From IMG/VR virus record IMGVR_UViG_3300033463_000015: DNA of 64,000 bases; one strand, 5' to 3'. The position numbers and the translations under genes are program-made. The notes beneath the pieces were generated by a model, which had not been told where the DNA came from, did no database searches, and saw nothing but the letters and a program-made list of their open reading frames with translations. The stretch's first letter is position 1, and each line of letters starts with the position of its first letter. This stretch comes from a virus. Taxonomy: Duplodnaviria > Caudoviricetes. Below, in pieces: positions 1 through 64,000 of this stretch.

Positions 1-1086
1 TATTATCAAAGAGTGTTAATTAATAGTCAAAACAGCCCAATTAATGGTAAAATTGTTAAAAAAGAATCATTAGTTTTAAGTGATACACAAATTGCTGGTT
101 TTAAATTACATCCATTATTTATTAATGAAGATGGCGAAGAAGTTGAGTATGTATTATTATCTGCTTATGACGGCTCAGTTTATGATACTTCAGCTTCTAC
201 ATATTTTCAACACGATGAAAGTGGAGTAGATTTTAACGCCGATAAATTAAGTTCTATTGCTGGTGTAAAACCTGTTAGTGGCGAAAATAAAGCGCTTACT
301 CCAGCAGCATCAGAGCACCTTGCAAATAATCGCGGTGAAGGATGGCATAGTTTTAATTCAAAAGTTGATAGTGCTAATTAGATGTTATTTATGACAGAGT
401 ATGGTACTCCAAATGGCCAAATAGCATTAGATCTTGGCGTTTGTATGATTAGTACTGTAGCCAATAAAAACTGTAGTAGTCTTACAGGTTCAACTTCTAA
501 TCTAGGCAATGCTTCTGGCACTGCTACTTCTACGATTAATGAAATTAATGGTACTTATAATACTTATAATGATTCTGGTAAAACAGCAGTATCTTATCGT
601 GGAGTAGAAAATCCTTGGGGCAATCTATGGCATATAGTAAGCGATGTTTTATTATATGGTAATTAGAATTTATAGGGTGGTATGCCTTATATTTGTAATG
701 ACTATAATTATAGTAATACTTTATAGGATAATTATGGAGCTCTTGGATTTGTATTGCCAGTATCGGAATCATTTATTTCTGCTTTTGGATATGGTAATCC
801 AAATTATGACTGGGTTTATATGCCAATTGAATGTTCTTCCAGTGCTAATAATATTTTACCAATAGGTGACTGCCTATGGAGTGTAGCAAAACTTAATGCT
901 ACTCATAGTTTATATAATGGCGGGCATTGCGGTTTCCAAGAAAAAGATGGTCTATTCTGCTATGCTGGTGACCTTTCACCTTCAGAATATGGTCGTTCTT
1001 ATGGCGCCAAATTAATGTTTGTGCCAACTAAAAATAATATTTATACGAATAATATTGCTGCTTGGACTACTAAAATGGGAGGTTGA
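1..1086 (+). CDS. Virion/tail protein, 5'-truncated, C-type-lectin/FGE-like C-terminal region; TAG=Gln
   Basis: ORFs 13-381, 382-666 and 754-1086 share one frame separated only by TAG; YRGVENPWGNLW motif typical of phage tail proteins. Confidence 0.65.
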
Positions 1087-1091
1087 TACTT

Positions 1092-1349
1092 ATGACTAAT
1101 TATGGACGCGTAAAAAGTACTCAACTACCTCCTTCTGTAGAAATAACTCCAAATTATGTATATATTGCTTCTAATATTGAAACTATTACAAATACAGTAG
1201 ATGATGTAGAAGAAATATTATACACCTATAATTATGTTGGATATACAAAAGACGAATATATTTCTACAATATCTGCCGCTAATGCACAAGCAATTGATGA
1301 TCTAGCGGATCAATTGGCTGCCACCAAGATATTATTGGGGGTGGAATAA
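1092..1349 (+). CDS. Small tail-module hypothetical protein
   Basis: ORF with RBS between tail-like genes. Confidence 0.6.
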   Translation: MTNYGRVKSTQLPPSVEITPNYVYIASNIETITNTVDDVEEILYTYNYVGYTKDEYISTISAANAQAIDDLADQLAATKILLGVE

Positions 1350-1352
1350 CAT

Positions 1353-1760
1353 ATGACACTATATGAATTAGCAATGAAATTGCGGCCTTACATTGAGAAG
1401 GCCGCACTTTCTCTTAATGATGAAGATGCACTTGAAGCAAAAGAACTTTATCCTCAATGGTCTGGCGATAGTGTAAATTATGTACCAGATATGAGAGTAC
1501 GTTATGATGGTATTTTGTATAAGGTATTACAAACTCACGTTTCATAGGAAGCTTGGACACCACCTGCTGCTCCAAGCTTATTTGCTAAAGTTCTAATACC
1601 GGACCCCGATGTTATTCCTGATTGGGAGCAACCCGACAGTACCAATCCGTACATGATGGGCGATAAAGTACGCTTTAATGGAAAAGTATATGAAAGCGTA
1701 ATCAATGGTAATGTTTGGTCACCCGCTGATTATCCGGCTGGTTGGCGCGAAGTACCTTAA
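1353..1760 (+). CDS. Carbohydrate-binding (CBM5/12-like) phage protein; TAG=Gln
   Basis: YKVLQTHVS[TAG]EAWTPPAAPSLFAKV...WEQPDSTNPYMMGDKV continues in frame to TAA at 1760. Confidence 0.75.
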
Positions 1761-1763
1761 TAT

Positions 1764-1791
1764 TTGACTTTTTTAAAAATAAGAGTATAAT
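1764..1791 (+). promoter_or_regulatory. Sigma-A/70-type promoter (one example of >20 copies)
   Basis: TTGACT-N16-TATAAT. Confidence 0.75.
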
Positions 1792-1874
1792 ATATATAGT
1801 AGATGAGGGAGAAATCCCTCTCTACTATAATAAAATGTGGGATAGGAACCACTAATATAAGGAGAGGAACTTGT

Positions 1875-2213
1875 ATGAAGATTTATTCTGAAAAGCTTAA
1901 TAAGCTATTCGATACTGTAGAAGCCTGCCAGAAGGCAGAGTTCGAGGTCAAAGAGGCCGAGAATCGTGAGAAGATCCGTAAGGAACGCGCCGAAGCAGAA
2001 GCTAAGGCCAAGAAGGAAAAGGAAGCCGCAGAGCGTAAAGCCGCAGCTGCTGAACTTGATGAAGCCCGCAAGGCAATGGTTGCCGCACAGAAGCATTATG
2101 CGGAACTACTCGACAATTTTATCAAAAAGTATAAGTCTTACCACTATACTACCAATTCAATTGCCGATATTCCAACCCTCTTTGATTCCCTAAATCTTTT
2201 CAATCTTCTATAA
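1875..2213 (+). CDS. Hypothetical coiled-coil protein
   Basis: RBS GGAGAGG, ATG 1875, Ala/Glu/Lys-rich. Confidence 0.7.
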   Translation: MKIYSEKLNKLFDTVEACQKAEFEVKEAENREKIRKERAEAEAKAKKEKEAAERKAAAAELDEARKAMVAAQKHYAELLDNFIKKYKSYHYTTNSIADIPTLFDSLNLFNLL

Positions 2214-2256
2214 TATAGGTTGACGGCTTGAAGGTTGAGCCGCAATCAACCTATTT

Positions 2257-2332
2257 GTGGTAATAACTCAAATGGTAGAGTACCACCTTGCCAAGGTGGA
2301 TGCTGTGAGTTCAAGTCTCATTTACCACTCCA
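2257..2332 (+). tRNA. tRNA-Gly(GCC)
   Basis: Cloverleaf, CCACC-TTGCCAA-GGTGG, CCA end. Confidence 0.9.
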
Positions 2333-2665
2333 GAGGTTTCTAGTGTCACCGGCTCCGCGGCAAAGAACACTAGCGTTTCTGTCGCTGACGTGAAAAGCAC
2401 CAGCCGCTTCGCAAGGCTGCAAAGGGAATCCGGATTACCAAGCGACGTGGTGGACAGCCAGCCATTGTTATTGAAATGGGTCGTGGAGAATACGGCATAG
2501 ATAATCCGCTCGGTTCATCTTCGACATAGATGTAACGCCGGCCGCGGCGTGACGCAAAATGGCGGCCGCCAGCACTACTACGCGAGTAGTGAAGGCACTT
2601 GCCTGTAATTTTGAACGCTAGTTTATACCCCAATATAACACCAGCTCAGTAAAAATTACAGGCAT
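2333..2665 (+). ncRNA. Unassigned GC-rich structured RNA
   Basis: Several long hairpins (CTAGTGT/ACACTAG, GTCGCT/AGCGAC, CACTACT/AGTAGTG, TGCCTGTAATTTT/AAAATTACAGGCA); no credible ORF. Confidence 0.5.
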
Positions 2666-2730
2666 TTCTTTCTTGACAATTTTCAAAATTATGTTATAAT
2701 ATAATTGTAGAAATGGAGGAGATAAGCATT

Positions 2731-2892
2731 ATGCCTGACTATCTTGATGACTTCGTGTGTGGCCGTACTTGTGAAGAGTACTACCCTGATGATGATGAAT
2801 ATTATGATTATCGTGGAGACCACGACTGGTATGATGTTGAAGCAGCCTTCTTTGAACAGATGGGTATTGAACCTGAAGTTTACGAAGATTAA
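2731..2892 (+). CDS. Small highly acidic protein (53 aa)
   Basis: Own promoter (2673-2700) and RBS; MPDYLDDFVCGRTCEEYYPDDDEYYD... Confidence 0.65.
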   Translation: MPDYLDDFVCGRTCEEYYPDDDEYYDYRGDHDWYDVEAAFFEQMGIEPEVYED

Positions 2893-3020
2893 TAATTGAC
2901 TTTTCTCAAAAATATGGTATAATATAAATATACCAAGGGGAAAGAGACACGGTCCCGCGGCGTGCATAATACGTGGGGTAGTGGTTCAGGCGCTGGGGTC
3001 GCCTTTAAAACCCCCAATAT

Positions 3021-3097
3021 GGCCTTGTAGCTCAGAAGAGTAGAGCGATAGCCTGTCACGCTATAGGTCGCGCGTTCAAGTCGCGTCAAGGTCGCCA
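3021..3097 (+). tRNA. tRNA-Asp(GTC)
   Basis: Cloverleaf with CTGTCAC loop, CCA. Confidence 0.9.
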
Positions 3098-3535
3098 TCG
3101 TCCAAGACAGTAAGGACATTAATCTACGCTGCGGCTATCCGTATGAACCAAGCTGATACGGTGCGTTACACTTTGGAAATGGAAAGTGGGGATAGGCAAA
3201 GACCAGACCCGAAAAGATAATGGGTGGCAGTAAGTGGAGTTCATATGAACATACCAGTAAGACCATACCAAAAGGAATAGGGACGCCGCTAACGGAATGT
3301 GAGGAAGGCCGTATAAAAGATTGCCTCACCGCGAAAGAGATTGTATGATGCACCCCTCACTTGGCCGCGAAGCGCTTAAAGAAAGTCGTGCATTACCGAA
3401 AGCAGATGAGCAACTGCGGGAACCATCCCAGATGGGATGCCGGTGCTCCAGTGAAAGTCTGGACGAGAACCAATAAAATGGCTCACAACGCGTTGGGGTT
3501 GTAGGTATATCCTCTCTATGGAGAAAAACCTTCTA
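3098..3535 (+). ncRNA. Unassigned ~440-nt noncoding RNA between tRNAs
   Basis: GC-enriched, no plus-strand ORF, bounded by tRNA-Asp and tRNA-Met. Confidence 0.45.
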
Positions 3536-3538
3536 TGA

Positions 3539-3613
3539 TGCGGCGAGGGCAAACGGTAAGCCAACTGGCTCATAACCAGTATATAGTGGGTTCAACTCCC
3601 ACCACCGCTACCA
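3539..3613 (+). tRNA. tRNA-Met(CAT), possibly initiator
   Basis: ACTGG-CTCATAA-CCAGT, 1:72 mismatch, CCA. Confidence 0.85.
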
Positions 3614-4510
3614 AAGCCTCAACCAACCGGCTTAGAATAGGTGGGTCGTGGATAAGCGCCGAATCGTAATTGGTGCTAGGGCGACAAGTAATCTTTAAAT
3701 GAGTGGTGCGAGTCCACAGCAATAGCAAAAGAGCGCGCTTTAAAGGTTATTGTTTCGACGGAAACTAGCCCCATAGTTAGTTCGTACACCTAACTATGTA
3801 TTTTAAGGGCAAAACAGGACTTCACGGCAAACTAAGCTCGTCAAAAAATGGGATGGACCGTGGCGCTGAAGAAAACTGCGTAACAAAAAGAGAAGGATGC
3901 CCGCTCAATAATAGGGTTCAAGGTGCCCAAATGCAAAGCAATGAGAAGGCTTTGAGGTGGGTCGTAACTAGCTAATACGATTTCATTGCTAAGAAGAATG
4001 GGTTAAATGGAGTTTGAAGAACAGCCAATGCGCAAACTGTATGGTTTAAGGGCATACACCAGATTGCTCGGCGCATTATAAAAGAAGAGCAAAGTAAGCA
4101 CACGGGATGGAAGGAAACGAGTTACGTCCTTACCGGCCCTGAGTAGTTGCGACGAAATGGGCGGGAGAAGCAGAAATAGTAACTGCACCCATAAATAGGC
4201 GAAAAACGAGAAAGAGAAGGAGAAGGCTCCGTTCAAACGGATTGATCACCGAAATTGAAGTAAGCGGAATAGGAAAGATGAAGTTCTACCGCCGACCGCT
4301 TCTCGTCACACAGTGTAGCCTATGTGCGTCCAAAGGCACATAAAAGAACGGCGGCGTAAATTACCGATGTTACAGGTAATCATATTGGAAAGCAGCAAGT
4401 TCGCCCAACAAGCGTGCGCACGCAAGATTGGGAACGGTCGGGACTGAGGATTGTGAGGATGCTGCTAGGCAATCTCACCCAGATGGGGTGGCTGGGTTAT
4501 CAAAACCCCT
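3614..4510 (+). ncRNA. Giant structured RNA, probable GOLLD
   Basis: ~900 nt purine-rich noncoding stretch between tRNAs; 3' part (GCCGACCGC...GGACTGAG...GGCAATCTCACCC) resembles the GOLLD 3' domain as recalled, not searched. Confidence 0.55.
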
Positions 4511-4515
4511 TTTAT

Positions 4516-4588
4516 GCCCTGCGTGGCAGCCGGTTTAAGCCGTTGGCCCTTCAAGCCAAAGTACCGAGTTCAACTCTCGGGCAGGGTA
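4516..4588 (+). tRNA. tRNA-Glu(TTC), atypical C33
   Basis: TTGGC-CCTTCAA-GCCAA. Confidence 0.75.
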
Positions 4589-4593
4589 CTTAT

Positions 4594-4665
4594 GTCCAGT
4601 TAGCATAATGGTTAGTGCGTCGCCCTCTCAAGGCGAGGATATGAGTTCGATTCTCGTACTGGGTA
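4594..4665 (+). tRNA. tRNA-Glu(CTC)
   Basis: TCGCC-CTCTCAA-GGCGA. Confidence 0.85.
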
Positions 4666-4748
4666 CTCTCACCTTAGCAAAAGCGGTGACTAAACCGATG
4701 TGCGGTTGGCTGACCTTAAAGCTATTTTTTATTATAGTGAGGGATTTT

Positions 4749-5732
4749 ATGCTAGATATTATCATTCCCGTCTACAATAATTAGCAAGGATTGACAGAAA
4801 CTTTATAGTCTATAAATCCCGCTATTATGAAGGATATTACAATTACAATTATAGATGATTGCTCTTCTGTACAATATGATGTAAAAACTATTCGTATGCC
4901 GCAGAATGGTGGCCCCGGAGCCGCACGCCAATATGGTATTAATCATACAATAGAACCATTTATTATGTTTGTAGATGCAGGAGATACTTTTGTTGATTTT
5001 GATTCGTAGTTAGAAATGATAGAAACAATAAAACATACAGATGCTTTATTTATTTCTTTTCTTCATAATACAATAAAAGAAGATGGTACAATTCGTCTTG
5101 AAAAGCATACTAACAATAGATTACACGGTAAAGTTTATCGTCGTAGCTTTTTAAATCAATATCACATAACATTTTGTTAGGGAAAAATTGGTTCATACGC
5201 CAATGAAGATATTGGCTTTAATTTTATATGTCATCATATATTAGAAGATAAAAATTTAGAAAATAAGTTTATATGTATAGATGTTCCATTAATTAATTGG
5301 ACTTATGATGAACAATCTCTTACTCATATAAATAATAATGCTTATGGATTTGTAAAATAGGTTCCTGGGCTTATTGAAAATACTCAACATATTGTAGAAG
5401 TATTAGAAGATAATGATTGTAATGCAGAAATAATTGCTAAAATATTATATAATATGCTAGGTAGATTATATACTGATTTTGTCAATGTTGCCGCATTTTG
5501 TCCAGAAAGAATTGATATTACTTGGAAACAATGTAGAACTTATTATCTCAATGATGTATTGCCCTACAAGGAATATAGAGACACTAATCTAAATAATATC
5601 TATATTGGCGGCTTTATGTATAGAGTAATGACTTGGAAGAAAAAAGTTCCAATAAATTATAATCGTTTTCTTCAAGAGTTAGAAAATTGTGAAAAAGCGC
5701 CAAAAAGATATTTTGAATTTTATCAATTATAA
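4749..5732 (+). CDS. Glycosyltransferase family 2; TAG=Gln
   Basis: MLDIIIPVYNN...IIDDCS...NGGPGAARQYG...FVDAGD motifs; fragments joined through TAG only. Confidence 0.85.
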
Positions 5733-5873
5733 TATTTGACTTTATTCAAAATTGTGATATAATATATATGAAAAGAGGGTAAGTTTTATGGAACTTACGG
5801 AGGATGAAAACCACTCCCGTCAAGATGTTGGCAGCAGCAAACACTTATGCGTAAGTAAAGGCAAACATCACAT

Positions 5874-5944
5874 AGCAGAGAGACGATTTGGTAATCGTGT
5901 GAGGGACGCCCACGTTGCGAGTTCAATTCTCGCCTCTGCTTTCA
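5874..5944 (+). ncRNA. tRNA-like RNA with truncated, non-canonical anticodon arm
   Basis: Acceptor AGCAGAG/CTCTGCT, D arm ACGA/TCGT, T arm GCGAG-TTCAATT-CTCGC; no 7-nt anticodon loop. Confidence 0.65.
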
Positions 5945-5960
5945 GCCATTTTGAGCATAT

Positions 5961-6034
5961 GCCCCGGTAGCTCAGTTGGTCAGAGCACGCGGCTGTTAAC
6001 CGCGGTGTCGTAGGTTCGAATCCTACCCGGGGCG
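5961..6034 (+). tRNA. tRNA-Asn(GTT)
   Basis: CGCGG-CTGTTAA-CCGCG. Confidence 0.9.
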
Positions 6035-6040
6035 CTTCAA

Positions 6041-6351
6041 CCACATAAAGCCTGAATTGACAGGATATGACTGGCCGGTTGAGGTCCGGCGGCAGTAATC
6101 GAATTAGAGAAGTCAATGTAAGTGACCCAATAAAATTACTGCGTCTCGTGAGCGACGACAGCTGTGGTGAGGTTCCGTATTGACCGAAAAGTATAAAATA
6201 ATAACATTGGTTAGGCTGGGCCAAGTAAAATAATTCGCACCGTTAACACGGATTTTGCGGTTAAACTACCACCGGCGCGAAACCCCCGCAGAGATAACTC
6301 TGCAATATGAGTATTCTTGAAACAAGAAGGCGGGTCAGTAGCGATATGTGG
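6041..6351 (+). ncRNA. Unassigned ~310-nt structured RNA
   Basis: Closing stem CCACATA/TATGTGG; internal hairpins GCAGTAAT/ATTACTGC and GCAGAG/CTCTGC. Confidence 0.5.
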
Positions 6352-6420
6352 CACGAAGGAGCGGAAAACGGTATACCCAAAGAAGCGAAGTAAACCGCAT
6401 TTCATTACAGGAGTGATACA

Positions 6421-7362
6421 ATGGGCGTATATACAGCAACTGATTTACGACAAATGTAGTCTTTACCATTAGAGGCTAAAATCGTAAAATCTCAAGAACG
6501 GATCAAAGAATATTATGATTACTTCAATGGTGAAGTATACGTATCATTTTCGGGCGGAAAGGACAGCACAGTTCTTCTTCATTTGGTAAGACAACTTTAT
6601 CCAGAAGTAAGAGCAATGTTTGTCGATACTGGACTTGAATACCCAGAAGTAAAAGAGTTCGTAAAGCAGCACGAAAATGTCAGTATTGTGCGGCCAGCAA
6701 AAACGTATAAGCAAGTTATTGAACGCTTTGGCTATCCAATGATTAGTAAAATGACTGCTAATTGTATCGCTACGGCTCGCCGCGATCCGAATTCAACTCG
6801 CGCAAAATATCTTACTGGAGAAATTCCAACAAAAGCATTTGGCTATGGCAATGGTCGATGGTGGCATATGGTAACAGATGCTCCATTCAACACAAGTGGT
6901 TATTGTTGTGAAGTAATGAAAAAACAACCTGCCCATAAATTCAATCGAGAAACTGGACTAGTTCCAATGATAGCTACATTGGCTGATGAATCAGTCAATC
7001 GGCGGCTGACTTGGTATAAAGAAGGTTGTAATAGTTTCAAAGGTAAGGATTCTCAAAGTAAGCCTTTATCATTCTGGACCGATCAGGATATATATCATTA
7101 TATAAAAGATAATAATATTCCTTATTGTCCTATATATGGTGATATTATAGAAAATGAAAAAGGCGAACTAGTAACAACTGGTGTTGAACGCACAGGTTGT
7201 ATCTTCTGCGGTTTCGGCGCGCATCTTGAAAAAGAACCTAATCGTTTCCAACAGCTAAAAGAAACCCATCCAAAATTGTGGGATTATTGTATGCGGCCAT
7301 TGGAAGAAAATGGATTAGGTATGCGTGAAGTTTGCGAATTTATGAAAATTCCAATTGAGTGA
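6421..7362 (+). CDS. PAPS-reductase family protein; TAG=Gln
   Basis: LRQM[TAG]SLPLEAKI, SFSGGKDS PP-loop, RTGCIFC. Confidence 0.85.
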
Positions 7363-7377
7363 GAAATCACTCTTTGA

Positions 7378-7451
7378 TGGCCCTTAGCTCATCAGGTTAG
7401 AGCAGCAGTCTTATAAACTGCAGGTGCTGGGTTCGACTCCCAGAGGGCCTA
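7378..7451 (+). tRNA. tRNA-Ile(TAT)
   Basis: GCAGT-CTTATAA-ACTGC. Confidence 0.85.
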
Positions 7452-7530
7452 CTATCAAATATTTGAAATATAGCAGTCAAATATTTGACTTTTCTCAAAA
7501 TTGTGCTATAATATATATGTAAACAAGGAA

Positions 7531-8117
7531 AGGAGATATTAGGTTAGTAAATTTTGAACCAAGTGAAGATGTGCTAACCACACAGCTTGGGCTATCCGTA
7601 TAGTAGCTGTCACTGCCCGAAGGATACTTTTGGTTAAACAGCCGCCAAAACAGCAATGTTAGGCGATAAAGGAGAAACTCCAAATACTAAGGATAGGCGC
7701 TTGGGTGTTCGCAATCAAAAGCACTTTTCCTCTCGGCTACATAATAGAAAGCTTGTTGAACAGACGAGCCGAATCCAGATAAGGCATTGGGGTGGTAGCC
7801 AATGCAAACTCTGGAAATACCATAAGTAGCTATCGGCGTTGATGAAAGCCGGAAACGGCATATAAGAGAGGTTTGTGGTGGGAGTAGGCCAAAGCGACGT
7901 ACAAGTAATATTGAATAAAAGAATTATTGAATATTGCTGAATGGTTTGGCTGAAACTTGAAGGTAGTCAATCCTTCCTACACACGGCGAAAGCGGATCGA
8001 AGAAGCTATGGGATCGCTACCTATGGCTCAGCCTTCGGTTCTGTAGTGGCTGAATATGATTGAAGAATTACTCGGGTACGGCGAAGGTCGCAACAGTTTA
8101 CTAACCTAATATCTCCT
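7531..8117 (+). ncRNA. ROOL-like large RNA
   Basis: 587 nt; long terminal stem AGGAGATATTAGGTTAGTAAA/TTTACTAACCTAATATCTCCT; own promoter 7485-7512; internal motifs (GAAGGTAGTCAATCCTT, GGATCGCTACC, GCTCAG, GTGGCTGAATA, GAAGGTCGC) match ROOL as recalled. Confidence 0.75.
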
Positions 8118-8142
8118 CTTTCTTTTTAACTAGGAGGCTTAT

Positions 8143-8604
8143 ATGAGACGAATTACTACAATTGTTCTTACGCTATGTTGCTTGCTAATGCCATTGGCCG
8201 CTCTGGGAGACAGTAGCCGTTCTCCTACATTAGATGCTTTATGGTACGCGGAACCAACACTACAGTTTCAGCTAATTAATAATATGGATGAATATGCTGA
8301 ATATCTAGAACTTATTTCAACCTATTATGACCTTGAGGGCTTCACAGAAATGGTTCTAGGAACAGATAAATTTCATATTGTTGATATGATTATCGTTACT
8401 TTAGACCAGACATATGGACGTGTTGTATGGCATACCCCCTATGGCTTTACAACTACTGATAATATCTGTGTCTTTATGATTTCTACGAATCTTTGGCAGG
8501 GATATGTAATGAATGCCAATGGTGATAGAAATGATAATCTAATTGTAAATTATAGTGAAGTGTCTCCGGGTACTTACTTTATGATTATCTATGCGGCTGA
8601 TTAA
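8143..8604 (+). CDS. Hypothetical secreted protein
   Basis: N-terminal signal-peptide-like segment, RBS. Confidence 0.65.
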   Translation: MRRITTIVLTLCCLLMPLAALGDSSRSPTLDALWYAEPTLQFQLINNMDEYAEYLELISTYYDLEGFTEMVLGTDKFHIVDMIIVTLDQTYGRVVWHTPYGFTTTDNICVFMISTNLWQGYVMNANGDRNDNLIVNYSEVSPGTYFMIIYAAD

Positions 8605-8636
8605 ATCAGTCGCGTTTTTTATTAGGAGTGAAAGAT

Positions 8637-9578
8637 ATGCCATTACCAGTATTATTTGCAGGAACAAGGCCACTTGGCAGAGCAGAAAATATTACCGCAT
8701 TATATGAGGCTTATTAGGGACTGAAAAAATATATTCAAGTTAGCGGAAGTAACGACCATCCAGAAATACGTTCTGGCAATTATAGAGTTTTAATTATTGA
8801 TGACTTTGGCTGTCGCAATCCTGGTAAATGTATTTTACTATGGCACGCTATTTAGGGCGGCAAATATATCGGTCTTAATTAGCCATTCCCTTATACTTCA
8901 TAGCAAAATATAAATAAAATTGATTATATTATTGCCGCAGGTGATGACGCTATTCCAATGTGGTAGCAATGTACTAATTTAGCCGCAGATAAAATTTTGC
9001 CGCTAGGAATGCCACGAACCGATTAGTTTATTGGCAAAACAAAAGGTGATGGGCATACATTATTGGCTAATAAAAAAGCTTATTTATATGCTCCTACTTT
9101 TAGACTTTCTAGTGAGCCATTATTCTTTTAGTTAGATTATGATTGGTTAGATAAACAATTAACTGATGATGAGATATTCGCAGTAAAAGCACATATGGTT
9201 GGAAAGAAAATTTTATCTAAAAAATATAATCATATTGTGGAAATCTCACAAAACGAGCCATCAACTCCATATTTATGTGATTGTGATGTTGTAATAACTG
9301 ATTATAGCAGCATTATATTTGATGGCTATTTACTAAATAAACCTGCTATTTTATTTGAAAAAAGTAGCGGTTATGCCGCTAGCCGTGGAATGTATATGAA
9401 TTATCCTAATGAGTATTGTTCTAAATATGCGACTAATGAATAGGAGTTATTAGATTTATTACGTTCTACTAATGAACTTACAGAAGTAGAAAGAAAATGT
9501 ATTCAACGAGTAGCGAATAAATGCGATGGAAATTCTTGCCAGCGCATTTGTGAACTAATTAAAAAGTTGAATTTTTAA
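8637..9578 (+). CDS. CDP-glycerol glycerophosphotransferase (TagF/TagB-like); TAG=Gln
   Basis: WHA, LGMPRTD, YLYAPTFR and DVVITDYSSIIFD motifs; open except for TAGs. Confidence 0.85.
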
Positions 9579-9678
9579 AATAATTTTACTTGACTTTTCC
9601 CAAAATTATAGTATAATATAATTGTACCAAAGGGAAATGGTGCCGATATAGCTCAGTAGGTAGGTGCGTCTCCTTGGT

Positions 9679-10163
9679 TTGAAAATCTGCTTTATTATGC
9701 TTCTTTTGGGAGGATGATAAAATGGAATTAAATACCAAACAAAAAGGTAATATTACTGAAATGCAATGTGCCGTTGCTTTTATGTAGCAAGGATACAAAG
9801 TTAGCTTTCCATATGGTGAAGATTGTAAATATGATATGATTGTAGATACTGGTAAACATTTATATCGAGTACAATGTAAAACTTCATCTAAATTACCAAA
9901 TTCAGAAGAAGGATTTAAATTTAAAACTAGATCAACTGTAATTACAACTCATGGAGTAAAAACATCTGGATATTCACAAGAAGAAATAGATGTATTTGCT
10001 ACAATGTACGAAGGTCAATGCTATGTAATATCTGTAAAAGATTGTGGCGTAAATGAAAAAATTTTACGTTTCCAATATCCTAAAAATGGTCAGCATAAAG
10101 GCATTACCTTAGCTGTAGATTACAAATTGGAGCAAACTAAAGCATTTGAGTGATTTTTAAACA
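9679..10163 (+). mobile_element. Endonuclease-carrying tRNA insert with no group I core
   Basis: Ends pair (TTGAAAATC/GATTTTTAA, TGCTTT/AAAGCA); only ~43 and ~10 nt flank the ORF. Confidence 0.7.
9722..10153 (+). CDS. PD-(D/E)XK homing endonuclease (I-Ssp6803I-like); TAG=Gln
   Basis: TKQKGNITE...PYGEDCKYDMIVD...RVQCKT motif. Confidence 0.85.
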
Positions 10164-10206
10164 AAGGAGAAGGTCCCCAGTTCAAATCTGGGTATCGGCT
10201 TCATAT

Positions 10207-10279
10207 GGGGCCATAGTGATAATGGTTAGCACTACTGCCTTGCAAGCAGTGAGTCGGGGTTCGATTCCCCGTGGCTCCA
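10207..10279 (+). tRNA. tRNA-Ala(TGC)
   Basis: Cloverleaf, G3:U70. Confidence 0.9.
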
Positions 10280-10283
10280 CTTT

Positions 10284-10357
10284 CGGGATGTAGCACAGTT
10301 GGTTAGTGCAGCGCTCTGATAAGGCGAAGACCGATGGTTCAAGTCCATCCATCCCGA
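10284..10357 (+). tRNA. tRNA-Ile(GAT)
   Basis: CTGATAA loop. Confidence 0.85.
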
Positions 10358-10363
10358 TTTTAT

Positions 10364-10439
10364 GCGAGGTTAGCTCAGTTGGGAGAGCATCACGTTTACA
10401 CCGTGAGGGTCGGCGGTTCGAGCCCGTCACTTCGCACCA
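10364..10439 (+). tRNA. tRNA-Val(TAC)
   Basis: TTTACAC loop, CCA. Confidence 0.9.
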
Positions 10440-10630
10440 GGCCAATGTAGCTACCGATAAGGAACTATGTCGAAAGAAAAGGCTCCGGAGATGTTCAGTA
10501 GGTTGAGCTCCAGAAATCAAACCTGCAGCCACAATAACCGTTGCTACGCGGGAAAATTGGACGCCCTTTAAAGTTGTTCGCGGTAGTGTGAATAACCTTC
10601 GCCACGGCGAAGTAAAATAGCCGTGGAAAT

Positions 10631-10705
10631 GCGCCATTAGTCTAAGGGATAGAACGAGTGGCTACGGACCACTAGATACGCGTTCGAGTCGTGTATGGCG
10701 TGCCA
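10631..10705 (+). tRNA. tRNA-Arg(ACG)
   Basis: CTACGGA loop, CCA. Confidence 0.9.
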
Positions 10706-10708
10706 TAT

Positions 10709-11061
10709 GGGGTAGTTTTGGTTTCGACAGGTTATGAATGGTATTGAAATCACGGGTAGGCGGCGCACCTTACGCAGCAAACAATTGAACTGACAACGAT
10801 TATTTCTATAGCGAACTAAAGGCTGCTTAATTGCAGTTTCGCGCCTAAACAACAAACCTGCTAATCGGTAAATGTTTGCGGTTCAGAGATAGATTAGTAG
10901 ATTGGCTTCGGGCCAGCTGGTCTTCTCTATTCACAGTCCAACGAATAGAGTGGTGGAAGGATCATTCCCAGTTTGTCAGAACTTAAAACTGACTATCGTG
11001 TAAGTAATTTTCAATATTGGTTGTAGCTTGGACAGGGGTTCAACTCCCCTCTACTCCACCA
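10709..11061 (+). ncRNA. ssrA: tmRNA; tag (A)DNDYFYSELKAA*
   Basis: GGGGTAG...GGTTTCGAC 5' end, T arm and CTACTCC-ACCA 3' end with G3:U; tag ORF 10792-10830 ends in AA. Confidence 0.92.
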
Positions 11062-11064
11062 TAT

Positions 11065-11150
11065 GCGTCGGTGTGTCCAGTGGCGAAGGCAGCGGACTGT
11101 AAATCCGTTACAAAGAAACATCGGTGGTTCGACTCCACCCCGGCGCACCA
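11065..11150 (+). tRNA. tRNA-Tyr(GTA)
   Basis: CTGTAAA loop, long variable arm, CCA. Confidence 0.9.
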
Positions 11151-11153
11151 TAT

Positions 11154-11226
11154 GCTCTGATAGCTCAGTTGGTAGAGCAGTAGACTGAAAATCTACGTGT
11201 GGGTAGTTCAATTCTACCTCAGAGCA
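11154..11226 (+). tRNA. tRNA-Phe(GAA)
   Basis: GTAGA-CTGAAAA-TCTAC. Confidence 0.9.
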
Positions 11227-11234
11227 TTATATAA

Positions 11235-11305
11235 GTTCCATTGGCCTATCGGTGGGGCACGACACTTTTAATGTCGGGAGACAGGTTCAACTCCTGTATG
11301 GGACA
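11235..11305 (+). tRNA. tRNA-Lys(TTT)
   Basis: CGACA-CTTTTAA-TGTCG. Confidence 0.85.
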
Positions 11306-11389
11306 CTTGAGGTAGCGTTGGAGTAATTAACCAACGAGATAATGCGCTCTCCCGCAAGCTCATATAAATTATCAGGAGAGTGATAATAT

Positions 11390-11818
11390 ATGGAGAATAC
11401 TAAAACAAAAGGACAAATTTCTGAAGCAAGAGTTTTATATGAATTTTAGAAGTATCATATACCAGTTTGTCTTCCTTGGGGAGATAATGAACGTTATGAT
11501 ATGGTTGCTGAATTTGATGGTAAATTTAATCGTATTCAAATAAAAACAGCTAATTAGGAAGAAAACGGTGCTGTATGCTGTTGGGCAAGAAGCTCAACAA
11601 ATCACACAACTAATAAAAAATTATCATCATATGAAAATGATGTTGATTACTTTGTCTTTGTTAATCAAACAAGGGACTGGCTAGCACTTGTGCCTATTGA
11701 AGAATTAAATGGGCAGAAAAGCATACGATTACGAATTAATCCACCATTAAATACTAATGGTAAAACTATAAGGTATTTTTCTGACTTCACATTTGATAAA
11801 AAATTTAATTCTCATTAA
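11390..11818 (+). CDS. Free-standing PD-(D/E)XK homing endonuclease; TAG=Gln (absent from ORF track)
   Basis: MENTKTKGQISE...PWGDNERYDMVAE...RIQIKT; paralogous to 9722-10153. Confidence 0.85.
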
Positions 11819-11837
11819 AATAAAAAGGAGAAAAAAT

Positions 11838-12005
11838 ATGCCAAAGGTAGGAGACAAAGTTCGTATTCTTTTTATGAGTGGTGAATCTCAGTATACTGGT
11901 CGTGTAGGTATCGTCAAATTCATTGATGATATGGGTTATATCCACGGAACTTGGGGCGGTTGTGCGCTAATTCCGGGAGAAGATGAATGGGAGATTATTG
12001 AATAA
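11838..12005 (+). CDS. Small protein (DUF4314-like)
   Basis: KVGDKVRI...G.V.FIDD.G.IH..W pattern. Confidence 0.6.
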   Translation: MPKVGDKVRILFMSGESQYTGRVGIVKFIDDMGYIHGTWGGCALIPGEDEWEIIE

Positions 12006-12016
12006 TCTCCCTATAT

Positions 12017-12090
12017 AGGGGTATCGTTCAACGGTAGGACTACTGACTCCAAATCAGCCAATCTGTGTTCAAATCGCAGTACCCCTGCCA
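12017..12090 (+). tRNA. tRNA-Trp(CCA)
   Basis: CTCCAAA loop, CCA. Confidence 0.9.
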
Positions 12091-12093
12091 TAT

Positions 12094-12168
12094 GCATATG
12101 ATGCTCGTCGGCCGGGTGGCGGCCTGCAAAGCCGCTGTTAGTAGGTTCAACTCCTACCATATGCTCCA
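12094..12168 (+). tRNA. tRNA-Cys(GCA)
   Basis: GCGGC-CTGCAAA-GCCGC, U73. Confidence 0.85.
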
Positions 12169-12267
12169 GATGGAGCCATTACGCTCAAGAGTTAGTATCA
12201 GCTGCTACGGCTCAAAGAGTAAAACAGATATTGCAAATAATGATGGTAAAGGCACTCCTCACCATAT

Positions 12268-12339
12268 GCCCCATTAGCTCAACGGACAGAGCCCGCGCCT
12301 TCTAAGCGCGTCATATATGTTCGACTCATATATGGGGTA
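12268..12339 (+). tRNA. tRNA-Arg(TCT)
   Basis: CGCGC-CTTCTAA-GCGCG. Confidence 0.9.
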
Positions 12340-12382
12340 CTAAGCCGCAAGGCTAAAAATAAAATAAAAGAGGTAAAAATAT

Positions 12383-12922
12383 ATGGCAGATACAAGACTA
12401 AAGATTCTACCACCTTGGACTATTGCTATTAGAAAGCTAGAAGCTCTATTTGATGGAGACCCACAGATTGCTTTTAATTGCGATTTCTCTGGTTCCCATC
12501 CAACTGTAGTTCTATCCTGTAATAATGGCGATAAGGTTACAGCACTACTTCAGATTCTTCCAGAAGAAATTAACTTTGGCAATGTTAGCCTAAAGGTTGT
12601 TGTTGATGGCACGCCAAGCAATCGTGCTTTCACCAGCAAGGTCGAGCTATTTGATGTAGCTTTCAAGGGCAATCCTTCTTATGCTTATTCCGTATGCCCT
12701 GTTGAGGAAGGCTATCAGTGGTTTGACACTACTTATGTAGTATTTAACAACTGTGTAGTACAGTTCGCGGCTGACAATCTAAACGATTGCCACGGCGTTA
12801 TCAGCACACTATATGAAACCATTGCTGATGAACTTCTAACTGGCCCCGCAACCGCTGGTGTATACTATAACACTAATGTTGAACGCGCCAATCTTGGCAT
12901 GCCTCTTGGCGAGTGGCCATAA
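12383..12922 (+). CDS. Hypothetical protein
   Basis: 179-aa ORF with RBS. Confidence 0.7.
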   Translation: MADTRLKILPPWTIAIRKLEALFDGDPQIAFNCDFSGSHPTVVLSCNNGDKVTALLQILPEEINFGNVSLKVVVDGTPSNRAFTSKVELFDVAFKGNPSYAYSVCPVEEGYQWFDTTYVVFNNCVVQFAADNLNDCHGVISTLYETIADELLTGPATAGVYYNTNVERANLGMPLGEWP

Positions 12923-12929
12923 TCCTTAA

Positions 12930-13056
12930 AATGCGGTGGCGGAATAGGTAGACGTCGTAGTTCCAAATCACAGGCTGAGTCGTAAAGGGACGAATAAAAC
13001 TGGCGAGCGAGAGCTGCCTGATCTCGTATGCGAGGTGCAAATCCTCGCCCGCATTA
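12930..13056 (+). ncRNA. tRNA-like RNA with an expanded domain replacing the anticodon arm
   Basis: Acceptor AATGCGG/CCGCATT, Leu-type D arm, GCGAGG-TGCAAAT-CCTCGC; ~75-nt branched central domain. Confidence 0.6.
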
Positions 13057-13057
13057 T

Positions 13058-13130
13058 GCCGAATTAGCTCAATTGGCTAGAGCCACCGCCTTGTAAGCGG
13101 TAGATACGGGTCCGAGTCCCGAATTCGGCT
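13058..13130 (+). tRNA. tRNA-Thr(TGT)
   Basis: ACCGC-CTTGTAA-GCGGT. Confidence 0.88.
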
Positions 13131-13151
13131 TTCAATTTTAGGAGGCATAAT

Positions 13152-13649
13152 ATGTTTGATATTGAAGAAAATAAGCGTCTCTGCGACACATATCCCTTCC
13201 TTATTCCCTTCAATCGCTTCAGCGGCAAGCGTATTAACTGTGGCGAAAAAGGTTACTGGCCCGGTAATCCTGATGAGTATCCGCCAGAATGGAACTATGA
13301 ATATACAGAACTTGATGATATGCCAGATGGATGGCGTGATGCTTTTGGTGAACAATTGTGCTTTGAAATTAAACAAGCTTTGCTTGATGAAGGTGGCGAA
13401 AAGCTTCTTGATGAGTATCGCGTTGACCAAATTAAAGAAAAATATGGCACTTTAAGATGGTATGATAATTTTAGCACCAAACGCATTCAAGATATTCTTG
13501 AAAAATATGAAAATTTAAGTGCTCGCACTTGTATTAAATGCGGCAAGCCTGCTACTAAATTAAGCCGCGGGTGGATTGCCCCTTGGTGTGATGAATGCGG
13601 CAATGATGAAGATGAAGCGTATATGAGTTTAGACAATGCTTTTATTTGA
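13152..13649 (+). CDS. Conserved phage hypothetical protein with C-terminal Zn ribbon
   Basis: QIKEKYGTLRWY...TCIKCG...WCDEC. Confidence 0.75.
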   Translation: MFDIEENKRLCDTYPFLIPFNRFSGKRINCGEKGYWPGNPDEYPPEWNYEYTELDDMPDGWRDAFGEQLCFEIKQALLDEGGEKLLDEYRVDQIKEKYGTLRWYDNFSTKRIQDILEKYENLSARTCIKCGKPATKLSRGWIAPWCDECGNDEDEAYMSLDNAFI

Positions 13650-13789
13650 CTTTTGATAAAAAATTTGATATAATATATATAGAAAGTAGGAAATCAGCGA
13701 GTTCTCCCACGAATAAAGTTAGCGCTGTAAAGGGTGGGAACGGTAGGCAGATAGAAGTTGTGAGGTCGCTGATAGGCAACAGATGAAAT

Positions 13790-14052
13790 AGCCCCGTAGT
13801 TGAATGGTACAACACCGGTCTCTAGCCTTAATTGGAGCCTTATATGGAGACGTATAAGTGAAAATGCCGCTAATTCGGTGAAAGCTTAACTGCTAACCCC
13901 GAGCAAGGAGAAATCCGTGTGTAGAGACTTTACACGGCACATCTAGAACAGATGAAGATAAAGTCCGGACCACGATGTGAAAACAATGTGGTGAAGAAAA
14001 CCGTAATATCCCTCTGACGGAGGTTGTCTGGGTTCGAATCCCAGCGGGGCCG
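13790..14052 (+). tRNA. Amber suppressor tRNA(CUA), intron-containing
   Basis: Exons 13790-13823 and 13997-14052 give CCGGT-CTCTAAA-ACCG; long variable arm. Confidence 0.85.
13824..13996 (+). mobile_element. Compact group I intron (173 nt)
   Basis: U.G pair at 5' splice site (CTCT/GGAG), P3 TGCCG/CGGCA, P4 TTCGG/CCGAG, P7 GACTTTA/TAAAGTC, terminal G. Confidence 0.88.
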
Positions 14053-14054
14053 TC

Positions 14055-14203
14055 GCGACACTGTAGGCTTAGAAGTAGCCATCAGCTAAAGAGTTTATAT
14101 GCCTCCATTCGTGCGAAATGTATTATGGGCTACAAAAATTGTCCTATAAGTATGATGTGCGGTGGACAAAAGGTAAAATAATTTGGTGTAATAACACAGT
14201 CGC
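14055..14203 (+). ncRNA. 23S rRNA H43/H44 (uL11-binding) mimic RNA
   Basis: TGTAGGCTTAGAAGTAGCCATCAGCTAAAGAGT...GTGTAATAAC closed by GCGAC/GTCGC. Confidence 0.7.
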
Positions 14204-14233
14204 ATTTTAGAAGCGTGAAAACGCTTCTTGTAT

Positions 14234-14367
14234 CTGGGTGTAGCGCAGTTTGGTAGCGCATCAGATTTGAAAATCTAGCATAACGGTAATGCTTTATATC
14301 AGAGTTCGATTCTCTGGATTTTCACGGGATCTGAGGGTCGTGAGTTCAAATCTCACCACCCAGACCA
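14234..14367 (+). tRNA. tRNA-Pro (TGG or CGG) with a 57-nt tRNA-like insert in the anticodon loop
   Basis: CTGGGTG/CACCCAG-ACCA, TCAGA/TCTGA anticodon stem; insert ~14269-14325. Confidence 0.85.
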
Positions 14368-14535
14368 ACAGGATGGCATGAAACCTGTCACAATCTGCAT
14401 AGCTGAGTGTAGATAAAAACATGCCTATCAGCATTTAGCGCCGTTGGGAACCTTATGGTGGAAGAGCCCTACAAGAAAGAGGCCGAGTAGTATCCGCAAC
14501 TCTTCCGGCGCATTTTTTTATTAAAAGGAGAAAAT

Positions 14536-14946
14536 ATGATAGCAAATATTTGTGAGCATTGCCAACACTTTTTAGAAGATCAAGCAGAATATCATTATTG
14601 CCATGTATGTAATATGGATCATAGTTGTTTTTTACTAAAAAACAAAGAAAAAGTTTTTTATCGTGTAATTACATTTTGTAATTTACCAAAAGAAGATGAC
14701 AATTTTCCACCAGACTATGACACACCAGCTTATTATGAAAATAAAGATGATGCTATTCAATGTGTAAAAGAAAATTGCTGTGATATTTATGAGGGTAGCT
14801 ATCCAGCCGCAATGGTAATTGAAACTGGATTTGGATGCTATCCATATTGCCCCAATCGTTGGTACTTTGAATGGGAAGGCGATTGGAGAACTGGTAAGTA
14901 TGTGCAAAAAGAAGAACCTAAATCATTGGAGCATTGGGGACTATGA
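14536..14946 (+). CDS. Cys-rich hypothetical protein
   Basis: ORF with RBS. Confidence 0.65.
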   Translation: MIANICEHCQHFLEDQAEYHYCHVCNMDHSCFLLKNKEKVFYRVITFCNLPKEDDNFPPDYDTPAYYENKDDAIQCVKENCCDIYEGSYPAAMVIETGFGCYPYCPNRWYFEWEGDWRTGKYVQKEEPKSLEHWGL

Positions 14947-14958
14947 AAGGAGATAATT

Positions 14959-15321
14959 ATGGGATACTATACTAGTTATAATCTTGATGTAAAAGGCGTT
15001 GAAAATAAAGAAAGATTTGAAGAATTGCAAAATGCACTAAAACAAATTGGCGTTATATACTATGCTTTAGATAGTGGTGAATATTTAGAGAAAATTAAAC
15101 TTGCTTCATTTTATACTTATGATTCTGCAAAATGGTATGAATATAATGATGATATGAAAAATCTTTCACTTATTTTTCCTAAATTTCTTTTCTGTCTCGA
15201 AGGAGTGGGAGAAGATTGGGATGATAGATGGCGTGCATATTATCATTATGGAGAAAGTGAATTTTGCCCTGCTCAAATTATATTTAAAGAACCAGAACGA
15301 ATTAAATGGAGCGAAGAATGA
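14959..15321 (+). CDS. Phage hypothetical protein
   Basis: MGYYT...KWYE...LEGVGED, RBS. Confidence 0.7.
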   Translation: MGYYTSYNLDVKGVENKERFEELQNALKQIGVIYYALDSGEYLEKIKLASFYTYDSAKWYEYNDDMKNLSLIFPKFLFCLEGVGEDWDDRWRAYYHYGESEFCPAQIIFKEPERIKWSEE

Positions 15322-15761
15322 AAATTTACACTTCTTATTGGGCTATGGTACGTCATTTTCCTACCAATCTTATTGGTTTAAATACTACAATTTGGCCTCC
15401 TAAATGGCGGCCACTAGGTAAAGACGCAAGAGGTGTCATTGTTATAGACTGCCCGCCCCTTAAACCCGGAGCCGCGTGTGAAGGTTTATGTAATGGAAAA
15501 TGTAGCCCTAAACATCCACAAGATTGTGAGTTTCTAAATGTATATCAGCGGCAACTAGATGAAATTGATTTTAATCAATTTATGAACTCATTACAAAAAT
15601 TACACGATAAGATTTGTGCTGAAGAAGGATTTGAGGATGTAGATTTTGCTCTCATTGTATATGAGACACCGCAGAATCATTGTAGCGAGCGTTTGCCACT
15701 ATGGATATGGCTTCAAATGAATGGTATTGAACCTCAGGAATTTAACAAAAGTAGTATTTGA
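15318..15761 (+). CDS. Hypothetical protein (DUF488-like)
   Basis: MKIYTSYW...YETP..HCSER. Confidence 0.55.
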   Translation: MKIYTSYWAMVRHFPTNLIGLNTTIWPPKWRPLGKDARGVIVIDCPPLKPGAACEGLCNGKCSPKHPQDCEFLNVYQRQLDEIDFNQFMNSLQKLHDKICAEEGFEDVDFALIVYETPQNHCSERLPLWIWLQMNGIEPQEFNKSSI

Positions 15762-15815
15762 CAATTATAAAAATTATGATATAATATAATTGAACAAAAG
15801 GAAAGGAGCATTTAT

Positions 15816-16399
15816 ATGAAGCCTAGGGTAATCAAGAATCGCATCGAGTTTAATCTGTATCCTGATGAGGATAGCTATCAGCAGGCTGTAAGTCTTGGTT
15901 TTGATGTAGATCAGGATATGCCGCTTGAAGCGCTTCATCGTATGTGCCGTTATTTTGCGCTATGTCTAGGTTTTGCAGAATCTAGCGTAGATGAGATGTT
16001 CGGTGAAGAAAGTTATAATGACCTCTGTTGATATTGACCGACTCTTTAAAGATTTAATTAATTATTGGGGTACAGCTCCATTTGGATTTGTACTCGCGGC
16101 AATCGCAGACGCAGAACAAGCGTGGGAAGAAGAAAACTACGATCGCATTGTAGAATGGGCAGTACAAGAAGGATTTAATTTGGAGGATTATTATGTTTAA
16201 GTATAAGGTTCATTACTGGGATGAAGTTGAAAATAAGAATCTTGATGATACTGGTCTTGTCGCCGCAAAGTCTTGGGGCAAAGCAGTCGAAAAGGTTCGG
16301 GAATATTATGGGCCTAAGAATGTATATAGTATTACCGTTGAGGAATGGGATGAAGTTGTATATGCTGAAGAGGTTCTTAATGGACTAACTGAAGAGTAA
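15816..16399 (+). CDS. Three small acidic hypothetical ORFs (15816-16031, ~16018-16200, 16193-16399)
   Basis: Overlapping ORFs after promoter 15758-15785. Confidence 0.6.
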
Positions 16400-16419
16400 T
16401 CGCGGCGAAAGCCGCATAT

Positions 16420-16705
16420 GCGGGTATGGCGGAATAGGCAGACGCCACAGACTTTAATAAAAAGAGCACTAGAATAGGAAACTTTCTGAGTGAATGCTGG
16501 CTAATTCGGTGAAAGTCCTTATGGGATAACGCCGAGCTAAATGGTTTAAAACCTAAATGTGTAGAGACTATATACCAGCCACCTAAATCATAAGATATGG
16601 TGAAGACATAGTCCAGACTACAACGTGTAAGCGGCCATAGTAATATGGAGTAGTAGGAAAATCTGTTGCCCTCTGGGCGTGCCGGTTCAAGTCCGGCTAC
16701 CCGTA
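16420..16705 (+). tRNA. tRNA-Leu(TAA), intron-containing
   Basis: Exons 16420-16454 and 16658-16705 give ACAGA-CTTAAAA-TCTGT. Confidence 0.9.
16455..16657 (+). mobile_element. Group I intron (203 nt)
   Basis: AATTCGGTGAAA, GTAGAGACTAT and ATAGTCC core; inserted after U34 as in cyanobacterial tRNA-Leu(UAA) introns. Confidence 0.9.
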
Positions 16706-16756
16706 CTTATAATCAAAACACCTCCCTTTCTCTACGCGGCGGAAACGCCGCATTAT

Positions 16757-16844
16757 GCCCTCGTGCCGCAGCTAGTGAGACGGGGTAGTCTCAAAAACTA
16801 CTACACAAGAAACATCGTGGGCGCACATCCCACCGAGGGTACCA
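16757..16844 (+). tRNA. tRNA-Leu(CAA), atypical T loop
   Basis: GTAGT-CTCAAAA-ACTAC, T loop CGCACAT, CCA. Confidence 0.75.
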
Positions 16845-16918
16845 GTGGCTTTTAGAACAAAAGAGGTTAGCCTGCGCAAGAACCCATATGTCGTTGCGGT
16901 GACGTGAAGCCGCACCAC

Positions 16919-16989
16919 GCACCATTAGTGTAATGGCAACATTCCTGCCTTCCAAGCAGTAGTTGGCGGTTCAAATCCGCTATGGTGCT
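16919..16989 (+). tRNA. tRNA-Gly(TCC)
   Basis: CTTCCAA loop. Confidence 0.88.
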
Positions 16990-16990
16990 T

Positions 16991-17250
16991 TGGGGAGGAG
17001 TTAAAAGCGTCCTCTCTCTGGTGCAATGCGGTAATACCTGTATACGGGTCCCAAAAGTTACCCTACCAGTAGTTAGAAGTCTGTAAAACTTCCATTGGGC
17101 TGGCTGAGAGGCCCGGGTCCACCTTGTAGGTTTCGCTTGACCGCAGGGGATGTATTCCCGAAACAAGCATTTAATATTATAAGCTGCCGACGCCTCTGCT
17201 GACGAGCAAGCGTACCACGGGGCAATGGGCTCGTTAATAACCTCCTCAAA
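16991..17250 (+). ncRNA. Unassigned ~260-nt structured RNA
   Basis: Closing stem TGGGGAGG/CCTCCTCA, GC-rich internal hairpins. Confidence 0.5.
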
Positions 17251-17366
17251 ACCGAGGAAGTAGGTACCTTGAGCCCTTCATTAATCAATAGGAGTCTTGA
17301 GCGGTTATTAGACTTAATACTCAACCGACCGATCGTACGCGGCAAAACAAATCCTATTGACGTTAT

Positions 17367-17453
17367 GCAGATGTGGCTGAGTGGTCTAAAGCAGCGGTTT
17401 GCTAAACCGTCGTACTTTCATCGGTACCGAAGGTTCAAATCCTTCCATCTGCG
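17367..17453 (+). tRNA. tRNA-Ser(GCT)
   Basis: TTGCTAA loop, long variable arm. Confidence 0.9.
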
Positions 17454-17471
17454 CTTTAAGGAGATGATTCT

Positions 17472-17735
17472 ATGGAAAATAAAGAAAATACTTCGATGTT
17501 AGAGGGATGGCGTTGCCCTTAGTGTGGAGCAGTAATGTCTCCATTTGTACGTAGCTGTGTAAATTGTGTTGGTAAATCTTCGCCTACAGTTGTTCAACCA
17601 AATACGACTACTCCATTAACTGAGCCATATCCATCTACAACTACACCTATATATGAAGAAGTTCCTTGGTGGATAACATACAATAGACCAATTACTATTA
17701 CTTGTGAAACAAAACCAGTTCAATGCTGGTTGTAA
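17472..17735 (+). CDS. Small Zn-ribbon protein; TAG=Gln
   Basis: GWRCP[TAG]CGAVMSP...CVNC. Confidence 0.7.
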
Positions 17736-17741
17736 AGGAGA

Positions 17742-17984
17742 ATGATTATGGATAGATTACGTATTCGTATTTTAAGCCAGAATGATGTAGTCTCGCTAGT
17801 AAATAGTCTAAATACTTGGACTGATAAGTTTATTCTTGAAAGTGAAGATGGCACTTATAGAGTAAATGCCAAGAGCGTTCTTGGTGTTCTTTACTTTGTG
17901 TCTGAACACCCAATGGATACTTATCTTATAAATATGACTAGCGGCGGCTACTACCCTGATGGTGCTATGCGTTTTCGCTTTTGA
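17742..17984 (+). CDS. HPr-like protein
   Basis: RVNAKSVLGV (Ser46 region); no His15 equivalent. Confidence 0.7.
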   Translation: MIMDRLRIRILSQNDVVSLVNSLNTWTDKFILESEDGTYRVNAKSVLGVLYFVSEHPMDTYLINMTSGGYYPDGAMRFRF

Positions 17985-17997
17985 AAGCGCAATTTAA

Positions 17998-18069
17998 TGA
18001 GGATTCGTATAACGGCGAGTACACACGGCTTTGACCCGGGTAGCGATGGTTCGATTCCATCATCCTCAG
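17998..18069 (+). tRNA. tRNA-Gln(TTG)
   Basis: CTTTGAC loop, U1:A72. Confidence 0.88.
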
Positions 18070-18074
18070 CTTAT

Positions 18075-18163
18075 GGGCATGTGGCCGAGTGGTTTAAGGC
18101 GGCGGTCTTGAAAACCGTTGATGTGATGAACATCCGTGGGTTCAAATCCTACCGTGCCCGTCA
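18075..18163 (+). tRNA. tRNA-Ser(TGA)
   Basis: CTTGAAA loop, long variable arm. Confidence 0.9.
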
Positions 18164-18184
18164 ATCTTATAAGGTGGTGATACT

Positions 18185-18451
18185 ATGCGCGAAACAGCTG
18201 AACGACGTCATAATGATTGGACAAAGGCTATTCGTAAGCGTAATTTATATCCCGATTATTATGATAATCTGCACCAATATAGTAAAAATAAAATTCATTG
18301 CTCTTGTCCAATGTGCGCGAGAAAATCTAACAATAAAGGCATATACGCCTTCTATCATGGATCGCATAATTTAACCATTGCGGACCGCCGCAGACAAGAA
18401 GAAATGGATGACCAACTTGAAGATTTGACTTTTGACGAAATTGATGTATAA
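18185..18451 (+). CDS. Hypothetical protein
   Basis: HCSCPMC motif. Confidence 0.6.
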   Translation: MRETAERRHNDWTKAIRKRNLYPDYYDNLHQYSKNKIHCSCPMCARKSNNKGIYAFYHGSHNLTIADRRRQEEMDDQLEDLTFDEIDV

Positions 18452-18475
18452 TATAATTGTAGAAAGGAGATAAGT

Positions 18476-18961
18476 ATGCCTACATTGTATATTATGTGCG
18501 GTATTCCGGGGTCTGGTAAAACTTATTTTGCACGGAATTTTCTTCGTGCAGATGTAACAGTATCTCGTGATAATATTCGTTTCATGATGCTGGATGATAA
18601 TGAACAGTATTTTGACCATGAGGCTGAAGTATTTAACGAATTTGTAAAAACTCTTGTGCATCATCTTCATCATTTTGAAACAGTGGTAGCGGATGCGACT
18701 CATCTCAACATCTGGTCACGTAAAAAGCTTACAAATGCTATTGACAAATATATTACGGATTATCGCATCGTATATGTGGTATGCGCTCCTTCACTACAGG
18801 TATGCCTCTATCGTAACAGCAAGCGCACTGGCCGTTCTCGAGTACCAGACGAAATCGTAAAAGAAATGGCCGACAAATTTCATCCGCCCGTAACTGACGC
18901 TTATAAATTGGAAGATGAGCGAGCAGTAGGAGTTTGGTGGATTAATGGCGAACCAAAATGA
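18476..18961 (+). CDS. Polynucleotide-kinase-like P-loop protein (AAA_33)
   Basis: CGIPGSGKT, SRDNIR, VADATHL. Confidence 0.85.
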   Translation: MPTLYIMCGIPGSGKTYFARNFLRADVTVSRDNIRFMMLDDNEQYFDHEAEVFNEFVKTLVHHLHHFETVVADATHLNIWSRKKLTNAIDKYITDYRIVYVVCAPSLQVCLYRNSKRTGRSRVPDEIVKEMADKFHPPVTDAYKLEDERAVGVWWINGEPK

Positions 18962-19572
18962 ATAACATTTGGTTTACAAGCGATACACATTTCTTTCACG
19001 AGCAATCATTCATTTACGAACCTCGCGGTTTTACTACCACTATGGAAATGAATGAAGCGATAGTAGAACGATGGAACGAGGTAGTCCAAGAAGAAGATAC
19101 TGTCTATCATCTCGGCGATGTATTAATGGGACATTATGATGTTAATATCCTAAAAAGACTAAACGGTAATATATTTTTAATTCGCGGCAATCACGATACA
19201 TTGCAGAAAATTAGCGACATCTACGAAACTGGCAAGGTAACTAATATTATACACACTAGCGAACTTTTAAAGTTCGGCAAACTAAATTTCTTTTGTTGCC
19301 ATTATCCAGTTCTTACTGCTAATTTTGATGATAAGCATTTTTCGCAGCATATTATTTCCCTACATGGTCATTCACATCAAACTTCTAACTGGCTATTTCC
19401 TGAAAACCCATTTATTTATCATGTTGGACTTGATTCGCACGATTGTAAGCCTGTTCATCTAGACGAAATTACTACGGATATACGAAATAGATGGAATCAA
19501 TTAGGCTAGCTTCCAATCATGTTAAATAAAGATTATCATAAAAATTTCACCTCCGAAGAAAGTCAAGATTAA
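18958..19572 (+). CDS. Calcineurin-like metallophosphoesterase; TAG read through to TAA 19572
   Basis: SDTH, HLGD, RGNHD, LHGHSH. Confidence 0.85.
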
Positions 19573-19636
19573 TTTCTTGACTTTTTTTAAATTTATAGTA
19601 TAATATAAATGTAAAGAGGAAAGGGGAGATTATAGG

Positions 19637-20488
19637 ATGGCAGTCGCTAAATCTTATGAGAATATGGAAATTATGGGCGAGCCTTATGCGCATGATGGCG
19701 ATGCTAAAAAGCTTTATGTGCGGGTGAAAGGTCCGTGCCATCGGTGTGGCGGCTCCGGCCAGTATTCCTATAATCCTATGGATGGCACTCGTTGTCTTGC
19801 TTGCCGCGGTTGTGGCTATGAAATCAAGGAAGTCCGCTGGTATACTGACAAACAGCGTGAAGCTCTTGACCGCGCGGCTGAAAAGCGTGCTGCGGCCAAA
19901 GCTGTGAAGGTTGAAGAGCGGCGTGTGAAGTTCGCGGCTCGTAATGCCTTTGGCTTTGGTGAAGCTGGTTTCATCACTCTTTTCAAGGGTGATAACACCA
20001 TTCTTAATGATTGGGCTCATGAAACCAATCCCTGCCGTGCTCGGTTTAATCTCCTGTTCGGCTGGTTCTGCCCTTCTAAGCTTGAGATTGTTAATCTTCC
20101 CGCTGAAATTACTCCTGTTGTCCTCAAGTGGGAGGATGTTCACAATCCCGATGATCCGGAAGACCTGACTATGCGCGATGAAGCCGAAGTCCGCAAGCTC
20201 ATTCACGAACTACTTGATGATCAGAGCAAGAGTGAATATCAGGGTGAAGTCGGTGATTGGCTTGAGCGCGAAGTTACCATTAAGAAGAATGTTCCTGTTA
20301 ATGGCCGCTTTGGTGAAAGCCGCGTCCATATTATGGAAGATACTGATGGCAACGAATATGTTTGGATTACTGCTTCCAAAAACCTTGAAGTTGGCTTTAA
20401 GTGCGTGATGCGCATGAAGGTCAAGGAGCACAAGGAATATAATGATGTGAAGCAGACTGTCGTTTACTACTGCAAAATGAAAGGATGA
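19637..20488 (+). CDS. Hypothetical protein with CxxCGGSG Zn finger and OB-like C-terminus
   Basis: CHRCGGSG...CLACRG; own promoter. Confidence 0.7.
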   Translation: MAVAKSYENMEIMGEPYAHDGDAKKLYVRVKGPCHRCGGSGQYSYNPMDGTRCLACRGCGYEIKEVRWYTDKQREALDRAAEKRAAAKAVKVEERRVKFAARNAFGFGEAGFITLFKGDNTILNDWAHETNPCRARFNLLFGWFCPSKLEIVNLPAEITPVVLKWEDVHNPDDPEDLTMRDEAEVRKLIHELLDDQSKSEYQGEVGDWLEREVTIKKNVPVNGRFGESRVHIMEDTDGNEYVWITASKNLEVGFKCVMRMKVKEHKEYNDVKQTVVYYCKMKG

Positions 20489-20980
20489 TGAATATGACTC
20501 TGTATTTTGAGAATAGTCACGGTGTATGGCGCCCTATTGCGGAATGCGCTAACAAGGTTGATGTTGCTATTGCTATCAAGAGATTTCTCGATGAGCATAA
20601 TTACAAGAGCTATTATACTCGCATTTGGGATGAAGATGGCTGGCGGCATTATGATGTTGGCAGCTGGAGCGAGTTCTTTCATTGGCAGATGAGTTCGGAG
20701 GCTAAGATTCCTAATGGTAACGAGAGCAGCAGTTAAAATCTTTGATAATAAACAACAAAAAGAAATTATTATTCCATGCCATCGACATTGCGATGCTTTT
20801 CAGATTTTACATAATTTTGGATATACTATTAGAGATTTTAAAGAATTAGGACAGGGTTTCTTAAATGAGCATGATGAATATATGAGCCGTTTAGAAGCCA
20901 TGAAAGAAGCTAAACGATGCCGTCAAGTGTCAGATTTTAAATTAGTGACTAGTGAATTATATAGTGAAGATTTGTGGTAA
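20485..20980 (+). CDS. Two small hypothetical ORFs (20485-20736, 20714-20980)
   Basis: Overlapping ORFs; RHCDA...GFL pattern in the second. Confidence 0.6.
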
Positions 20981-20991
20981 GGAGTTAAAAT

Positions 20992-22212
20992 ATGTTAAAT
21001 TCAAAACAGGAACGCGAATTAGCTTATGTAGGAATTATTGATGGTATTGAACCCATCCTCGGATATGACCGTGTTGAACACGCTATTGTTGGCGGCTGGC
21101 GTGTTATTGTTCAGAAGGGTCAATTTAATGTAGGTGATCCGGCTATCTACTTTGAAATTGATTCCCGCGTGCCTTCTGATAAAGAATGCTTTGCTTTCCT
21201 TGAGAAGCGGCATTATAAGGTAAAAACGCTGAAGATGTGTAAGACTCTTTCACAAGGTTTGCTTATGCACGCCGAAGATTTTGGTTGGCACATAGGACTA
21301 AATTGTGGAGTGATGATGATTTATGATGGAGAAGAATGGCATAATCCTCTTGATGAATCCCGCTTCCTGACTAAACAACTTGGCGTAACTTACGCCGATG
21401 AAGAAGACAATCAGCGTAAGGCTCCTACTGTAGATAAGTATAAGAAAATGGCCGCTCGTCATCCCGAAATTTTCAAGAAATCTTGGGCTAAGTGGATGAT
21501 GAAACATAATTTTGGCCGCAAAGTGATGTTTTTCTTCTTTGGTAAAAAGAAAGATAAGAAGAATGGTTGGCCTTCTTGGGTTCAAAAGACCGATGAAGAG
21601 CGAGTGCAAAATATGCCTTGGATTCTAAATGATGATGGTGATTGGATTGCCACTGAGAAGATTGATGGAACTAGCACTACTTTCTCTATGAAGCGTGGTA
21701 AATTTAGACATAAATCTTTCTATGTCTGTTCCCGCAATGTATGCTTTGGAGAAGAAAGTAAAGAATGCTATTATGATACCAATGTATACTGGGAAATGGC
21801 TAAGCAATATGATATGTTCAAGGTACTATCTAATTTGTTGGCCGCTTATCCTAATGAAGAATGGATTACCATTCAAGGTGAAACTTTTGGTGATGGTATC
21901 CAGCGGCGAGATTACTCTCTCTGCGGTGAACACGATTTTCTAGCATTTAATCTAATTTTCTCATCTCGCGGTCGTGTAGGAACTCTTGAAATGATTGATA
22001 TTCTCGATCCATATGGAATTGAATGCGTGCCTGTGCTTAATTGTAAGATGAAAATTAATCAATTTGAAAATGTAGATGCTATTCTTACTTATGCAGAAGG
22101 TAAATCTTGTCTGGATAATTTACCTCGCGAAGGTATCGTATTCCGTTCTACTGATGGCTCTAAATCTTTTAAAGCTGTAAGTAATAGTTTTCTTCTAAAG
22201 TATCACTCTTAA
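20992..22212 (+). CDS. ATP-dependent RNA ligase (DRB0094/Rnl2-like, N-terminal OB domain)
   Basis: YFEIDS N-terminal module; motifs TEKIDG, SRN, QGE, EGIV, FKAVS. Confidence 0.88.
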   Translation: MLNSKQERELAYVGIIDGIEPILGYDRVEHAIVGGWRVIVQKGQFNVGDPAIYFEIDSRVPSDKECFAFLEKRHYKVKTLKMCKTLSQGLLMHAEDFGWHIGLNCGVMMIYDGEEWHNPLDESRFLTKQLGVTYADEEDNQRKAPTVDKYKKMAARHPEIFKKSWAKWMMKHNFGRKVMFFFFGKKKDKKNGWPSWVQKTDEERVQNMPWILNDDGDWIATEKIDGTSTTFSMKRGKFRHKSFYVCSRNVCFGEESKECYYDTNVYWEMAKQYDMFKVLSNLLAAYPNEEWITIQGETFGDGIQRRDYSLCGEHDFLAFNLIFSSRGRVGTLEMIDILDPYGIECVPVLNCKMKINQFENVDAILTYAEGKSCLDNLPREGIVFRSTDGSKSFKAVSNSFLLKYHS

Positions 22213-22500
22213 TTTGTAAGTCAAGGATAAAACCTTGACTTTTTTCTAATTCATGTTATAATAATTATAGAATAAAGAAAGGAGAAAATCTATGACACAA
22301 GCACCAGTAGATACACTTCACGAAAAGCATAAGCAATATCTTTTTGAACATTCACCCGCCGATCGTATTATTGAAGATCGCGGCATTTATAGAGGTCGTG
22401 GTGAGCCAACTAGTGAGTTTGTTATTAGTGCTGGCGGTGATGTAAGTGTGTATCGTGTAGTTGGTCGTGGCCCTAATTTTAGACTATATGAGAGGTAATT

Positions 22501-22911
22501 ATGAGACTTTGGCATACTAAACTAATTTCTGTCCTACCGCGAGAACAGCTTGTAGCGCAATGGCGCGAACTTAGTAGCATCGCGGGCGCCATCCAGAAAA
22601 ATGGCACTCCTAATCATGTACTTGTTAATTTCGTAATGGATTATAGTTATGACCATTTTATCTCATATGCTTACTACGTGCGACAAGAAATGTCTCGTCG
22701 TGGTTATCGTACTATGAATAGCGTTTGGGATAAGATTTGTTCTCTAGAGCCTAATTGGAAATGTCTACTTCTAGATGAAGTTTATCAGCCTAAAATGGAT
22801 AAATTTTATCTTACTGTATGCTATTATAATCTATACGAAAAATATGATTGCGGTATGTTCAAAGATTTTGATGCAATTCAAGATGTATGGAGGAAAGAAA
22901 TTGCCGATTGA
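22501..22911 (+). CDS. Pyrimidine-dimer DNA glycosylase/endonuclease V family
   Basis: MRLWHTKLISVLPREQLVAQWRE...EMSRRGY. Confidence 0.8.
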   Translation: MRLWHTKLISVLPREQLVAQWRELSSIAGAIQKNGTPNHVLVNFVMDYSYDHFISYAYYVRQEMSRRGYRTMNSVWDKICSLEPNWKCLLLDEVYQPKMDKFYLTVCYYNLYEKYDCGMFKDFDAIQDVWRKEIAD

Positions 22912-23182
22912 TTATGATGCCTTATGGGATGAGGCGTATGAAATGGCTTGCCAACGTGGCCACGAAGAAGGTACTTATGGAATTGATTATGAGGAAGAAG
23001 ATGTTGAACGTTGGGCGGAGGACTATTACTATTATCTAAAGGACTTAAAAGAGGTAGAAAGTGATGAATAAAGAACTATTAAGGCTCAAGTATGAATATA
23101 GAATTAAGTTACTAATGGCTCGCAATGAAGTTGGTAATATGGGAATTATCAATAAGTTGAAGAGAAAATTGAGAAATCTTGA

Positions 23183-23210
23183 AGCCCGCTAAAAAGCGGG
23201 TTTCTTTTTA
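23183..23210 (+). terminator. Intrinsic terminator
   Basis: AGCCCGCT-AAAA-AGCGGGTT followed by a T-rich tail. Confidence 0.7.
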
Positions 23211-23226
23211 TTTGCGGGGTGAAGAA

Positions 23227-25602
23227 ATGAGTAAAGAAGACTTTTCATGGCTAAGTTAGGGCAGATATATTTTTTTTAGTAGCTTATATAATAAAAATAG
23301 AGAAATTTATGATATAGGTCAATCACGTTTAAGTAATTTTAAAACTAATCATACGTTAAATTCAAACGATACAAATGGTGACGAATATGAAAATTTTACG
23401 CAACAAATTGATGCGTATCTTAATATGCTACAATCTTGGCACTAGATGCTGTTAAATTCAGAAAGAATGTTTTTAAAATCTAATTTAAGTATTCTAAAAG
23501 AAAACAATTAGTTTAATAATATTACAAGTATCTTAGAAAAAATGCAAGATGGGACTTCTATTACTGAAGATGATTATAGCAATATTATTGCTTTTATAAA
23601 CTTTATTCAAAATCACGGAGACTTAACTACCATGCAAGAAAATATTAAAACTTCTTTAAATAATATCTCCCATTTAAATAAAAATTTCTTATCTTTAACA
23701 AAAGAAGAAAAATAGAGTGTTATTCATAATTATATTACGTCTCCTAAAAATTATAATATAAATGCTGGAAAACTAATGCGTACTATTCGTATAGATGATA
23801 CTTTTATTAGTGCTTATATTAAATCAAATAGCCAATATTATGCAGAACGTGTTAATAAATTATTATCATCTTTAAGTGATTCAGAATAGTTTAAACAATT
23901 AGTGTATCGACAGTACGAAAAATATAAAAATGATAAAACTATTACTGTTGTAGGCTCTAATTTAACTAAATTAATTTTAAATATTGTTAGTGATACTATT
24001 ACAAAAGATCAAGGTCATCATAAAGGTGAACATACGAATAAATTAACAGAATTAGTAATACAAAGACTAGAAGACGCATTAAAAATTACTAATTTACATA
24101 AAGATATTATTACTCCTGCAAGTGGCGCTTTTACTCATGGAGGGAAACGTGAGTCTTTTGAAGAAATCGCAATGCTACATGTTAGAGAAAATTTAAGTCA
24201 ATTATTAGAAACTGCAACGAATGCTGAACAAATAATAAATAAATATGATAAAAATCAAGAGTTATTAAACAAATGGAAAAATTTAAAAAGATTAATTGCT
24301 CAAGGAACTGCAAAGGAGGAAACAATTGCTAAAAAAAGAAGAGAATTTAATGCAAGTTTACGAGAAAATATCAAAAATGCTTTTTCTAATAGAGAAGTTA
24401 ATGGTCAAATTTATAGTGAATTAACAGAAAATACAGATAAAATAAAATTTTTTTCTAATAGACAAATACAAAAAACTTTATCTTTCATGGAGAACCCTTT
24501 AGAGGCTATATTGCCTGAATTTGCTAATGGATGTAAATTAACTATTAGTAAAAACACTATGGCTGAGTTATTGGCGGCTAACCATATTGAAGAAAATATT
24601 CCAGGAATGATTACTGGTAAACTACCTGGTAGTTTAAATATGAAAGATGACGTTACTTTTATTTTAGATACTCAAACAGATATTTAGACCTTATTAGAAA
24701 AAGAAACTGAAGCTTCTATAAAACCCTTAATTACAGATATAAATAATACAATAAATTAGTATCTTGAACAAACGTTAGGTAATTTTGTTAAACATTATCA
24801 TGATGCAGGCGGCGGTGCTACAGACGTAGAATTAGCAGAAAAAACATATATAGAAGATATGAAGACGTTAATTGACCTTATTGAAAAATATTTATCTGAC
24901 ATCAATGCAGATGAAGATATTAGAGCAGCTGTATTAAATAAATTAAATAATACGTTAGTTGGCGGTATTAGTGTTAAAGATTATTCATTATATAATAATG
25001 AAATCGGATACCATGGCGGTTCTTTAGGCGGCAGCGGAGCTCCTGAAGCCGTTGTAAATAATATTACAAAAATGTACGAACTTGGCGGAATATCTCCATA
25101 TGATAAAGATGCTTTATTATTTGCAATTTTAAATTGTGCCCCTAGTGCTATCGGATCTCATTTAAAAGATTCATTAGAAGCATATTTACTAGGAGGCGCA
25201 GCAATGATCATGTTTGATGAAGGATTTTCAATAGGTAAAAAATATTTATAGGATATGAAAGAACAGGTAAATATAGAAAATTTTAGTGGCCCAAAAACTC
25301 TGGGATTATATTATTTAAATTTAACATATGTACCATCTTCTTATATTCTATATAATATTTATCAAAGCTTATTACAATTTTATCATAAGTTACCATCAGA
25401 TATTCATACTGTAAAAGTACGTAATCGTGTAGTAATTAATAATAACGCTTCAGAAAGTTTAATTCCTGATTCAGGGTCGTTACCAGAAAGATTCAAAGCC
25501 GCTGCTACCGCGGCAGAGAAACAAATTACTATTCAATTCTTATTTATGGCCGGAATGTTAGATATTCTTAATAATTTATAGAATAGTTTTAATATAAAAT
25601 AA
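23227..25602 (+). CDS. Large hypothetical protein (~790 aa), TAG-rich
   Basis: Single frame interrupted only by TAG codons; ends at TAA 25602. Confidence 0.75.
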
Positions 25603-25660
25603 TATTTTCTACTTTTCTCTACATATATATCGGGGATAAGCCCCACGGAGGTGAAATCTT

Positions 25661-26098
25661 ATGAATGAGAATGAAATTCTCAACTGGCTATCTTCCAATA
25701 TAGTACAAGTAATTATTATTCTATCCATTTTCATCCAAATATCCCCGATAAAATGGAACCCAATTACTTCTCTCTTCAACTGGTTAGGGAAAATTATTAC
25801 GAAAGATGTATCTAAACAAGTTGAAGATATGAATAAAACTATTGACGATATCCAAAAACAAATTTATACAAATGAAAAAGACCGCATCCGTTGGGAGGTC
25901 CTTGATTTTGCTAGATCTTGTCGCAATGGACAAGAACATACATTTGACGAATTTCGTCATATTATCAAACTAAATGATAAATATGAGGATCTACTTGCAA
26001 AAACTAAAGAAAAGAATGGTGTATTTAAGCTGGAAATAGAGTACATTAATGATCTTTTCGATAAATATAAAAAGGAGAACAAAATCTCCGAAGAATAA
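25661..26098 (+). CDS. Membrane-anchored, possibly lysis-associated hypothetical protein
   Basis: N-terminal TM segment; adjacent to holin. Confidence 0.6.
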   Translation: MNENEILNWLSSNIVQVIIILSIFIQISPIKWNPITSLFNWLGKIITKDVSKQVEDMNKTIDDIQKQIYTNEKDRIRWEVLDFARSCRNGQEHTFDEFRHIIKLNDKYEDLLAKTKEKNGVFKLEIEYINDLFDKYKKENKISEE

Positions 26099-26116
26099 TA
26101 TAAAGGAGTGATTCAT

Positions 26117-26371
26117 ATGAATTTTAAGAAATGGTTAATCGCAGCCGGTATTCGTGCAATTAAGACCGTAGCACAAACTGCTATTGCTACTATCGGCACT
26201 ACCGCAGTTCTAGATCAGGTTAATTGGGTAATGGTAGCTTCCGCTTCTGCTTTAGCAGGTATTTTAAGTCTTCTAACTAGCATTGGCGGCTTACCTGAAT
26301 TAGAGCTAGAAAAGAAACTTGAAGAGGTTAAGGAAGAACCTGAAGAGGTTAAGGAAGAACCTGAAGCCTAA
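26117..26371 (+). CDS. Holin (phage r1t family)
   Basis: AAGIRAIKTVAQTA...VNW...LLTSIGGLPE. Confidence 0.85.
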   Translation: MNFKKWLIAAGIRAIKTVAQTAIATIGTTAVLDQVNWVMVASASALAGILSLLTSIGGLPELELEKKLEEVKEEPEEVKEEPEA

Positions 26372-26430
26372 TATTTGCCTTTTTTCATATTTTATGCTAT
26401 AATAAATTATATGAAGAAAGGAGAAAAATT

Positions 26431-26928
26431 ATGGATAGACGAAGCAAAGAGCGAGTAATTCCACTGGAAATTTACACTGACGGTTCTTGTAAGAAAATAG
26501 CTAATAAGAATTTTGGTGGATGGGCTTACATCGCTGTTGAAGATAGTCAGCAAGTCTATTATAAAACTGGCGGAGAACTTGATACAACCAATCAACGAAT
26601 GGAACTTCAAGCTATCCGCCAGGCTCTCATTTATGCGGCAGAACATCGTAAAGAAAGTCAAGCTGTAATTATTTACAGTGATTCAGCATACGCTATCAAT
26701 TGCTATTCGCAGCGCTGGTATGAAAATTGGCGGCGAAATGGTTGGCGCAATGCGGCTAAAAAAGAAGTCGCCAATCAAGATCTATGGATTGATATTATTC
26801 CATATTTTGAAAATGTGTGGTTCTACTTCAAAAAAGTAGAAGGGCACAATGGCGTTTTCTGGAATGAAAAATGCGATGAACTAGCGCAAAACGAAGCACA
26901 AGAACTAAAAATAAATTGGCGAGGATAA
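26431..26928 (+). CDS. rnhA: Ribonuclease HI
   Basis: YTDGS, TNQRMEL, YSDSAY, VANQDLW, VEGH. Confidence 0.92.
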   Translation: MDRRSKERVIPLEIYTDGSCKKIANKNFGGWAYIAVEDSQQVYYKTGGELDTTNQRMELQAIRQALIYAAEHRKESQAVIIYSDSAYAINCYSQRWYENWRRNGWRNAAKKEVANQDLWIDIIPYFENVWFYFKKVEGHNGVFWNEKCDELAQNEAQELKINWRG

Positions 26929-26931
26929 GAT

Positions 26932-27252
26932 ATGAGAGAAGAATTATATAGTGTAACCCGGGATGAGTATGTAGGTTTTGTCAAGTAGCTTATCCCGCAA
27001 AATATGCACACAGAGCATATTGAAAATGATGATGAAACAGCAAGTCTTAAAATTTATGCTAATCGAGATGGTATGCTAATCGCCGAGCAATATCTAAATG
27101 CAGATGGCATTTATGAATATTATGTTTATAATATGCCAGCCAATGAAGATAGACGTGCAGCAAAACCCGTTCAAAAAATTGTTCTTGAAACACAAGAAGA
27201 AGTTCAAACATTTTTTAATATTCTACAAAAGGCGATAGGTAAAAAGAAATGA
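26932..27252 (+). CDS. Hypothetical protein; TAG=Gln
   Basis: ATG 26932 in frame with ORF 27004 through one TAG. Confidence 0.65.
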
Positions 27253-27438
27253 CTGAATTATTTACAGATATTTCAGATTTTGATAAACATATTACAAGAC
27301 TTGCTATTGATACTGCATTTATGCTAAATGATGTTCCAAAAACTATCAAGCGCATTGAAGAATATAGAGCAGCATGTTCCCCTGCTGTATAGGAGTTTGT
27401 AGATTTTTATGTACAACTCAAATTGGAGGAAATGAAGA

Positions 27439-27999
27439 ATGAAGAAGATAATTCTAATTAGCGGTAAAAGTGGATCCGGCAAGGATACATTTGCAAAATT
27501 TTTACAGGAAGTATTAGAGGCAGATGGCCAGCGTATTTTAGTTATTCATTTTGCCGATATGGTAAAAGAATATGCCAAGCTATATTATAAATGGAATGGC
27601 GAAAAGGATATTAGCGGCCGCCAGCTACTTCAACAGATGGGCACGAATGAAGTGCGCTCTGTGTTTAAAAACTATTGGGCTGATTTGGTAGCGCAATTCA
27701 TTAAAGCAACAGAGAACGATTGGGATTACGCTTTAATTCCAGACCTTCGTTTCTTAAATGAATTAAAAAGAGTAAAGAAGTTTAATAAAGGTAAGTGCGT
27801 ATCTGTTGGTATTCGCCGTTACACAGATGATGGCGAAATATGGGAAAATCCATTGCTAACAGAAGAACAGCGTAATCATCCTTCAGAAGTTGATCTAGAT
27901 GATTATTGTCTTGATTGGTATGTCGATAATATTGGCCCATTCGCTGGTATGAAAGATTCAGCTATTGAATTTTTAGAGAAGATAGGAGAAAGAGAATGA
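27439..27999 (+). CDS. Deoxynucleoside monophosphate kinase-like
   Basis: SGKSGSGKD, FAD, RQLLQQMGT, DLRFLNE, HPSE. Confidence 0.8.
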   Translation: MKKIILISGKSGSGKDTFAKFLQEVLEADGQRILVIHFADMVKEYAKLYYKWNGEKDISGRQLLQQMGTNEVRSVFKNYWADLVAQFIKATENDWDYALIPDLRFLNELKRVKKFNKGKCVSVGIRRYTDDGEIWENPLLTEEQRNHPSEVDLDDYCLDWYVDNIGPFAGMKDSAIEFLEKIGERE

Positions 28000-29120
28000 C
28001 AAATTGGTTTGAACTTGGAGTAATGAAGTATTGGGCTCCAACTAGCGCTATGTCTCCTGAAGTGCGGCAACAGCATCTTGAAGATATGGCGGCTAGTGGT
28101 AAATATCTATGGAGCGAGAAGTTTGATGGCAATTTTAGTCGTGCGGTTATTACGCCAGACAGAAATGCGCTTCAAACTCGTGGTATTAGTAAAGTTACTG
28201 GAACTTATTCAGAGCTGCAAGATAAAGTATTTTTCTGGGATAATGTATTAAACGCCTTCCAAAATACAACTGTAATCCTTGGAGAAATATATTTACCCGG
28301 CGGCATTGATAAGGATGTTGGTAGCATTACTAGATGTCTAGTTGATAAGGCTCGCGCTCGTCAAAAGGACGTAAAGCTGGAATGGCGCATCTTTGATGTG
28401 CTGGCGCTAGATGGCGAAGAGTTTCTAGACAAACCTATTGAATATCGTGTTCAGTTTATTCCTGATGTTGTAAAACGTATTAATTCTCCACTTGTAAAAG
28501 GCATTACTTATCATCAAATGGATGAAACATTCTTTGATGAAATTCTAAAAATTTTTGAACGCGGCGGTGAAGGAGCTGTATGCTATAAGAAAGGCATCCT
28601 ATATACCCCCGATAAGCGTTCAAGTGCTTGGACTACTTGTAAGGTAAAACAAGAAATTTCATCTGATATTGATTGCTTCATTACAGATGTTGAAAAGCCA
28701 ACTAAACTTTATACTGGTAAGGAACTTACTTCTTGGCCATTCTGGGAAGAAGCTAGAACGAGTAAACTAGTATATGGTGAATATTTTGGTGAATATAGAA
28801 CCGGCGGCGCTTACACTCCAGTTACTAAAAATTATTATTATAATTATCCCGGAGCTATTTATGTAAGCGTTTTTAACCGTAAAGGTGACCCAATTCAGCT
28901 CTGTAAAGTAGCTGGCCTAACAGATGAACTTAAAGCAGAACTACGAGATAATTTTGAAAATTGGTATATGTGCCCGCTAACTATTGGTGGTATGATGGTT
29001 TCAACCGCAAATGCCGCTAAAGATGGCACTGGTATTTCCATTCGTCATCCTTATATTAAACGTATTCGTAAGGATGATTTGAACCCGGAAGATTGTACTC
29101 TTGAAAAAATTATTTCTTAA
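27996..29120 (+). CDS. ATP-dependent DNA ligase
   Basis: SEKFDG, LGE, FDVL, EGAV, SIRHP. Confidence 0.85.
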   Translation: MTNWFELGVMKYWAPTSAMSPEVRQQHLEDMAASGKYLWSEKFDGNFSRAVITPDRNALQTRGISKVTGTYSELQDKVFFWDNVLNAFQNTTVILGEIYLPGGIDKDVGSITRCLVDKARARQKDVKLEWRIFDVLALDGEEFLDKPIEYRVQFIPDVVKRINSPLVKGITYHQMDETFFDEILKIFERGGEGAVCYKKGILYTPDKRSSAWTTCKVKQEISSDIDCFITDVEKPTKLYTGKELTSWPFWEEARTSKLVYGEYFGEYRTGGAYTPVTKNYYYNYPGAIYVSVFNRKGDPIQLCKVAGLTDELKAELRDNFENWYMCPLTIGGMMVSTANAAKDGTGISIRHPYIKRIRKDDLNPEDCTLEKIIS

Positions 29121-29161
29121 TTATTATAAAACTGTCTCATTGAGATGGGAGGAGGGCAAAT

Positions 29162-29770
29162 ATGGACCCAGATTTCAATTTCCTAGTCCAAGATGATACA
29201 TCTGGATTAGACCCTGTAATGTATCAGTATTATCATCAAATGAATGATAATCGAACCCTTATTCTCAATACAGAAATTGATGAACGTATTGTAGAGATGA
29301 TTTATCTACCAATGAGAGATTGGGAAAATGACAGTGATACGCGCCCTGTGACGCTTATATTAAATTCACAAGGAGGTTGTGTATCAGACGGATTTTTCCT
29401 CGCTTAGTATATTAGCCAGTATAAGAAGCCGCTACATATTATTGTTCCTGGTTATGCTGCGTCTATGGCGGCTGTAATTCTAGCTGGCGGCGGCAATAAC
29501 GAAAATGTAACTCGTTTCTGCTTCCCAAGCACTTATGCGTTAATTCACGATGGATATGTGGCATTAAGCGCCAGTGAGGCTAAAACCGCTAATGATATTA
29601 TGGCTTTTAATAACAAGGTAGATGAAGACATTCGTAAATTCATCATTGATAATACTAACATTACCGCAGAAGAATATGATACCCACGCTAGGCACCAATG
29701 GTTTTTATCCGCTGATGAGATGAAGAAGTATAATCTCGTGGATAAAATTTATGGTGTTGATGCTGAATGA
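29162..29770 (+). CDS. clpP: ClpP-family protease; TAG=Gln
   Basis: LNSQGG, AASMAA, IHD, WFLSADE...LVDKI. Confidence 0.8.
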
Positions 29771-31005
29771 ATATAAACTTTTTAGATACTTCTGCGGTGC
29801 TCAATGGGGCTTATAAGAGATTTGAAAACGTATATATTAGTCCTATTGTATTAATGGAACTTGAAAATATAAAAACTTCACAAAAAGATGAGAAAACTAA
29901 GTATCTCGCACGGCAAGCTGTGCGAGATCTTATTACATCAAAAGATATACATTTTATTACTGCTGATATTAATTGTAAAAAGAAATTTAAAAAATATCCA
30001 TTTTTACAAGATATACACGATCATTGGCTAATAGCAGAGGCCGCGGCATTAAAGAATCATAAAGATGAAGTATTTTTTATGACCGCCGATGGCGCTTAGT
30101 TTTTGATTGCTAAATAGGTGCCGGAAATACAAGCTATTTATTTAGGAGAAATTGAACAACCACATATTGAGCATACTGAATATTGTGGATGGGGAAAATA
30201 TTATCCAACTACTTAGCAAATGGCGCAACTATATTAGTGCCCAACAATGAATACATTAAAATGTCCAACAAATTCTTTTGCTGAAATTTTTGTAGGAGAA
30301 GAATTAAAAGATGTATTATTCTGGAACGGACACGAATACACACCATTAAATTGTAAAGATATTAAAAATGTATATACTGGCGAAGTAATTAAACCTAGGA
30401 ATTTAGAGCAAAAAATGGCAATACATTTGCTACAAAACCAAGACATAAAAGTAAAGCTACTTACTTCTGCTTGGGGTAGCGGTAAAACATTATTGGCTTT
30501 AAATTACGCATTAGAACAAGTAGCCCGCGGCCGCTAGCCTAAAATTACTTTTATTCGTAATAATATTATTGTTGCTGATACAAAGGACATTGGCTTTGTG
30601 CCAGGAGATGTGCGGCAAAAGATGAGTATGTGGGGTGGAGTAATAGCTGACCATTTAGGCGGTCAAATGATGCTGGACCAACTTATTGATGATGGCATTA
30701 TTGAAATATTCCCTATTTCTCATATTAGAGGTCGTTCTATAAAAGGTATCATCTTTTGTGATGAATGTGAAAATTTAAATGATAAATTAGTAACATTATT
30801 ACTTAGCCGCGTTGAAGATGGCGGCGAAATTATATTCTGTGGCGATGTTGCACAAATTGATAGCCCACGATTTGAATAGAATAATGGTATTAGAGCTATG
30901 CTAGATAATTTAGTCGGCGACCCATTATTTGGAACTGTAAAATTATTAAAATCAGAGCGTGGCCCAATTCCACAATTGTGCGATAAAATTATTCCGCCAA
31001 GATAA
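29767..31005 (+). CDS. phoH: PIN-PhoH family protein; several TAG=Gln
   Basis: FLDTS PIN start, PRNLEQ, GSGKT, IRGRS, DECEN, GDVAQID. Confidence 0.85.
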
Positions 31006-31063
31006 CTAAATGGGGTAAGTCTAATGACTTACCCCGCATATTTTCGTTTATAGGAGAGATTAT

Positions 31064-31738
31064 ATGAAAGTATTAGTAGCTTGCGAAGAGTCTTAGAGAA
31101 TAACTATTGAAATGCGTAAATTAGGAAATGAATGTTATTCTTGTGATATTGATGAGCCATCTGGCGAGCATCCTGAATGGCATATACTTGGAGATGTACT
31201 GCCATATATAAATGGTAATTGTACTTTTAAAACTATGGATGGCACCGAGCATACCATATACGGTCAGTGGGATTTACTTATTGCCCACCCGCCCTGTACT
31301 TATCTCACAGTATCTGGTAATAGATGGTTCAATGTAGAAAAGTATGGTGAAAAAGCATTAGAGAGAATTAAACAGCGCGAAGATGCTGTAGAATTTTTTC
31401 TTAAATTTATTAACGCTAAGTGTGACCGCATATGTGTCGAGAATCCAGTAGGATATATGAATACACATTATCGCAAACCGGATCAAATTATTCAACCATT
31501 CTGGTTTGGTGATCCAGAGCGCAAAACTACTTGCTTGTGGCTAAAAAATTTACCCGCGCTAAAACCAACTGATATGGTAGACCCAGATATTACAGATAGT
31601 TCTACTGGCCATAGCGGCTATAGTTCTTGGCATATGGATATGCAATTTATTGGTAAGTCTAAAAAAGAAAGAAGTAAATGGCGCAGTAAAACATTCCCGG
31701 GAATAGCAAAAGCTATCGCAGAATAGTGGGGACAATAA
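31064..31738 (+). CDS. Phage DNA (cytosine) methyltransferase-like; TAG=Gln
   Basis: MKVLVACEES[TAG]R, HPPCT, ENPVG, RSKTFPGIAKAIAE[TAG]WG. Confidence 0.8.
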
Positions 31739-31795
31739 TATTTGACAAGATTGGAAAATTATGTTATAATAAAGAAAAAACGAGGTATTTTTAAT

Positions 31796-32422
31796 ATGGA
31801 ACAAAATAAGCCACTCGGTTATCTCGGCGGCGATATTATGACTTTTGGTTCTAATTTAGCGCGCCAGTATGAGTATGATAAGTTTAAAGAAGCGGGTATC
31901 CCCGGTTCTGTATATAGTCCTGTAATGAACAAGTCTATTAATGACAAATCTAATATGACAGAAGAAGAAAATAATCATCTAGCAGAAAAGATTTGTGAAG
32001 CCGATATTGAGCGGCTTTGGAATAGCGATTATACCGTGCTTTGTCCAGAACAGTCAGCTATTGGCACAATGTGCGAAATGGGCGTTCTTTATGGATGGAA
32101 GTATATGTGCGAAAAATTACTTGACGTTTTTATAACCGCAATGGATAATGATGAGCCAGATTGGAAAAAAATTTTGAATCAAATGATGAATGAAATCTTA
32201 CGAATTGATAGAAAGGCTAATTATGCTCATTATTTTGACATCCGTACAAATCATCTTAATGAGAAAGATTGGCGGCGAAGCTTCTCAATTAATCAAATGC
32301 TTTATGGTATGATTTTGTATGCCACGCAAGATCATACACTACATAATTCATTTGATGAAATCATTCCTCTCTTAAAAGAACAATATGGAAGTGAGGCGAA
32401 TGAATCATCCGGTTCTAATTAA
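31796..32422 (+). CDS. Nucleoside 2-deoxyribosyltransferase-like
   Basis: YLGG, YSP, ADIERL, GTMCEMG. Confidence 0.7.
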   Translation: MEQNKPLGYLGGDIMTFGSNLARQYEYDKFKEAGIPGSVYSPVMNKSINDKSNMTEEENNHLAEKICEADIERLWNSDYTVLCPEQSAIGTMCEMGVLYGWKYMCEKLLDVFITAMDNDEPDWKKILNQMMNEILRIDRKANYAHYFDIRTNHLNEKDWRRSFSINQMLYGMILYATQDHTLHNSFDEIIPLLKEQYGSEANESSGSN

Positions 32423-32936
32423 TCATAATACACACACTTTAATCGCAACAAAAATTGAACCTATATTAGACCAATATGACAAACCTTCACCATATCATAT
32501 TCGCCAGCTAACTTGGAGATATTGGACAAAAGACCAGAAACAGCATTACGATAAAATTGAAATTCAAGTTCTTTCAGACAGAGAAGAATACTTTACATTT
32601 GCTCGTAATTGCCCAGATACCCCTCCTCTTTTGTATGTAAAACAATATAATGAAGAATTTATTGTCACATCTGGCGATTATCAATGTATATCAATTTACA
32701 ATTTAACTCGTCGTGAATTTAAAGAATATGTATATCCCAGAGATGACGTATTAATTCATTATAGAGGTTTTTGCCCTAAAGAATATGAATGGAGAGACTT
32801 TGATGATACATTAACAATTACAGGACAAGTTCCATATGGGCCTATGGAAATTATGCTTATACATCATATAGATTTAAATAATATAACATTTCAAGAAATT
32901 GATTGGGATGATTATTATGAGGATAAAGGAGAATAA
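32400..32936 (+). CDS. Hypothetical protein
   Basis: ORF within the operon. Confidence 0.6.
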   Translation: MNHPVLINHNTHTLIATKIEPILDQYDKPSPYHIRQLTWRYWTKDQKQHYDKIEIQVLSDREEYFTFARNCPDTPPLLYVKQYNEEFIVTSGDYQCISIYNLTRREFKEYVYPRDDVLIHYRGFCPKEYEWRDFDDTLTITGQVPYGPMEIMLIHHIDLNNITFQEIDWDDYYEDKGE

Positions 32937-32938
32937 AT

Positions 32939-34207
32939 ATGCTTTATGATATTAATGATAGACTACCCATTCGGCGACTAATTGTTGCCGCATTCCAGCA
33001 AGTAATTGCTTGCTTTGTTGCTACAGTACTAATTCCTTCTATCTGCGGAGTGCCTATTGCTCCAGCAATGGTAGGTGCGGCAATTGGTACTCTTATTTAT
33101 CAGTTATGCACTCGTGGCCAAAGCCCTATGTTTATTAGTTCCTCTGGCGGTTTCGTGGCAGCCGTCATTGGCGCTTTAACACTAGGCACTGCACCTAATT
33201 TCACTGCTGTTCTAATTGGCGGCGTTATTGTATGTCTAATCTACTGTATTGTAGGTTTAGTAATTAATAAGTGCGGAACAGCTTGGATTAATAAGTTGCT
33301 ACCACCATACGTTATTGGTCCTGTCGTTATGGTAATTGGTCTAAACCTTGCTACATTCCTACCAACTTACTTCCAAGTAAATGGTGAATATAGTCTCATT
33401 GGTTTTGGACTTGGTATGCTAACTTTAGCTGTAACTGCTCTCATTTCACATTATGGAAAAGGTTTTATTAAAAACTTACCATTCCTATTTTCAATTTTTA
33501 TTGTATATGGTATTTCTGTAATTCTTACACTATGCGGCATTCCAATTGTCAATTTTGAACCTTTCCATAATTTACAGATTTTCCAGATGCCAGATTTTGC
33601 ATTCTTCCATCTTGATTTTGCTAACTTTGATTGGAGTACAATGCCACAGATTCTCTTACTATTTGCACCACTCTCATTGGTTTGCCTATGTGAGCATATT
33701 TCAGACCATAAGGCACTTAGTGCAGTTATTGGTACTGATCTAACCCAAAATCCCGGTGTTGGCCATACTCTAATTGGTGATGGTATTGCTACCGCTTTTG
33801 GTACTCTAATTGGCTCTATTCCTAACACTTCTTACGGTGAAAGTGTAGGCACAACTGGCTTTAGTAAGATTTGCTCTAAGTATGTAATTACACTTGCCGC
33901 AATTATTATGGGCGTAGCAGCCTTCTTTGGCCCGCTACAGGCACTACTTGTATCACTACCATCCGCTATTTTTGGTGGTTGCGCGGCTATTTTATATGGC
34001 TATATTACCCTTTCTGGTGTTCGTACTATTAAAGACAATAATCTTGACCTAAACGATAATAAGGTTGTGACAATTATTGCCTCAATTTTAACCATTGGCG
34101 TCTCTGGTGTTGTATGTAATTTTGGCGTAGTAAGTATTGGGACCACAGCACTTGCTATGTTTGTAGGTATCATTTTAAATCTAATTTTAAGAAATAAGGA
34201 GCATTAA
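32939..34207 (+). CDS. Uracil/xanthine permease (NCS2, UraA/PyrP-like)
   Basis: Many TM segments, PNTSYGE signature. Confidence 0.9.
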   Translation: MLYDINDRLPIRRLIVAAFQQVIACFVATVLIPSICGVPIAPAMVGAAIGTLIYQLCTRGQSPMFISSSGGFVAAVIGALTLGTAPNFTAVLIGGVIVCLIYCIVGLVINKCGTAWINKLLPPYVIGPVVMVIGLNLATFLPTYFQVNGEYSLIGFGLGMLTLAVTALISHYGKGFIKNLPFLFSIFIVYGISVILTLCGIPIVNFEPFHNLQIFQMPDFAFFHLDFANFDWSTMPQILLLFAPLSLVCLCEHISDHKALSAVIGTDLTQNPGVGHTLIGDGIATAFGTLIGSIPNTSYGESVGTTGFSKICSKYVITLAAIIMGVAAFFGPLQALLVSLPSAIFGGCAAILYGYITLSGVRTIKDNNLDLNDNKVVTIIASILTIGVSGVVCNFGVVSIGTTALAMFVGIILNLILRNKEH

Positions 34208-34211
34208 TTTT

Positions 34212-35525
34212 ATGACAGCATTTCTAGATAAGCATTTTCATATCACTGAACGCGGTTCTACAATTGGCCGCGAAATTATTGGCGGCCTTGTAACCTTTAT
34301 GGCTATGGCCTATATTATCTTTGTAAATCCCTCCATTCTAGGCGCAACTGGAATGGATTATACTGCGCTAACATTAGCTACTTGTATTAGTGCCGCAGTA
34401 GGCACACTACTCACAGCCTTTATGGCTAATGTGCCGTTCGCGCAGGCTCCGGGTCTAGGTATTAATGCGCTATTCACATATACTCTATGTATGAAGATTG
34501 GTTATACTTGGCAGCAGTGCCTAGCTATTACCTTTATTAGTGGTCTAATCTTCCTAGGTATTACTCTATCTCCACTACGTAACAAGATTATTGAGGCAAT
34601 TCCAGCGCAGCTCAAGCGCGCAATTAGCGTAGGTATTGGTCTCTTTATTGCTCTAATTGGTTTAATTAATGCAGGTATTGTAACTGCTAATAACAATCTA
34701 CTTGACCTTGGCGCAATTACAAGTGGCGCTCCACTATTAGCCCTAATTGGTCTAGCAATTACAGCTATTTTACTTGTATTTAAGATTCGTGGTGCAATTC
34801 TATATTCCATTATTGCAACTACAGTTATCGGTATTCCTCTTGGCGTCACTAGTACAGCTGTAACTTTCAATTTTGAAAATCTCTCACTCGCACCAACATT
34901 CTTCCAACTCTCATTTACTGGCCTAACCGCCCTAGGCATCTTCCCGCTAATTACATCCATTCTAACTCTATGTATGTGTGACTGCTTTGATACTGTTGGT
35001 ACTCTTACTGGATGCGCGGCCGGTTGCGATATGCTAGATGAAGATGGTAATATGAAGAGCAAAGATATGTCTCGCGCCCTAACTGCTGATGCTATTGCTA
35101 CTTGTACCGGATCTCTATTAGGCACTAGCACTGTAACTACATTCGTTGAGAGTTCTACTGGTGTCGCGACCGGCGCTCGTACGGGTCTAGCCTCTATTGT
35201 AACAGGTGTTCTATTTGCGCTAGCTTGCTTATTTGCGCCAATTGCTGGTATTGTACCTTCCGCCGCAACCGCTCCCGCTCTAATTATCGTTGGTATCTTT
35301 ATGATGAAGAATGTAATTCATATTGATTGGAGCGATATGGAAATTGCTATTCCCGCTTTCTTAACAATTACAATGATGCCATTCTCTTATTCAATTAGTG
35401 ATGGTATTGGATTTGGTCTAATTTCTTATGTTCTACTAAAGGTCATTCGCGGCAAGTTTAAGGAAATCCCAATTTTGATGTATTTCTTGGCGGCATTGTT
35501 CGTTGTAATGTATATTGTAGCATAA
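34212..35525 (+). CDS. Guanine/hypoxanthine permease (AzgA/PbuG-like NCS2)
   Basis: TFMAMAYIIFVNP, APGLG, FDTVGT, ESSTGV..GARTG. Confidence 0.9.
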   Translation: MTAFLDKHFHITERGSTIGREIIGGLVTFMAMAYIIFVNPSILGATGMDYTALTLATCISAAVGTLLTAFMANVPFAQAPGLGINALFTYTLCMKIGYTWQQCLAITFISGLIFLGITLSPLRNKIIEAIPAQLKRAISVGIGLFIALIGLINAGIVTANNNLLDLGAITSGAPLLALIGLAITAILLVFKIRGAILYSIIATTVIGIPLGVTSTAVTFNFENLSLAPTFFQLSFTGLTALGIFPLITSILTLCMCDCFDTVGTLTGCAAGCDMLDEDGNMKSKDMSRALTADAIATCTGSLLGTSTVTTFVESSTGVATGARTGLASIVTGVLFALACLFAPIAGIVPSAATAPALIIVGIFMMKNVIHIDWSDMEIAIPAFLTITMMPFSYSISDGIGFGLISYVLLKVIRGKFKEIPILMYFLAALFVVMYIVA

Positions 35526-35529
35526 TTTC

Positions 35530-35556
35530 AAGGAGCCAAAATTTGGCTCCTTTTTA
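35530..35556 (+). terminator. Intrinsic terminator abutting the next promoter
   Basis: AAGGAGCCAAA/TTTGGCTCCTT then T run. Confidence 0.7.
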
Positions 35557-35617
35557 TTTGACTTTTTTTAAAATTAGTGTATAATATAATTGAAGAAAAG
35601 GAAAGGAAGTGCTGAGT

Positions 35618-35992
35618 ATGGGTATGGATATGAATATGTGGCGTGCGCGGCGGGCCGAGGATATCAACGCTTACTACCACGGGGATTTCGGTTTTACCGA
35701 ATACGATTACTACAACGATGGTGATGAGGAAGACACCGCTCCAGTCGTAGAGATCTATTATTCTCGCAAGTTTTGGGATCTCTACAATGCTATGTCTTTT
35801 ACTCACGATTATGAATGCGGTGAATATATTCGTCTTACCAAGGCCGAAGTAAAGGAAATGCTTGACTTTTCTATTGCCAACCCTGACTATTTTGATGACT
35901 TTGGAACTGTTCAGTCTCTTTGCCGCATTTATTATAAGTTTGATGAATGGGAAGCTCGTGGGCTTCACGTATTCTTTGAATGCGATTGGTAA
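35618..35992 (+). CDS. Acidic hypothetical protein
   Basis: Promoter 35558-35585 and RBS. Confidence 0.65.
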   Translation: MGMDMNMWRARRAEDINAYYHGDFGFTEYDYYNDGDEEDTAPVVEIYYSRKFWDLYNAMSFTHDYECGEYIRLTKAEVKEMLDFSIANPDYFDDFGTVQSLCRIYYKFDEWEARGLHVFFECDW

Positions 35993-36076
35993 AGAATTTA
36001 TTATAGATTTACTTTAAATATATTACCTATCTATTATAGATAGGTAATATTGTTTTTACTGGAGGTGTGTGATTGA

Positions 36077-36271
36077 ATGACACAAACACATAATAATGTA
36101 AAAGAAATATGTGATCACTTTATTGATTGGATGTGGAAAAATGGATATACACAACAAGAAGTCGCAAAAATATTAGAAGTCTCACGCTCACATTTCAATA
36201 AAGTTATTAATGGAAGAACTAATCCATCTATTTATTTATTAGAAAAAATAGAAAAACTAATGGAGGAGTAA
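36077..36271 (+). CDS. XRE-family HTH regulator
   Basis: YTQQEVAKILEVSRSHFNKVINGRTNPS. Confidence 0.85.
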   Translation: MTQTHNNVKEICDHFIDWMWKNGYTQQEVAKILEVSRSHFNKVINGRTNPSIYLLEKIEKLMEE

Positions 36272-36273
36272 TT

Positions 36274-36447
36274 ATGGCGCTTTATGCTGTATTTAATATG
36301 AAAGTAGCAAATGAATTAGAAAAGCAAGGATTTAAAGTTGTAAAAATGGATAAAAATCATAAAGATCCACGATATATGGTATATTATTTTGAAGATAGTG
36401 TAGAATTTAGAGAAGCATTACGTCCACTAATTACAAAAAAGAAATAA
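36274..36447 (+). CDS. Small hypothetical protein
   Basis: MALYAVFNMKVANELEKQGF...VYYFED; RBS GGAGG. Confidence 0.6.
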   Translation: MALYAVFNMKVANELEKQGFKVVKMDKNHKDPRYMVYYFEDSVEFREALRPLITKKK

Positions 36448-36482
36448 CCTAAACATATAAACAAATAAACGAGGTGTATAAT

Positions 36483-36875
36483 ATGAATTATGCCAACCAA
36501 TTAAAATTGGTTTTAACCAATTTAGAACAAATACTTCATAAAGCAGGAAGTAAAAATAGATTTATTCAGCCTATTGATTTCAAATATGAAGCCGCCGCAA
36601 TGCGTAATCTCAACGGCAATACTTTTAAGGTATGGAGATATTTACTTCGTTGGTACGGTAAGCCAACACAGTTTTACTATTCTCCTGCGGCAATTCGTAA
36701 GGAATTAGGCTTAGGAGAAAATGGTGCTACTTCTGCGCGAAAAGAATTAGAGTTAAAAGGATATATTCAACCAGTAGATGGCAAACCTAATGTATATACT
36801 TTTACTCCAGTTCTTCCTATTGATTATGAAACATTAAAAAATAAGAATGATTGGGATGAAGGTGAAGACGAATGA
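36483..36875 (+). CDS. Winged-HTH protein, candidate replication initiator
   Basis: IRKELGL...ARKELELKGYI; directly upstream of iterons. Confidence 0.6.
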   Translation: MNYANQLKLVLTNLEQILHKAGSKNRFIQPIDFKYEAAAMRNLNGNTFKVWRYLLRWYGKPTQFYYSPAAIRKELGLGENGATSARKELELKGYIQPVDGKPNVYTFTPVLPIDYETLKNKNDWDEGEDE

Positions 36876-36877
36876 TG

Positions 36878-37066
36878 CCACGAAAAAAGTGGTATTGATG
36901 GACACGAAAATCGTGGCAATATTCCACGAAAATCGTGCCATTCATAGGGACAAAAATCGTGGATATGCCACAAAAATCGTGGAACATTCCACGAAAATTG
37001 TGTAAGTAATATAAATATAATATAAATATAAATAATAATATAAAATATAAATATCAAATAAAAATA
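36878..37066. repeat. Six palindromic iteron-like repeats plus AT-rich tract (putative origin)
   Basis: CCACGAAAATCGTGG-like units at 36878, 36902, 36924, 36948, 36968 and 36989, then ~60 nt almost entirely A/T. Confidence 0.75.
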
Positions 37067-37146
37067 TGGTTGGCGGCCGCCAACATAATAAAAATTTGAC
37101 AATTTTCAAAAACTATGATATAATAGAAGAAAAAGGAGAAATTATT

Positions 37147-38304
37147 ATGTAGATATTAGATAGTTATCCTTCAATGTCTCCATCGTTCTGGTTTATATTA
37201 TCATTAATTGGTATTGTTGGCGGTGTAGCTGGAGTAGTTATATTAATGATGGATAATAAAGAAATTCCTGCTGTCATATGCTCAATTATAGTACTTATAA
37301 GTATAGTTTGTTCTGTTATACTTCCAGAAGATGTTCCTAACGGAAAAACAACTTATGTTATACAAGTAGATGATACTATAAACTTTAATGAATTTTATAG
37401 ACAATATGATATTTTAAGTAAGGAACCATACACAAATATTTATAGAGTTGAGGAGAGAGAAAACAATGATTAAACTAATTGGCGCCCGCAATACAGGTAA
37501 GACAAAACTACTACTTGAGGCCGCGAATAAGGTTCAAGGCACTGTACTTGCGGAAAATAAGGAAGCACTAAAAGTAAAGGCAAATGCTTATGGCTTCTAT
37601 GATGTGCATATTATTAATTATCAAGACCTAATTGACGGTAATTACTATTTCGGCGAACCTTTTTACATCCAGAAGGCAGAATTATTCCTCGATGCTCTAT
37701 CTAAAGAACACGGACTTGACCTTCAAGGAATTACATTTACGGAGGATTAAAATGAAGAAGTACGATTATTATGATGCTATGTATGGCGATATTGATGATT
37801 ACATAGCAACTAATAGCATTGATCTACATAGCTATGGTGATGATATAGAAGAAGTTGCTGAAAAATTAGAAGAAGAACTATGGGGCGAAGATGTAATAAC
37901 CGGAAACGGCGGCTTCGGTTATGATAGTAATTCTAATTGTGAAGAATATTTGTGCCATAATTTAGACATTCTATTTGAAGCAATTTATGATTTTGATTTT
38001 GACACTAATTATCATCATTTAGATAAAGACAATTTGCCAAAAACACTTGATAGCCTAATTCGTTGCTATCTACTAAATAGCGTATTGTATGCTTATGTAA
38101 AAGATAATTGGAGGGATGATGAAAATGGCTGAATATCCATACATTAAAATTAGTTATACCATTGATATAGATGCTATTGAAAAAGATGTAAAAACGCTTA
38201 AAGAAATTCTAATGCGGCTATCTACTGGACTTAATCAAGAAATTATTCTTATTATGGGCGATGAAGTTATTAGAATTGATGAAAGTAATAAGTCAAGTAA
38301 TTAA
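37147..38304 (+). CDS. Four small hypothetical ORFs (membrane protein with TAGs, P-loop-like, acidic, small)
   Basis: Contiguous ORFs with RBSs after a promoter at ~37096. Confidence 0.55.
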
Positions 38305-38364
38305 AACTTGACTTTTTTCTAACTTATGGTATAATATTATTATAAGGAAAAGGAGGCTGATAAA

Positions 38365-40224
38365 GTGGCTTACGATATTAACTCAATTGAAAGTCTTACT
38401 TTTAAAGAAGGTGTAAGACAGCGTATTCAGATGTATTTGGGATCAGATGATATTGAAGGCACGTATCAGGCCCTTAAAGAAATCATCAATAATAGTACTG
38501 ATGAAGCTCTTGCTGGTTATGGTAAGAAGATTGAAATTACTCTTTATCCAACTACTAATGGTATTCGTGTTCGTGACTATGGCCGTGGAGTTCCATTCGG
38601 TATTAGAGAAAATGGTGAAAATGTACTCGTATCTATTTTTACTAAATCTCATACTGGTGGAAAATTTGACCACGATGCCTATAAGAATGCCTCAGGATTA
38701 AATGGTATTGGCGGAAGTTGTGTATGTCTTTCTTCTTATTATTTTGAAGTTACCAGTTATAGAGATGGGAAAAAAGCAATCGCAACCTTTTCTAAAGGAG
38801 AATTAAATACCTATAAAGAATCTTCTGCCAAGAATGAAAAATCTGGTACTGATATTTATTTTGTACCAGATTGGGAAGTATTCTCTAATGGTAAAATTGG
38901 TTATGACTTTACACGCATTTGTAAAGACATCCAAGATATTTCGTATCTCTATCCAGGAATTGAATTTGTAGTTTCTAATGGAAATGATACAAAAACATAT
39001 TGTGCTAAAAACGGTATTGTAGATTTTGTAGCTGAGCAAGTTACAAAACCTCTTCAAAAGCATATTATTACCGGCTCAGCAACTGATGGTACTGACCAAG
39101 TAGAAATTGCTTTTCAATGGGGTAGCCGCCGCGAGATGCCGTATGTCTTCGTAAATGGTCTTCGTTGCCCAGAACTTGGAACTCCAGTAACTGGCGCCCG
39201 AAGTGCCATCACAAAAACCTTTAATACTCTATCTGGTCAAGATTTTGAAGGCGAATATATTCGTAATAATCTATTTTATGTAATTAATTGTAAAGTAGAA
39301 AATCCTTCATTTGCTAACCAGACTAAGACAAAGATCAACAATCCATCACTTCGTACTCTTGCGACTACTGCTTTCACTAATGCTCTAAAGGATATGTATG
39401 TAAAATATCCTTCAGAATTTACTACTATTGTAGAAATGCTGAAGAAAGTAGAGAAAGCAGAAGCCGCGGCAGAACGTGCCCGCAATGCAGTTCTTAATCT
39501 TGAAAAAAAAGAAACTGAACAAAAGAAGCAGAAGATTACTTCTTCTGACAAATTCAAAGATTGCGAGAAACACGGCCAAGACTCAATGCTAATTATCTGC
39601 GAGGGTAATTCAGCACTTGGCGGTCTAATGCCTGCACGTGATGTTAATAAGGAAGCGCTTTATGCCGTGCGCGGTAAAGTAAAGAATCTTTTAAAGCATC
39701 CGCTTGATGAATGTCTTGAGAACCAAGAAATTAGTGACATCATTATGGCGCTTGGTTGCGGCATTCAGGAACGCTACAATGGCCGCAAACTTAATTATGG
39801 TAAAGTAGCTATCGCAACCGATGGTGACGTTGATGGCTATTCTATTATGTGTCTAATCTCTACAATGTTTTATGTCCTTATGCCAAAGTTTATTCTTGAA
39901 AATAGACTTTGTTGGCTCCGGGCTCCTCTTTATAAGATTGAAAAAGGCAATAGTAAGTTATTTGCTTATAATGATGAAGAGCTTGCGAAAATTAGAAAAG
40001 GACGCGAGAATTGGGAAATTACGAGGGCCAAAGGCTTGGGCGAGTTGAGCAGCGATGATATGGAGCGTTCGATGCTTCATCCTACTGAACGGCGCCTTGA
40101 GGTTCTTTCAATTCACGATGTAGAACTAGCGGCTGAAAGTATTCAAATGCTTATGGGTCCGGAAGTTGAAGGTAGAAGACAGTTCTTGTTTGACAATGTT
40201 GATTTTAGTATAATCAACAGATAA
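38365..40224 (+). CDS. gyrB: Type IIA topoisomerase subunit B (GyrB/ParE-like)
   Basis: EIINNSTDE, DYGRGVP, HTGGKF, EGNSA, RGKVKN, DGDVDG, KGLGE. Confidence 0.9.
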   Translation: MAYDINSIESLTFKEGVRQRIQMYLGSDDIEGTYQALKEIINNSTDEALAGYGKKIEITLYPTTNGIRVRDYGRGVPFGIRENGENVLVSIFTKSHTGGKFDHDAYKNASGLNGIGGSCVCLSSYYFEVTSYRDGKKAIATFSKGELNTYKESSAKNEKSGTDIYFVPDWEVFSNGKIGYDFTRICKDIQDISYLYPGIEFVVSNGNDTKTYCAKNGIVDFVAEQVTKPLQKHIITGSATDGTDQVEIAFQWGSRREMPYVFVNGLRCPELGTPVTGARSAITKTFNTLSGQDFEGEYIRNNLFYVINCKVENPSFANQTKTKINNPSLRTLATTAFTNALKDMYVKYPSEFTTIVEMLKKVEKAEAAAERARNAVLNLEKKETEQKKQKITSSDKFKDCEKHGQDSMLIICEGNSALGGLMPARDVNKEALYAVRGKVKNLLKHPLDECLENQEISDIIMALGCGIQERYNGRKLNYGKVAIATDGDVDGYSIMCLISTMFYVLMPKFILENRLCWLRAPLYKIEKGNSKLFAYNDEELAKIRKGRENWEITRAKGLGELSSDDMERSMLHPTERRLEVLSIHDVELAAESIQMLMGPEVEGRRQFLFDNVDFSIINR

Positions 40225-40276
40225 TTGACTTATTTCAAATTTATGATATAATATATAAAAAGGAGGATGATGAGAA

Positions 40277-42652
40277 TTGATTTATGAAACCGACTTTCAA
40301 AAATCAATTGAGGATGCTTTTCTTGCCTATGGCGCATCTGTAGCACAGGAAAGAGCTATCCCCGACGTGCGTGATATGATAAAAATCGGCCTGCGGCAAG
40401 GGCTATATGCACAATATAGCAATAAGCTAACTTATAAGGATAAGTACCAGAAGGCGCAGAAGTCTGTAGCCGCCGCAATGAGCCAGTCATATGTTCATGG
40501 CGATGCCGCAATGTATGATACCTTTATTCGAGCCGCACGTCCTTGGTCTTATCGTTATCCTCTTGAAGCAGTTCAGGGTAACTTTGGTAACCCAACTTCT
40601 CCTGATAGTCACGCTGCCGCTCGTTATGTAGAAATGAAAGCGGCAGAAATTAGTAATGTGCTATTTGATGGACTAAAGAAGAACGCAATTGGAGACCAGT
40701 ATTATAACAACTACGATGATACTGAACTTATTCCTTCTGTGTTCCCATCCATTGGCTTCTGGAATATTGTGAATGGATGCTCCGGTATTGCGGTTGCATT
40801 AGCCACCAGTGTTCCAACATTCAATCTAAAGGAAGTCAATCAGGCTCTTATCACTCTTATTAGAAATCCAAACGCAACATTTGATGAAATCTATTGTGCT
40901 CCGGATTTTCCGTGCGGTGGAACGATTACAAATGCGGCCGCAGTTAAAGAGTCTCTAAGAGCAGGAAAGGGAGAGTCCGCTCGTATTCGTGCTCATTTGG
41001 AATATATTCCGGATCAAAATATGATTCGAGCGACTGAACTGCCATACAGTGTTTTTACTAATACAGTAATTGACCAACTTGCTGAAATTACTTCAGAGCA
41101 TCCAGACTACGGAATTGAACGCGTAGTAGACCATACAAAGAAAGAAGCAGACATTAGGATTTATCTCACAAAAGGGATTAATCCTAATCGTATGATGGAG
41201 AAGCTATATAAAGACACTTCTCTTGAAAACTGGTTCTCAATTAATATGGTCTTACTAGATCAGGGTCGCTTTCCAAAGGTATTTGGATGGAGAGCAGCCT
41301 GTGAAGCGTATATTACTCACATCAGGCAGTGTAAGCGCAATATTATCCAATATGATTTGGATAAAGCATTAGCGCGAAAAAATATCGTAGATGGTTTAAT
41401 TAAGGCGTACTCAATTATTGACGAGATTGTCGCGCTTATTAGGTCTTCTGCTAATCCTGCTGAAGCTTCAGAAAAACTCATTTCAGTATATGAATTCAAT
41501 GAAGAACAAGCTAAGGCAATTCTAGCGATGAAACTATCTTCGCTTACTCGACTGGATATTGTAAAATTAACTAATGAGCAGGCGCAACTTGTACAAGATA
41601 TTGAGAAGTATCAACACTTATTAAATACCCCCTCTGCACTTGATGAAGAACTCATTAAGTCACTTGAGGCGGTTTCCATCCAATACGGCGACCCCCGCCG
41701 TACATCACTCCAGAACACGCTCGCCGCCGATGCTGAAGTAGAATTGCCCCAAGAGAAGGAAGTCGGTATTATGCTCTTTGATAACGACGTTCTTCGTATC
41801 GTCGAAAAAGACGAACTTCAGGGCGGCAAGCGTGGTCGTAAAGGCGTAAATATCAAGCCACCAAAGAATGCTAATCTTATGAATACTCTTTATACTACTA
41901 ATCTTGGTAGCGTATTGGCATTCACTACGAGCGGTAGAATGTATAGTTTCTCAATTAGCGATCTAAATCTAAATAAGGACTATTCAATCTACGAGATGAT
42001 TACGCCGCAGGATAATGAAAAGGTTATTCTTCTAATTGATGGCACCTCTTTCTACGCATACCATCATTTAGTTACTATTAGTAAAAATGGTTACATCAAA
42101 AAGAGCCATACAGAAGAATATCGCGTGCGCGCAAAGAGGGGCACTCCCGCAGTGAAGTTGGAAGATGGCGATAAACTAATTGGCGCTTATCTATCTATGG
42201 ATGATAGCGATAAGATGTTTATTGTATCCAGTAGCGGTAATTACAATTTCTACGATTTAACAGAAGTAAGTTCTACTGGCCGGACAACAAAGGGAGTTCG
42301 CGCAATTAAGTTGGATAAAAATGAAAGCATCCAGACCGCAACAATTATTAGAAATGGGACTACTTATAAAGGTATTCTTTCCATCACTAATAATGGCAAG
42401 GGCAAGATTACTTCAATTGCTGACTTTCCAATAACTTCAAAAGGCATCAAAGGTAATCAGGTAATGTCTCTAAAAAATGAGACTTTGGCCCTCGTATATG
42501 CGGTTCCGGATGACCAAGAAAAGTTATTCATTTCAGCGAATAACAAAGCAGTAGTAATTGATGTAAGCACTATTCCTATTCAAAACCGAATGACTAGCGG
42601 CTTACTCATTATTGATGCTCGCAACTCAAATACTACAATTGAAATTATGTGA
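40277..42652 (+). CDS. gyrA: Type IIA topoisomerase subunit A (GyrA/ParC-like)
   Basis: ERAIPDVRD, HGD, AAARYVE, beta-pinwheel repeats. Confidence 0.9.
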   Translation: MIYETDFQKSIEDAFLAYGASVAQERAIPDVRDMIKIGLRQGLYAQYSNKLTYKDKYQKAQKSVAAAMSQSYVHGDAAMYDTFIRAARPWSYRYPLEAVQGNFGNPTSPDSHAAARYVEMKAAEISNVLFDGLKKNAIGDQYYNNYDDTELIPSVFPSIGFWNIVNGCSGIAVALATSVPTFNLKEVNQALITLIRNPNATFDEIYCAPDFPCGGTITNAAAVKESLRAGKGESARIRAHLEYIPDQNMIRATELPYSVFTNTVIDQLAEITSEHPDYGIERVVDHTKKEADIRIYLTKGINPNRMMEKLYKDTSLENWFSINMVLLDQGRFPKVFGWRAACEAYITHIRQCKRNIIQYDLDKALARKNIVDGLIKAYSIIDEIVALIRSSANPAEASEKLISVYEFNEEQAKAILAMKLSSLTRLDIVKLTNEQAQLVQDIEKYQHLLNTPSALDEELIKSLEAVSIQYGDPRRTSLQNTLAADAEVELPQEKEVGIMLFDNDVLRIVEKDELQGGKRGRKGVNIKPPKNANLMNTLYTTNLGSVLAFTTSGRMYSFSISDLNLNKDYSIYEMITPQDNEKVILLIDGTSFYAYHHLVTISKNGYIKKSHTEEYRVRAKRGTPAVKLEDGDKLIGAYLSMDDSDKMFIVSSSGNYNFYDLTEVSSTGRTTKGVRAIKLDKNESIQTATIIRNGTTYKGILSITNNGKGKITSIADFPITSKGIKGNQVMSLKNETLALVYAVPDDQEKLFISANNKAVVIDVSTIPIQNRMTSGLLIIDARNSNTTIEIM

Positions 42653-42661
42653 GGAATGGTT

Positions 42662-43036
42662 ATGAATAAGGAATATTAGAACCTATTTAAGGAACTCGCT
42701 CACGCGGTTGAACTACTCGCTGAGCAGGTTATGGAATATGACCATAACCATAACGATGATGAAGGCGAAAAGACTGCGCAAATTATGCGAGATGACTTTG
42801 CCGCCCTCACAGAAAAGTTCAACGCAGAGGAAGTTGCGCTTGAGCGCAATGATTATATCAAGCTACTAACTGGCGTCTATATTATTGTCAATAACCTTCA
42901 AGATAAGATTACCAATCTAAAGAAGACTATTGATGGTTACCAGACAAATGTTAGCGCCAAGCTACAGCGAATTATGAACGAGACCAAGACAGACGAAGAA
43001 GCAAATACATTAGCAAACGAATTGTTTAGTATTTGA
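42662..43036 (+). CDS. Hypothetical protein
   Basis: ORF from upstream ATG. Confidence 0.6.
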
Positions 43037-43235
43037 CTTTTATAAAAAATATGTTATAATATAATTGTCAAAGGGAAAAGGGCTCTAAAAATTATTGAGC
43101 ATTTGATGGAGATAAATATTTGACAAATATAAAAATATCTGGTATAATAAATACATAAAGAGGAAGAGGAAAAGGAAACCCTTACCGCTTTACAAAATAA
43201 AATAATAAAAAACAAAACAAAGGAGATTGATCATT

Positions 43236-43601
43236 ATGACCGTAAATAGTGAACTAGTACTAAATTTTCTAAAGAAGAACTATGGTAAGGAATTTAGCAA
43301 GGCTGAGATTGCTGAGGCTCTAGGCATTTCTATCCCCGCCGTAACTGGCACTATGAATGCTCTAGTTAAGAATAAGCTAGCTGAGAATACCCGTGAGGAA
43401 ACCGTTGAGGTGACCCCCGCTACTGAGACCCGTAAGGCCGTAACCAAGGTTGTGAAGTATCACACCCTAACTGAGGCCGGTCTAGCCTATGATCCTGTTG
43501 CCGCAGAAGCTGAGAAGCTAGCCGCGAAGGAAGCCGCAAAGGCTGAGCGCGCTGCTGCTCGTGCCGCTGCTAAGGCCGCAAAGGAAGCCGCTGGCGAGTA
43601 A
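43236..43601 (+). CDS. Winged-HTH DNA-binding protein with Ala/Lys-rich tail
   Basis: SKAEIAEALGISIPAVTGTMNALVK; tandem promoters upstream. Confidence 0.75.
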   Translation: MTVNSELVLNFLKKNYGKEFSKAEIAEALGISIPAVTGTMNALVKNKLAENTREETVEVTPATETRKAVTKVVKYHTLTEAGLAYDPVAAEAEKLAAKEAAKAERAAARAAAKAAKEAAGE

Positions 43602-43729
43602 TCTTGAGATAAAGGCGGCGGTTCCTAAAATTGGAACCGTCGTTTTTATATCTTGACTTTTTGTCAAATTTATAATATAATAAAGTTGTAAAGAAAAAAT
43701 ACACATTAAAAAGAAAGAGGTAAAAGTTT

Positions 43730-44620
43730 ATGAGTAAGAACATTATGACAGAAGCTAACAACAAGGTAAATATCGTCGGTAAGCTAATGGATGTTACGCT
43801 AGGTAGCGGAACTCTTAGTGATGGCCGCAAGTATGAGCGCGCATCTCTAACCGTTCGTGTGAACCAGACTTTTGGTGGTCGTGAGGAAGTTAGCGAGATT
43901 CCGCTAAGTATGTTTGCGACCCAGTATACCAAGACTAATAAGGTAAATCCTGCGTTTGAGCAGATCCAGAATCTCAAGAAGATGAAGACTGCGCAGAATG
44001 TAGGTATTGATGATGCGGATACTGTTCGTGTCAGCGGAGCAACTCTTCGTGAGAACAATTTCGTATCTAAGAGCGGCCAGCTAATCAATGGTTGGCAGAT
44101 TAACACTTCTTTCATTGGAACTACTAGCGCAAGCGATGTAGCTACTTTCCAGGAAGAGATTTTCATTATGGATATGCACGATGAGGTTGATCGTGAGGGT
44201 GATCCAACTGGTCGTCTTGTAATCAAGGGTGGCCTTGTACAGTATGGTGGCAAGCTTGATGTACTTGAGTTCATCGTTGAGCAGCCTGAAGCGGTTGAAT
44301 TTATTAGCCGCAATTGGAATGTCAATGATACAATTGGCACCGTTGGCCGCATTCGTGTAACCTCTCAGGAGGAGAAGTCTAGCGGTAAGACTAGTTCTTG
44401 GGGTGAGGATATTCCCGAGACTACCACTCGTTTTGTCCGCGAACTTATTATCACCAAGGGTGATGATGAGGGACATGAGGAAGAGTTCGCATATGATCCT
44501 ACTGATATTAAGAAGGCATTTAATGTGCGTAAGGCTCTTATTGAGCAGATGCAGACTGAGGCTACTCAGCCGAAGCCCGCGGCAGCTGCTACATCCGCTT
44601 CTAAGTATAGTTGGGAGTAA
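43730..44620 (+). CDS. Single-stranded DNA-binding protein (phage type)
   Basis: NKVNIVGKL OB start; replication module context. Confidence 0.65.
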   Translation: MSKNIMTEANNKVNIVGKLMDVTLGSGTLSDGRKYERASLTVRVNQTFGGREEVSEIPLSMFATQYTKTNKVNPAFEQIQNLKKMKTAQNVGIDDADTVRVSGATLRENNFVSKSGQLINGWQINTSFIGTTSASDVATFQEEIFIMDMHDEVDREGDPTGRLVIKGGLVQYGGKLDVLEFIVEQPEAVEFISRNWNVNDTIGTVGRIRVTSQEEKSSGKTSSWGEDIPETTTRFVRELIITKGDDEGHEEEFAYDPTDIKKAFNVRKALIEQMQTEATQPKPAAAATSASKYSWE

Positions 44621-44653
44621 TCCTAACTATACTTTCACAGGAGTGTGATGATT

Positions 44654-45649
44654 ATGGATTTGGATATTTTCTCTCTTGAACCATCTAAAATTTCTCGTGA
44701 TTTAAAGGGTAAATACATCCTGATTTATGGCCAGCCTAAAACTGGTAAATCTACGTTCGGTAGTCAGCTACCACGTGGATTGTTCCTAAACTTTGAGTAG
44801 GGCACTAATGCGCTCGCAGGTATCCGCAGCGTACCAATCCTACGGTGGTCTGATTTTAAGAAGGTTCTTTCGCAGCTGCGTAAGCCGCAGGCTCGTGAAA
44901 TGTATGACACTATTGTTGTTGATACTGCGTCTATCGCGTGGCAGCTTTGTGAAAAGTATGTATGCCAGCGTGAAGGCGTAGAGTCAATTAGAGATATTCC
45001 TTGGGGACAAGGTTGGGGTATGTTAAGAAATGAGTTCGCAGAATGCTGGCGTGAAATTACTCTTCTTGGCTTTGGCATTCTTTTCATCGCCCATAGTAAA
45101 GAAAAGCCTACAGAAATGCAGGACGAGGAAGGAAATACAATTACCGCAGTTGCGCCTGACCTACCCAATCAGTGCTATACAATTATCAACTCTATTGTTG
45201 ATATTATTGGATACTTACAGGTTCAAATGAACAACGATGGAACCTCAGAGCGCTTTCTATATACTCGTTCAACTCCAACCGTATTTGCGGGCAGCCGCTA
45301 TCAGTATCTCGCTCCAAAAATTAAGTTTGGTTATCAGGAGCTTGTAGATGCTATTGGCTCCGCGATTGATATGGCGGTTGAACGCGATGGCGCGCAGGTA
45401 ACAGACCACACCGAGTTCGCCCAGATTAAGGACCGCCCATTCCCAGAAATTATGGAAGAAGCGAAGGCTATCTGGATGAAGTATCTTAATGATACTACTA
45501 CTGATGAAGAGAAAGATCAGCATCTCAACATTATGCGTGATATTATCCGCAAGGTGTTTGGCACCGAGGACTTCAAGTTAAGTCAGGCAGTGCCTTCACA
45601 GGCAGATTTGCTTGAACTCTTCATTTCAGAAATGAAAGACCTGATCTAA
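44654..45649 (+). CDS. AAA_24/Sak4-like ATPase; TAG=Gln
   Basis: YGQPKTGKST, IVVDT, FIAH. Confidence 0.8.
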
Positions 45650-45736
45650 CAATTAAGACCCGTAAGGGTCTTTTTATTTGACAAAATATGAATTTTATGT
45701 TATAATAATTATAGACTATTAGAAGGAGATGTTCGT

Positions 45737-46228
45737 ATGGCGGGTAGAGCTATAAAGAAATGTTATGGTTGTAAGCAAGAATTTAGAAGTGAAGAACTTG
45801 TATATTATGCGTCTCCAACCGCAAACACAGGCTATAATTATTGTCCTAAATGTTTAGCTGAAAAGCAGGCGCGTGAGCGTTTTAGTTATAAGGTATGTTC
45901 CATTTTTGGATTGAAGGCGCCAGGACCTCGTATTTGGGCTGAGCGTAAACGACTACAAGAGAATTATGGATATACAGATGATGTAATTGTAGATTGTTTA
46001 GATTATATTTATAATGTAGAACACAAGAAGAAATTGTCTGAATCTCTTTATCTTGTTAATCCAACTATGGTTGAAAGAATGAAAAGACATAAGTCTGCAG
46101 AAGAATATAACGCACAGAAAATCATTGATGCTATGAGCCAGAAGATTCAAAAATATGTAGTGCCAGTAAGAGAAAATAAAAAAGAAGATAAAAACGCTAT
46201 TAATCTTGATGAATGGTTAGAAGATTAA
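45737..46228 (+). CDS. Zn-binding replication-associated hypothetical protein
   Basis: CYGC...CPKC; upstream of helicase. Confidence 0.65.
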   Translation: MAGRAIKKCYGCKQEFRSEELVYYASPTANTGYNYCPKCLAEKQARERFSYKVCSIFGLKAPGPRIWAERKRLQENYGYTDDVIVDCLDYIYNVEHKKKLSESLYLVNPTMVERMKRHKSAEEYNAQKIIDAMSQKIQKYVVPVRENKKEDKNAINLDEWLED

Positions 46229-46241
46229 GGCGGTGAGATGA

Positions 46242-47840
46242 GTGGTTCTATCAGATAAAAGAGCGTATCAAAATGTGATAGGCTGTTTGATGCTGAATCC
46301 GTCGCTTTTGTTGGAATATACAGATATTAATGCGAAAGATTTTGACGTAAAGTGTGCAAGATATAGTTTTGCGATTATAAAACTATTGTATGAAGCCGGC
46401 GCACAGGTGCTTACTCCAATGGATGTAGATATGGAAATGGAGAAGCATAGCGCAAGTTATATTACATATCAAAAGGAACACGGATTAGACTTTCTTAAAG
46501 AAAGTTATGAAAATGCTCAACCGAGCAACTTTAAGTCATCATACAACAGTCTAAAAAAGTATTCATTGTTGCGGCGACTTCGTGAAGAAAAATATGATAT
46601 TAGTGAATATTATTTGGAGGATAAGGATATACAAAATCCTATCCAAGAAATTGAAGTCCAGCAGCATTTTGATGAATCAAGTTTGGAGGATATTCTAAAC
46701 ACAATTGAAAGTAAATATAATGTCATTAGAAATGATTATCTAAATGGCGGACATTTAAAAGGAGATCCGGCGGAAGGATTGGCAGAACTAATTGATGAAT
46801 TAAAGACAAGTCCAAGTATTGGACCCAGTTTAGAGGGTTCAATTTTTAGTACTGTTTGCCGTGGTGCGCGTGAAGGATGTTTTTATTTGAAGTCAAGTTC
46901 AAGTGGTTCTGGTAAAACGAGAACATCGGTATTTGATGCGTGTCATATCGCGTTTCCAGAACGATGGTCTTTTGAAGAAGAGTGTTTTGTTGAAGAAGTT
47001 GATTATAATGGTGAATTTAGAAAGCCACGAAAGACATTATTCATCGTAACTGAGATGGATAAAGAGGAACTTCAAACAATTATGTTGGCATACTTGTCTG
47101 GAGTAAATGAAGACCATATTCTTACTGGTAAATATGACTGGGATGAAGAAAGAAGAGTAAGGTATGCGGCAAAAATTATTGATAAATATCGTGAGTATTT
47201 TATCATTGAAGAAATAAGCGAACCGAACCTGGTAAATGTTCAAGTGACAATTAAAAAGTATGCGACATTAGAGCATATTAAGTATTGTTTCTTTGACTAC
47301 ATTCATTCAACTTCAAGTATGGTAGCACAGTTTGCTCATAATAATCTACGTGAAGATAGTATTCTAATGATGATGGCTAATCAGCTAAAGCAGCTCGCAA
47401 AAGATTATCATCTATTTATCTTTTCAGCAACTCAGGTAAATATGAGTGCGATGGATGATGATGGCGAGTTTAAGAATGAAATGAGTATTCGTGGCGCGAA
47501 AAGTATAGCTGATAAAGCGGATATGGCATATGTAATGACAAAGATTGGGCCGAAGACTTGGAACAGTTTAGTTCCAACTTTAAAGTCAGCAGTGCGTCAA
47601 GGATATATTGCCGCAGAATATGTAGATGACGAGACACAAAAGCCAACTCATATTCTTGATATTTACAAAATGAGACGCGGACGTTATAAGAATGTTCGTA
47701 TCTGGATTAATCTTAATCTAGGCACCGGCCGGAGAAAGGATTTGTTTATTACTTCTGCAGATAATCAGCCATTAGGAAATGTAATTGACATATTTGAAGA
47801 TTGTAAGTTTATTAAAATAGAAGATTGGCGGGGAAAATAA
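46242..47840 (+). CDS. DnaB-like replicative helicase
   Basis: SGSGKT, TEM, FDYIH, SATQVN, IADKAD. Confidence 0.85.
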   Translation: MVLSDKRAYQNVIGCLMLNPSLLLEYTDINAKDFDVKCARYSFAIIKLLYEAGAQVLTPMDVDMEMEKHSASYITYQKEHGLDFLKESYENAQPSNFKSSYNSLKKYSLLRRLREEKYDISEYYLEDKDIQNPIQEIEVQQHFDESSLEDILNTIESKYNVIRNDYLNGGHLKGDPAEGLAELIDELKTSPSIGPSLEGSIFSTVCRGAREGCFYLKSSSSGSGKTRTSVFDACHIAFPERWSFEEECFVEEVDYNGEFRKPRKTLFIVTEMDKEELQTIMLAYLSGVNEDHILTGKYDWDEERRVRYAAKIIDKYREYFIIEEISEPNLVNVQVTIKKYATLEHIKYCFFDYIHSTSSMVAQFAHNNLREDSILMMMANQLKQLAKDYHLFIFSATQVNMSAMDDDGEFKNEMSIRGAKSIADKADMAYVMTKIGPKTWNSLVPTLKSAVRQGYIAAEYVDDETQKPTHILDIYKMRRGRYKNVRIWINLNLGTGRRKDLFITSADNQPLGNVIDIFEDCKFIKIEDWRGK

Positions 47841-48968
47841 ATGATTACAACATTACGCAATTTGGATACAGAGTTAGATAAAATAAATCTAACTACATTT
47901 GATATTATTAATTCTCTTACATTAAAAGATGTAGAGTATTTTTTAACGAGTTTGGGCGTGGATCAAATTGTTGTTAATCAAGAACGTGAATATATTATTT
48001 GTCCAACTATTTGTCATAATCCATTACACGAAACTGCGAGTATGAAATTGTATTGGTATCACGATCATAAAATTTTTAGATGTTATACCGAGTGTAATGA
48101 AGCGATGTCTATCTTTAGGCTCTATCAAAAGTTCTGCGCGTTGAACTTTAATAGAGAAGTAAATGATGTAGAAGCAAAAGAATATGTGTTGTCGTGTATT
48201 AAGCACGATATAGTCCATATTGATTATGATGAAAGCGAATATACATTAGATTTAGATAAATATAAATATACAAATAATATTCCAGAACTACCAGAATATC
48301 CAGCGGGAACAATTAATTATTTTATAAAATATTATCATCCCAGCTGGCTGGCAGATGGCATTTTGCCGCAAGCTATGGATAAGTTCAATATTCGCTTCTC
48401 AATTGGACAAAATAAAATTATTATCCCCCATTATGATATAAATGGACGATTGATCGGCATTCGCGGCCGAGCCCTAGAACGAGCAGAAATAGAAAACTAT
48501 GGTAAATATCGTCCAGTTCAAATTGGTAAAACAATGTATTCTCATCAGCTTCAATTTAATTTGTATGGTATTTATGAACATAAAGAAGCAATAAAGAAGC
48601 GGCGAGTAGCTGTCATTGCGGAAGCAGAAAAGTCTGTATTGTTGGATGACGGTTATTATGGTGAATGGAGCAATTGTGTTGCGTGTTGTGGCTCCAATAT
48701 AAATAAATATCATATTAGTTTATTAACAAATCAATTGGGAGTAAATGAAATTATTATCGCTCTTGATAAAGAATATACAGAAAGCTATGATGAAAAAGGT
48801 AAGGCTTATCGCCGCAAGTTAGAAGAAATTTGTAAGAAATATAACACGCAAGCATCTTTTTCATATATATGGGATTATGAAAATTTATTAGAGGAGAAAG
48901 ATTCTCCATTTGATAAGGGCCGAGATATATATGAATATTTATTAAAGAATAGAGTAAAGGTAAGGTAA
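47841..48968 (+). CDS. DNA primase
   Basis: CPTICHN...CYTEC Zn domain, IRGR, AEAEKS TOPRIM, ALDKE. Confidence 0.85.
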   Translation: MITTLRNLDTELDKINLTTFDIINSLTLKDVEYFLTSLGVDQIVVNQEREYIICPTICHNPLHETASMKLYWYHDHKIFRCYTECNEAMSIFRLYQKFCALNFNREVNDVEAKEYVLSCIKHDIVHIDYDESEYTLDLDKYKYTNNIPELPEYPAGTINYFIKYYHPSWLADGILPQAMDKFNIRFSIGQNKIIIPHYDINGRLIGIRGRALERAEIENYGKYRPVQIGKTMYSHQLQFNLYGIYEHKEAIKKRRVAVIAEAEKSVLLDDGYYGEWSNCVACCGSNINKYHISLLTNQLGVNEIIIALDKEYTESYDEKGKAYRRKLEEICKKYNTQASFSYIWDYENLLEEKDSPFDKGRDIYEYLLKNRVKVR

Positions 48969-50755
48969 TGCGTATGAGATATAAACTAAGAAGTCATTTT
49001 ACAACAGACCCAAATCATGCCCTAGAAGCAATTCTCCGTAATAGAGGAGTAGAAGATATTGCTGACTTTGTGGCACCAACTTTTTCCTGTGAATTGAACC
49101 CATATGATTTAGAAAATATTGAAGCCGGTGCTGAAATGCTGCTAAAACACTTGCGAGCGGATCATAATATTCTCTTTATTGTAGACCAAGACGCTGATGG
49201 ATTTACAAGTTCTAGTATCCTATGGCTCTATATTAAAAAGGTTTTCCCAGATGCTAAACTCAATTTTATGATTCACGAACATAAGCAGCACGGTTTAAGT
49301 GATGTAATTGATAAGATTGAAATTAATCCTATTTATGATTTAGTTATTTGTCCTGATTCTGCTAGTTATGATGTAGAAGAGCATCGCCGTTTAAAGGAAC
49401 TAAATATGGATTGTTTGATTCTAGACCATCACGAACAGCTTTATAATGATAGCGGCGAACCTATTATCAGCAAGGAACCGAATACAATTATAATTAATAA
49501 TCAGTTGTCTCCTAAATATGCAAATAAGTCATTGTGTGGAGCCGGTGTAGTATATAAGTTTTGTGAAGTATTAGATGATACGCTAGAGCTTGTTGAACCG
49601 CTAGCTACAAATTATTTAGATTTAGTAGCACTTGGTGAAATTGCTGATGTTATGGATAGAACTAATGTTGAGACTAATTATCTAATGCTTACTGGTTTAG
49701 CTAATATTAAAAACAAGGGCATTAGCACATTAGTAGAATCACAGTCATTCTCATTAAAGGATAAAGCAGTATATCCATATGTAGGTTTAACTCCTATTGA
49801 TATTGCTTTCTATATTGCTCCACTAATTAATGCTATTACTCGCGTAGGCAGTATGGCAGAAAAAGAAACAATGTTCTATTGTTTTATTGAACCAGATAGA
49901 CCCTGCCAAAGTACAAAGCGTGGCGCGAAGGCTGGTGAAATTGAGACAGCCGCAGAGCAGACAGCTCGCGTTGGCAAAAATGCTAAGTCGCGACAAGATA
50001 AGTTGAAGGAGAAAGCAATTGAATTAATTGATTTTAAGATTCAAAAGAATGATTTACTTTCTAATAACATCATTATTGTGGAAGTTGATGAAGAAGATAA
50101 TATTCCACAGGAACTAACCGGTCTAATTGCGATGGCAATTGTATCTAAGTATCATAAACCTTGTATGATTGGCCGCCGCAATGAGTTAAATAAAGTCCAG
50201 GGAAGTATTAGAAGTGATAGCAACTTTAATGGTCTTCCAAGTTTTAAGGCATTCCTAGAGCAGAGCAGTCTAATTGATTATGCGGCCGGCCACGATAATG
50301 CTTGCGGCTTCGGCATCAATGGTAATAGAATTGAGCAACTTCTACAGTATGCTAATTCAAATCTAAAAGCTGAGGATTTTGAAAACTGTTATATAGTCGA
50401 TTATATTCTAAATGCTAATGACCCCAATAATGCTGATTTGATGGCCACACTAGCTTCACACCCAGAGTTCTTCGGCAACCATATTGATGAGGTAAAATTT
50501 GTAGTAGAAGGCATTCCACTCGGTTCTCCGTTCCTAATGGGACAGAATAAAGATAGCACAAAGATTTCCTATAATGGAATTGATTATGTGCGTTTTAAGG
50601 ATCCGGACTTTGCTATGGAAGTATTAGAAGATAAAACTAAACTACTTACAGCATATGGTCGCGCCAATCTTAATAGTTGGGGCGGCCGCACCACAGTTCA
50701 GCTATTTATTGATGATTATGAATTAAAGGATGATAGTCATAAATATGATTTTTGA
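48968..50755 (+). CDS. recJ: RecJ-like DHH exonuclease
   Basis: DQDADG, LDHH, GSIRS, AGHDNACG. Confidence 0.88.
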   Translation: MRMRYKLRSHFTTDPNHALEAILRNRGVEDIADFVAPTFSCELNPYDLENIEAGAEMLLKHLRADHNILFIVDQDADGFTSSSILWLYIKKVFPDAKLNFMIHEHKQHGLSDVIDKIEINPIYDLVICPDSASYDVEEHRRLKELNMDCLILDHHEQLYNDSGEPIISKEPNTIIINNQLSPKYANKSLCGAGVVYKFCEVLDDTLELVEPLATNYLDLVALGEIADVMDRTNVETNYLMLTGLANIKNKGISTLVESQSFSLKDKAVYPYVGLTPIDIAFYIAPLINAITRVGSMAEKETMFYCFIEPDRPCQSTKRGAKAGEIETAAEQTARVGKNAKSRQDKLKEKAIELIDFKIQKNDLLSNNIIIVEVDEEDNIPQELTGLIAMAIVSKYHKPCMIGRRNELNKVQGSIRSDSNFNGLPSFKAFLEQSSLIDYAAGHDNACGFGINGNRIEQLLQYANSNLKAEDFENCYIVDYILNANDPNNADLMATLASHPEFFGNHIDEVKFVVEGIPLGSPFLMGQNKDSTKISYNGIDYVRFKDPDFAMEVLEDKTKLLTAYGRANLNSWGGRTTVQLFIDDYELKDDSHKYDF

Positions 50756-50873
50756 AATAATAGTGCTAGCAATTGCTATTTATCTTATATGTTTAATATT
50801 AGAAGAGCAAGAAAATAATATTGACAAAAAATAAAAATTGTATTATAATATAATTAGAAGGAGGAGTGGTAGA

Positions 50874-53800
50874 GTGAGTTTATATCCTATGAGTCTGCAT
50901 AATCACACTGATTATAGCAATGAAACTTTACGTGATTGTATTAATACTGTACAAGGTCTTATAGATTTAGCAGTAGAATTAGGCCACGAAGGCGTAGCAA
51001 TTACAGACCACGAAACTATTTCTAGTTATATTAAAGCTGAACAATATTATAAGAAAGTCAAAGAAAAGCATCCAGATTTCAAACTTATCCGTGGTAATGA
51101 GATTTATCTTACACGAAATGGTTTGAACGCAAAGAACTTTGATAGAACAAAGGATAGATATTTTCACTTTATTCTTCTTTGTAAGGATTTAGTTGGCTAT
51201 CATCAAATCTGCGAACTATCAACTCGTGCGTGGATGCGTTCGTATATGAGCCGCAGACTTCGTAGGCGGCCAACCTACTATCAAGATTTAAAAGAAATTG
51301 TAAAGCCAAATCAAGGTCATTTGATTGCATCAAGTGCTTGTCTTGGTTCGCAGCTTGATAGATTTTTGCTTCAATATATGGAAACCGGTGATGAAGAATT
51401 TTATACAACGGCTAAGCGTTGGTGTTTATATATTGAAGATATTTTTGGAAGGGGCAATTTCTATCTTGAGATGCAGCCTTCTAACAATAAAGAGCAGATT
51501 TTTGTTAATAAGCAACTTTTAAAGATTGCAGAAGAACTAAAACTTCCATATATTATTACAACAGATAGTCATTATGGAAGGCCAGAAGATGCGCCAATCC
51601 ACGAAGCTTTTCTAAATGCGCAGGAAGGCGAACGTGAGGTTAGAAGTTTCTATGCAACTACTTATATGATGAAGGATGAGGAAATTAGAAGTTTCTTCCC
51701 ATATTTAAGTGAAGAAGAGATTGAGACTGCTTATTATTGGATTCGTCATATTAAGGATGAATGCGAAGATTTTAGTATCTTGCGGCCGCTAGAGATTCCT
51801 CAGCTTCCTTGGCGAACTTATTATGACCCAGGTGATGAAAAGATTGTTGATGCAATTAGTAAGATGCCAGCAATCAAAAAGTTTATTTATTCACCACATA
51901 GTTCTGATAATATCTTGGTGTATGCAATAATTGATGGTATTGAACGACATCAAGATTTACAAAATGAAAAAGCATATCAAGCAATTAATGAATGTCTTGA
52001 AATGACTTGGGAGTCTAGTGAAGTAAATAATGCTAGATGGTCAGCATATTTTTTGAACCTTCAAAAGATTATAGATGAATGTTGGAATGCGGGAACATTA
52101 GTTCTTCCGGCGCGTGGTTCCGGTATGGGATTTGTTCTTCTGTATGTATTGGACATTATTCAAATTAATTGTCTAAGAGAAAACACAAAGACTTATCCTT
52201 GGAGATTCTTGAACCCAGCTCGTGTATCAGTTCTTGATATTGATGTAGATATTGAGGGCTCAAAGCGTGATCAGGTATTAGCGCATTTAAGAAAAGTATA
52301 TGGCGCAAATCGTGTATCAAATGTAGCAACGTTTAGAGTTGAAAAATCTAAGTCAGCTGTCCAGACCGCAGCACGCGGTTTAGGTATTGATGTTGATGAA
52401 GCGCAATATGTATCAAATCTTATTAGCGCAGAACGTGGAGCAACTTATACATTATCTCAAATGTATTATGGAGACCCAGAAAATGGGATTGAGCCCAACC
52501 AGACATTTATTAATGAAATTAATAAATATGATAGATGGTGGGAAGTTGCCAGCAAAATTGAAGGATTGATTTGTGGTGTCGGCATTCACGCTGGTGGTGT
52601 AGTATTCAAAGATAAGAACTTTACAGAAGCTAGCGCATTAATGAGAGCGCCTGATGGAACTGTTATTACACAGTTTGAGCTTCATAATTTGGAAGCAGTT
52701 TCAGAGATTAAAATGGACTTGCTTTCAGTTGAAGCCGCGGATAAAATTCATACTTGTTTGGATTTGCTGGTAGAGCAAGGATACGTTCAAGCGGGTAAGA
52801 ATTTGCGCGAAACATACATGAATGCACTGAATGTATATAAAATTGAACGAACTGATGATAAGATGTGGGATATGGTTCAAAACCACGAAATTGTATCGTT
52901 GTTCCAGATGGAACAGCAGAGCGGTGTCCGTGGTATTGCTCTTACTCATCCAAGAACGGTTGATGAATTAGCCATCTTAAACTCGGTTATTCGTCTAATG
53001 GCGACTGAAAAAGGAGCTGAGTCTCCGCTAGATAAATATACGCGATTCAGGAATGTTCCTGATGCGTGGGATAGAGAAATGAAGATGTATGGTTTGACTG
53101 ATGAAGAACGAGCAATTCTTCATAGAGAACTAGACATCTCAAATGGTTTGTCTATTACCCAAGAGCAATTTATGCAGTTAGTTCAGTTGCCAGAATGCGG
53201 TGGTTGGGACTTACAGTTTGCCGATAAACTTCGTAAGTCAATTGCAAAAAAGAACCCAAAGGAATATGAGGAACTTGAAGTTAAGTTTTTTGAAAGAGTA
53301 AAAGAAAAGAAGTTAAGTGAAAAGTTCTGTAATTATGTATGGAAAGTAGAAATCGCGTTAAGCCGTGGATATGGATTTAATGCAGCCCATACGTATTCAT
53401 ATTCTATGATTGCTCTACAAGAAATGAATTTGGCATATAAATATCCAACAATCTTCTGGAACACTGCAAACTTGATTGTAGATAGCGGCGGAGCCACTGA
53501 AGTTGAATATGATGACGATGGAGAAGCATCGTTAATTGTAGAAAATGAAGCAGACGAGGATGAGGATGAAGAAGAACTGGAAGAATGGGAAGAAGAAAAT
53601 GATATTGACGAGGATGTAAAAGAAGAAAAGAAGAAAGAAAAGACAAGGACAGTAGATTATGGTAAAGTTGCGGCGGCCATTGGTAAATTTGGAAACTATG
53701 GTATTAAGGTAGCTGCACCGAATATCAATTCTTCTTCATTTACTTTTACACCAGTTGTAAAAGATAACACCATTCTTTATGGATTGCGCGGCATCACGCG

Positions 53801-54833
53801 TTTGTCAGCATCTACAATTAAAGATATAATGGCAAACCGTCCATATAGTTCAATGGAAGATTTCTTATCAAAGGTAAAAGTTAATAAGGTTCAAATGATT
53901 AATCTTATTAAGTGCGGAGCATTTGATACATTAGAAAATCTTCCAAGAGAAGAAATTATGAAAAAGTATCTTGAAAGTATTGCTGATAAGAAGCAGCGGC
54001 TAACACTTCAAAATATGCAGATGTTGATTACAAAAGAACTTATTCCAGATGAGATGAGTTATTATGCGAAGTTGTTCTTGTTTAATAAGTTCTTAAAATC
54101 TCAAAAGGCAAAAGTTGAGTATCAATTAAATGAGAGTGCAATCAACTTTATCTCCAATCATTTCTCCGCCGATTACATTGATAATGGTGTAAGCATTGGA
54201 GTAAAGACTTGGGATAATCTGTATAGTCGTGGAATGGAACCAATGAGAGTATATTTGAAAGAGCATAAAGATGAAATGTTAAAAGCTCTTAATGATTCTT
54301 TGTATAAAGAAGTAGAAGACAAATATGCACAAGGTAATATTGGTCATTGGGAGATGGAATCAGTTTCATTCTATTCTCACGAACATGAACTCGCGGCCGC
54401 TAGTAAGTATTATGATGATTTCTTTGAACTTCCAGAGGAACCAGAAATTGATAATGTTTTCACTAGTAAAACTGGTGATGAAATTAAAACTTATAAGTTA
54501 GCGAGAATTGTTGGAACTGTAATTGATAAGAGTAAGATGAAGAATACGGTTACACTTTTAACTCCAAGCGGAGTAGTAAGTGTAAAGGTATATAAGAACC
54601 AGTTTGCTCTATATGATAAACAGATTTCTCAAATTGGAGAAGATGGCAAAAAGCACGTTGTTGAACCTTCGTGGTTCAAGCGTGGAACACTTCTAATGAT
54701 TCAGGGAATTAGACGTGGCGCGGACTTCATTCCAAAGAAATATCGTTCATCTTCATTCCCAGTAATCTCAAAGATTACAGAAGTTTCAAAGGATGGACAA
54801 TTAAAGTTCCAATTTGACCGCAAGGAGGGATAA
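50874..54833 (+). CDS. dnaE: DNA polymerase III alpha subunit
   Basis: PHP HNHTDYS/TDHE, RGSG, LDIDVD, GIHAGG, YGFNAAH. Confidence 0.92.
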   Translation: MSLYPMSLHNHTDYSNETLRDCINTVQGLIDLAVELGHEGVAITDHETISSYIKAEQYYKKVKEKHPDFKLIRGNEIYLTRNGLNAKNFDRTKDRYFHFILLCKDLVGYHQICELSTRAWMRSYMSRRLRRRPTYYQDLKEIVKPNQGHLIASSACLGSQLDRFLLQYMETGDEEFYTTAKRWCLYIEDIFGRGNFYLEMQPSNNKEQIFVNKQLLKIAEELKLPYIITTDSHYGRPEDAPIHEAFLNAQEGEREVRSFYATTYMMKDEEIRSFFPYLSEEEIETAYYWIRHIKDECEDFSILRPLEIPQLPWRTYYDPGDEKIVDAISKMPAIKKFIYSPHSSDNILVYAIIDGIERHQDLQNEKAYQAINECLEMTWESSEVNNARWSAYFLNLQKIIDECWNAGTLVLPARGSGMGFVLLYVLDIIQINCLRENTKTYPWRFLNPARVSVLDIDVDIEGSKRDQVLAHLRKVYGANRVSNVATFRVEKSKSAVQTAARGLGIDVDEAQYVSNLISAERGATYTLSQMYYGDPENGIEPNQTFINEINKYDRWWEVASKIEGLICGVGIHAGGVVFKDKNFTEASALMRAPDGTVITQFELHNLEAVSEIKMDLLSVEAADKIHTCLDLLVEQGYVQAGKNLRETYMNALNVYKIERTDDKMWDMVQNHEIVSLFQMEQQSGVRGIALTHPRTVDELAILNSVIRLMATEKGAESPLDKYTRFRNVPDAWDREMKMYGLTDEERAILHRELDISNGLSITQEQFMQLVQLPECGGWDLQFADKLRKSIAKKNPKEYEELEVKFFERVKEKKLSEKFCNYVWKVEIALSRGYGFNAAHTYSYSMIALQEMNLAYKYPTIFWNTANLIVDSGGATEVEYDDDGEASLIVENEADEDEDEEELEEWEEENDIDEDVKEEKKKEKTRTVDYGKVAAAIGKFGNYGIKVAAPNINSSSFTFTPVVKDNTILYGLRGITRLSASTIKDIMANRPYSSMEDFLSKVKVNKVQMINLIKCGAFDTLENLPREEIMKKYLESIADKKQRLTLQNMQMLITKELIPDEMSYYAKLFLFNKFLKSQKAKVEYQLNESAINFISNHFSADYIDNGVSIGVKTWDNLYSRGMEPMRVYLKEHKDEMLKALNDSLYKEVEDKYAQGNIGHWEMESVSFYSHEHELAAASKYYDDFFELPEEPEIDNVFTSKTGDEIKTYKLARIVGTVIDKSKMKNTVTLLTPSGVVSVKVYKNQFALYDKQISQIGEDGKKHVVEPSWFKRGTLLMIQGIRRGADFIPKKYRSSSFPVISKITEVSKDGQLKFQFDRKEG

Positions 54834-54834
54834 T

Positions 54835-55896
54835 ATGATAGGTTTAATAGATTTAGATTTATAGACTGAAAAGTCTATAAATCTATGCCCTCCTAATTTA
54901 GAAATAATGAAATTAGCCACTTATTACAGAACAGAAGAAAATCTGTTCTGTAATCTTATATCTTTAAAAGACCCCATAATGGAAGGCTATGATGTAATAT
55001 ATTGTTTTAGTGAATAGTTTGACCCAATTATTCCAGATGTATTAAAGCGCTAGCCCAATGTTGTTTATGGCGGCACAGGATTTACGAATGGAGAATATAT
55101 TCCATTTCAAAATTCAATTATTGATTTTACATTACCTAAAACTTGGATTTATAAGAATTTCTTAAAAGAGAAATACGATGATGGCATTAAAACGGCGGTT
55201 ATCAATTAGCTATTAGATAGCACATATTATCGCCGCTATGCTGGTGAAGAAAAGCTTCCAATGCCTTCAATAAAATCAAATAAATTATTATATTTATATG
55301 ATGTTGATTTCTTCTCATATGATTGGGAAGATACAATACAAGAGGCAACAAATAGAAAAGTAAGAGGCATCCATAGTATTCATCCTATTGTTTGTAAAAC
55401 ATTATCATAGTATTTTAAATTACGAAACTATTCCAAAATTACTCGCTCTAATGATATTCTATTAGACACAGAGGTGCCGCTAAACGAAGTAGGATATATG
55501 TTAAAAAAATATTAGAATATGTTTTTAGCTGATATAAATAAAAGCACAGCAGTCTATATTCCTATTGGCGGCACGTTCCAAACTAATTTACAATATTATA
55601 AAGATTTAATTTACAAATTAAATCTCTTATACTCATTCTGGGCGTGTAAGATACCAATTAAATTGAAATATATCCCCCCTAAAATAGGAACTACAACAAG
55701 TATTATAAATCTATTACAACTTGTGGCATATTGGAGCCACTTAACAAATCCAAATAGTAGTATAAATGATAGATTATTACGCAAAATGGCGGTAATGGAC
55801 GAGAAAAAAATATTACTCAAACTTCATCCTTCTGCCGCCGACTTATTTACACAAACTTATAACGACTTATCAAAGCGAGGAGTGTGGAGAGTATGA
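54835..55896 (+). CDS. Hypothetical protein (degenerate radical-SAM-associated-like); TAG-rich
   Basis: MIGLIDLD...PNLEIMKL...YGGTGF; frame broken only by TAG. Confidence 0.6.
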
Positions 55897-56105
55897 CGAT
55901 GGATGAAATTATTTCAAAGCACGAAAGTTTGAATTAGCGGCTAAAGGTAGCAGCGTCAAATATGGTGCTAAATGAAGATGTGAGAAATATTTTTAATGAG
56001 CTAAAAGATTTGCAAGAACAGTGCCCGCATTTTAGCACTAAACATAATTTTGTAATGGTAGATAATAAATGCCCCTACTGTGGGAAGAATTTGGAGTGAT
56101 ATTAT

Positions 56106-56321
56106 ATGATAAAGTTATATACTAGCCCTACTTGCGGGACGTGTAAAATGATTAAAATGAAGTTAAGCAAGAAAAATATTCCTTATGATGAAACGCACGA
56201 CATTAAGCCGCTAATGGAAAAGGGGATTCAGCGGCTACCCGTAATGGTGCTAGAGGATGGAACAACTTTTACTTCTCCAACCGAAATGAACGATTGGATT
56301 AAAGCTCAACCGGAGGGATAA
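56106..56321 (+). CDS. Glutaredoxin/NrdH-like
   Basis: CGTC, LPV. Confidence 0.8.
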   Translation: MIKLYTSPTCGTCKMIKMKLSKKNIPYDETHDIKPLMEKGIQRLPVMVLEDGTTFTSPTEMNDWIKAQPEG

Positions 56322-56323
56322 GT

Positions 56324-58249
56324 ATGGATATTAAAGTTAGATTAAATAAGAATTTCCAAACTGCCTATAACCGGATGAGCGAAAAGTATGGAGAAGAAAT
56401 GGCTTATCTAAATGGCTTTGGTGATAAGCAGTTATCATATACCGATTTTATTGATAATTTTATTGATAAGGATACAGTTGCTGATGTTTCTGTTGATGGC
56501 AACTCAAATGTTGGCAATAAAGATATGCGGACACTAATGAATGAAATGCCAAAGCCGCATCGTAAGCTATTAGCTTTTAATAAGATTTATTATGAAATGA
56601 ATAAGCGTTATGGCTTTCAGGCCGCGAATGAATGGCTTGAAAAAGAATGGACTAAGGCACTATATATGCACGACGCCGATACTTCAACATATATTCATTA
56701 CTGCTTTGCTTACGATTTGAAGGATGTAGCAGAAAAGGGCTTGTTCTTCCTAAATAATTTCAACGCGGAGCCTCCAAAGCATTTATCTACCTTTGTAGAT
56801 TTTGTAAAAGAATTTATTAGCTTTGCGGCAAACCGCAGCTCCGGTGCTGTTGGACTACCCAATCTTATTCCATATATGTATTATTTCTGGAAGAAAGATT
56901 GTGAGAATGGCTATGCTACAAAGTCTCCTGAATATTATGCCCGTCAGCAAATCCAGCGTTTTGTATATGCTGTAAATCAGCCCTATGTAAGAGATGGTAT
57001 GCAGAGCGCTTTTACAAACTGTTCTGTATTTGATATGGCTTATCTTGAGGCATTATTTGGAGGTTCAATGTTCCCGGATGAGACATTTATGATTGATGAA
57101 TTACAGGGCATCCAAGACTTCCAAAAGGTCTTTATGGAAACAATTGCTGAAATTAGAAAGCATAATATGTTTACATTCCCAGTATTAACAATCAGCCTTC
57201 TTCGTAAGGATGGCAAGTTCGCAGATATTGACTTCGCCCGCTGGGGCATTGAGCATAACCGTCTTTGGAGCGATAGTAATCTTTTCATTGACGATAGCGT
57301 CAATTCATTAAGTAATTGCTGCCGTTTAAAGAGTAACATTGAAGACCTTGGATACTTCAATAGTATTGGCGGCACGGCCCTTAAAGTTGGTTCTGTTAAA
57401 GTTTCAACAGTTAATCTTGCGCGCCTTGCACTTGAATATCCTGGTGATGAAGATGAATATCTTATTGCCTTAAAGGAATTAGTAGAACTTGATTGTAAAG
57501 CGCTTGATTGTGTTCGCAACATTATTGTCCGTAATGTAGAGAAAGGACTACTACCAAACTTCACAAAGGGCATCGTAGATTTTGACCATCTCTATAATAC
57601 CGTTGGTATCATTGGTGTCTATGAAACAATGAAGACCTTCGGCTATACAAGAACTGATGAACTAGGCAATACTTATTATACAGAAGCGGCCGACAAGTTT
57701 GGTAAACGCATTTTTGAAATGATTCACGCTGTAAAAGATAATTTCGCAGCAGATAAGGATTATAAGATTAACCTAGAGCAAATTCCCGGTGAGTCTGCAG
57801 CAGCTAAGATGCAATTAGCAGATGAGTTTTTATTCCCAGAAACGGTTGTAAAAGATTTGCCGCTATACGGCAATCAGTTTATCCCACTAGGCATTAAGAC
57901 TACGATGGCCGAACGTATCCGTATTGCTTCTCTATTTGACAGCTATTGTAATGGCGGTAGTATTGCTCATCTAAACATTGATGCTCCATTTGATAGTTTT
58001 GAGAAGGCTTGGGAAGCAGTAAATTATATTGCGGATCAGGGGCTAACATATTTCGCTTTTAATACTAAAATTCAGGCTTGCGCGCACAATCACGCTTTCT
58101 ACGGTACCAAGTGTCCTATTTGCGACGGAGACGTTGAGACCGAATACACAAGAATTGTAGGCTTCTACACACCTATTAAGTCTTGGTCTAAAGAAAGAAA
58201 AGCCGAATTTAAGATGCGGCAATGGGAGCATTTGAATGATAAGAATTGA
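56324..58249 (+). CDS. nrdD: Anaerobic ribonucleotide reductase
   Basis: YCF, SNCCRL, IPGES, TRIVGFY glycyl-radical motif. Confidence 0.92.
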   Translation: MDIKVRLNKNFQTAYNRMSEKYGEEMAYLNGFGDKQLSYTDFIDNFIDKDTVADVSVDGNSNVGNKDMRTLMNEMPKPHRKLLAFNKIYYEMNKRYGFQAANEWLEKEWTKALYMHDADTSTYIHYCFAYDLKDVAEKGLFFLNNFNAEPPKHLSTFVDFVKEFISFAANRSSGAVGLPNLIPYMYYFWKKDCENGYATKSPEYYARQQIQRFVYAVNQPYVRDGMQSAFTNCSVFDMAYLEALFGGSMFPDETFMIDELQGIQDFQKVFMETIAEIRKHNMFTFPVLTISLLRKDGKFADIDFARWGIEHNRLWSDSNLFIDDSVNSLSNCCRLKSNIEDLGYFNSIGGTALKVGSVKVSTVNLARLALEYPGDEDEYLIALKELVELDCKALDCVRNIIVRNVEKGLLPNFTKGIVDFDHLYNTVGIIGVYETMKTFGYTRTDELGNTYYTEAADKFGKRIFEMIHAVKDNFAADKDYKINLEQIPGESAAAKMQLADEFLFPETVVKDLPLYGNQFIPLGIKTTMAERIRIASLFDSYCNGGSIAHLNIDAPFDSFEKAWEAVNYIADQGLTYFAFNTKIQACAHNHAFYGTKCPICDGDVETEYTRIVGFYTPIKSWSKERKAEFKMRQWEHLNDKN

Positions 58250-58548
58250 ATATGATATAAAATTACCCAAAAATTGTTTTGATTGTCCATTATTGGATGA
58301 TGAATTCAATTATTGTCATGGTCATATAAAGGAAAACAAAGCTTGGGAATTAGATGATTATCAATATAGTGGAAAGCCAGATTGGTGCCCCTTAATAGAA
58401 GTAAGGAAAAGTTGTAATGAATGTATGTTGGGCGCGCCTTTTGAAACTTGCTGGCGAACTTAGTGCTCTAATTATACAATAAAAAAAGAAAAAGAAGAGC
58501 AATGGAAAAATCAAGTAAAAATATGTCTTGAACATATGGAGAAAAAAT

Positions 58549-59025
58549 ATGAAACTTAAAGGAATAATTGATTGTGATTTCACTAACTATAAAGAGCCAG
58601 TAATGACACTAGAATGTCCCACTTGTGATTTTAAGTGTGATAAATTAAATGGCTGCCAAGTTTGCCAAAATAGCAAACTTGCGGCTGAACCTGATATTAA
58701 CGTTAGTGAGCACACACTTTGGGATTTATATAAAAGCAATCCATTAACTAAGGGCTTCTGCCTACAAGGATTAGAGCCATTTGATAGTGAGCCGCAACTA
58801 TTAGATTTTATAGAATTTATTCGCTATGGTATGGATTGTAAAGATCCAATAATTATTTATACAGGTTATAACAAAAATGAAATTAAATGTCTTGATTTAC
58901 TTCAAGAGTATGGCAACATTATTATTAAGTATGGCCGCTATATAATGAACCAAGAGCCTCATTATGATGAAGTTTTAGGAGTAAATTTAGCATCTAGTAA
59001 TCAATACGCGGAGTTGATAGTATGA
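58549..59025 (+). CDS. nrdG: NrdG-like activase
   Basis: CDFKC...C, GLEP, YTGY, KYGRY, ASSNQ. Confidence 0.85.
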   Translation: MKLKGIIDCDFTNYKEPVMTLECPTCDFKCDKLNGCQVCQNSKLAAEPDINVSEHTLWDLYKSNPLTKGFCLQGLEPFDSEPQLLDFIEFIRYGMDCKDPIIIYTGYNKNEIKCLDLLQEYGNIIIKYGRYIMNQEPHYDEVLGVNLASSNQYAELIV

Positions 59026-59219
59026 AAATGCATGTTACACCAGATATTCAACTTGCTTATTTTATTCGCGAAGGATTAAAAATGAATGAAGGCTATTGTC
59101 CCTGTGTTTTAGACAGTAAAGGTAAAGAAGAATATAGATGCATTTGTAAAGAAATGCGCGAACAGATAAAAGTAGGCTAGTCTTGTCATTGTGGATTATA
59201 CATAAAAGATGAAATGTAA
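59022..59219 (+). CDS. Ferredoxin-thioredoxin reductase catalytic-chain-like; TAG=Gln
   Basis: GYCPC...CIC...CHCGLY. Confidence 0.8.
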
Positions 59220-59285
59220 AATATTTGACTTTTATGAAACTTTATGTTATAATAAAGTATAAAGAAAAGAGGTGGCGAATGTGTA

Positions 59286-60281
59286 GTGCTGTATGGCATA
59301 ATTGGAGCGTTGTGTGTTGTAATTATTATTCTAATTATTAGACTTAATCATAAAGTTAAAAGTGATAGAGCTAATATAGAATAGGAAAGAAAAGAATTAC
59401 AAGAAATAGGCACACAATTATATAGTGCAAAATTATAGTGTAGTAAATTAGAGCAAGAAGTTAATATGCGCGAATAGCAACTTAATAAACTTCAAACCGA
59501 TACTGCCGCAGCATAGGATTAGTATCGTGAAGCTCTCTATCAAAGCACTACAGAAATAACTGATTATATAGAGACACAACGAGCCACACGGCTAAATGCT
59601 TTAGAGTATGAACTTAATAATAAAAAAGAAGTTTATGAAAAGGCATTGCAAGAGGTTCTGAAAAACTGTGAAGAATAGTCAGAATTAGCTAAATAGGCTA
59701 CTGCAGAAGTTGTAAAAGAATTACAAGATAAGATAAAATCTTGTGAAAATGCGGCCGCGTATGAGTAGCAAAAATATGAAGCACTATTAGAGCCACTAAA
59801 ACAGTATGAAAAAGATAAATAGTAGAAATTATTCTATACGATTTATCTTCCAGAAGAATTTAGAGATGATATTGATTTCTTACTTAATACAGTTGCCAAA
59901 AAGGTTCAACATCCAGACATTATTAGTAAATTAGTTTGGGCTGAATATGTTAAGCCGTATTTAGATGAAACACTTAAACGAGTAGGAATTAAAGCAGAAC
60001 CCGGTATTTATAAATTAACTAATATAGATAGCGGGAAAGCCTATATAGGAAAAAGTACAGATATTAAGAAACGTATTCAAGACCACTTTAAATCAAGCAT
60101 AGGAATTAAATCAATAGCAGATTAGTTCGTTCATCACGAGATATTACGCACTGGTTTCTGGAATTGGTCTATTGAATATATAATATATTGCGATAAAGAT
60201 GATTTGAGTGATTTAGAGAAATATTATATAGACTTCTTTAAGACACAAGAATTTGGATACAATCGCAAAGAGGGCGGTTAA
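59286..60281 (+). CDS. TM + coiled-coil + C-terminal GIY-YIG protein; very TAG-rich (absent from ORF track)
   Basis: GIYKLTNIDSGKAYIGKSTDIKKR; frame broken only by TAG. Confidence 0.75.
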
Positions 60282-60538
60282 AATGGCAGAAGAAAAAGAT
60301 TTACTTATAGATGAAGCAGTAGTAGATGATAAAAATGCTATTGATAATCTAAAAGATTTCCTTGGAGAAAAGATGGGAATTAAGTTGAATAGAAAGTAGC
60401 GGCGCAAGCTAGCTAAAAAGGGCGGTAAGAAAGGCCGCTAGCAACTTAGTTCAATCACAGATACAGCAAAGAAATTAAATTATATTGACTTAATTGAAAA
60501 ACTAAGAATATTAAATGAGAAAAAGGAGCACGAAAATT

Positions 60539-60745
60539 ATGAAGATGCTGATGAAGACAACTGATGTTTATAGGGTAAATGATGAAGATGAAGCTATGCG
60601 GCTGATTGATGAGTTTAAGAGTAGCCAGAATGCAGAAGGCTACACGCTTACAAAGTCTGGCTACGTGCTAAAGACCAAGAAGTCTAAGGGCGAGATTATT
60701 GATAGCTGGGCTGTTGTAACAATTGAGAAGACTTTTGATGAGTGA
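60539..60745 (+). CDS. Small conserved phage hypothetical protein
   Basis: KTKKSKGEIID motif. Confidence 0.6.
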   Translation: MKMLMKTTDVYRVNDEDEAMRLIDEFKSSQNAEGYTLTKSGYVLKTKKSKGEIIDSWAVVTIEKTFDE

Positions 60746-60755
60746 GGGGAGAATT

Positions 60756-61565
60756 ATGAGTGAAGTAAATCTATTCCAAGATTGGACACAAACTTCCTAG
60801 GAACTTGATCCAATTGTAGAATTAATAAATCAAATTATGGCGCTTCCAGAAGATGGATTAAATGATCAAAATGTTGACATCATTCGAGGAATGCTTGAAG
60901 GTGCAATTACTCCTAATATTAAAGAGAATGTAATTAATGAAACATTAACTTTATTTAGTTCTCAAAATTATACTCGCAGTTATGTTGAAACCTTGATTAA
61001 GTCAGGGCGCACAGCATTAACTGATTATATTGATGAGCTTCAGCCCAGCGAGCATAAGAGAACACTCTTAAAGGTCATTTCAAATTTTATGAATGATATA
61101 TTTAATGCTATTGATGAGCATTATAATTCACACGATTTTGTTCTTCCTGTAAAGCTAGAAGAAGACGCGCATATTCCAACTTATGCACATAGTACCGATG
61201 CTGCGGCCGATATTTATGCTCTAGAAGATATGACATTGCCGCCTCATTCATTATCTAATGTAGTTCATACTGGATTAAGAATTGCTCTACCAGAAGGTTG
61301 GGCTGCTTATATTCTACCACGTTCTAGCATTGGTATGAGAACTGGTTTGCGGCTAAGCAATAGTGTTGGTGTTATTGATAGCGAGTATCGCGGTGAAATT
61401 GGCGTAATGTATGATAACCATTCTGATTCTGATTATAGAATTCATAAGGGCGATCGTATCGCACAAATGATTGTGATGCCAGTTCATCAGTTTAAGCCTC
61501 AAGTAGTTGATACTTTGGATGAAACTTCACGAGGCGAGGGTGGATTCGGTTCCACTGGTAAGTAA
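60756..61565 (+). CDS. dut: dUTPase with N-terminal extension; TAG=Gln
   Basis: AAADI, PRSS, GVIDSEYRGE, RIAQ, RGEGGFGSTG. Confidence 0.9.
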
Positions 61566-62311
61566 TGCCAATAAATATATATACTGTAAAAAATCATTTA
61601 GAATCAGAACATTGGGTTTTAGTCTCTGATACATATAAGAATTTAAATACAGAACTTGAAATGATTTGCCCACAAGGTCATCGTTAGCTACAAACTTATG
61701 CTAACTGGCGCAAGCATATGCTATGTGAATAGTGCTTTGCGGGCGACCCTTTCAAGGGCAAAAAAAATAAAGTGCCCGCCAAAGAAGCGAACACGCAAAG
61801 AATATTAGCATTAGATGCTGCCACCAATATAACTGGCTATGCTATTTATGATAACAAAGTGTTAGTTAGTTATGGTACTTTTAAGACAAAAGCTGAAGAT
61901 AACGCTACTAGCCGCATTAATGAAGTAAAACATTGGCTTTTAGCCGCTATTGATGAATGGGAGCCAGATTTTGTAGGAATAGAACATATATAGCTGCAAA
62001 CTTATGGCGGCAATTCATCTTTCTAGGTTGAAACTTATCGTGTGCTTGCTAATTTACAAGGTGTAATAATGGATACATTATTTGAAAAATCCATTGATAG
62101 CGATTTAGTTTATCCTAGTGAATGGCGTAAGTACTGCGGTATAAGTAGCGGTGACGCGCATCGTGAAAACAAAAAGAAAGCTGCGCAAGAAAAAGTTATG
62201 GTGTGGTATGGGTAGAGCTGTACATAGGATGAAGCTGATGCTATATGTATTGGAAAATATTGGTGCGGCAAATTGAAAAATAATAAGTTACAATGGGGAG
62301 AAGATATATGA
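61565..62311 (+). CDS. RuvC-like Holliday junction resolvase; several TAG=Gln
   Basis: ILALDAATNITGYA, IEHI, PSEWRK, DEADAICIG. Confidence 0.8.
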
Positions 62312-62691
62312 TTGAATTAACTGTTCAGGAAATGATTGATAGCATTCCTACTCTAAGAGATTTAGCAAGTAAGCAGCTAAAAAGCAAGGTAGCATTTAGA
62401 GTCGCAAGATTGCTTCGTGAAGTACAAGCAGAAAGTGAGACTTTTGAAACCGCGCGAATTAATCTCGTAAAACTATACGCCGCGAAGGATGAAAATGGCG
62501 AGATTAAGACTGACGAAAATGGTAATACTTATATTGAGCAGGATAAGATTGAAGAATTTAATAGTGAATTAAAGGATTTACTTGAAAACACTATTACTAT
62601 TAATGGCGATAAACTAAAGTTATATGATTTAGATGATATAATGTTTACACCACAGCAAATGGTTAGCTTTGGAGCCTTTATTGAGGAATAA
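62308..62691 (+). CDS. Hypothetical protein
   Basis: ORF with RBS. Confidence 0.65.
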   Translation: MIELTVQEMIDSIPTLRDLASKQLKSKVAFRVARLLREVQAESETFETARINLVKLYAAKDENGEIKTDENGNTYIEQDKIEEFNSELKDLLENTITINGDKLKLYDLDDIMFTPQQMVSFGAFIEE

Positions 62692-62731
62692 AAATAAGAG
62701 CCCCTCCCAGTAATGGGAGGGGCTTATTTTT
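62692..62731. terminator. Bidirectional intrinsic terminator
   Basis: AAATAAG-A-GCCCCTCCCA-GTAA-TGGGAGGGGC-TTATTTT between convergent genes. Confidence 0.85.
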
Positions 62732-64000
62732 TATGTATAATAATATACATCACATACTGTTCTACCATCGGTGCCTTGTGCATATCCTGTTAATGTTAAA
62801 TCTGTAATTTTACATCTATGTGTAGATATCGTTCCTCCGCCTCCAACCGTAATTGCAGCATTTAAAGTCCAATTAATTGTAGTTTCATTAACAAAAATAT
62901 GTTTATCACTTGAGGCTATACTTATAGTTATTTCTTTACTCGCTCCATTTACACCCCAATTAATTGTAGATGAAGGCATACCAAATGTAATTGTATTTTG
63001 ATTAGAAGCATTAGTAAAACTCATTGAAAAACTAGTTAACTAAGAATAGCCCGCTGTAGAAGCTCTTACAGGGCCTTGCATATAAAAATGTAATACATAT
63101 CTATAACCAGAAGAACTATTTCCTAAACCATTAGTCATATAAAAATTACCACTAGTATTAATAGAATCACTGTTTCCAGAGCTAGTAGCAGAAATAGGCG
63201 TATCATTACTAATATTAGCATTATAATTAGGAACAATTAAAATCCAGTCGCTACTATTTGCCATATGAGTTTCTATGGAAGCAATTGATTTACGCCATCC
63301 ATTATTTGGATCATCTGAAGAAACATTTGGATTCATAATAACAATATTTTCATGACTCCATATTGGTCTATCATTAATTTTAATATTATTACCAGATAAT
63401 GAAAGACCAGCTTCATCCATAATAATACTTGCCGTACTATTATAAGTTCCGTTTTCAGTATTAGAAGTAGAATAATTTAATGATAATCCATTTTCATTTA
63501 AATTAAATTCTTCTTTTGCCCATTTATTAGTTGTAGTATCCTAATGTAACTCATTTAATGCAATGCTGCCGCCACTAAGAGCAATATTACCACCTGCTAA
63601 ATTTATATTACCACTACTTAAAGAAATACCAGCATTTGAAGCTAATGTAATACCAGCAGTTCCTAACGCTAAAACATTTTCATTATTAGAAGTGTTTAAC
63701 GAAATAGTAGCTCCTCGTAATCCTATACCAGATGAATTTAGTACTACTGCTGCGTTTCCACTACTATTAGTTCCAGTATAATTAGGTTTAACGCTAGCGA
63801 TTGTAATTCCACTATTAGAACCAATTAATAATGGATAATTTGAATTATTACCAAGAATTAAACCATATGATGTACTATTCCATATTGGCCATCCATTTGC
63901 ATCTTTATTTGTCCAAACAGTTGAATTTCGTCCAACAATACCATATGCCGACATTCCTTCATTCGCAGAAGCGGCACTCGCCGCTGTTTGACTTGCATCT
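62731..64000 (-). CDS. Tail/virion protein C-terminus (starts outside window); TAG=Gln
   Basis: Minus-strand ORFs 63541-63954, 63040-63420 and 62731-63024 share one frame separated by TAG; Ser/Gly/Asn-rich beta-repeat composition. Confidence 0.7.

What the first reader, a model, noticed from the sequence alone, without database searches (positions are those of the whole stretch)
14268..14326. A tRNA inside a tRNA: anticodon-less mini-tRNA nested in the tRNA-Pro anticodon loop
Seen: the 57-nt insert folds as acceptor GAAAATC/GATTTTC + A, TA linker, D arm GCAT-AACGGTA-ATGC, a 7-nt linker instead of an anticodon arm, and T arm CAGAG-TTCGATT-CTCTG. Established: RNase P and RNase Z recognise the acceptor/T-arm elbow, not the anticodon, and leave 3'-OH and 5'-P ends, which ATP-dependent RNA ligases join. 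Inference: host tRNA-maturation nucleases act as the splicing endonuclease. Cut register matters: removing 14269-14325 gives TGG, removing 14268-14324 gives CGG, and strictly canonical P+Z cuts would leave an 8-nt loop.
Basis: partly seen in the sequence, partly recalled or inferred. Interest (0 to 1): 0.88.

Follow-up and report, generated by a model that had tools for sequence, protein, structure and literature searches.

The report
tRNA-shaped intron in phage tRNA-Pro
The only proline tRNA gene of this rumen-type phage is split in its anticodon by a 57-base insert folded like a small tRNA. It belongs to a recurring, unexplained kind of phage tRNA intron whose ends suggest, without proving, that ordinary tRNA-trimming enzymes cut it out and a phage RNA ligase reseals the tRNA.

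Summary
Window 14269-14325 lies inside the anticodon loop of tRNA-Pro (14234-14367). On its own it scores 42.5 bits (E 1e-8) on Rfam's tRNA model, with only the anticodon arm missing.

Removing it restores TTTGGGA (UGG), the loop of the closest intron-less tRNA-Pro in a related phage. A second phage carries the same insert. All its changes lie in inner loops, and its outer T stem has a compensatory change.

In related phage tRNA arrays I found about 19 further short, non-group-I anticodon-loop inserts. Each starts at base +1 of a 7-bp acceptor-like stem stacked on a 5-bp T-like hairpin. In 8 of 13 independent contexts the insert ends N-CCA exactly at the splice site fixed by homology (P about 3e-12). 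This supports cutting by RNase P and an RNase Z-like enzyme. The phage encodes an NgrRnl-like ATP-dependent RNA ligase 6.6 kb downstream.

Nothing was shown at the RNA level. This insert has no CCA: its 3' boundary falls one base after the canonical RNase Z site. It also shares its ends with a ribozyme-less intron that carries an endonuclease gene and has no T arm.

Such introns were reported, unexplained, in Lak megaphages (Devoto 2019). This scan has found them before on other DNA.

The parts
14234..14268 (+). 5' exon of tRNA-Pro(UGG): acceptor CTGGGTG, D arm, anticodon stem TCAGA, loop nt U32 U33 U34
   Evidence: Rfam tRNA 57.2 bits over 14234-14364. The spliced form is 90.7% identical over 75 nt to the intron-less tRNA-Pro(TGG) at L058:263.
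14269..14325 (+). 57-nt tRNA-shaped intron. Acceptor 14269-75/14317-23, U8A9 14276-77, D arm 14278-92, linker 14293-99 in place of the anticodon arm and variable loop, T arm 14300-16, discriminator A 14324, C 14325.
   Evidence: Rfam tRNA 42.5 bits on the insert alone; MFE folds; shuffle test; same insert in L003/L029 with changes in loops only.
14326..14367 (+). 3' exon of tRNA-Pro: loop GGGA, anticodon stem TCTGA, variable loop GGGTC, T arm GTGAG-TTCAAAT-CTCAC, acceptor CACCCAG, A73, encoded CCA 14365-67
   Evidence: The outer T stem shows a compensatory A-T to G-C change in the second intron-bearing phage.
9679..10163 (+). Sister intron in tRNA-Thr(GGT) (gene 9642-10200): 485 nt, almost all of it a PDDEXK_5 homing-endonuclease ORF (9722-10153, one in-frame TAG). 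It has no ribozyme and no T arm. It shares TTTGAAAATCT, GCTTTAT and GATTTTY with the Pro insert.
   Evidence: Sequence; Pfam PF11645 E 1.1e-27; no group I signal at E<=10; the 11-mer occurs 3 times in the window against 0.16 expected.
20992..22212 (+). ATP-dependent RNA ligase, NgrRnl/Rnl5-like (N-terminal OB domain plus nucleotidyltransferase): candidate sealing enzyme
   Evidence: PF09414 (3.2e-21) plus PF21189 (3.7e-20); PDB 5cot Naegleria RNA ligase E 1.5e-28; phrog_968 RNA ligase.
18476..19509 (+). Polynucleotide-kinase-like P-loop protein (18476-18961) and metallophosphoesterase (18958-19509): end-healing pair next to the tRNA array
   Evidence: PF13671 2.6e-20, phrog_505 polynucleotide kinase; PF00149, phrog_547 phosphoesterase.

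Best explanation
The 57-nt insert is a real intervening sequence of the phage's only tRNA-Pro gene. It belongs to the tRNA-shaped, ribozyme-less introns found in tRNA arrays of large phages. Most likely mechanism, all steps inferred: the inner acceptor/T-arm minihelix with its D/T elbow is recognised by the host's tRNA end-processing nucleases. RNase P cuts at 14268|14269 and leaves the 5' exon with a 3'-OH. An RNase Z-type activity cuts at 14325|14326 and leaves the 3' exon with a 5'-phosphate. The outer cloverleaf holds the two exon ends together. The phage's NgrRnl-like ATP-dependent RNA ligase joins them to give the loop UUUGGGA (anticodon UGG). The released product is a 57-nt anticodon-less mini-tRNA ending A-C.
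For: 1) The tRNA shape is well beyond chance.
2) Removal restores the loop of the closest intron-less allele, L058:263, which is 90.7% identical and reads TTTGGGA. Another relative, L009:1639, is also intron-less.
3) This is the only tRNA-Pro in the 101-kb record. The gene stays under structural constraint: there is a compensatory change in the outer T stem between the two intron-bearing phages.
4) All 19 analysed short inserts in related phages (two are this Pro insert) start at +1 of a 7-bp stem stacked on a 5-bp/7-nt-loop hairpin, in a register allowed by homology to intron-less tRNAs. Eight of 13 independent contexts end N-CCA at the 3' splice site, P about 3e-12.
5) In the two homologous Thr introns (L030, L115) the inner acceptor and T stems show compensatory changes. 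The GGCAGCA-loop family keeps both stems with unrelated sequences.
6) RNase Z enzymes are reported to cut just after an encoded CCA and to accept pre-tRNAs lacking the D, T or anticodon arm (PMC7479834).
7) Thirteen of 20 tRNAs in the array are CCA-less and mostly followed by T, so they should already depend on host RNase Z.
8) An ATP-dependent ligase of the 3'-OH/5'-P type lies 6.6 kb downstream.
9) No group I, other ribozyme or BHB feature is present.
Against: There are no RNA data. Canonical RNase Z would cut after A14324 and give an 8-nt loop. The UGG product needs a cut after C14325. The same N74 boundary holds in the Asn intron of L101, whose register is fixed by homology. The three homologous Asn introns have tails of 1, 2 and 4 nt, which a simple P/Z ruler does not predict. 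The window's Thr intron shares the Pro insert's ends but has no T arm or elbow. If both are spliced alike, the tRNA shape is not what is recognised. The ligase also occurs in many relatives in which no insert was seen in the fetched DNA, so it is permissive, not diagnostic. It may serve repair of anticodon-nuclease damage. The phage record shows no RNase Z, CCA-adding enzyme or EndA. An earlier scan check of a related claim, protein joining of an endonuclease-type insert, gave it low odds (e1-144097).
Confidence: 0.42

Rival explanations
1. It is a spliced intron, but other nucleases cut it. One option is an RNase III-type staggered cut of the long coaxial helix formed by the outer anticodon stem and the inner acceptor stem. 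Another is an unidentified phage or host endonuclease that leaves 2',3'-cyclic-P and 5'-OH ends. Those ends would be healed by the adjacent kinase and phosphoesterase and then sealed by the ligase. In this reading the tRNA shape serves the released RNA (a decoy, a regulator or a CCA-addition substrate) rather than splicing.
For: The UGG register leaves exactly a 2-nt 3' overhang on the intron hairpin (G14269 pairs with C14323; A14324 and C14325 overhang). The same holds for the CCA-less Gln (L058) and Asn (L101) introns. The MFE fold stacks the two helices. The endonuclease-bearing Thr intron has the same ends but no tRNA body. A kinase and phosphoesterase pair sits beside the ligase. A free-standing stem-plus-ACCA unit at 16845-16917 suggests that such RNAs have a role of their own.
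Against: RNase III cannot explain the 4-nt NCCA tails of 8 contexts. The exon side of the helix is interrupted by a 3-nt bulge. No candidate nuclease was identified: the neighbouring ORFs have no family and no EndA is present.
Confidence: 0.25
2. It is not removed. The gene is a tRNA-Pro inactivated by a mobile tRNA-like insertion, for example a mature minihelix RNA ligated into a broken anticodon loop and copied back into DNA, or a derivative of an endonuclease cassette. The phage relies on host tRNA-Pro.
For: No RNA evidence for splicing was obtained. Only two genomes carry it in 2.9 million viral and 241 million metagenome records. They differ too little to show long-term selection. Boundaries at mature tRNA ends could reflect the way it was inserted rather than its removal.
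Against: Both exons are intact and yield a canonical 7-nt loop. The outer T stem shows a compensatory change. It is the only tRNA-Pro in the record. The same design persists in at least 13 tRNA contexts, with exon and intron helices kept by compensatory changes, for example L030 against L115.
Confidence: 0.15
3. The insert is a small self-cleaving or self-splicing RNA of an undescribed class.
For: It is a conserved, structured insert at a site where phage introns are normally ribozymes. Two bona fide group I introns sit in neighbouring tRNAs.
Against: It has 57 nt. Every conserved feature is accounted for by the tRNA fold. Only tRNA matched among 4227 Rfam families at E<=10. The only unpaired stretch is the linker TTTATAT.
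Confidence: 0.03

Closest known systems
'Enigmatic' tRNA introns of Lak megaphages (Devoto et al. 2019, Nat Microbiol, PMC6784885); also noted in jumbo phages (PMC13037316)
   Same: A short insert in the anticodon loop of a phage tRNA. Alleles exist with and without it. The insert is itself predicted as a tRNA, and no ribozyme family matches. The phages use an alternative genetic code (TAG recoded).
   Different: Those papers describe the inserts only and propose no mechanism. This one lies in a phage clade whose complete records run about 180 kb (rumen origin is my inference). It lacks both the anticodon arm and a CCA end, and it shares its termini with an endonuclease-bearing intron. Sequence homology to the Lak introns was not tested.
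Group I introns in bacterial and phage tRNA anticodon loops (Rfam RF00028)
   Same: Same location, optional presence, and association with homing endonucleases. Two such introns are in this very array (13812-13990 and 16445-16630).
   Different: There is no ribozyme core, the insert is only 57 nt, it has no guanosine-binding architecture, and its terminal nucleotides do not fit the U / omega-G rule. It cannot self-splice by that route.
Archaeal and eukaryal protein-spliced tRNA introns (bulge-helix-bulge motif, EndA/TSEN, RtcB or Trl1)
   Same: The intron is removed by proteins, sits at variable positions in the anticodon loop, and needs an RNA ligase.
   Different: There is no BHB motif: one 3-nt bulge only, and the splice sites are not in symmetric bulges. 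No EndA family hit was found in the phage. The ligase is of the ATP-dependent 3'-OH/5'-P type.
tRNA-like processing signals cut by RNase P and RNase Z (MALAT1 mascRNA, plant mitochondrial t-elements, mitochondrial tRNA punctuation; from my own knowledge)
   Same: A tRNA-like fold without decoding function is used, or usable, as a cleavage signal by tRNA end-maturation enzymes.
   Different: In those cases the flanks are not re-joined. Here the flanks must be ligated to make a functional tRNA.
Phage T4 Pnkp/Rnl1 repair of anticodon loops cut by PrrC (from my own knowledge)
   Same: Phage-encoded kinase/phosphatase plus RNA ligase acting on a broken tRNA anticodon loop.
   Different: T4 repairs damage and removes no sequence. 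The ligase here is NgrRnl-like (Rnl5), not Rnl1.

Membership tests
Lak-type tRNA-shaped phage tRNA introns | Insert lies inside the anticodon loop of a phage-encoded tRNA, and its removal restores a canonical 7-nt loop | tested here: met
   removal gives TTTGGGA; the outer tRNA scores 57.2 bits.
Lak-type tRNA-shaped phage tRNA introns | The insert itself is predicted as a tRNA or tRNA-like RNA | tested here: met
   RF00005 42.5 bits, E 1.1e-8, anticodon arm deleted.
Lak-type tRNA-shaped phage tRNA introns | Optional: related phages carry the same tRNA without the insert | tested here: met
   Intron-less tRNA-Pro(TGG) at L058:263 (90.7% identical) and at L009:1639.
Lak-type tRNA-shaped phage tRNA introns | Sequence homology to the published Lak introns | not tested
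Group I intron (RF00028) | Conserved catalytic core detectable by the covariance model | tested here: not met
   No RF00028 hit at E<=10 on 13900-14700 or on the insert. The neighbouring true introns were detected.
Group I intron (RF00028) | 5' exon ends in U and the intron ends in G | tested here: not met
   In register 14269-14325 the intron ends in C. In register 14270-14326 it ends in G, but the 5' exon then ends in G.
BHB (archaeal-type) intron | Two 3-nt bulges separated by a 4-bp helix, carrying the splice sites | tested here: not met
   The MFE fold has a single 3-nt bulge on the 3' strand, and the 5' splice site lies inside a continuous helix.
BHB (archaeal-type) intron | Splicing endonuclease EndA available | tested here: not met
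   PF01974 is absent from the 101-kb record, which is 57% complete. The host is unknown.
Canonical tRNA (for the insert) | Acceptor stem, D arm with GG, T arm with a TTCRA loop and a G53-C61 pair | tested here: met
Canonical tRNA (for the insert) | Anticodon arm, and a 3' CCA either encoded or addable after N73 | tested here: not met
   A 7-nt linker replaces the anticodon arm. The tail is A-C followed by exon GGGA.
RNase P / RNase Z substrate | 12-bp coaxial acceptor plus T stem with a T-loop/D-loop elbow | tested here: met
   12/12 pairs. G18G19 and TTCGA are present.
RNase P / RNase Z substrate | Actual cleavage at 14268|14269 and 14325|14326 | not testable with these tools
In vitro mapping is needed.
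Rnl5 / NgrRnl-like RNA ligase (ORF 20992-22212) | N-terminal OB domain plus RNA_ligase nucleotidyltransferase domain | tested here: met
   PF21189 plus PF09414; PDB 5cot E 1.5e-28.
Rnl5 / NgrRnl-like RNA ligase (ORF 20992-22212) | Seals 3'-OH/5'-P ends in an anticodon loop | not testable with these tools
   A biochemical assay is required.

The most novel reading that the evidence does not exclude
Large phages carry a protein-dependent tRNA splicing pathway not demonstrated in any system. The intron is itself a miniature tRNA. Host RNase P and an RNase Z-type enzyme therefore act as the 5' and 3' splicing endonucleases, and a phage Rnl5-type ligase acts as the splicing ligase. Each splicing event releases a minihelix RNA that is CCA-ended or can be completed to CCA. 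The endonuclease-bearing, ribozyme-less introns that share the same closing stem would be cargo-swapped members of the same system.
Probability: 0.35. Interest if true: 0.88.

Novelty: new variant of a known kind. Interest (0 to 1): 0.66.

Why it matters
Bacteria and their viruses are known to remove tRNA introns only by self-splicing ribozymes. If a tRNA-shaped intron is removed by RNase P, RNase Z and an RNA ligase, that would be a third way of splicing tRNAs, built entirely from housekeeping enzymes. It would explain the 'enigmatic' introns reported in Lak and jumbo phages. It would also make maturation of phage tRNAs, including amber suppressors in TAG-recoded phages, depend on a phage ligase, which could act as a timing switch. 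This locus is a compact test case: a 134-nt precursor, one candidate ligase gene, and a clear read-out (UGG, CGG or an 8-nt loop).

Tried and rejected
- **Group I intron or other ribozyme:** no Rfam family except tRNA matched at E<=10.
- **BHB motif:** absent.
- **ARAGORN's reading as tRNA-Phe(GAA) with a 55-nt intron:** rejected. It needs a shifted anticodon stem, and the exons are 91% identical to a tRNA-Pro(TGG).
- **CGG register (removing 14268-14324, blunt 8-bp stem):** less likely. The closest intron-less allele reads TGG (94 against 86 bits). The analogous Asn intron of L101 is fixed by homology to the register with a 2-nt tail, not the blunt one.
- **More homologues of this insert:** three pattern scans found only IMGVR_UViG_3300021255_001748 (viral contigs; metagenome contigs). 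All other hits were chance matches. Megablast against GenBank phages found nothing.
- **Neighbour-protein search (14536-14943):** found no relatives.
- **The inner T arm as a copy of another window tRNA:** no match within 3 mismatches.
- **Third copy of TTTGAAAATCT at 34872:** it lies in coding sequence and is a chance match.
- **Families in the phage record:** RtcB, Rnl1, CCA-adding enzyme, MBL-type RNase Z and EndA were not found.
- **G010:** only a sub-threshold RNA_ligase match.
- **MAFFT alignment of the GGCAGCA-loop introns:** not in structural register at the 5' end. I relied on the per-sequence pairing table instead.

Full report
**What is there.** The window is part of a 101-kb IMG/VR virus record, estimated 57% complete. 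Positions 2257-18162 hold a one-strand array of more than 20 tRNA genes. The array also contains a ROOL RNA, a tmRNA and two group I introns.

At 14234-14367, Rfam's tRNA model finds a complete tRNA (57.2 bits) with a 59-nt insertion in the anticodon loop. The exons read as follows:
- acceptor CTGGGTG/CACCCAG
- D arm GCGC-AGTTTGGTA-GCGC
- anticodon stem TCAGA/TCTGA
- variable loop GGGTC
- T arm GTGAG-TTCAAAT-CTCAC
- A73 and an encoded CCA

Between the stem halves lie TTT, the insert, and GGGA.

Each is recovered by minimum-free-energy folding of the insert alone and of the whole precursor.

The insert alone (14269-14324) aligns end to end with Rfam tRNA at 42.5 bits (gathering score 29, E 1.1e-8). 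Only the 18 anticodon-arm positions are deleted. The alignment includes U8-A9, a 4-bp D stem, a GG-containing D loop, G53-C61 and a TTCGA T loop.

A perfect 7-bp stem stacked on a 5-bp/7-nt-loop hairpin arose in 12 of 200,000 shuffles. The inner T arm is not a copy of any other tRNA in the window.

**Which register.** I spliced all eight possible registers and compared each with 568 distinct intron-less tRNAs collected from related phages.
- The best match is an intron-less tRNA-Pro(TGG) at L058:263. It is 90.7% identical over 75 nt and has the loop TTTGGGA.
- Registers 14269-14325 and 14270-14326 both give this loop (94 bits). The CGG register gives 86 bits.
- A second relative (L009:1639) also has an intron-less tRNA-Pro(TGG) with the same acceptor and D stems.
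- ARAGORN's reading as tRNA-Phe(GAA) needs a shifted stem, and I reject it.
- No other tRNA-Pro exists in the whole record.

**Homologues.** Pattern scans of 2.9 million viral contigs and of the metagenome collection found the same insert in only one other phage, IMGVR_UViG_3300021255_001748.

Its insert differs at three positions. All three lie in the inner D and T loops (AACGGTA to AATGGTA; TTCGATT to TTCAACT), and they keep the GG and TTCRA motifs. The outer T stem carries a compensatory A-T to G-C change.

This fits constraint on both RNAs.

**Context in the window.**
- tRNA-Thr(GGT), 9642-10200, is split after position 36 by a 485-nt insert. The insert is almost entirely a PDDEXK_5 (I-Ssp6803I-type) endonuclease ORF with one in-frame TAG. 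It has no group I signal at E<=10.
- Its ends share TTTGAAAATCT, GCTTTAT and GATTTTY with the Pro insert. The 11-mer occurs 3 times against 0.16 expected, and the third copy is a chance coding match.
- Just past the array lie a polynucleotide-kinase-like gene, a metallophosphoesterase and a 406-aa RNA ligase. The ligase has PF21189 plus PF09414 and matches Naegleria NgrRnl (PDB 5cot) at E 1.5e-28.
- The record shows no RtcB, Rnl1, CCA-adding enzyme, MBL-type RNase Z or EndA.
- Thirteen of the 20 array tRNAs lack an encoded CCA and are mostly followed by T. From my own knowledge this is the usual signature of RNase Z substrates in Firmicutes.

**The class.** I used the ligase to collect about 70 related phage contigs and fetched their tRNA arrays. 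Intron-aware ARAGORN plus hand parsing then found many short inserts in anticodon loops that are not group I introns.

For each insert I fixed the splice register by homology of the spliced product to intron-less tRNAs, independently of the intron's own sequence. In all 19 sequences analysed, an allowed register puts the intron's first base at +1 of a 7-bp stem (5-7 pairs) that stacks directly on a 5-bp stem with a 7-nt loop.

Inserts whose tail is N-CCA exactly at the 3' splice site:
- Thr(TGT) in L030 and L115
- Ile(GAT) in L032
- Leu(TAA) in L033, L111 and L106
- Val(TAC) in L103
- Ile(TAT) in L104
- Trp(CCA) in L107
- a CTA suppressor in L119
- a Gln(TTG) in L113, whose intron is a full cloverleaf-like RNA

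Counting independent contexts, 8 of 13 end in CCA (P about 3e-12 from base composition).

The two Thr introns differ by compensatory changes in both the inner acceptor stem (CTGAGT/ACTCAG against TCAAGT/ACTTGG) and the inner T stem (GTGAG/CTCAC against GTAAG/CTTAC). A family with the loop GGCAGCA keeps both stems with unrelated sequences.

The inner minihelix is therefore under selection in this class.

**What does not fit.** The Pro insert belongs to a CCA-less minority.
- Tails are AC (Pro), AT (Gln, L058/L108) and AA (Asn, L101).
- The register of the L101 Asn case is fixed by 92% identity to an intron-less tRNA-Asn. It shows that the 3' boundary is after N74, not after the discriminator, and that the blunt 8-bp register is wrong there.
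- In all three, the exon base at -1 is U and can pair with A73, so N74 is the first unpaired base. That might shift an RNase Z-type cut by one.
- The same geometry equals an RNase III-like 2-nt 3' overhang.
- Three homologous Asn introns have tails of 1, 2 and 4 nt.
- The endonuclease-bearing introns (window Thr; L033, L034 Thr; L032 Lys and Pro) have a closing stem, a 3-nt tail and no T arm.

A single simple rule therefore does not cover all of them.

**Mechanism.** The 5' boundary at +1 and the CCA 3' boundary are what RNase P and RNase Z would produce. Published work reports that archaeal RNase Z enzymes and B. subtilis RNase Z cut just after an encoded CCA, and cites the same for Thermotoga. 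It also reports that the archaeal enzymes process pre-tRNAs lacking the D, T or anticodon arm and prefer a matured 5' end (PMC7479834).

From established knowledge, both enzymes leave 3'-OH and 5'-P ends. Those are the substrates of an ATP-dependent ligase such as the NgrRnl-like enzyme encoded here.

I therefore rank [quoted passage not shown] first, at about 0.4. Next comes excision by other nucleases, with healing and sealing by the kinase, phosphoesterase and ligase set. After that comes a non-spliced dead gene. An unknown ribozyme is last.

**What is known.** Devoto et al. [quoted passage not shown] They called them enigmatic (PMC6784885). A 2026 jumbo-phage survey repeats the observation (PMC13037316). 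I found no paper proposing or testing a mechanism.

This scan has met the same design several times on other DNA, and the follow-up reports reached similar readings. One later check of a related claim, for an endonuclease-type insert, gave protein joining low odds.

**Verdict.** The structure is real and far beyond chance. It is a new variant of a kind already reported but unexplained: it has no anticodon arm, no CCA, and termini shared with an endonuclease-bearing intron.

Noticed in passing
window 9642-10200: tRNA-Thr(GGT) is split after position 36 by a 485-nt insert that is almost entirely a PDDEXK_5 homing-endonuclease ORF with an in-frame TAG. It has no group I signal. Its ends match those of the Pro mini-tRNA. 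Similar ribozyme-less endonuclease inserts occur at L033:11161-11724, L034:13897-14446, L032:5118-5672 (Pro) and L032:6528-7091 (Lys).
   Followed up: partly
window 13789-14054 and 16420-16706: Two tRNAs carry true group I introns. One is an amber-suppressor-type tRNA(CTA), intron 13812-13990, 40.7 bits. The other is tRNA-Leu(TAA), intron 16445-16630, 65.5 bits. In relatives the CTA tRNA is intron-less (L003:974-1064) or carries a tRNA-shaped intron instead (L119).
   Followed up: partly
window 7535-8110 and 10709-11061: A ROOL RNA (332 bits) and a tmRNA (95 bits) are embedded in the phage tRNA array.
   Followed up: no
window 16845-16917: A free-standing 73-nt unit closed by a 7-bp stem (GTGGCTT/AAGCCGC) and ending ACCA lies between two tRNAs. 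It looks like an un-nested relative of the minihelix introns.
   Followed up: no
window 14061-14103: A weak match to bacterial 23S rRNA positions 1098-1143 (10.5 bits, E 0.6) lies in the spacer before tRNA-Pro.
   Followed up: no
L111:2949-3082 (-) and L115:8435-8563: tRNA-Tyr(GTA) genes carry 49- and 47-nt inserts at the 31/32 junction (register ambiguous over a repeated TGGA). The inserts have no CCA end and no obvious minihelix. This may be a different kind of insert.
   Followed up: no
L113:128-284: tRNA-Gln(TTG) has an 83-nt intron that looks like a full cloverleaf: acceptor, D arm, an anticodon-like arm and a T arm, ending TCCA. It is the most complete 'tRNA inside a tRNA' seen here.
   Followed up: partly
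L107:13515-13661 and L119:14370-14521 (-): Homologous 75-77-nt CCA-ended introns sit in a tRNA-Trp(CCA) and in a related tRNA with anticodon CTA. This suggests a suppressor derived from tRNA-Trp that kept the intron.
   Followed up: no
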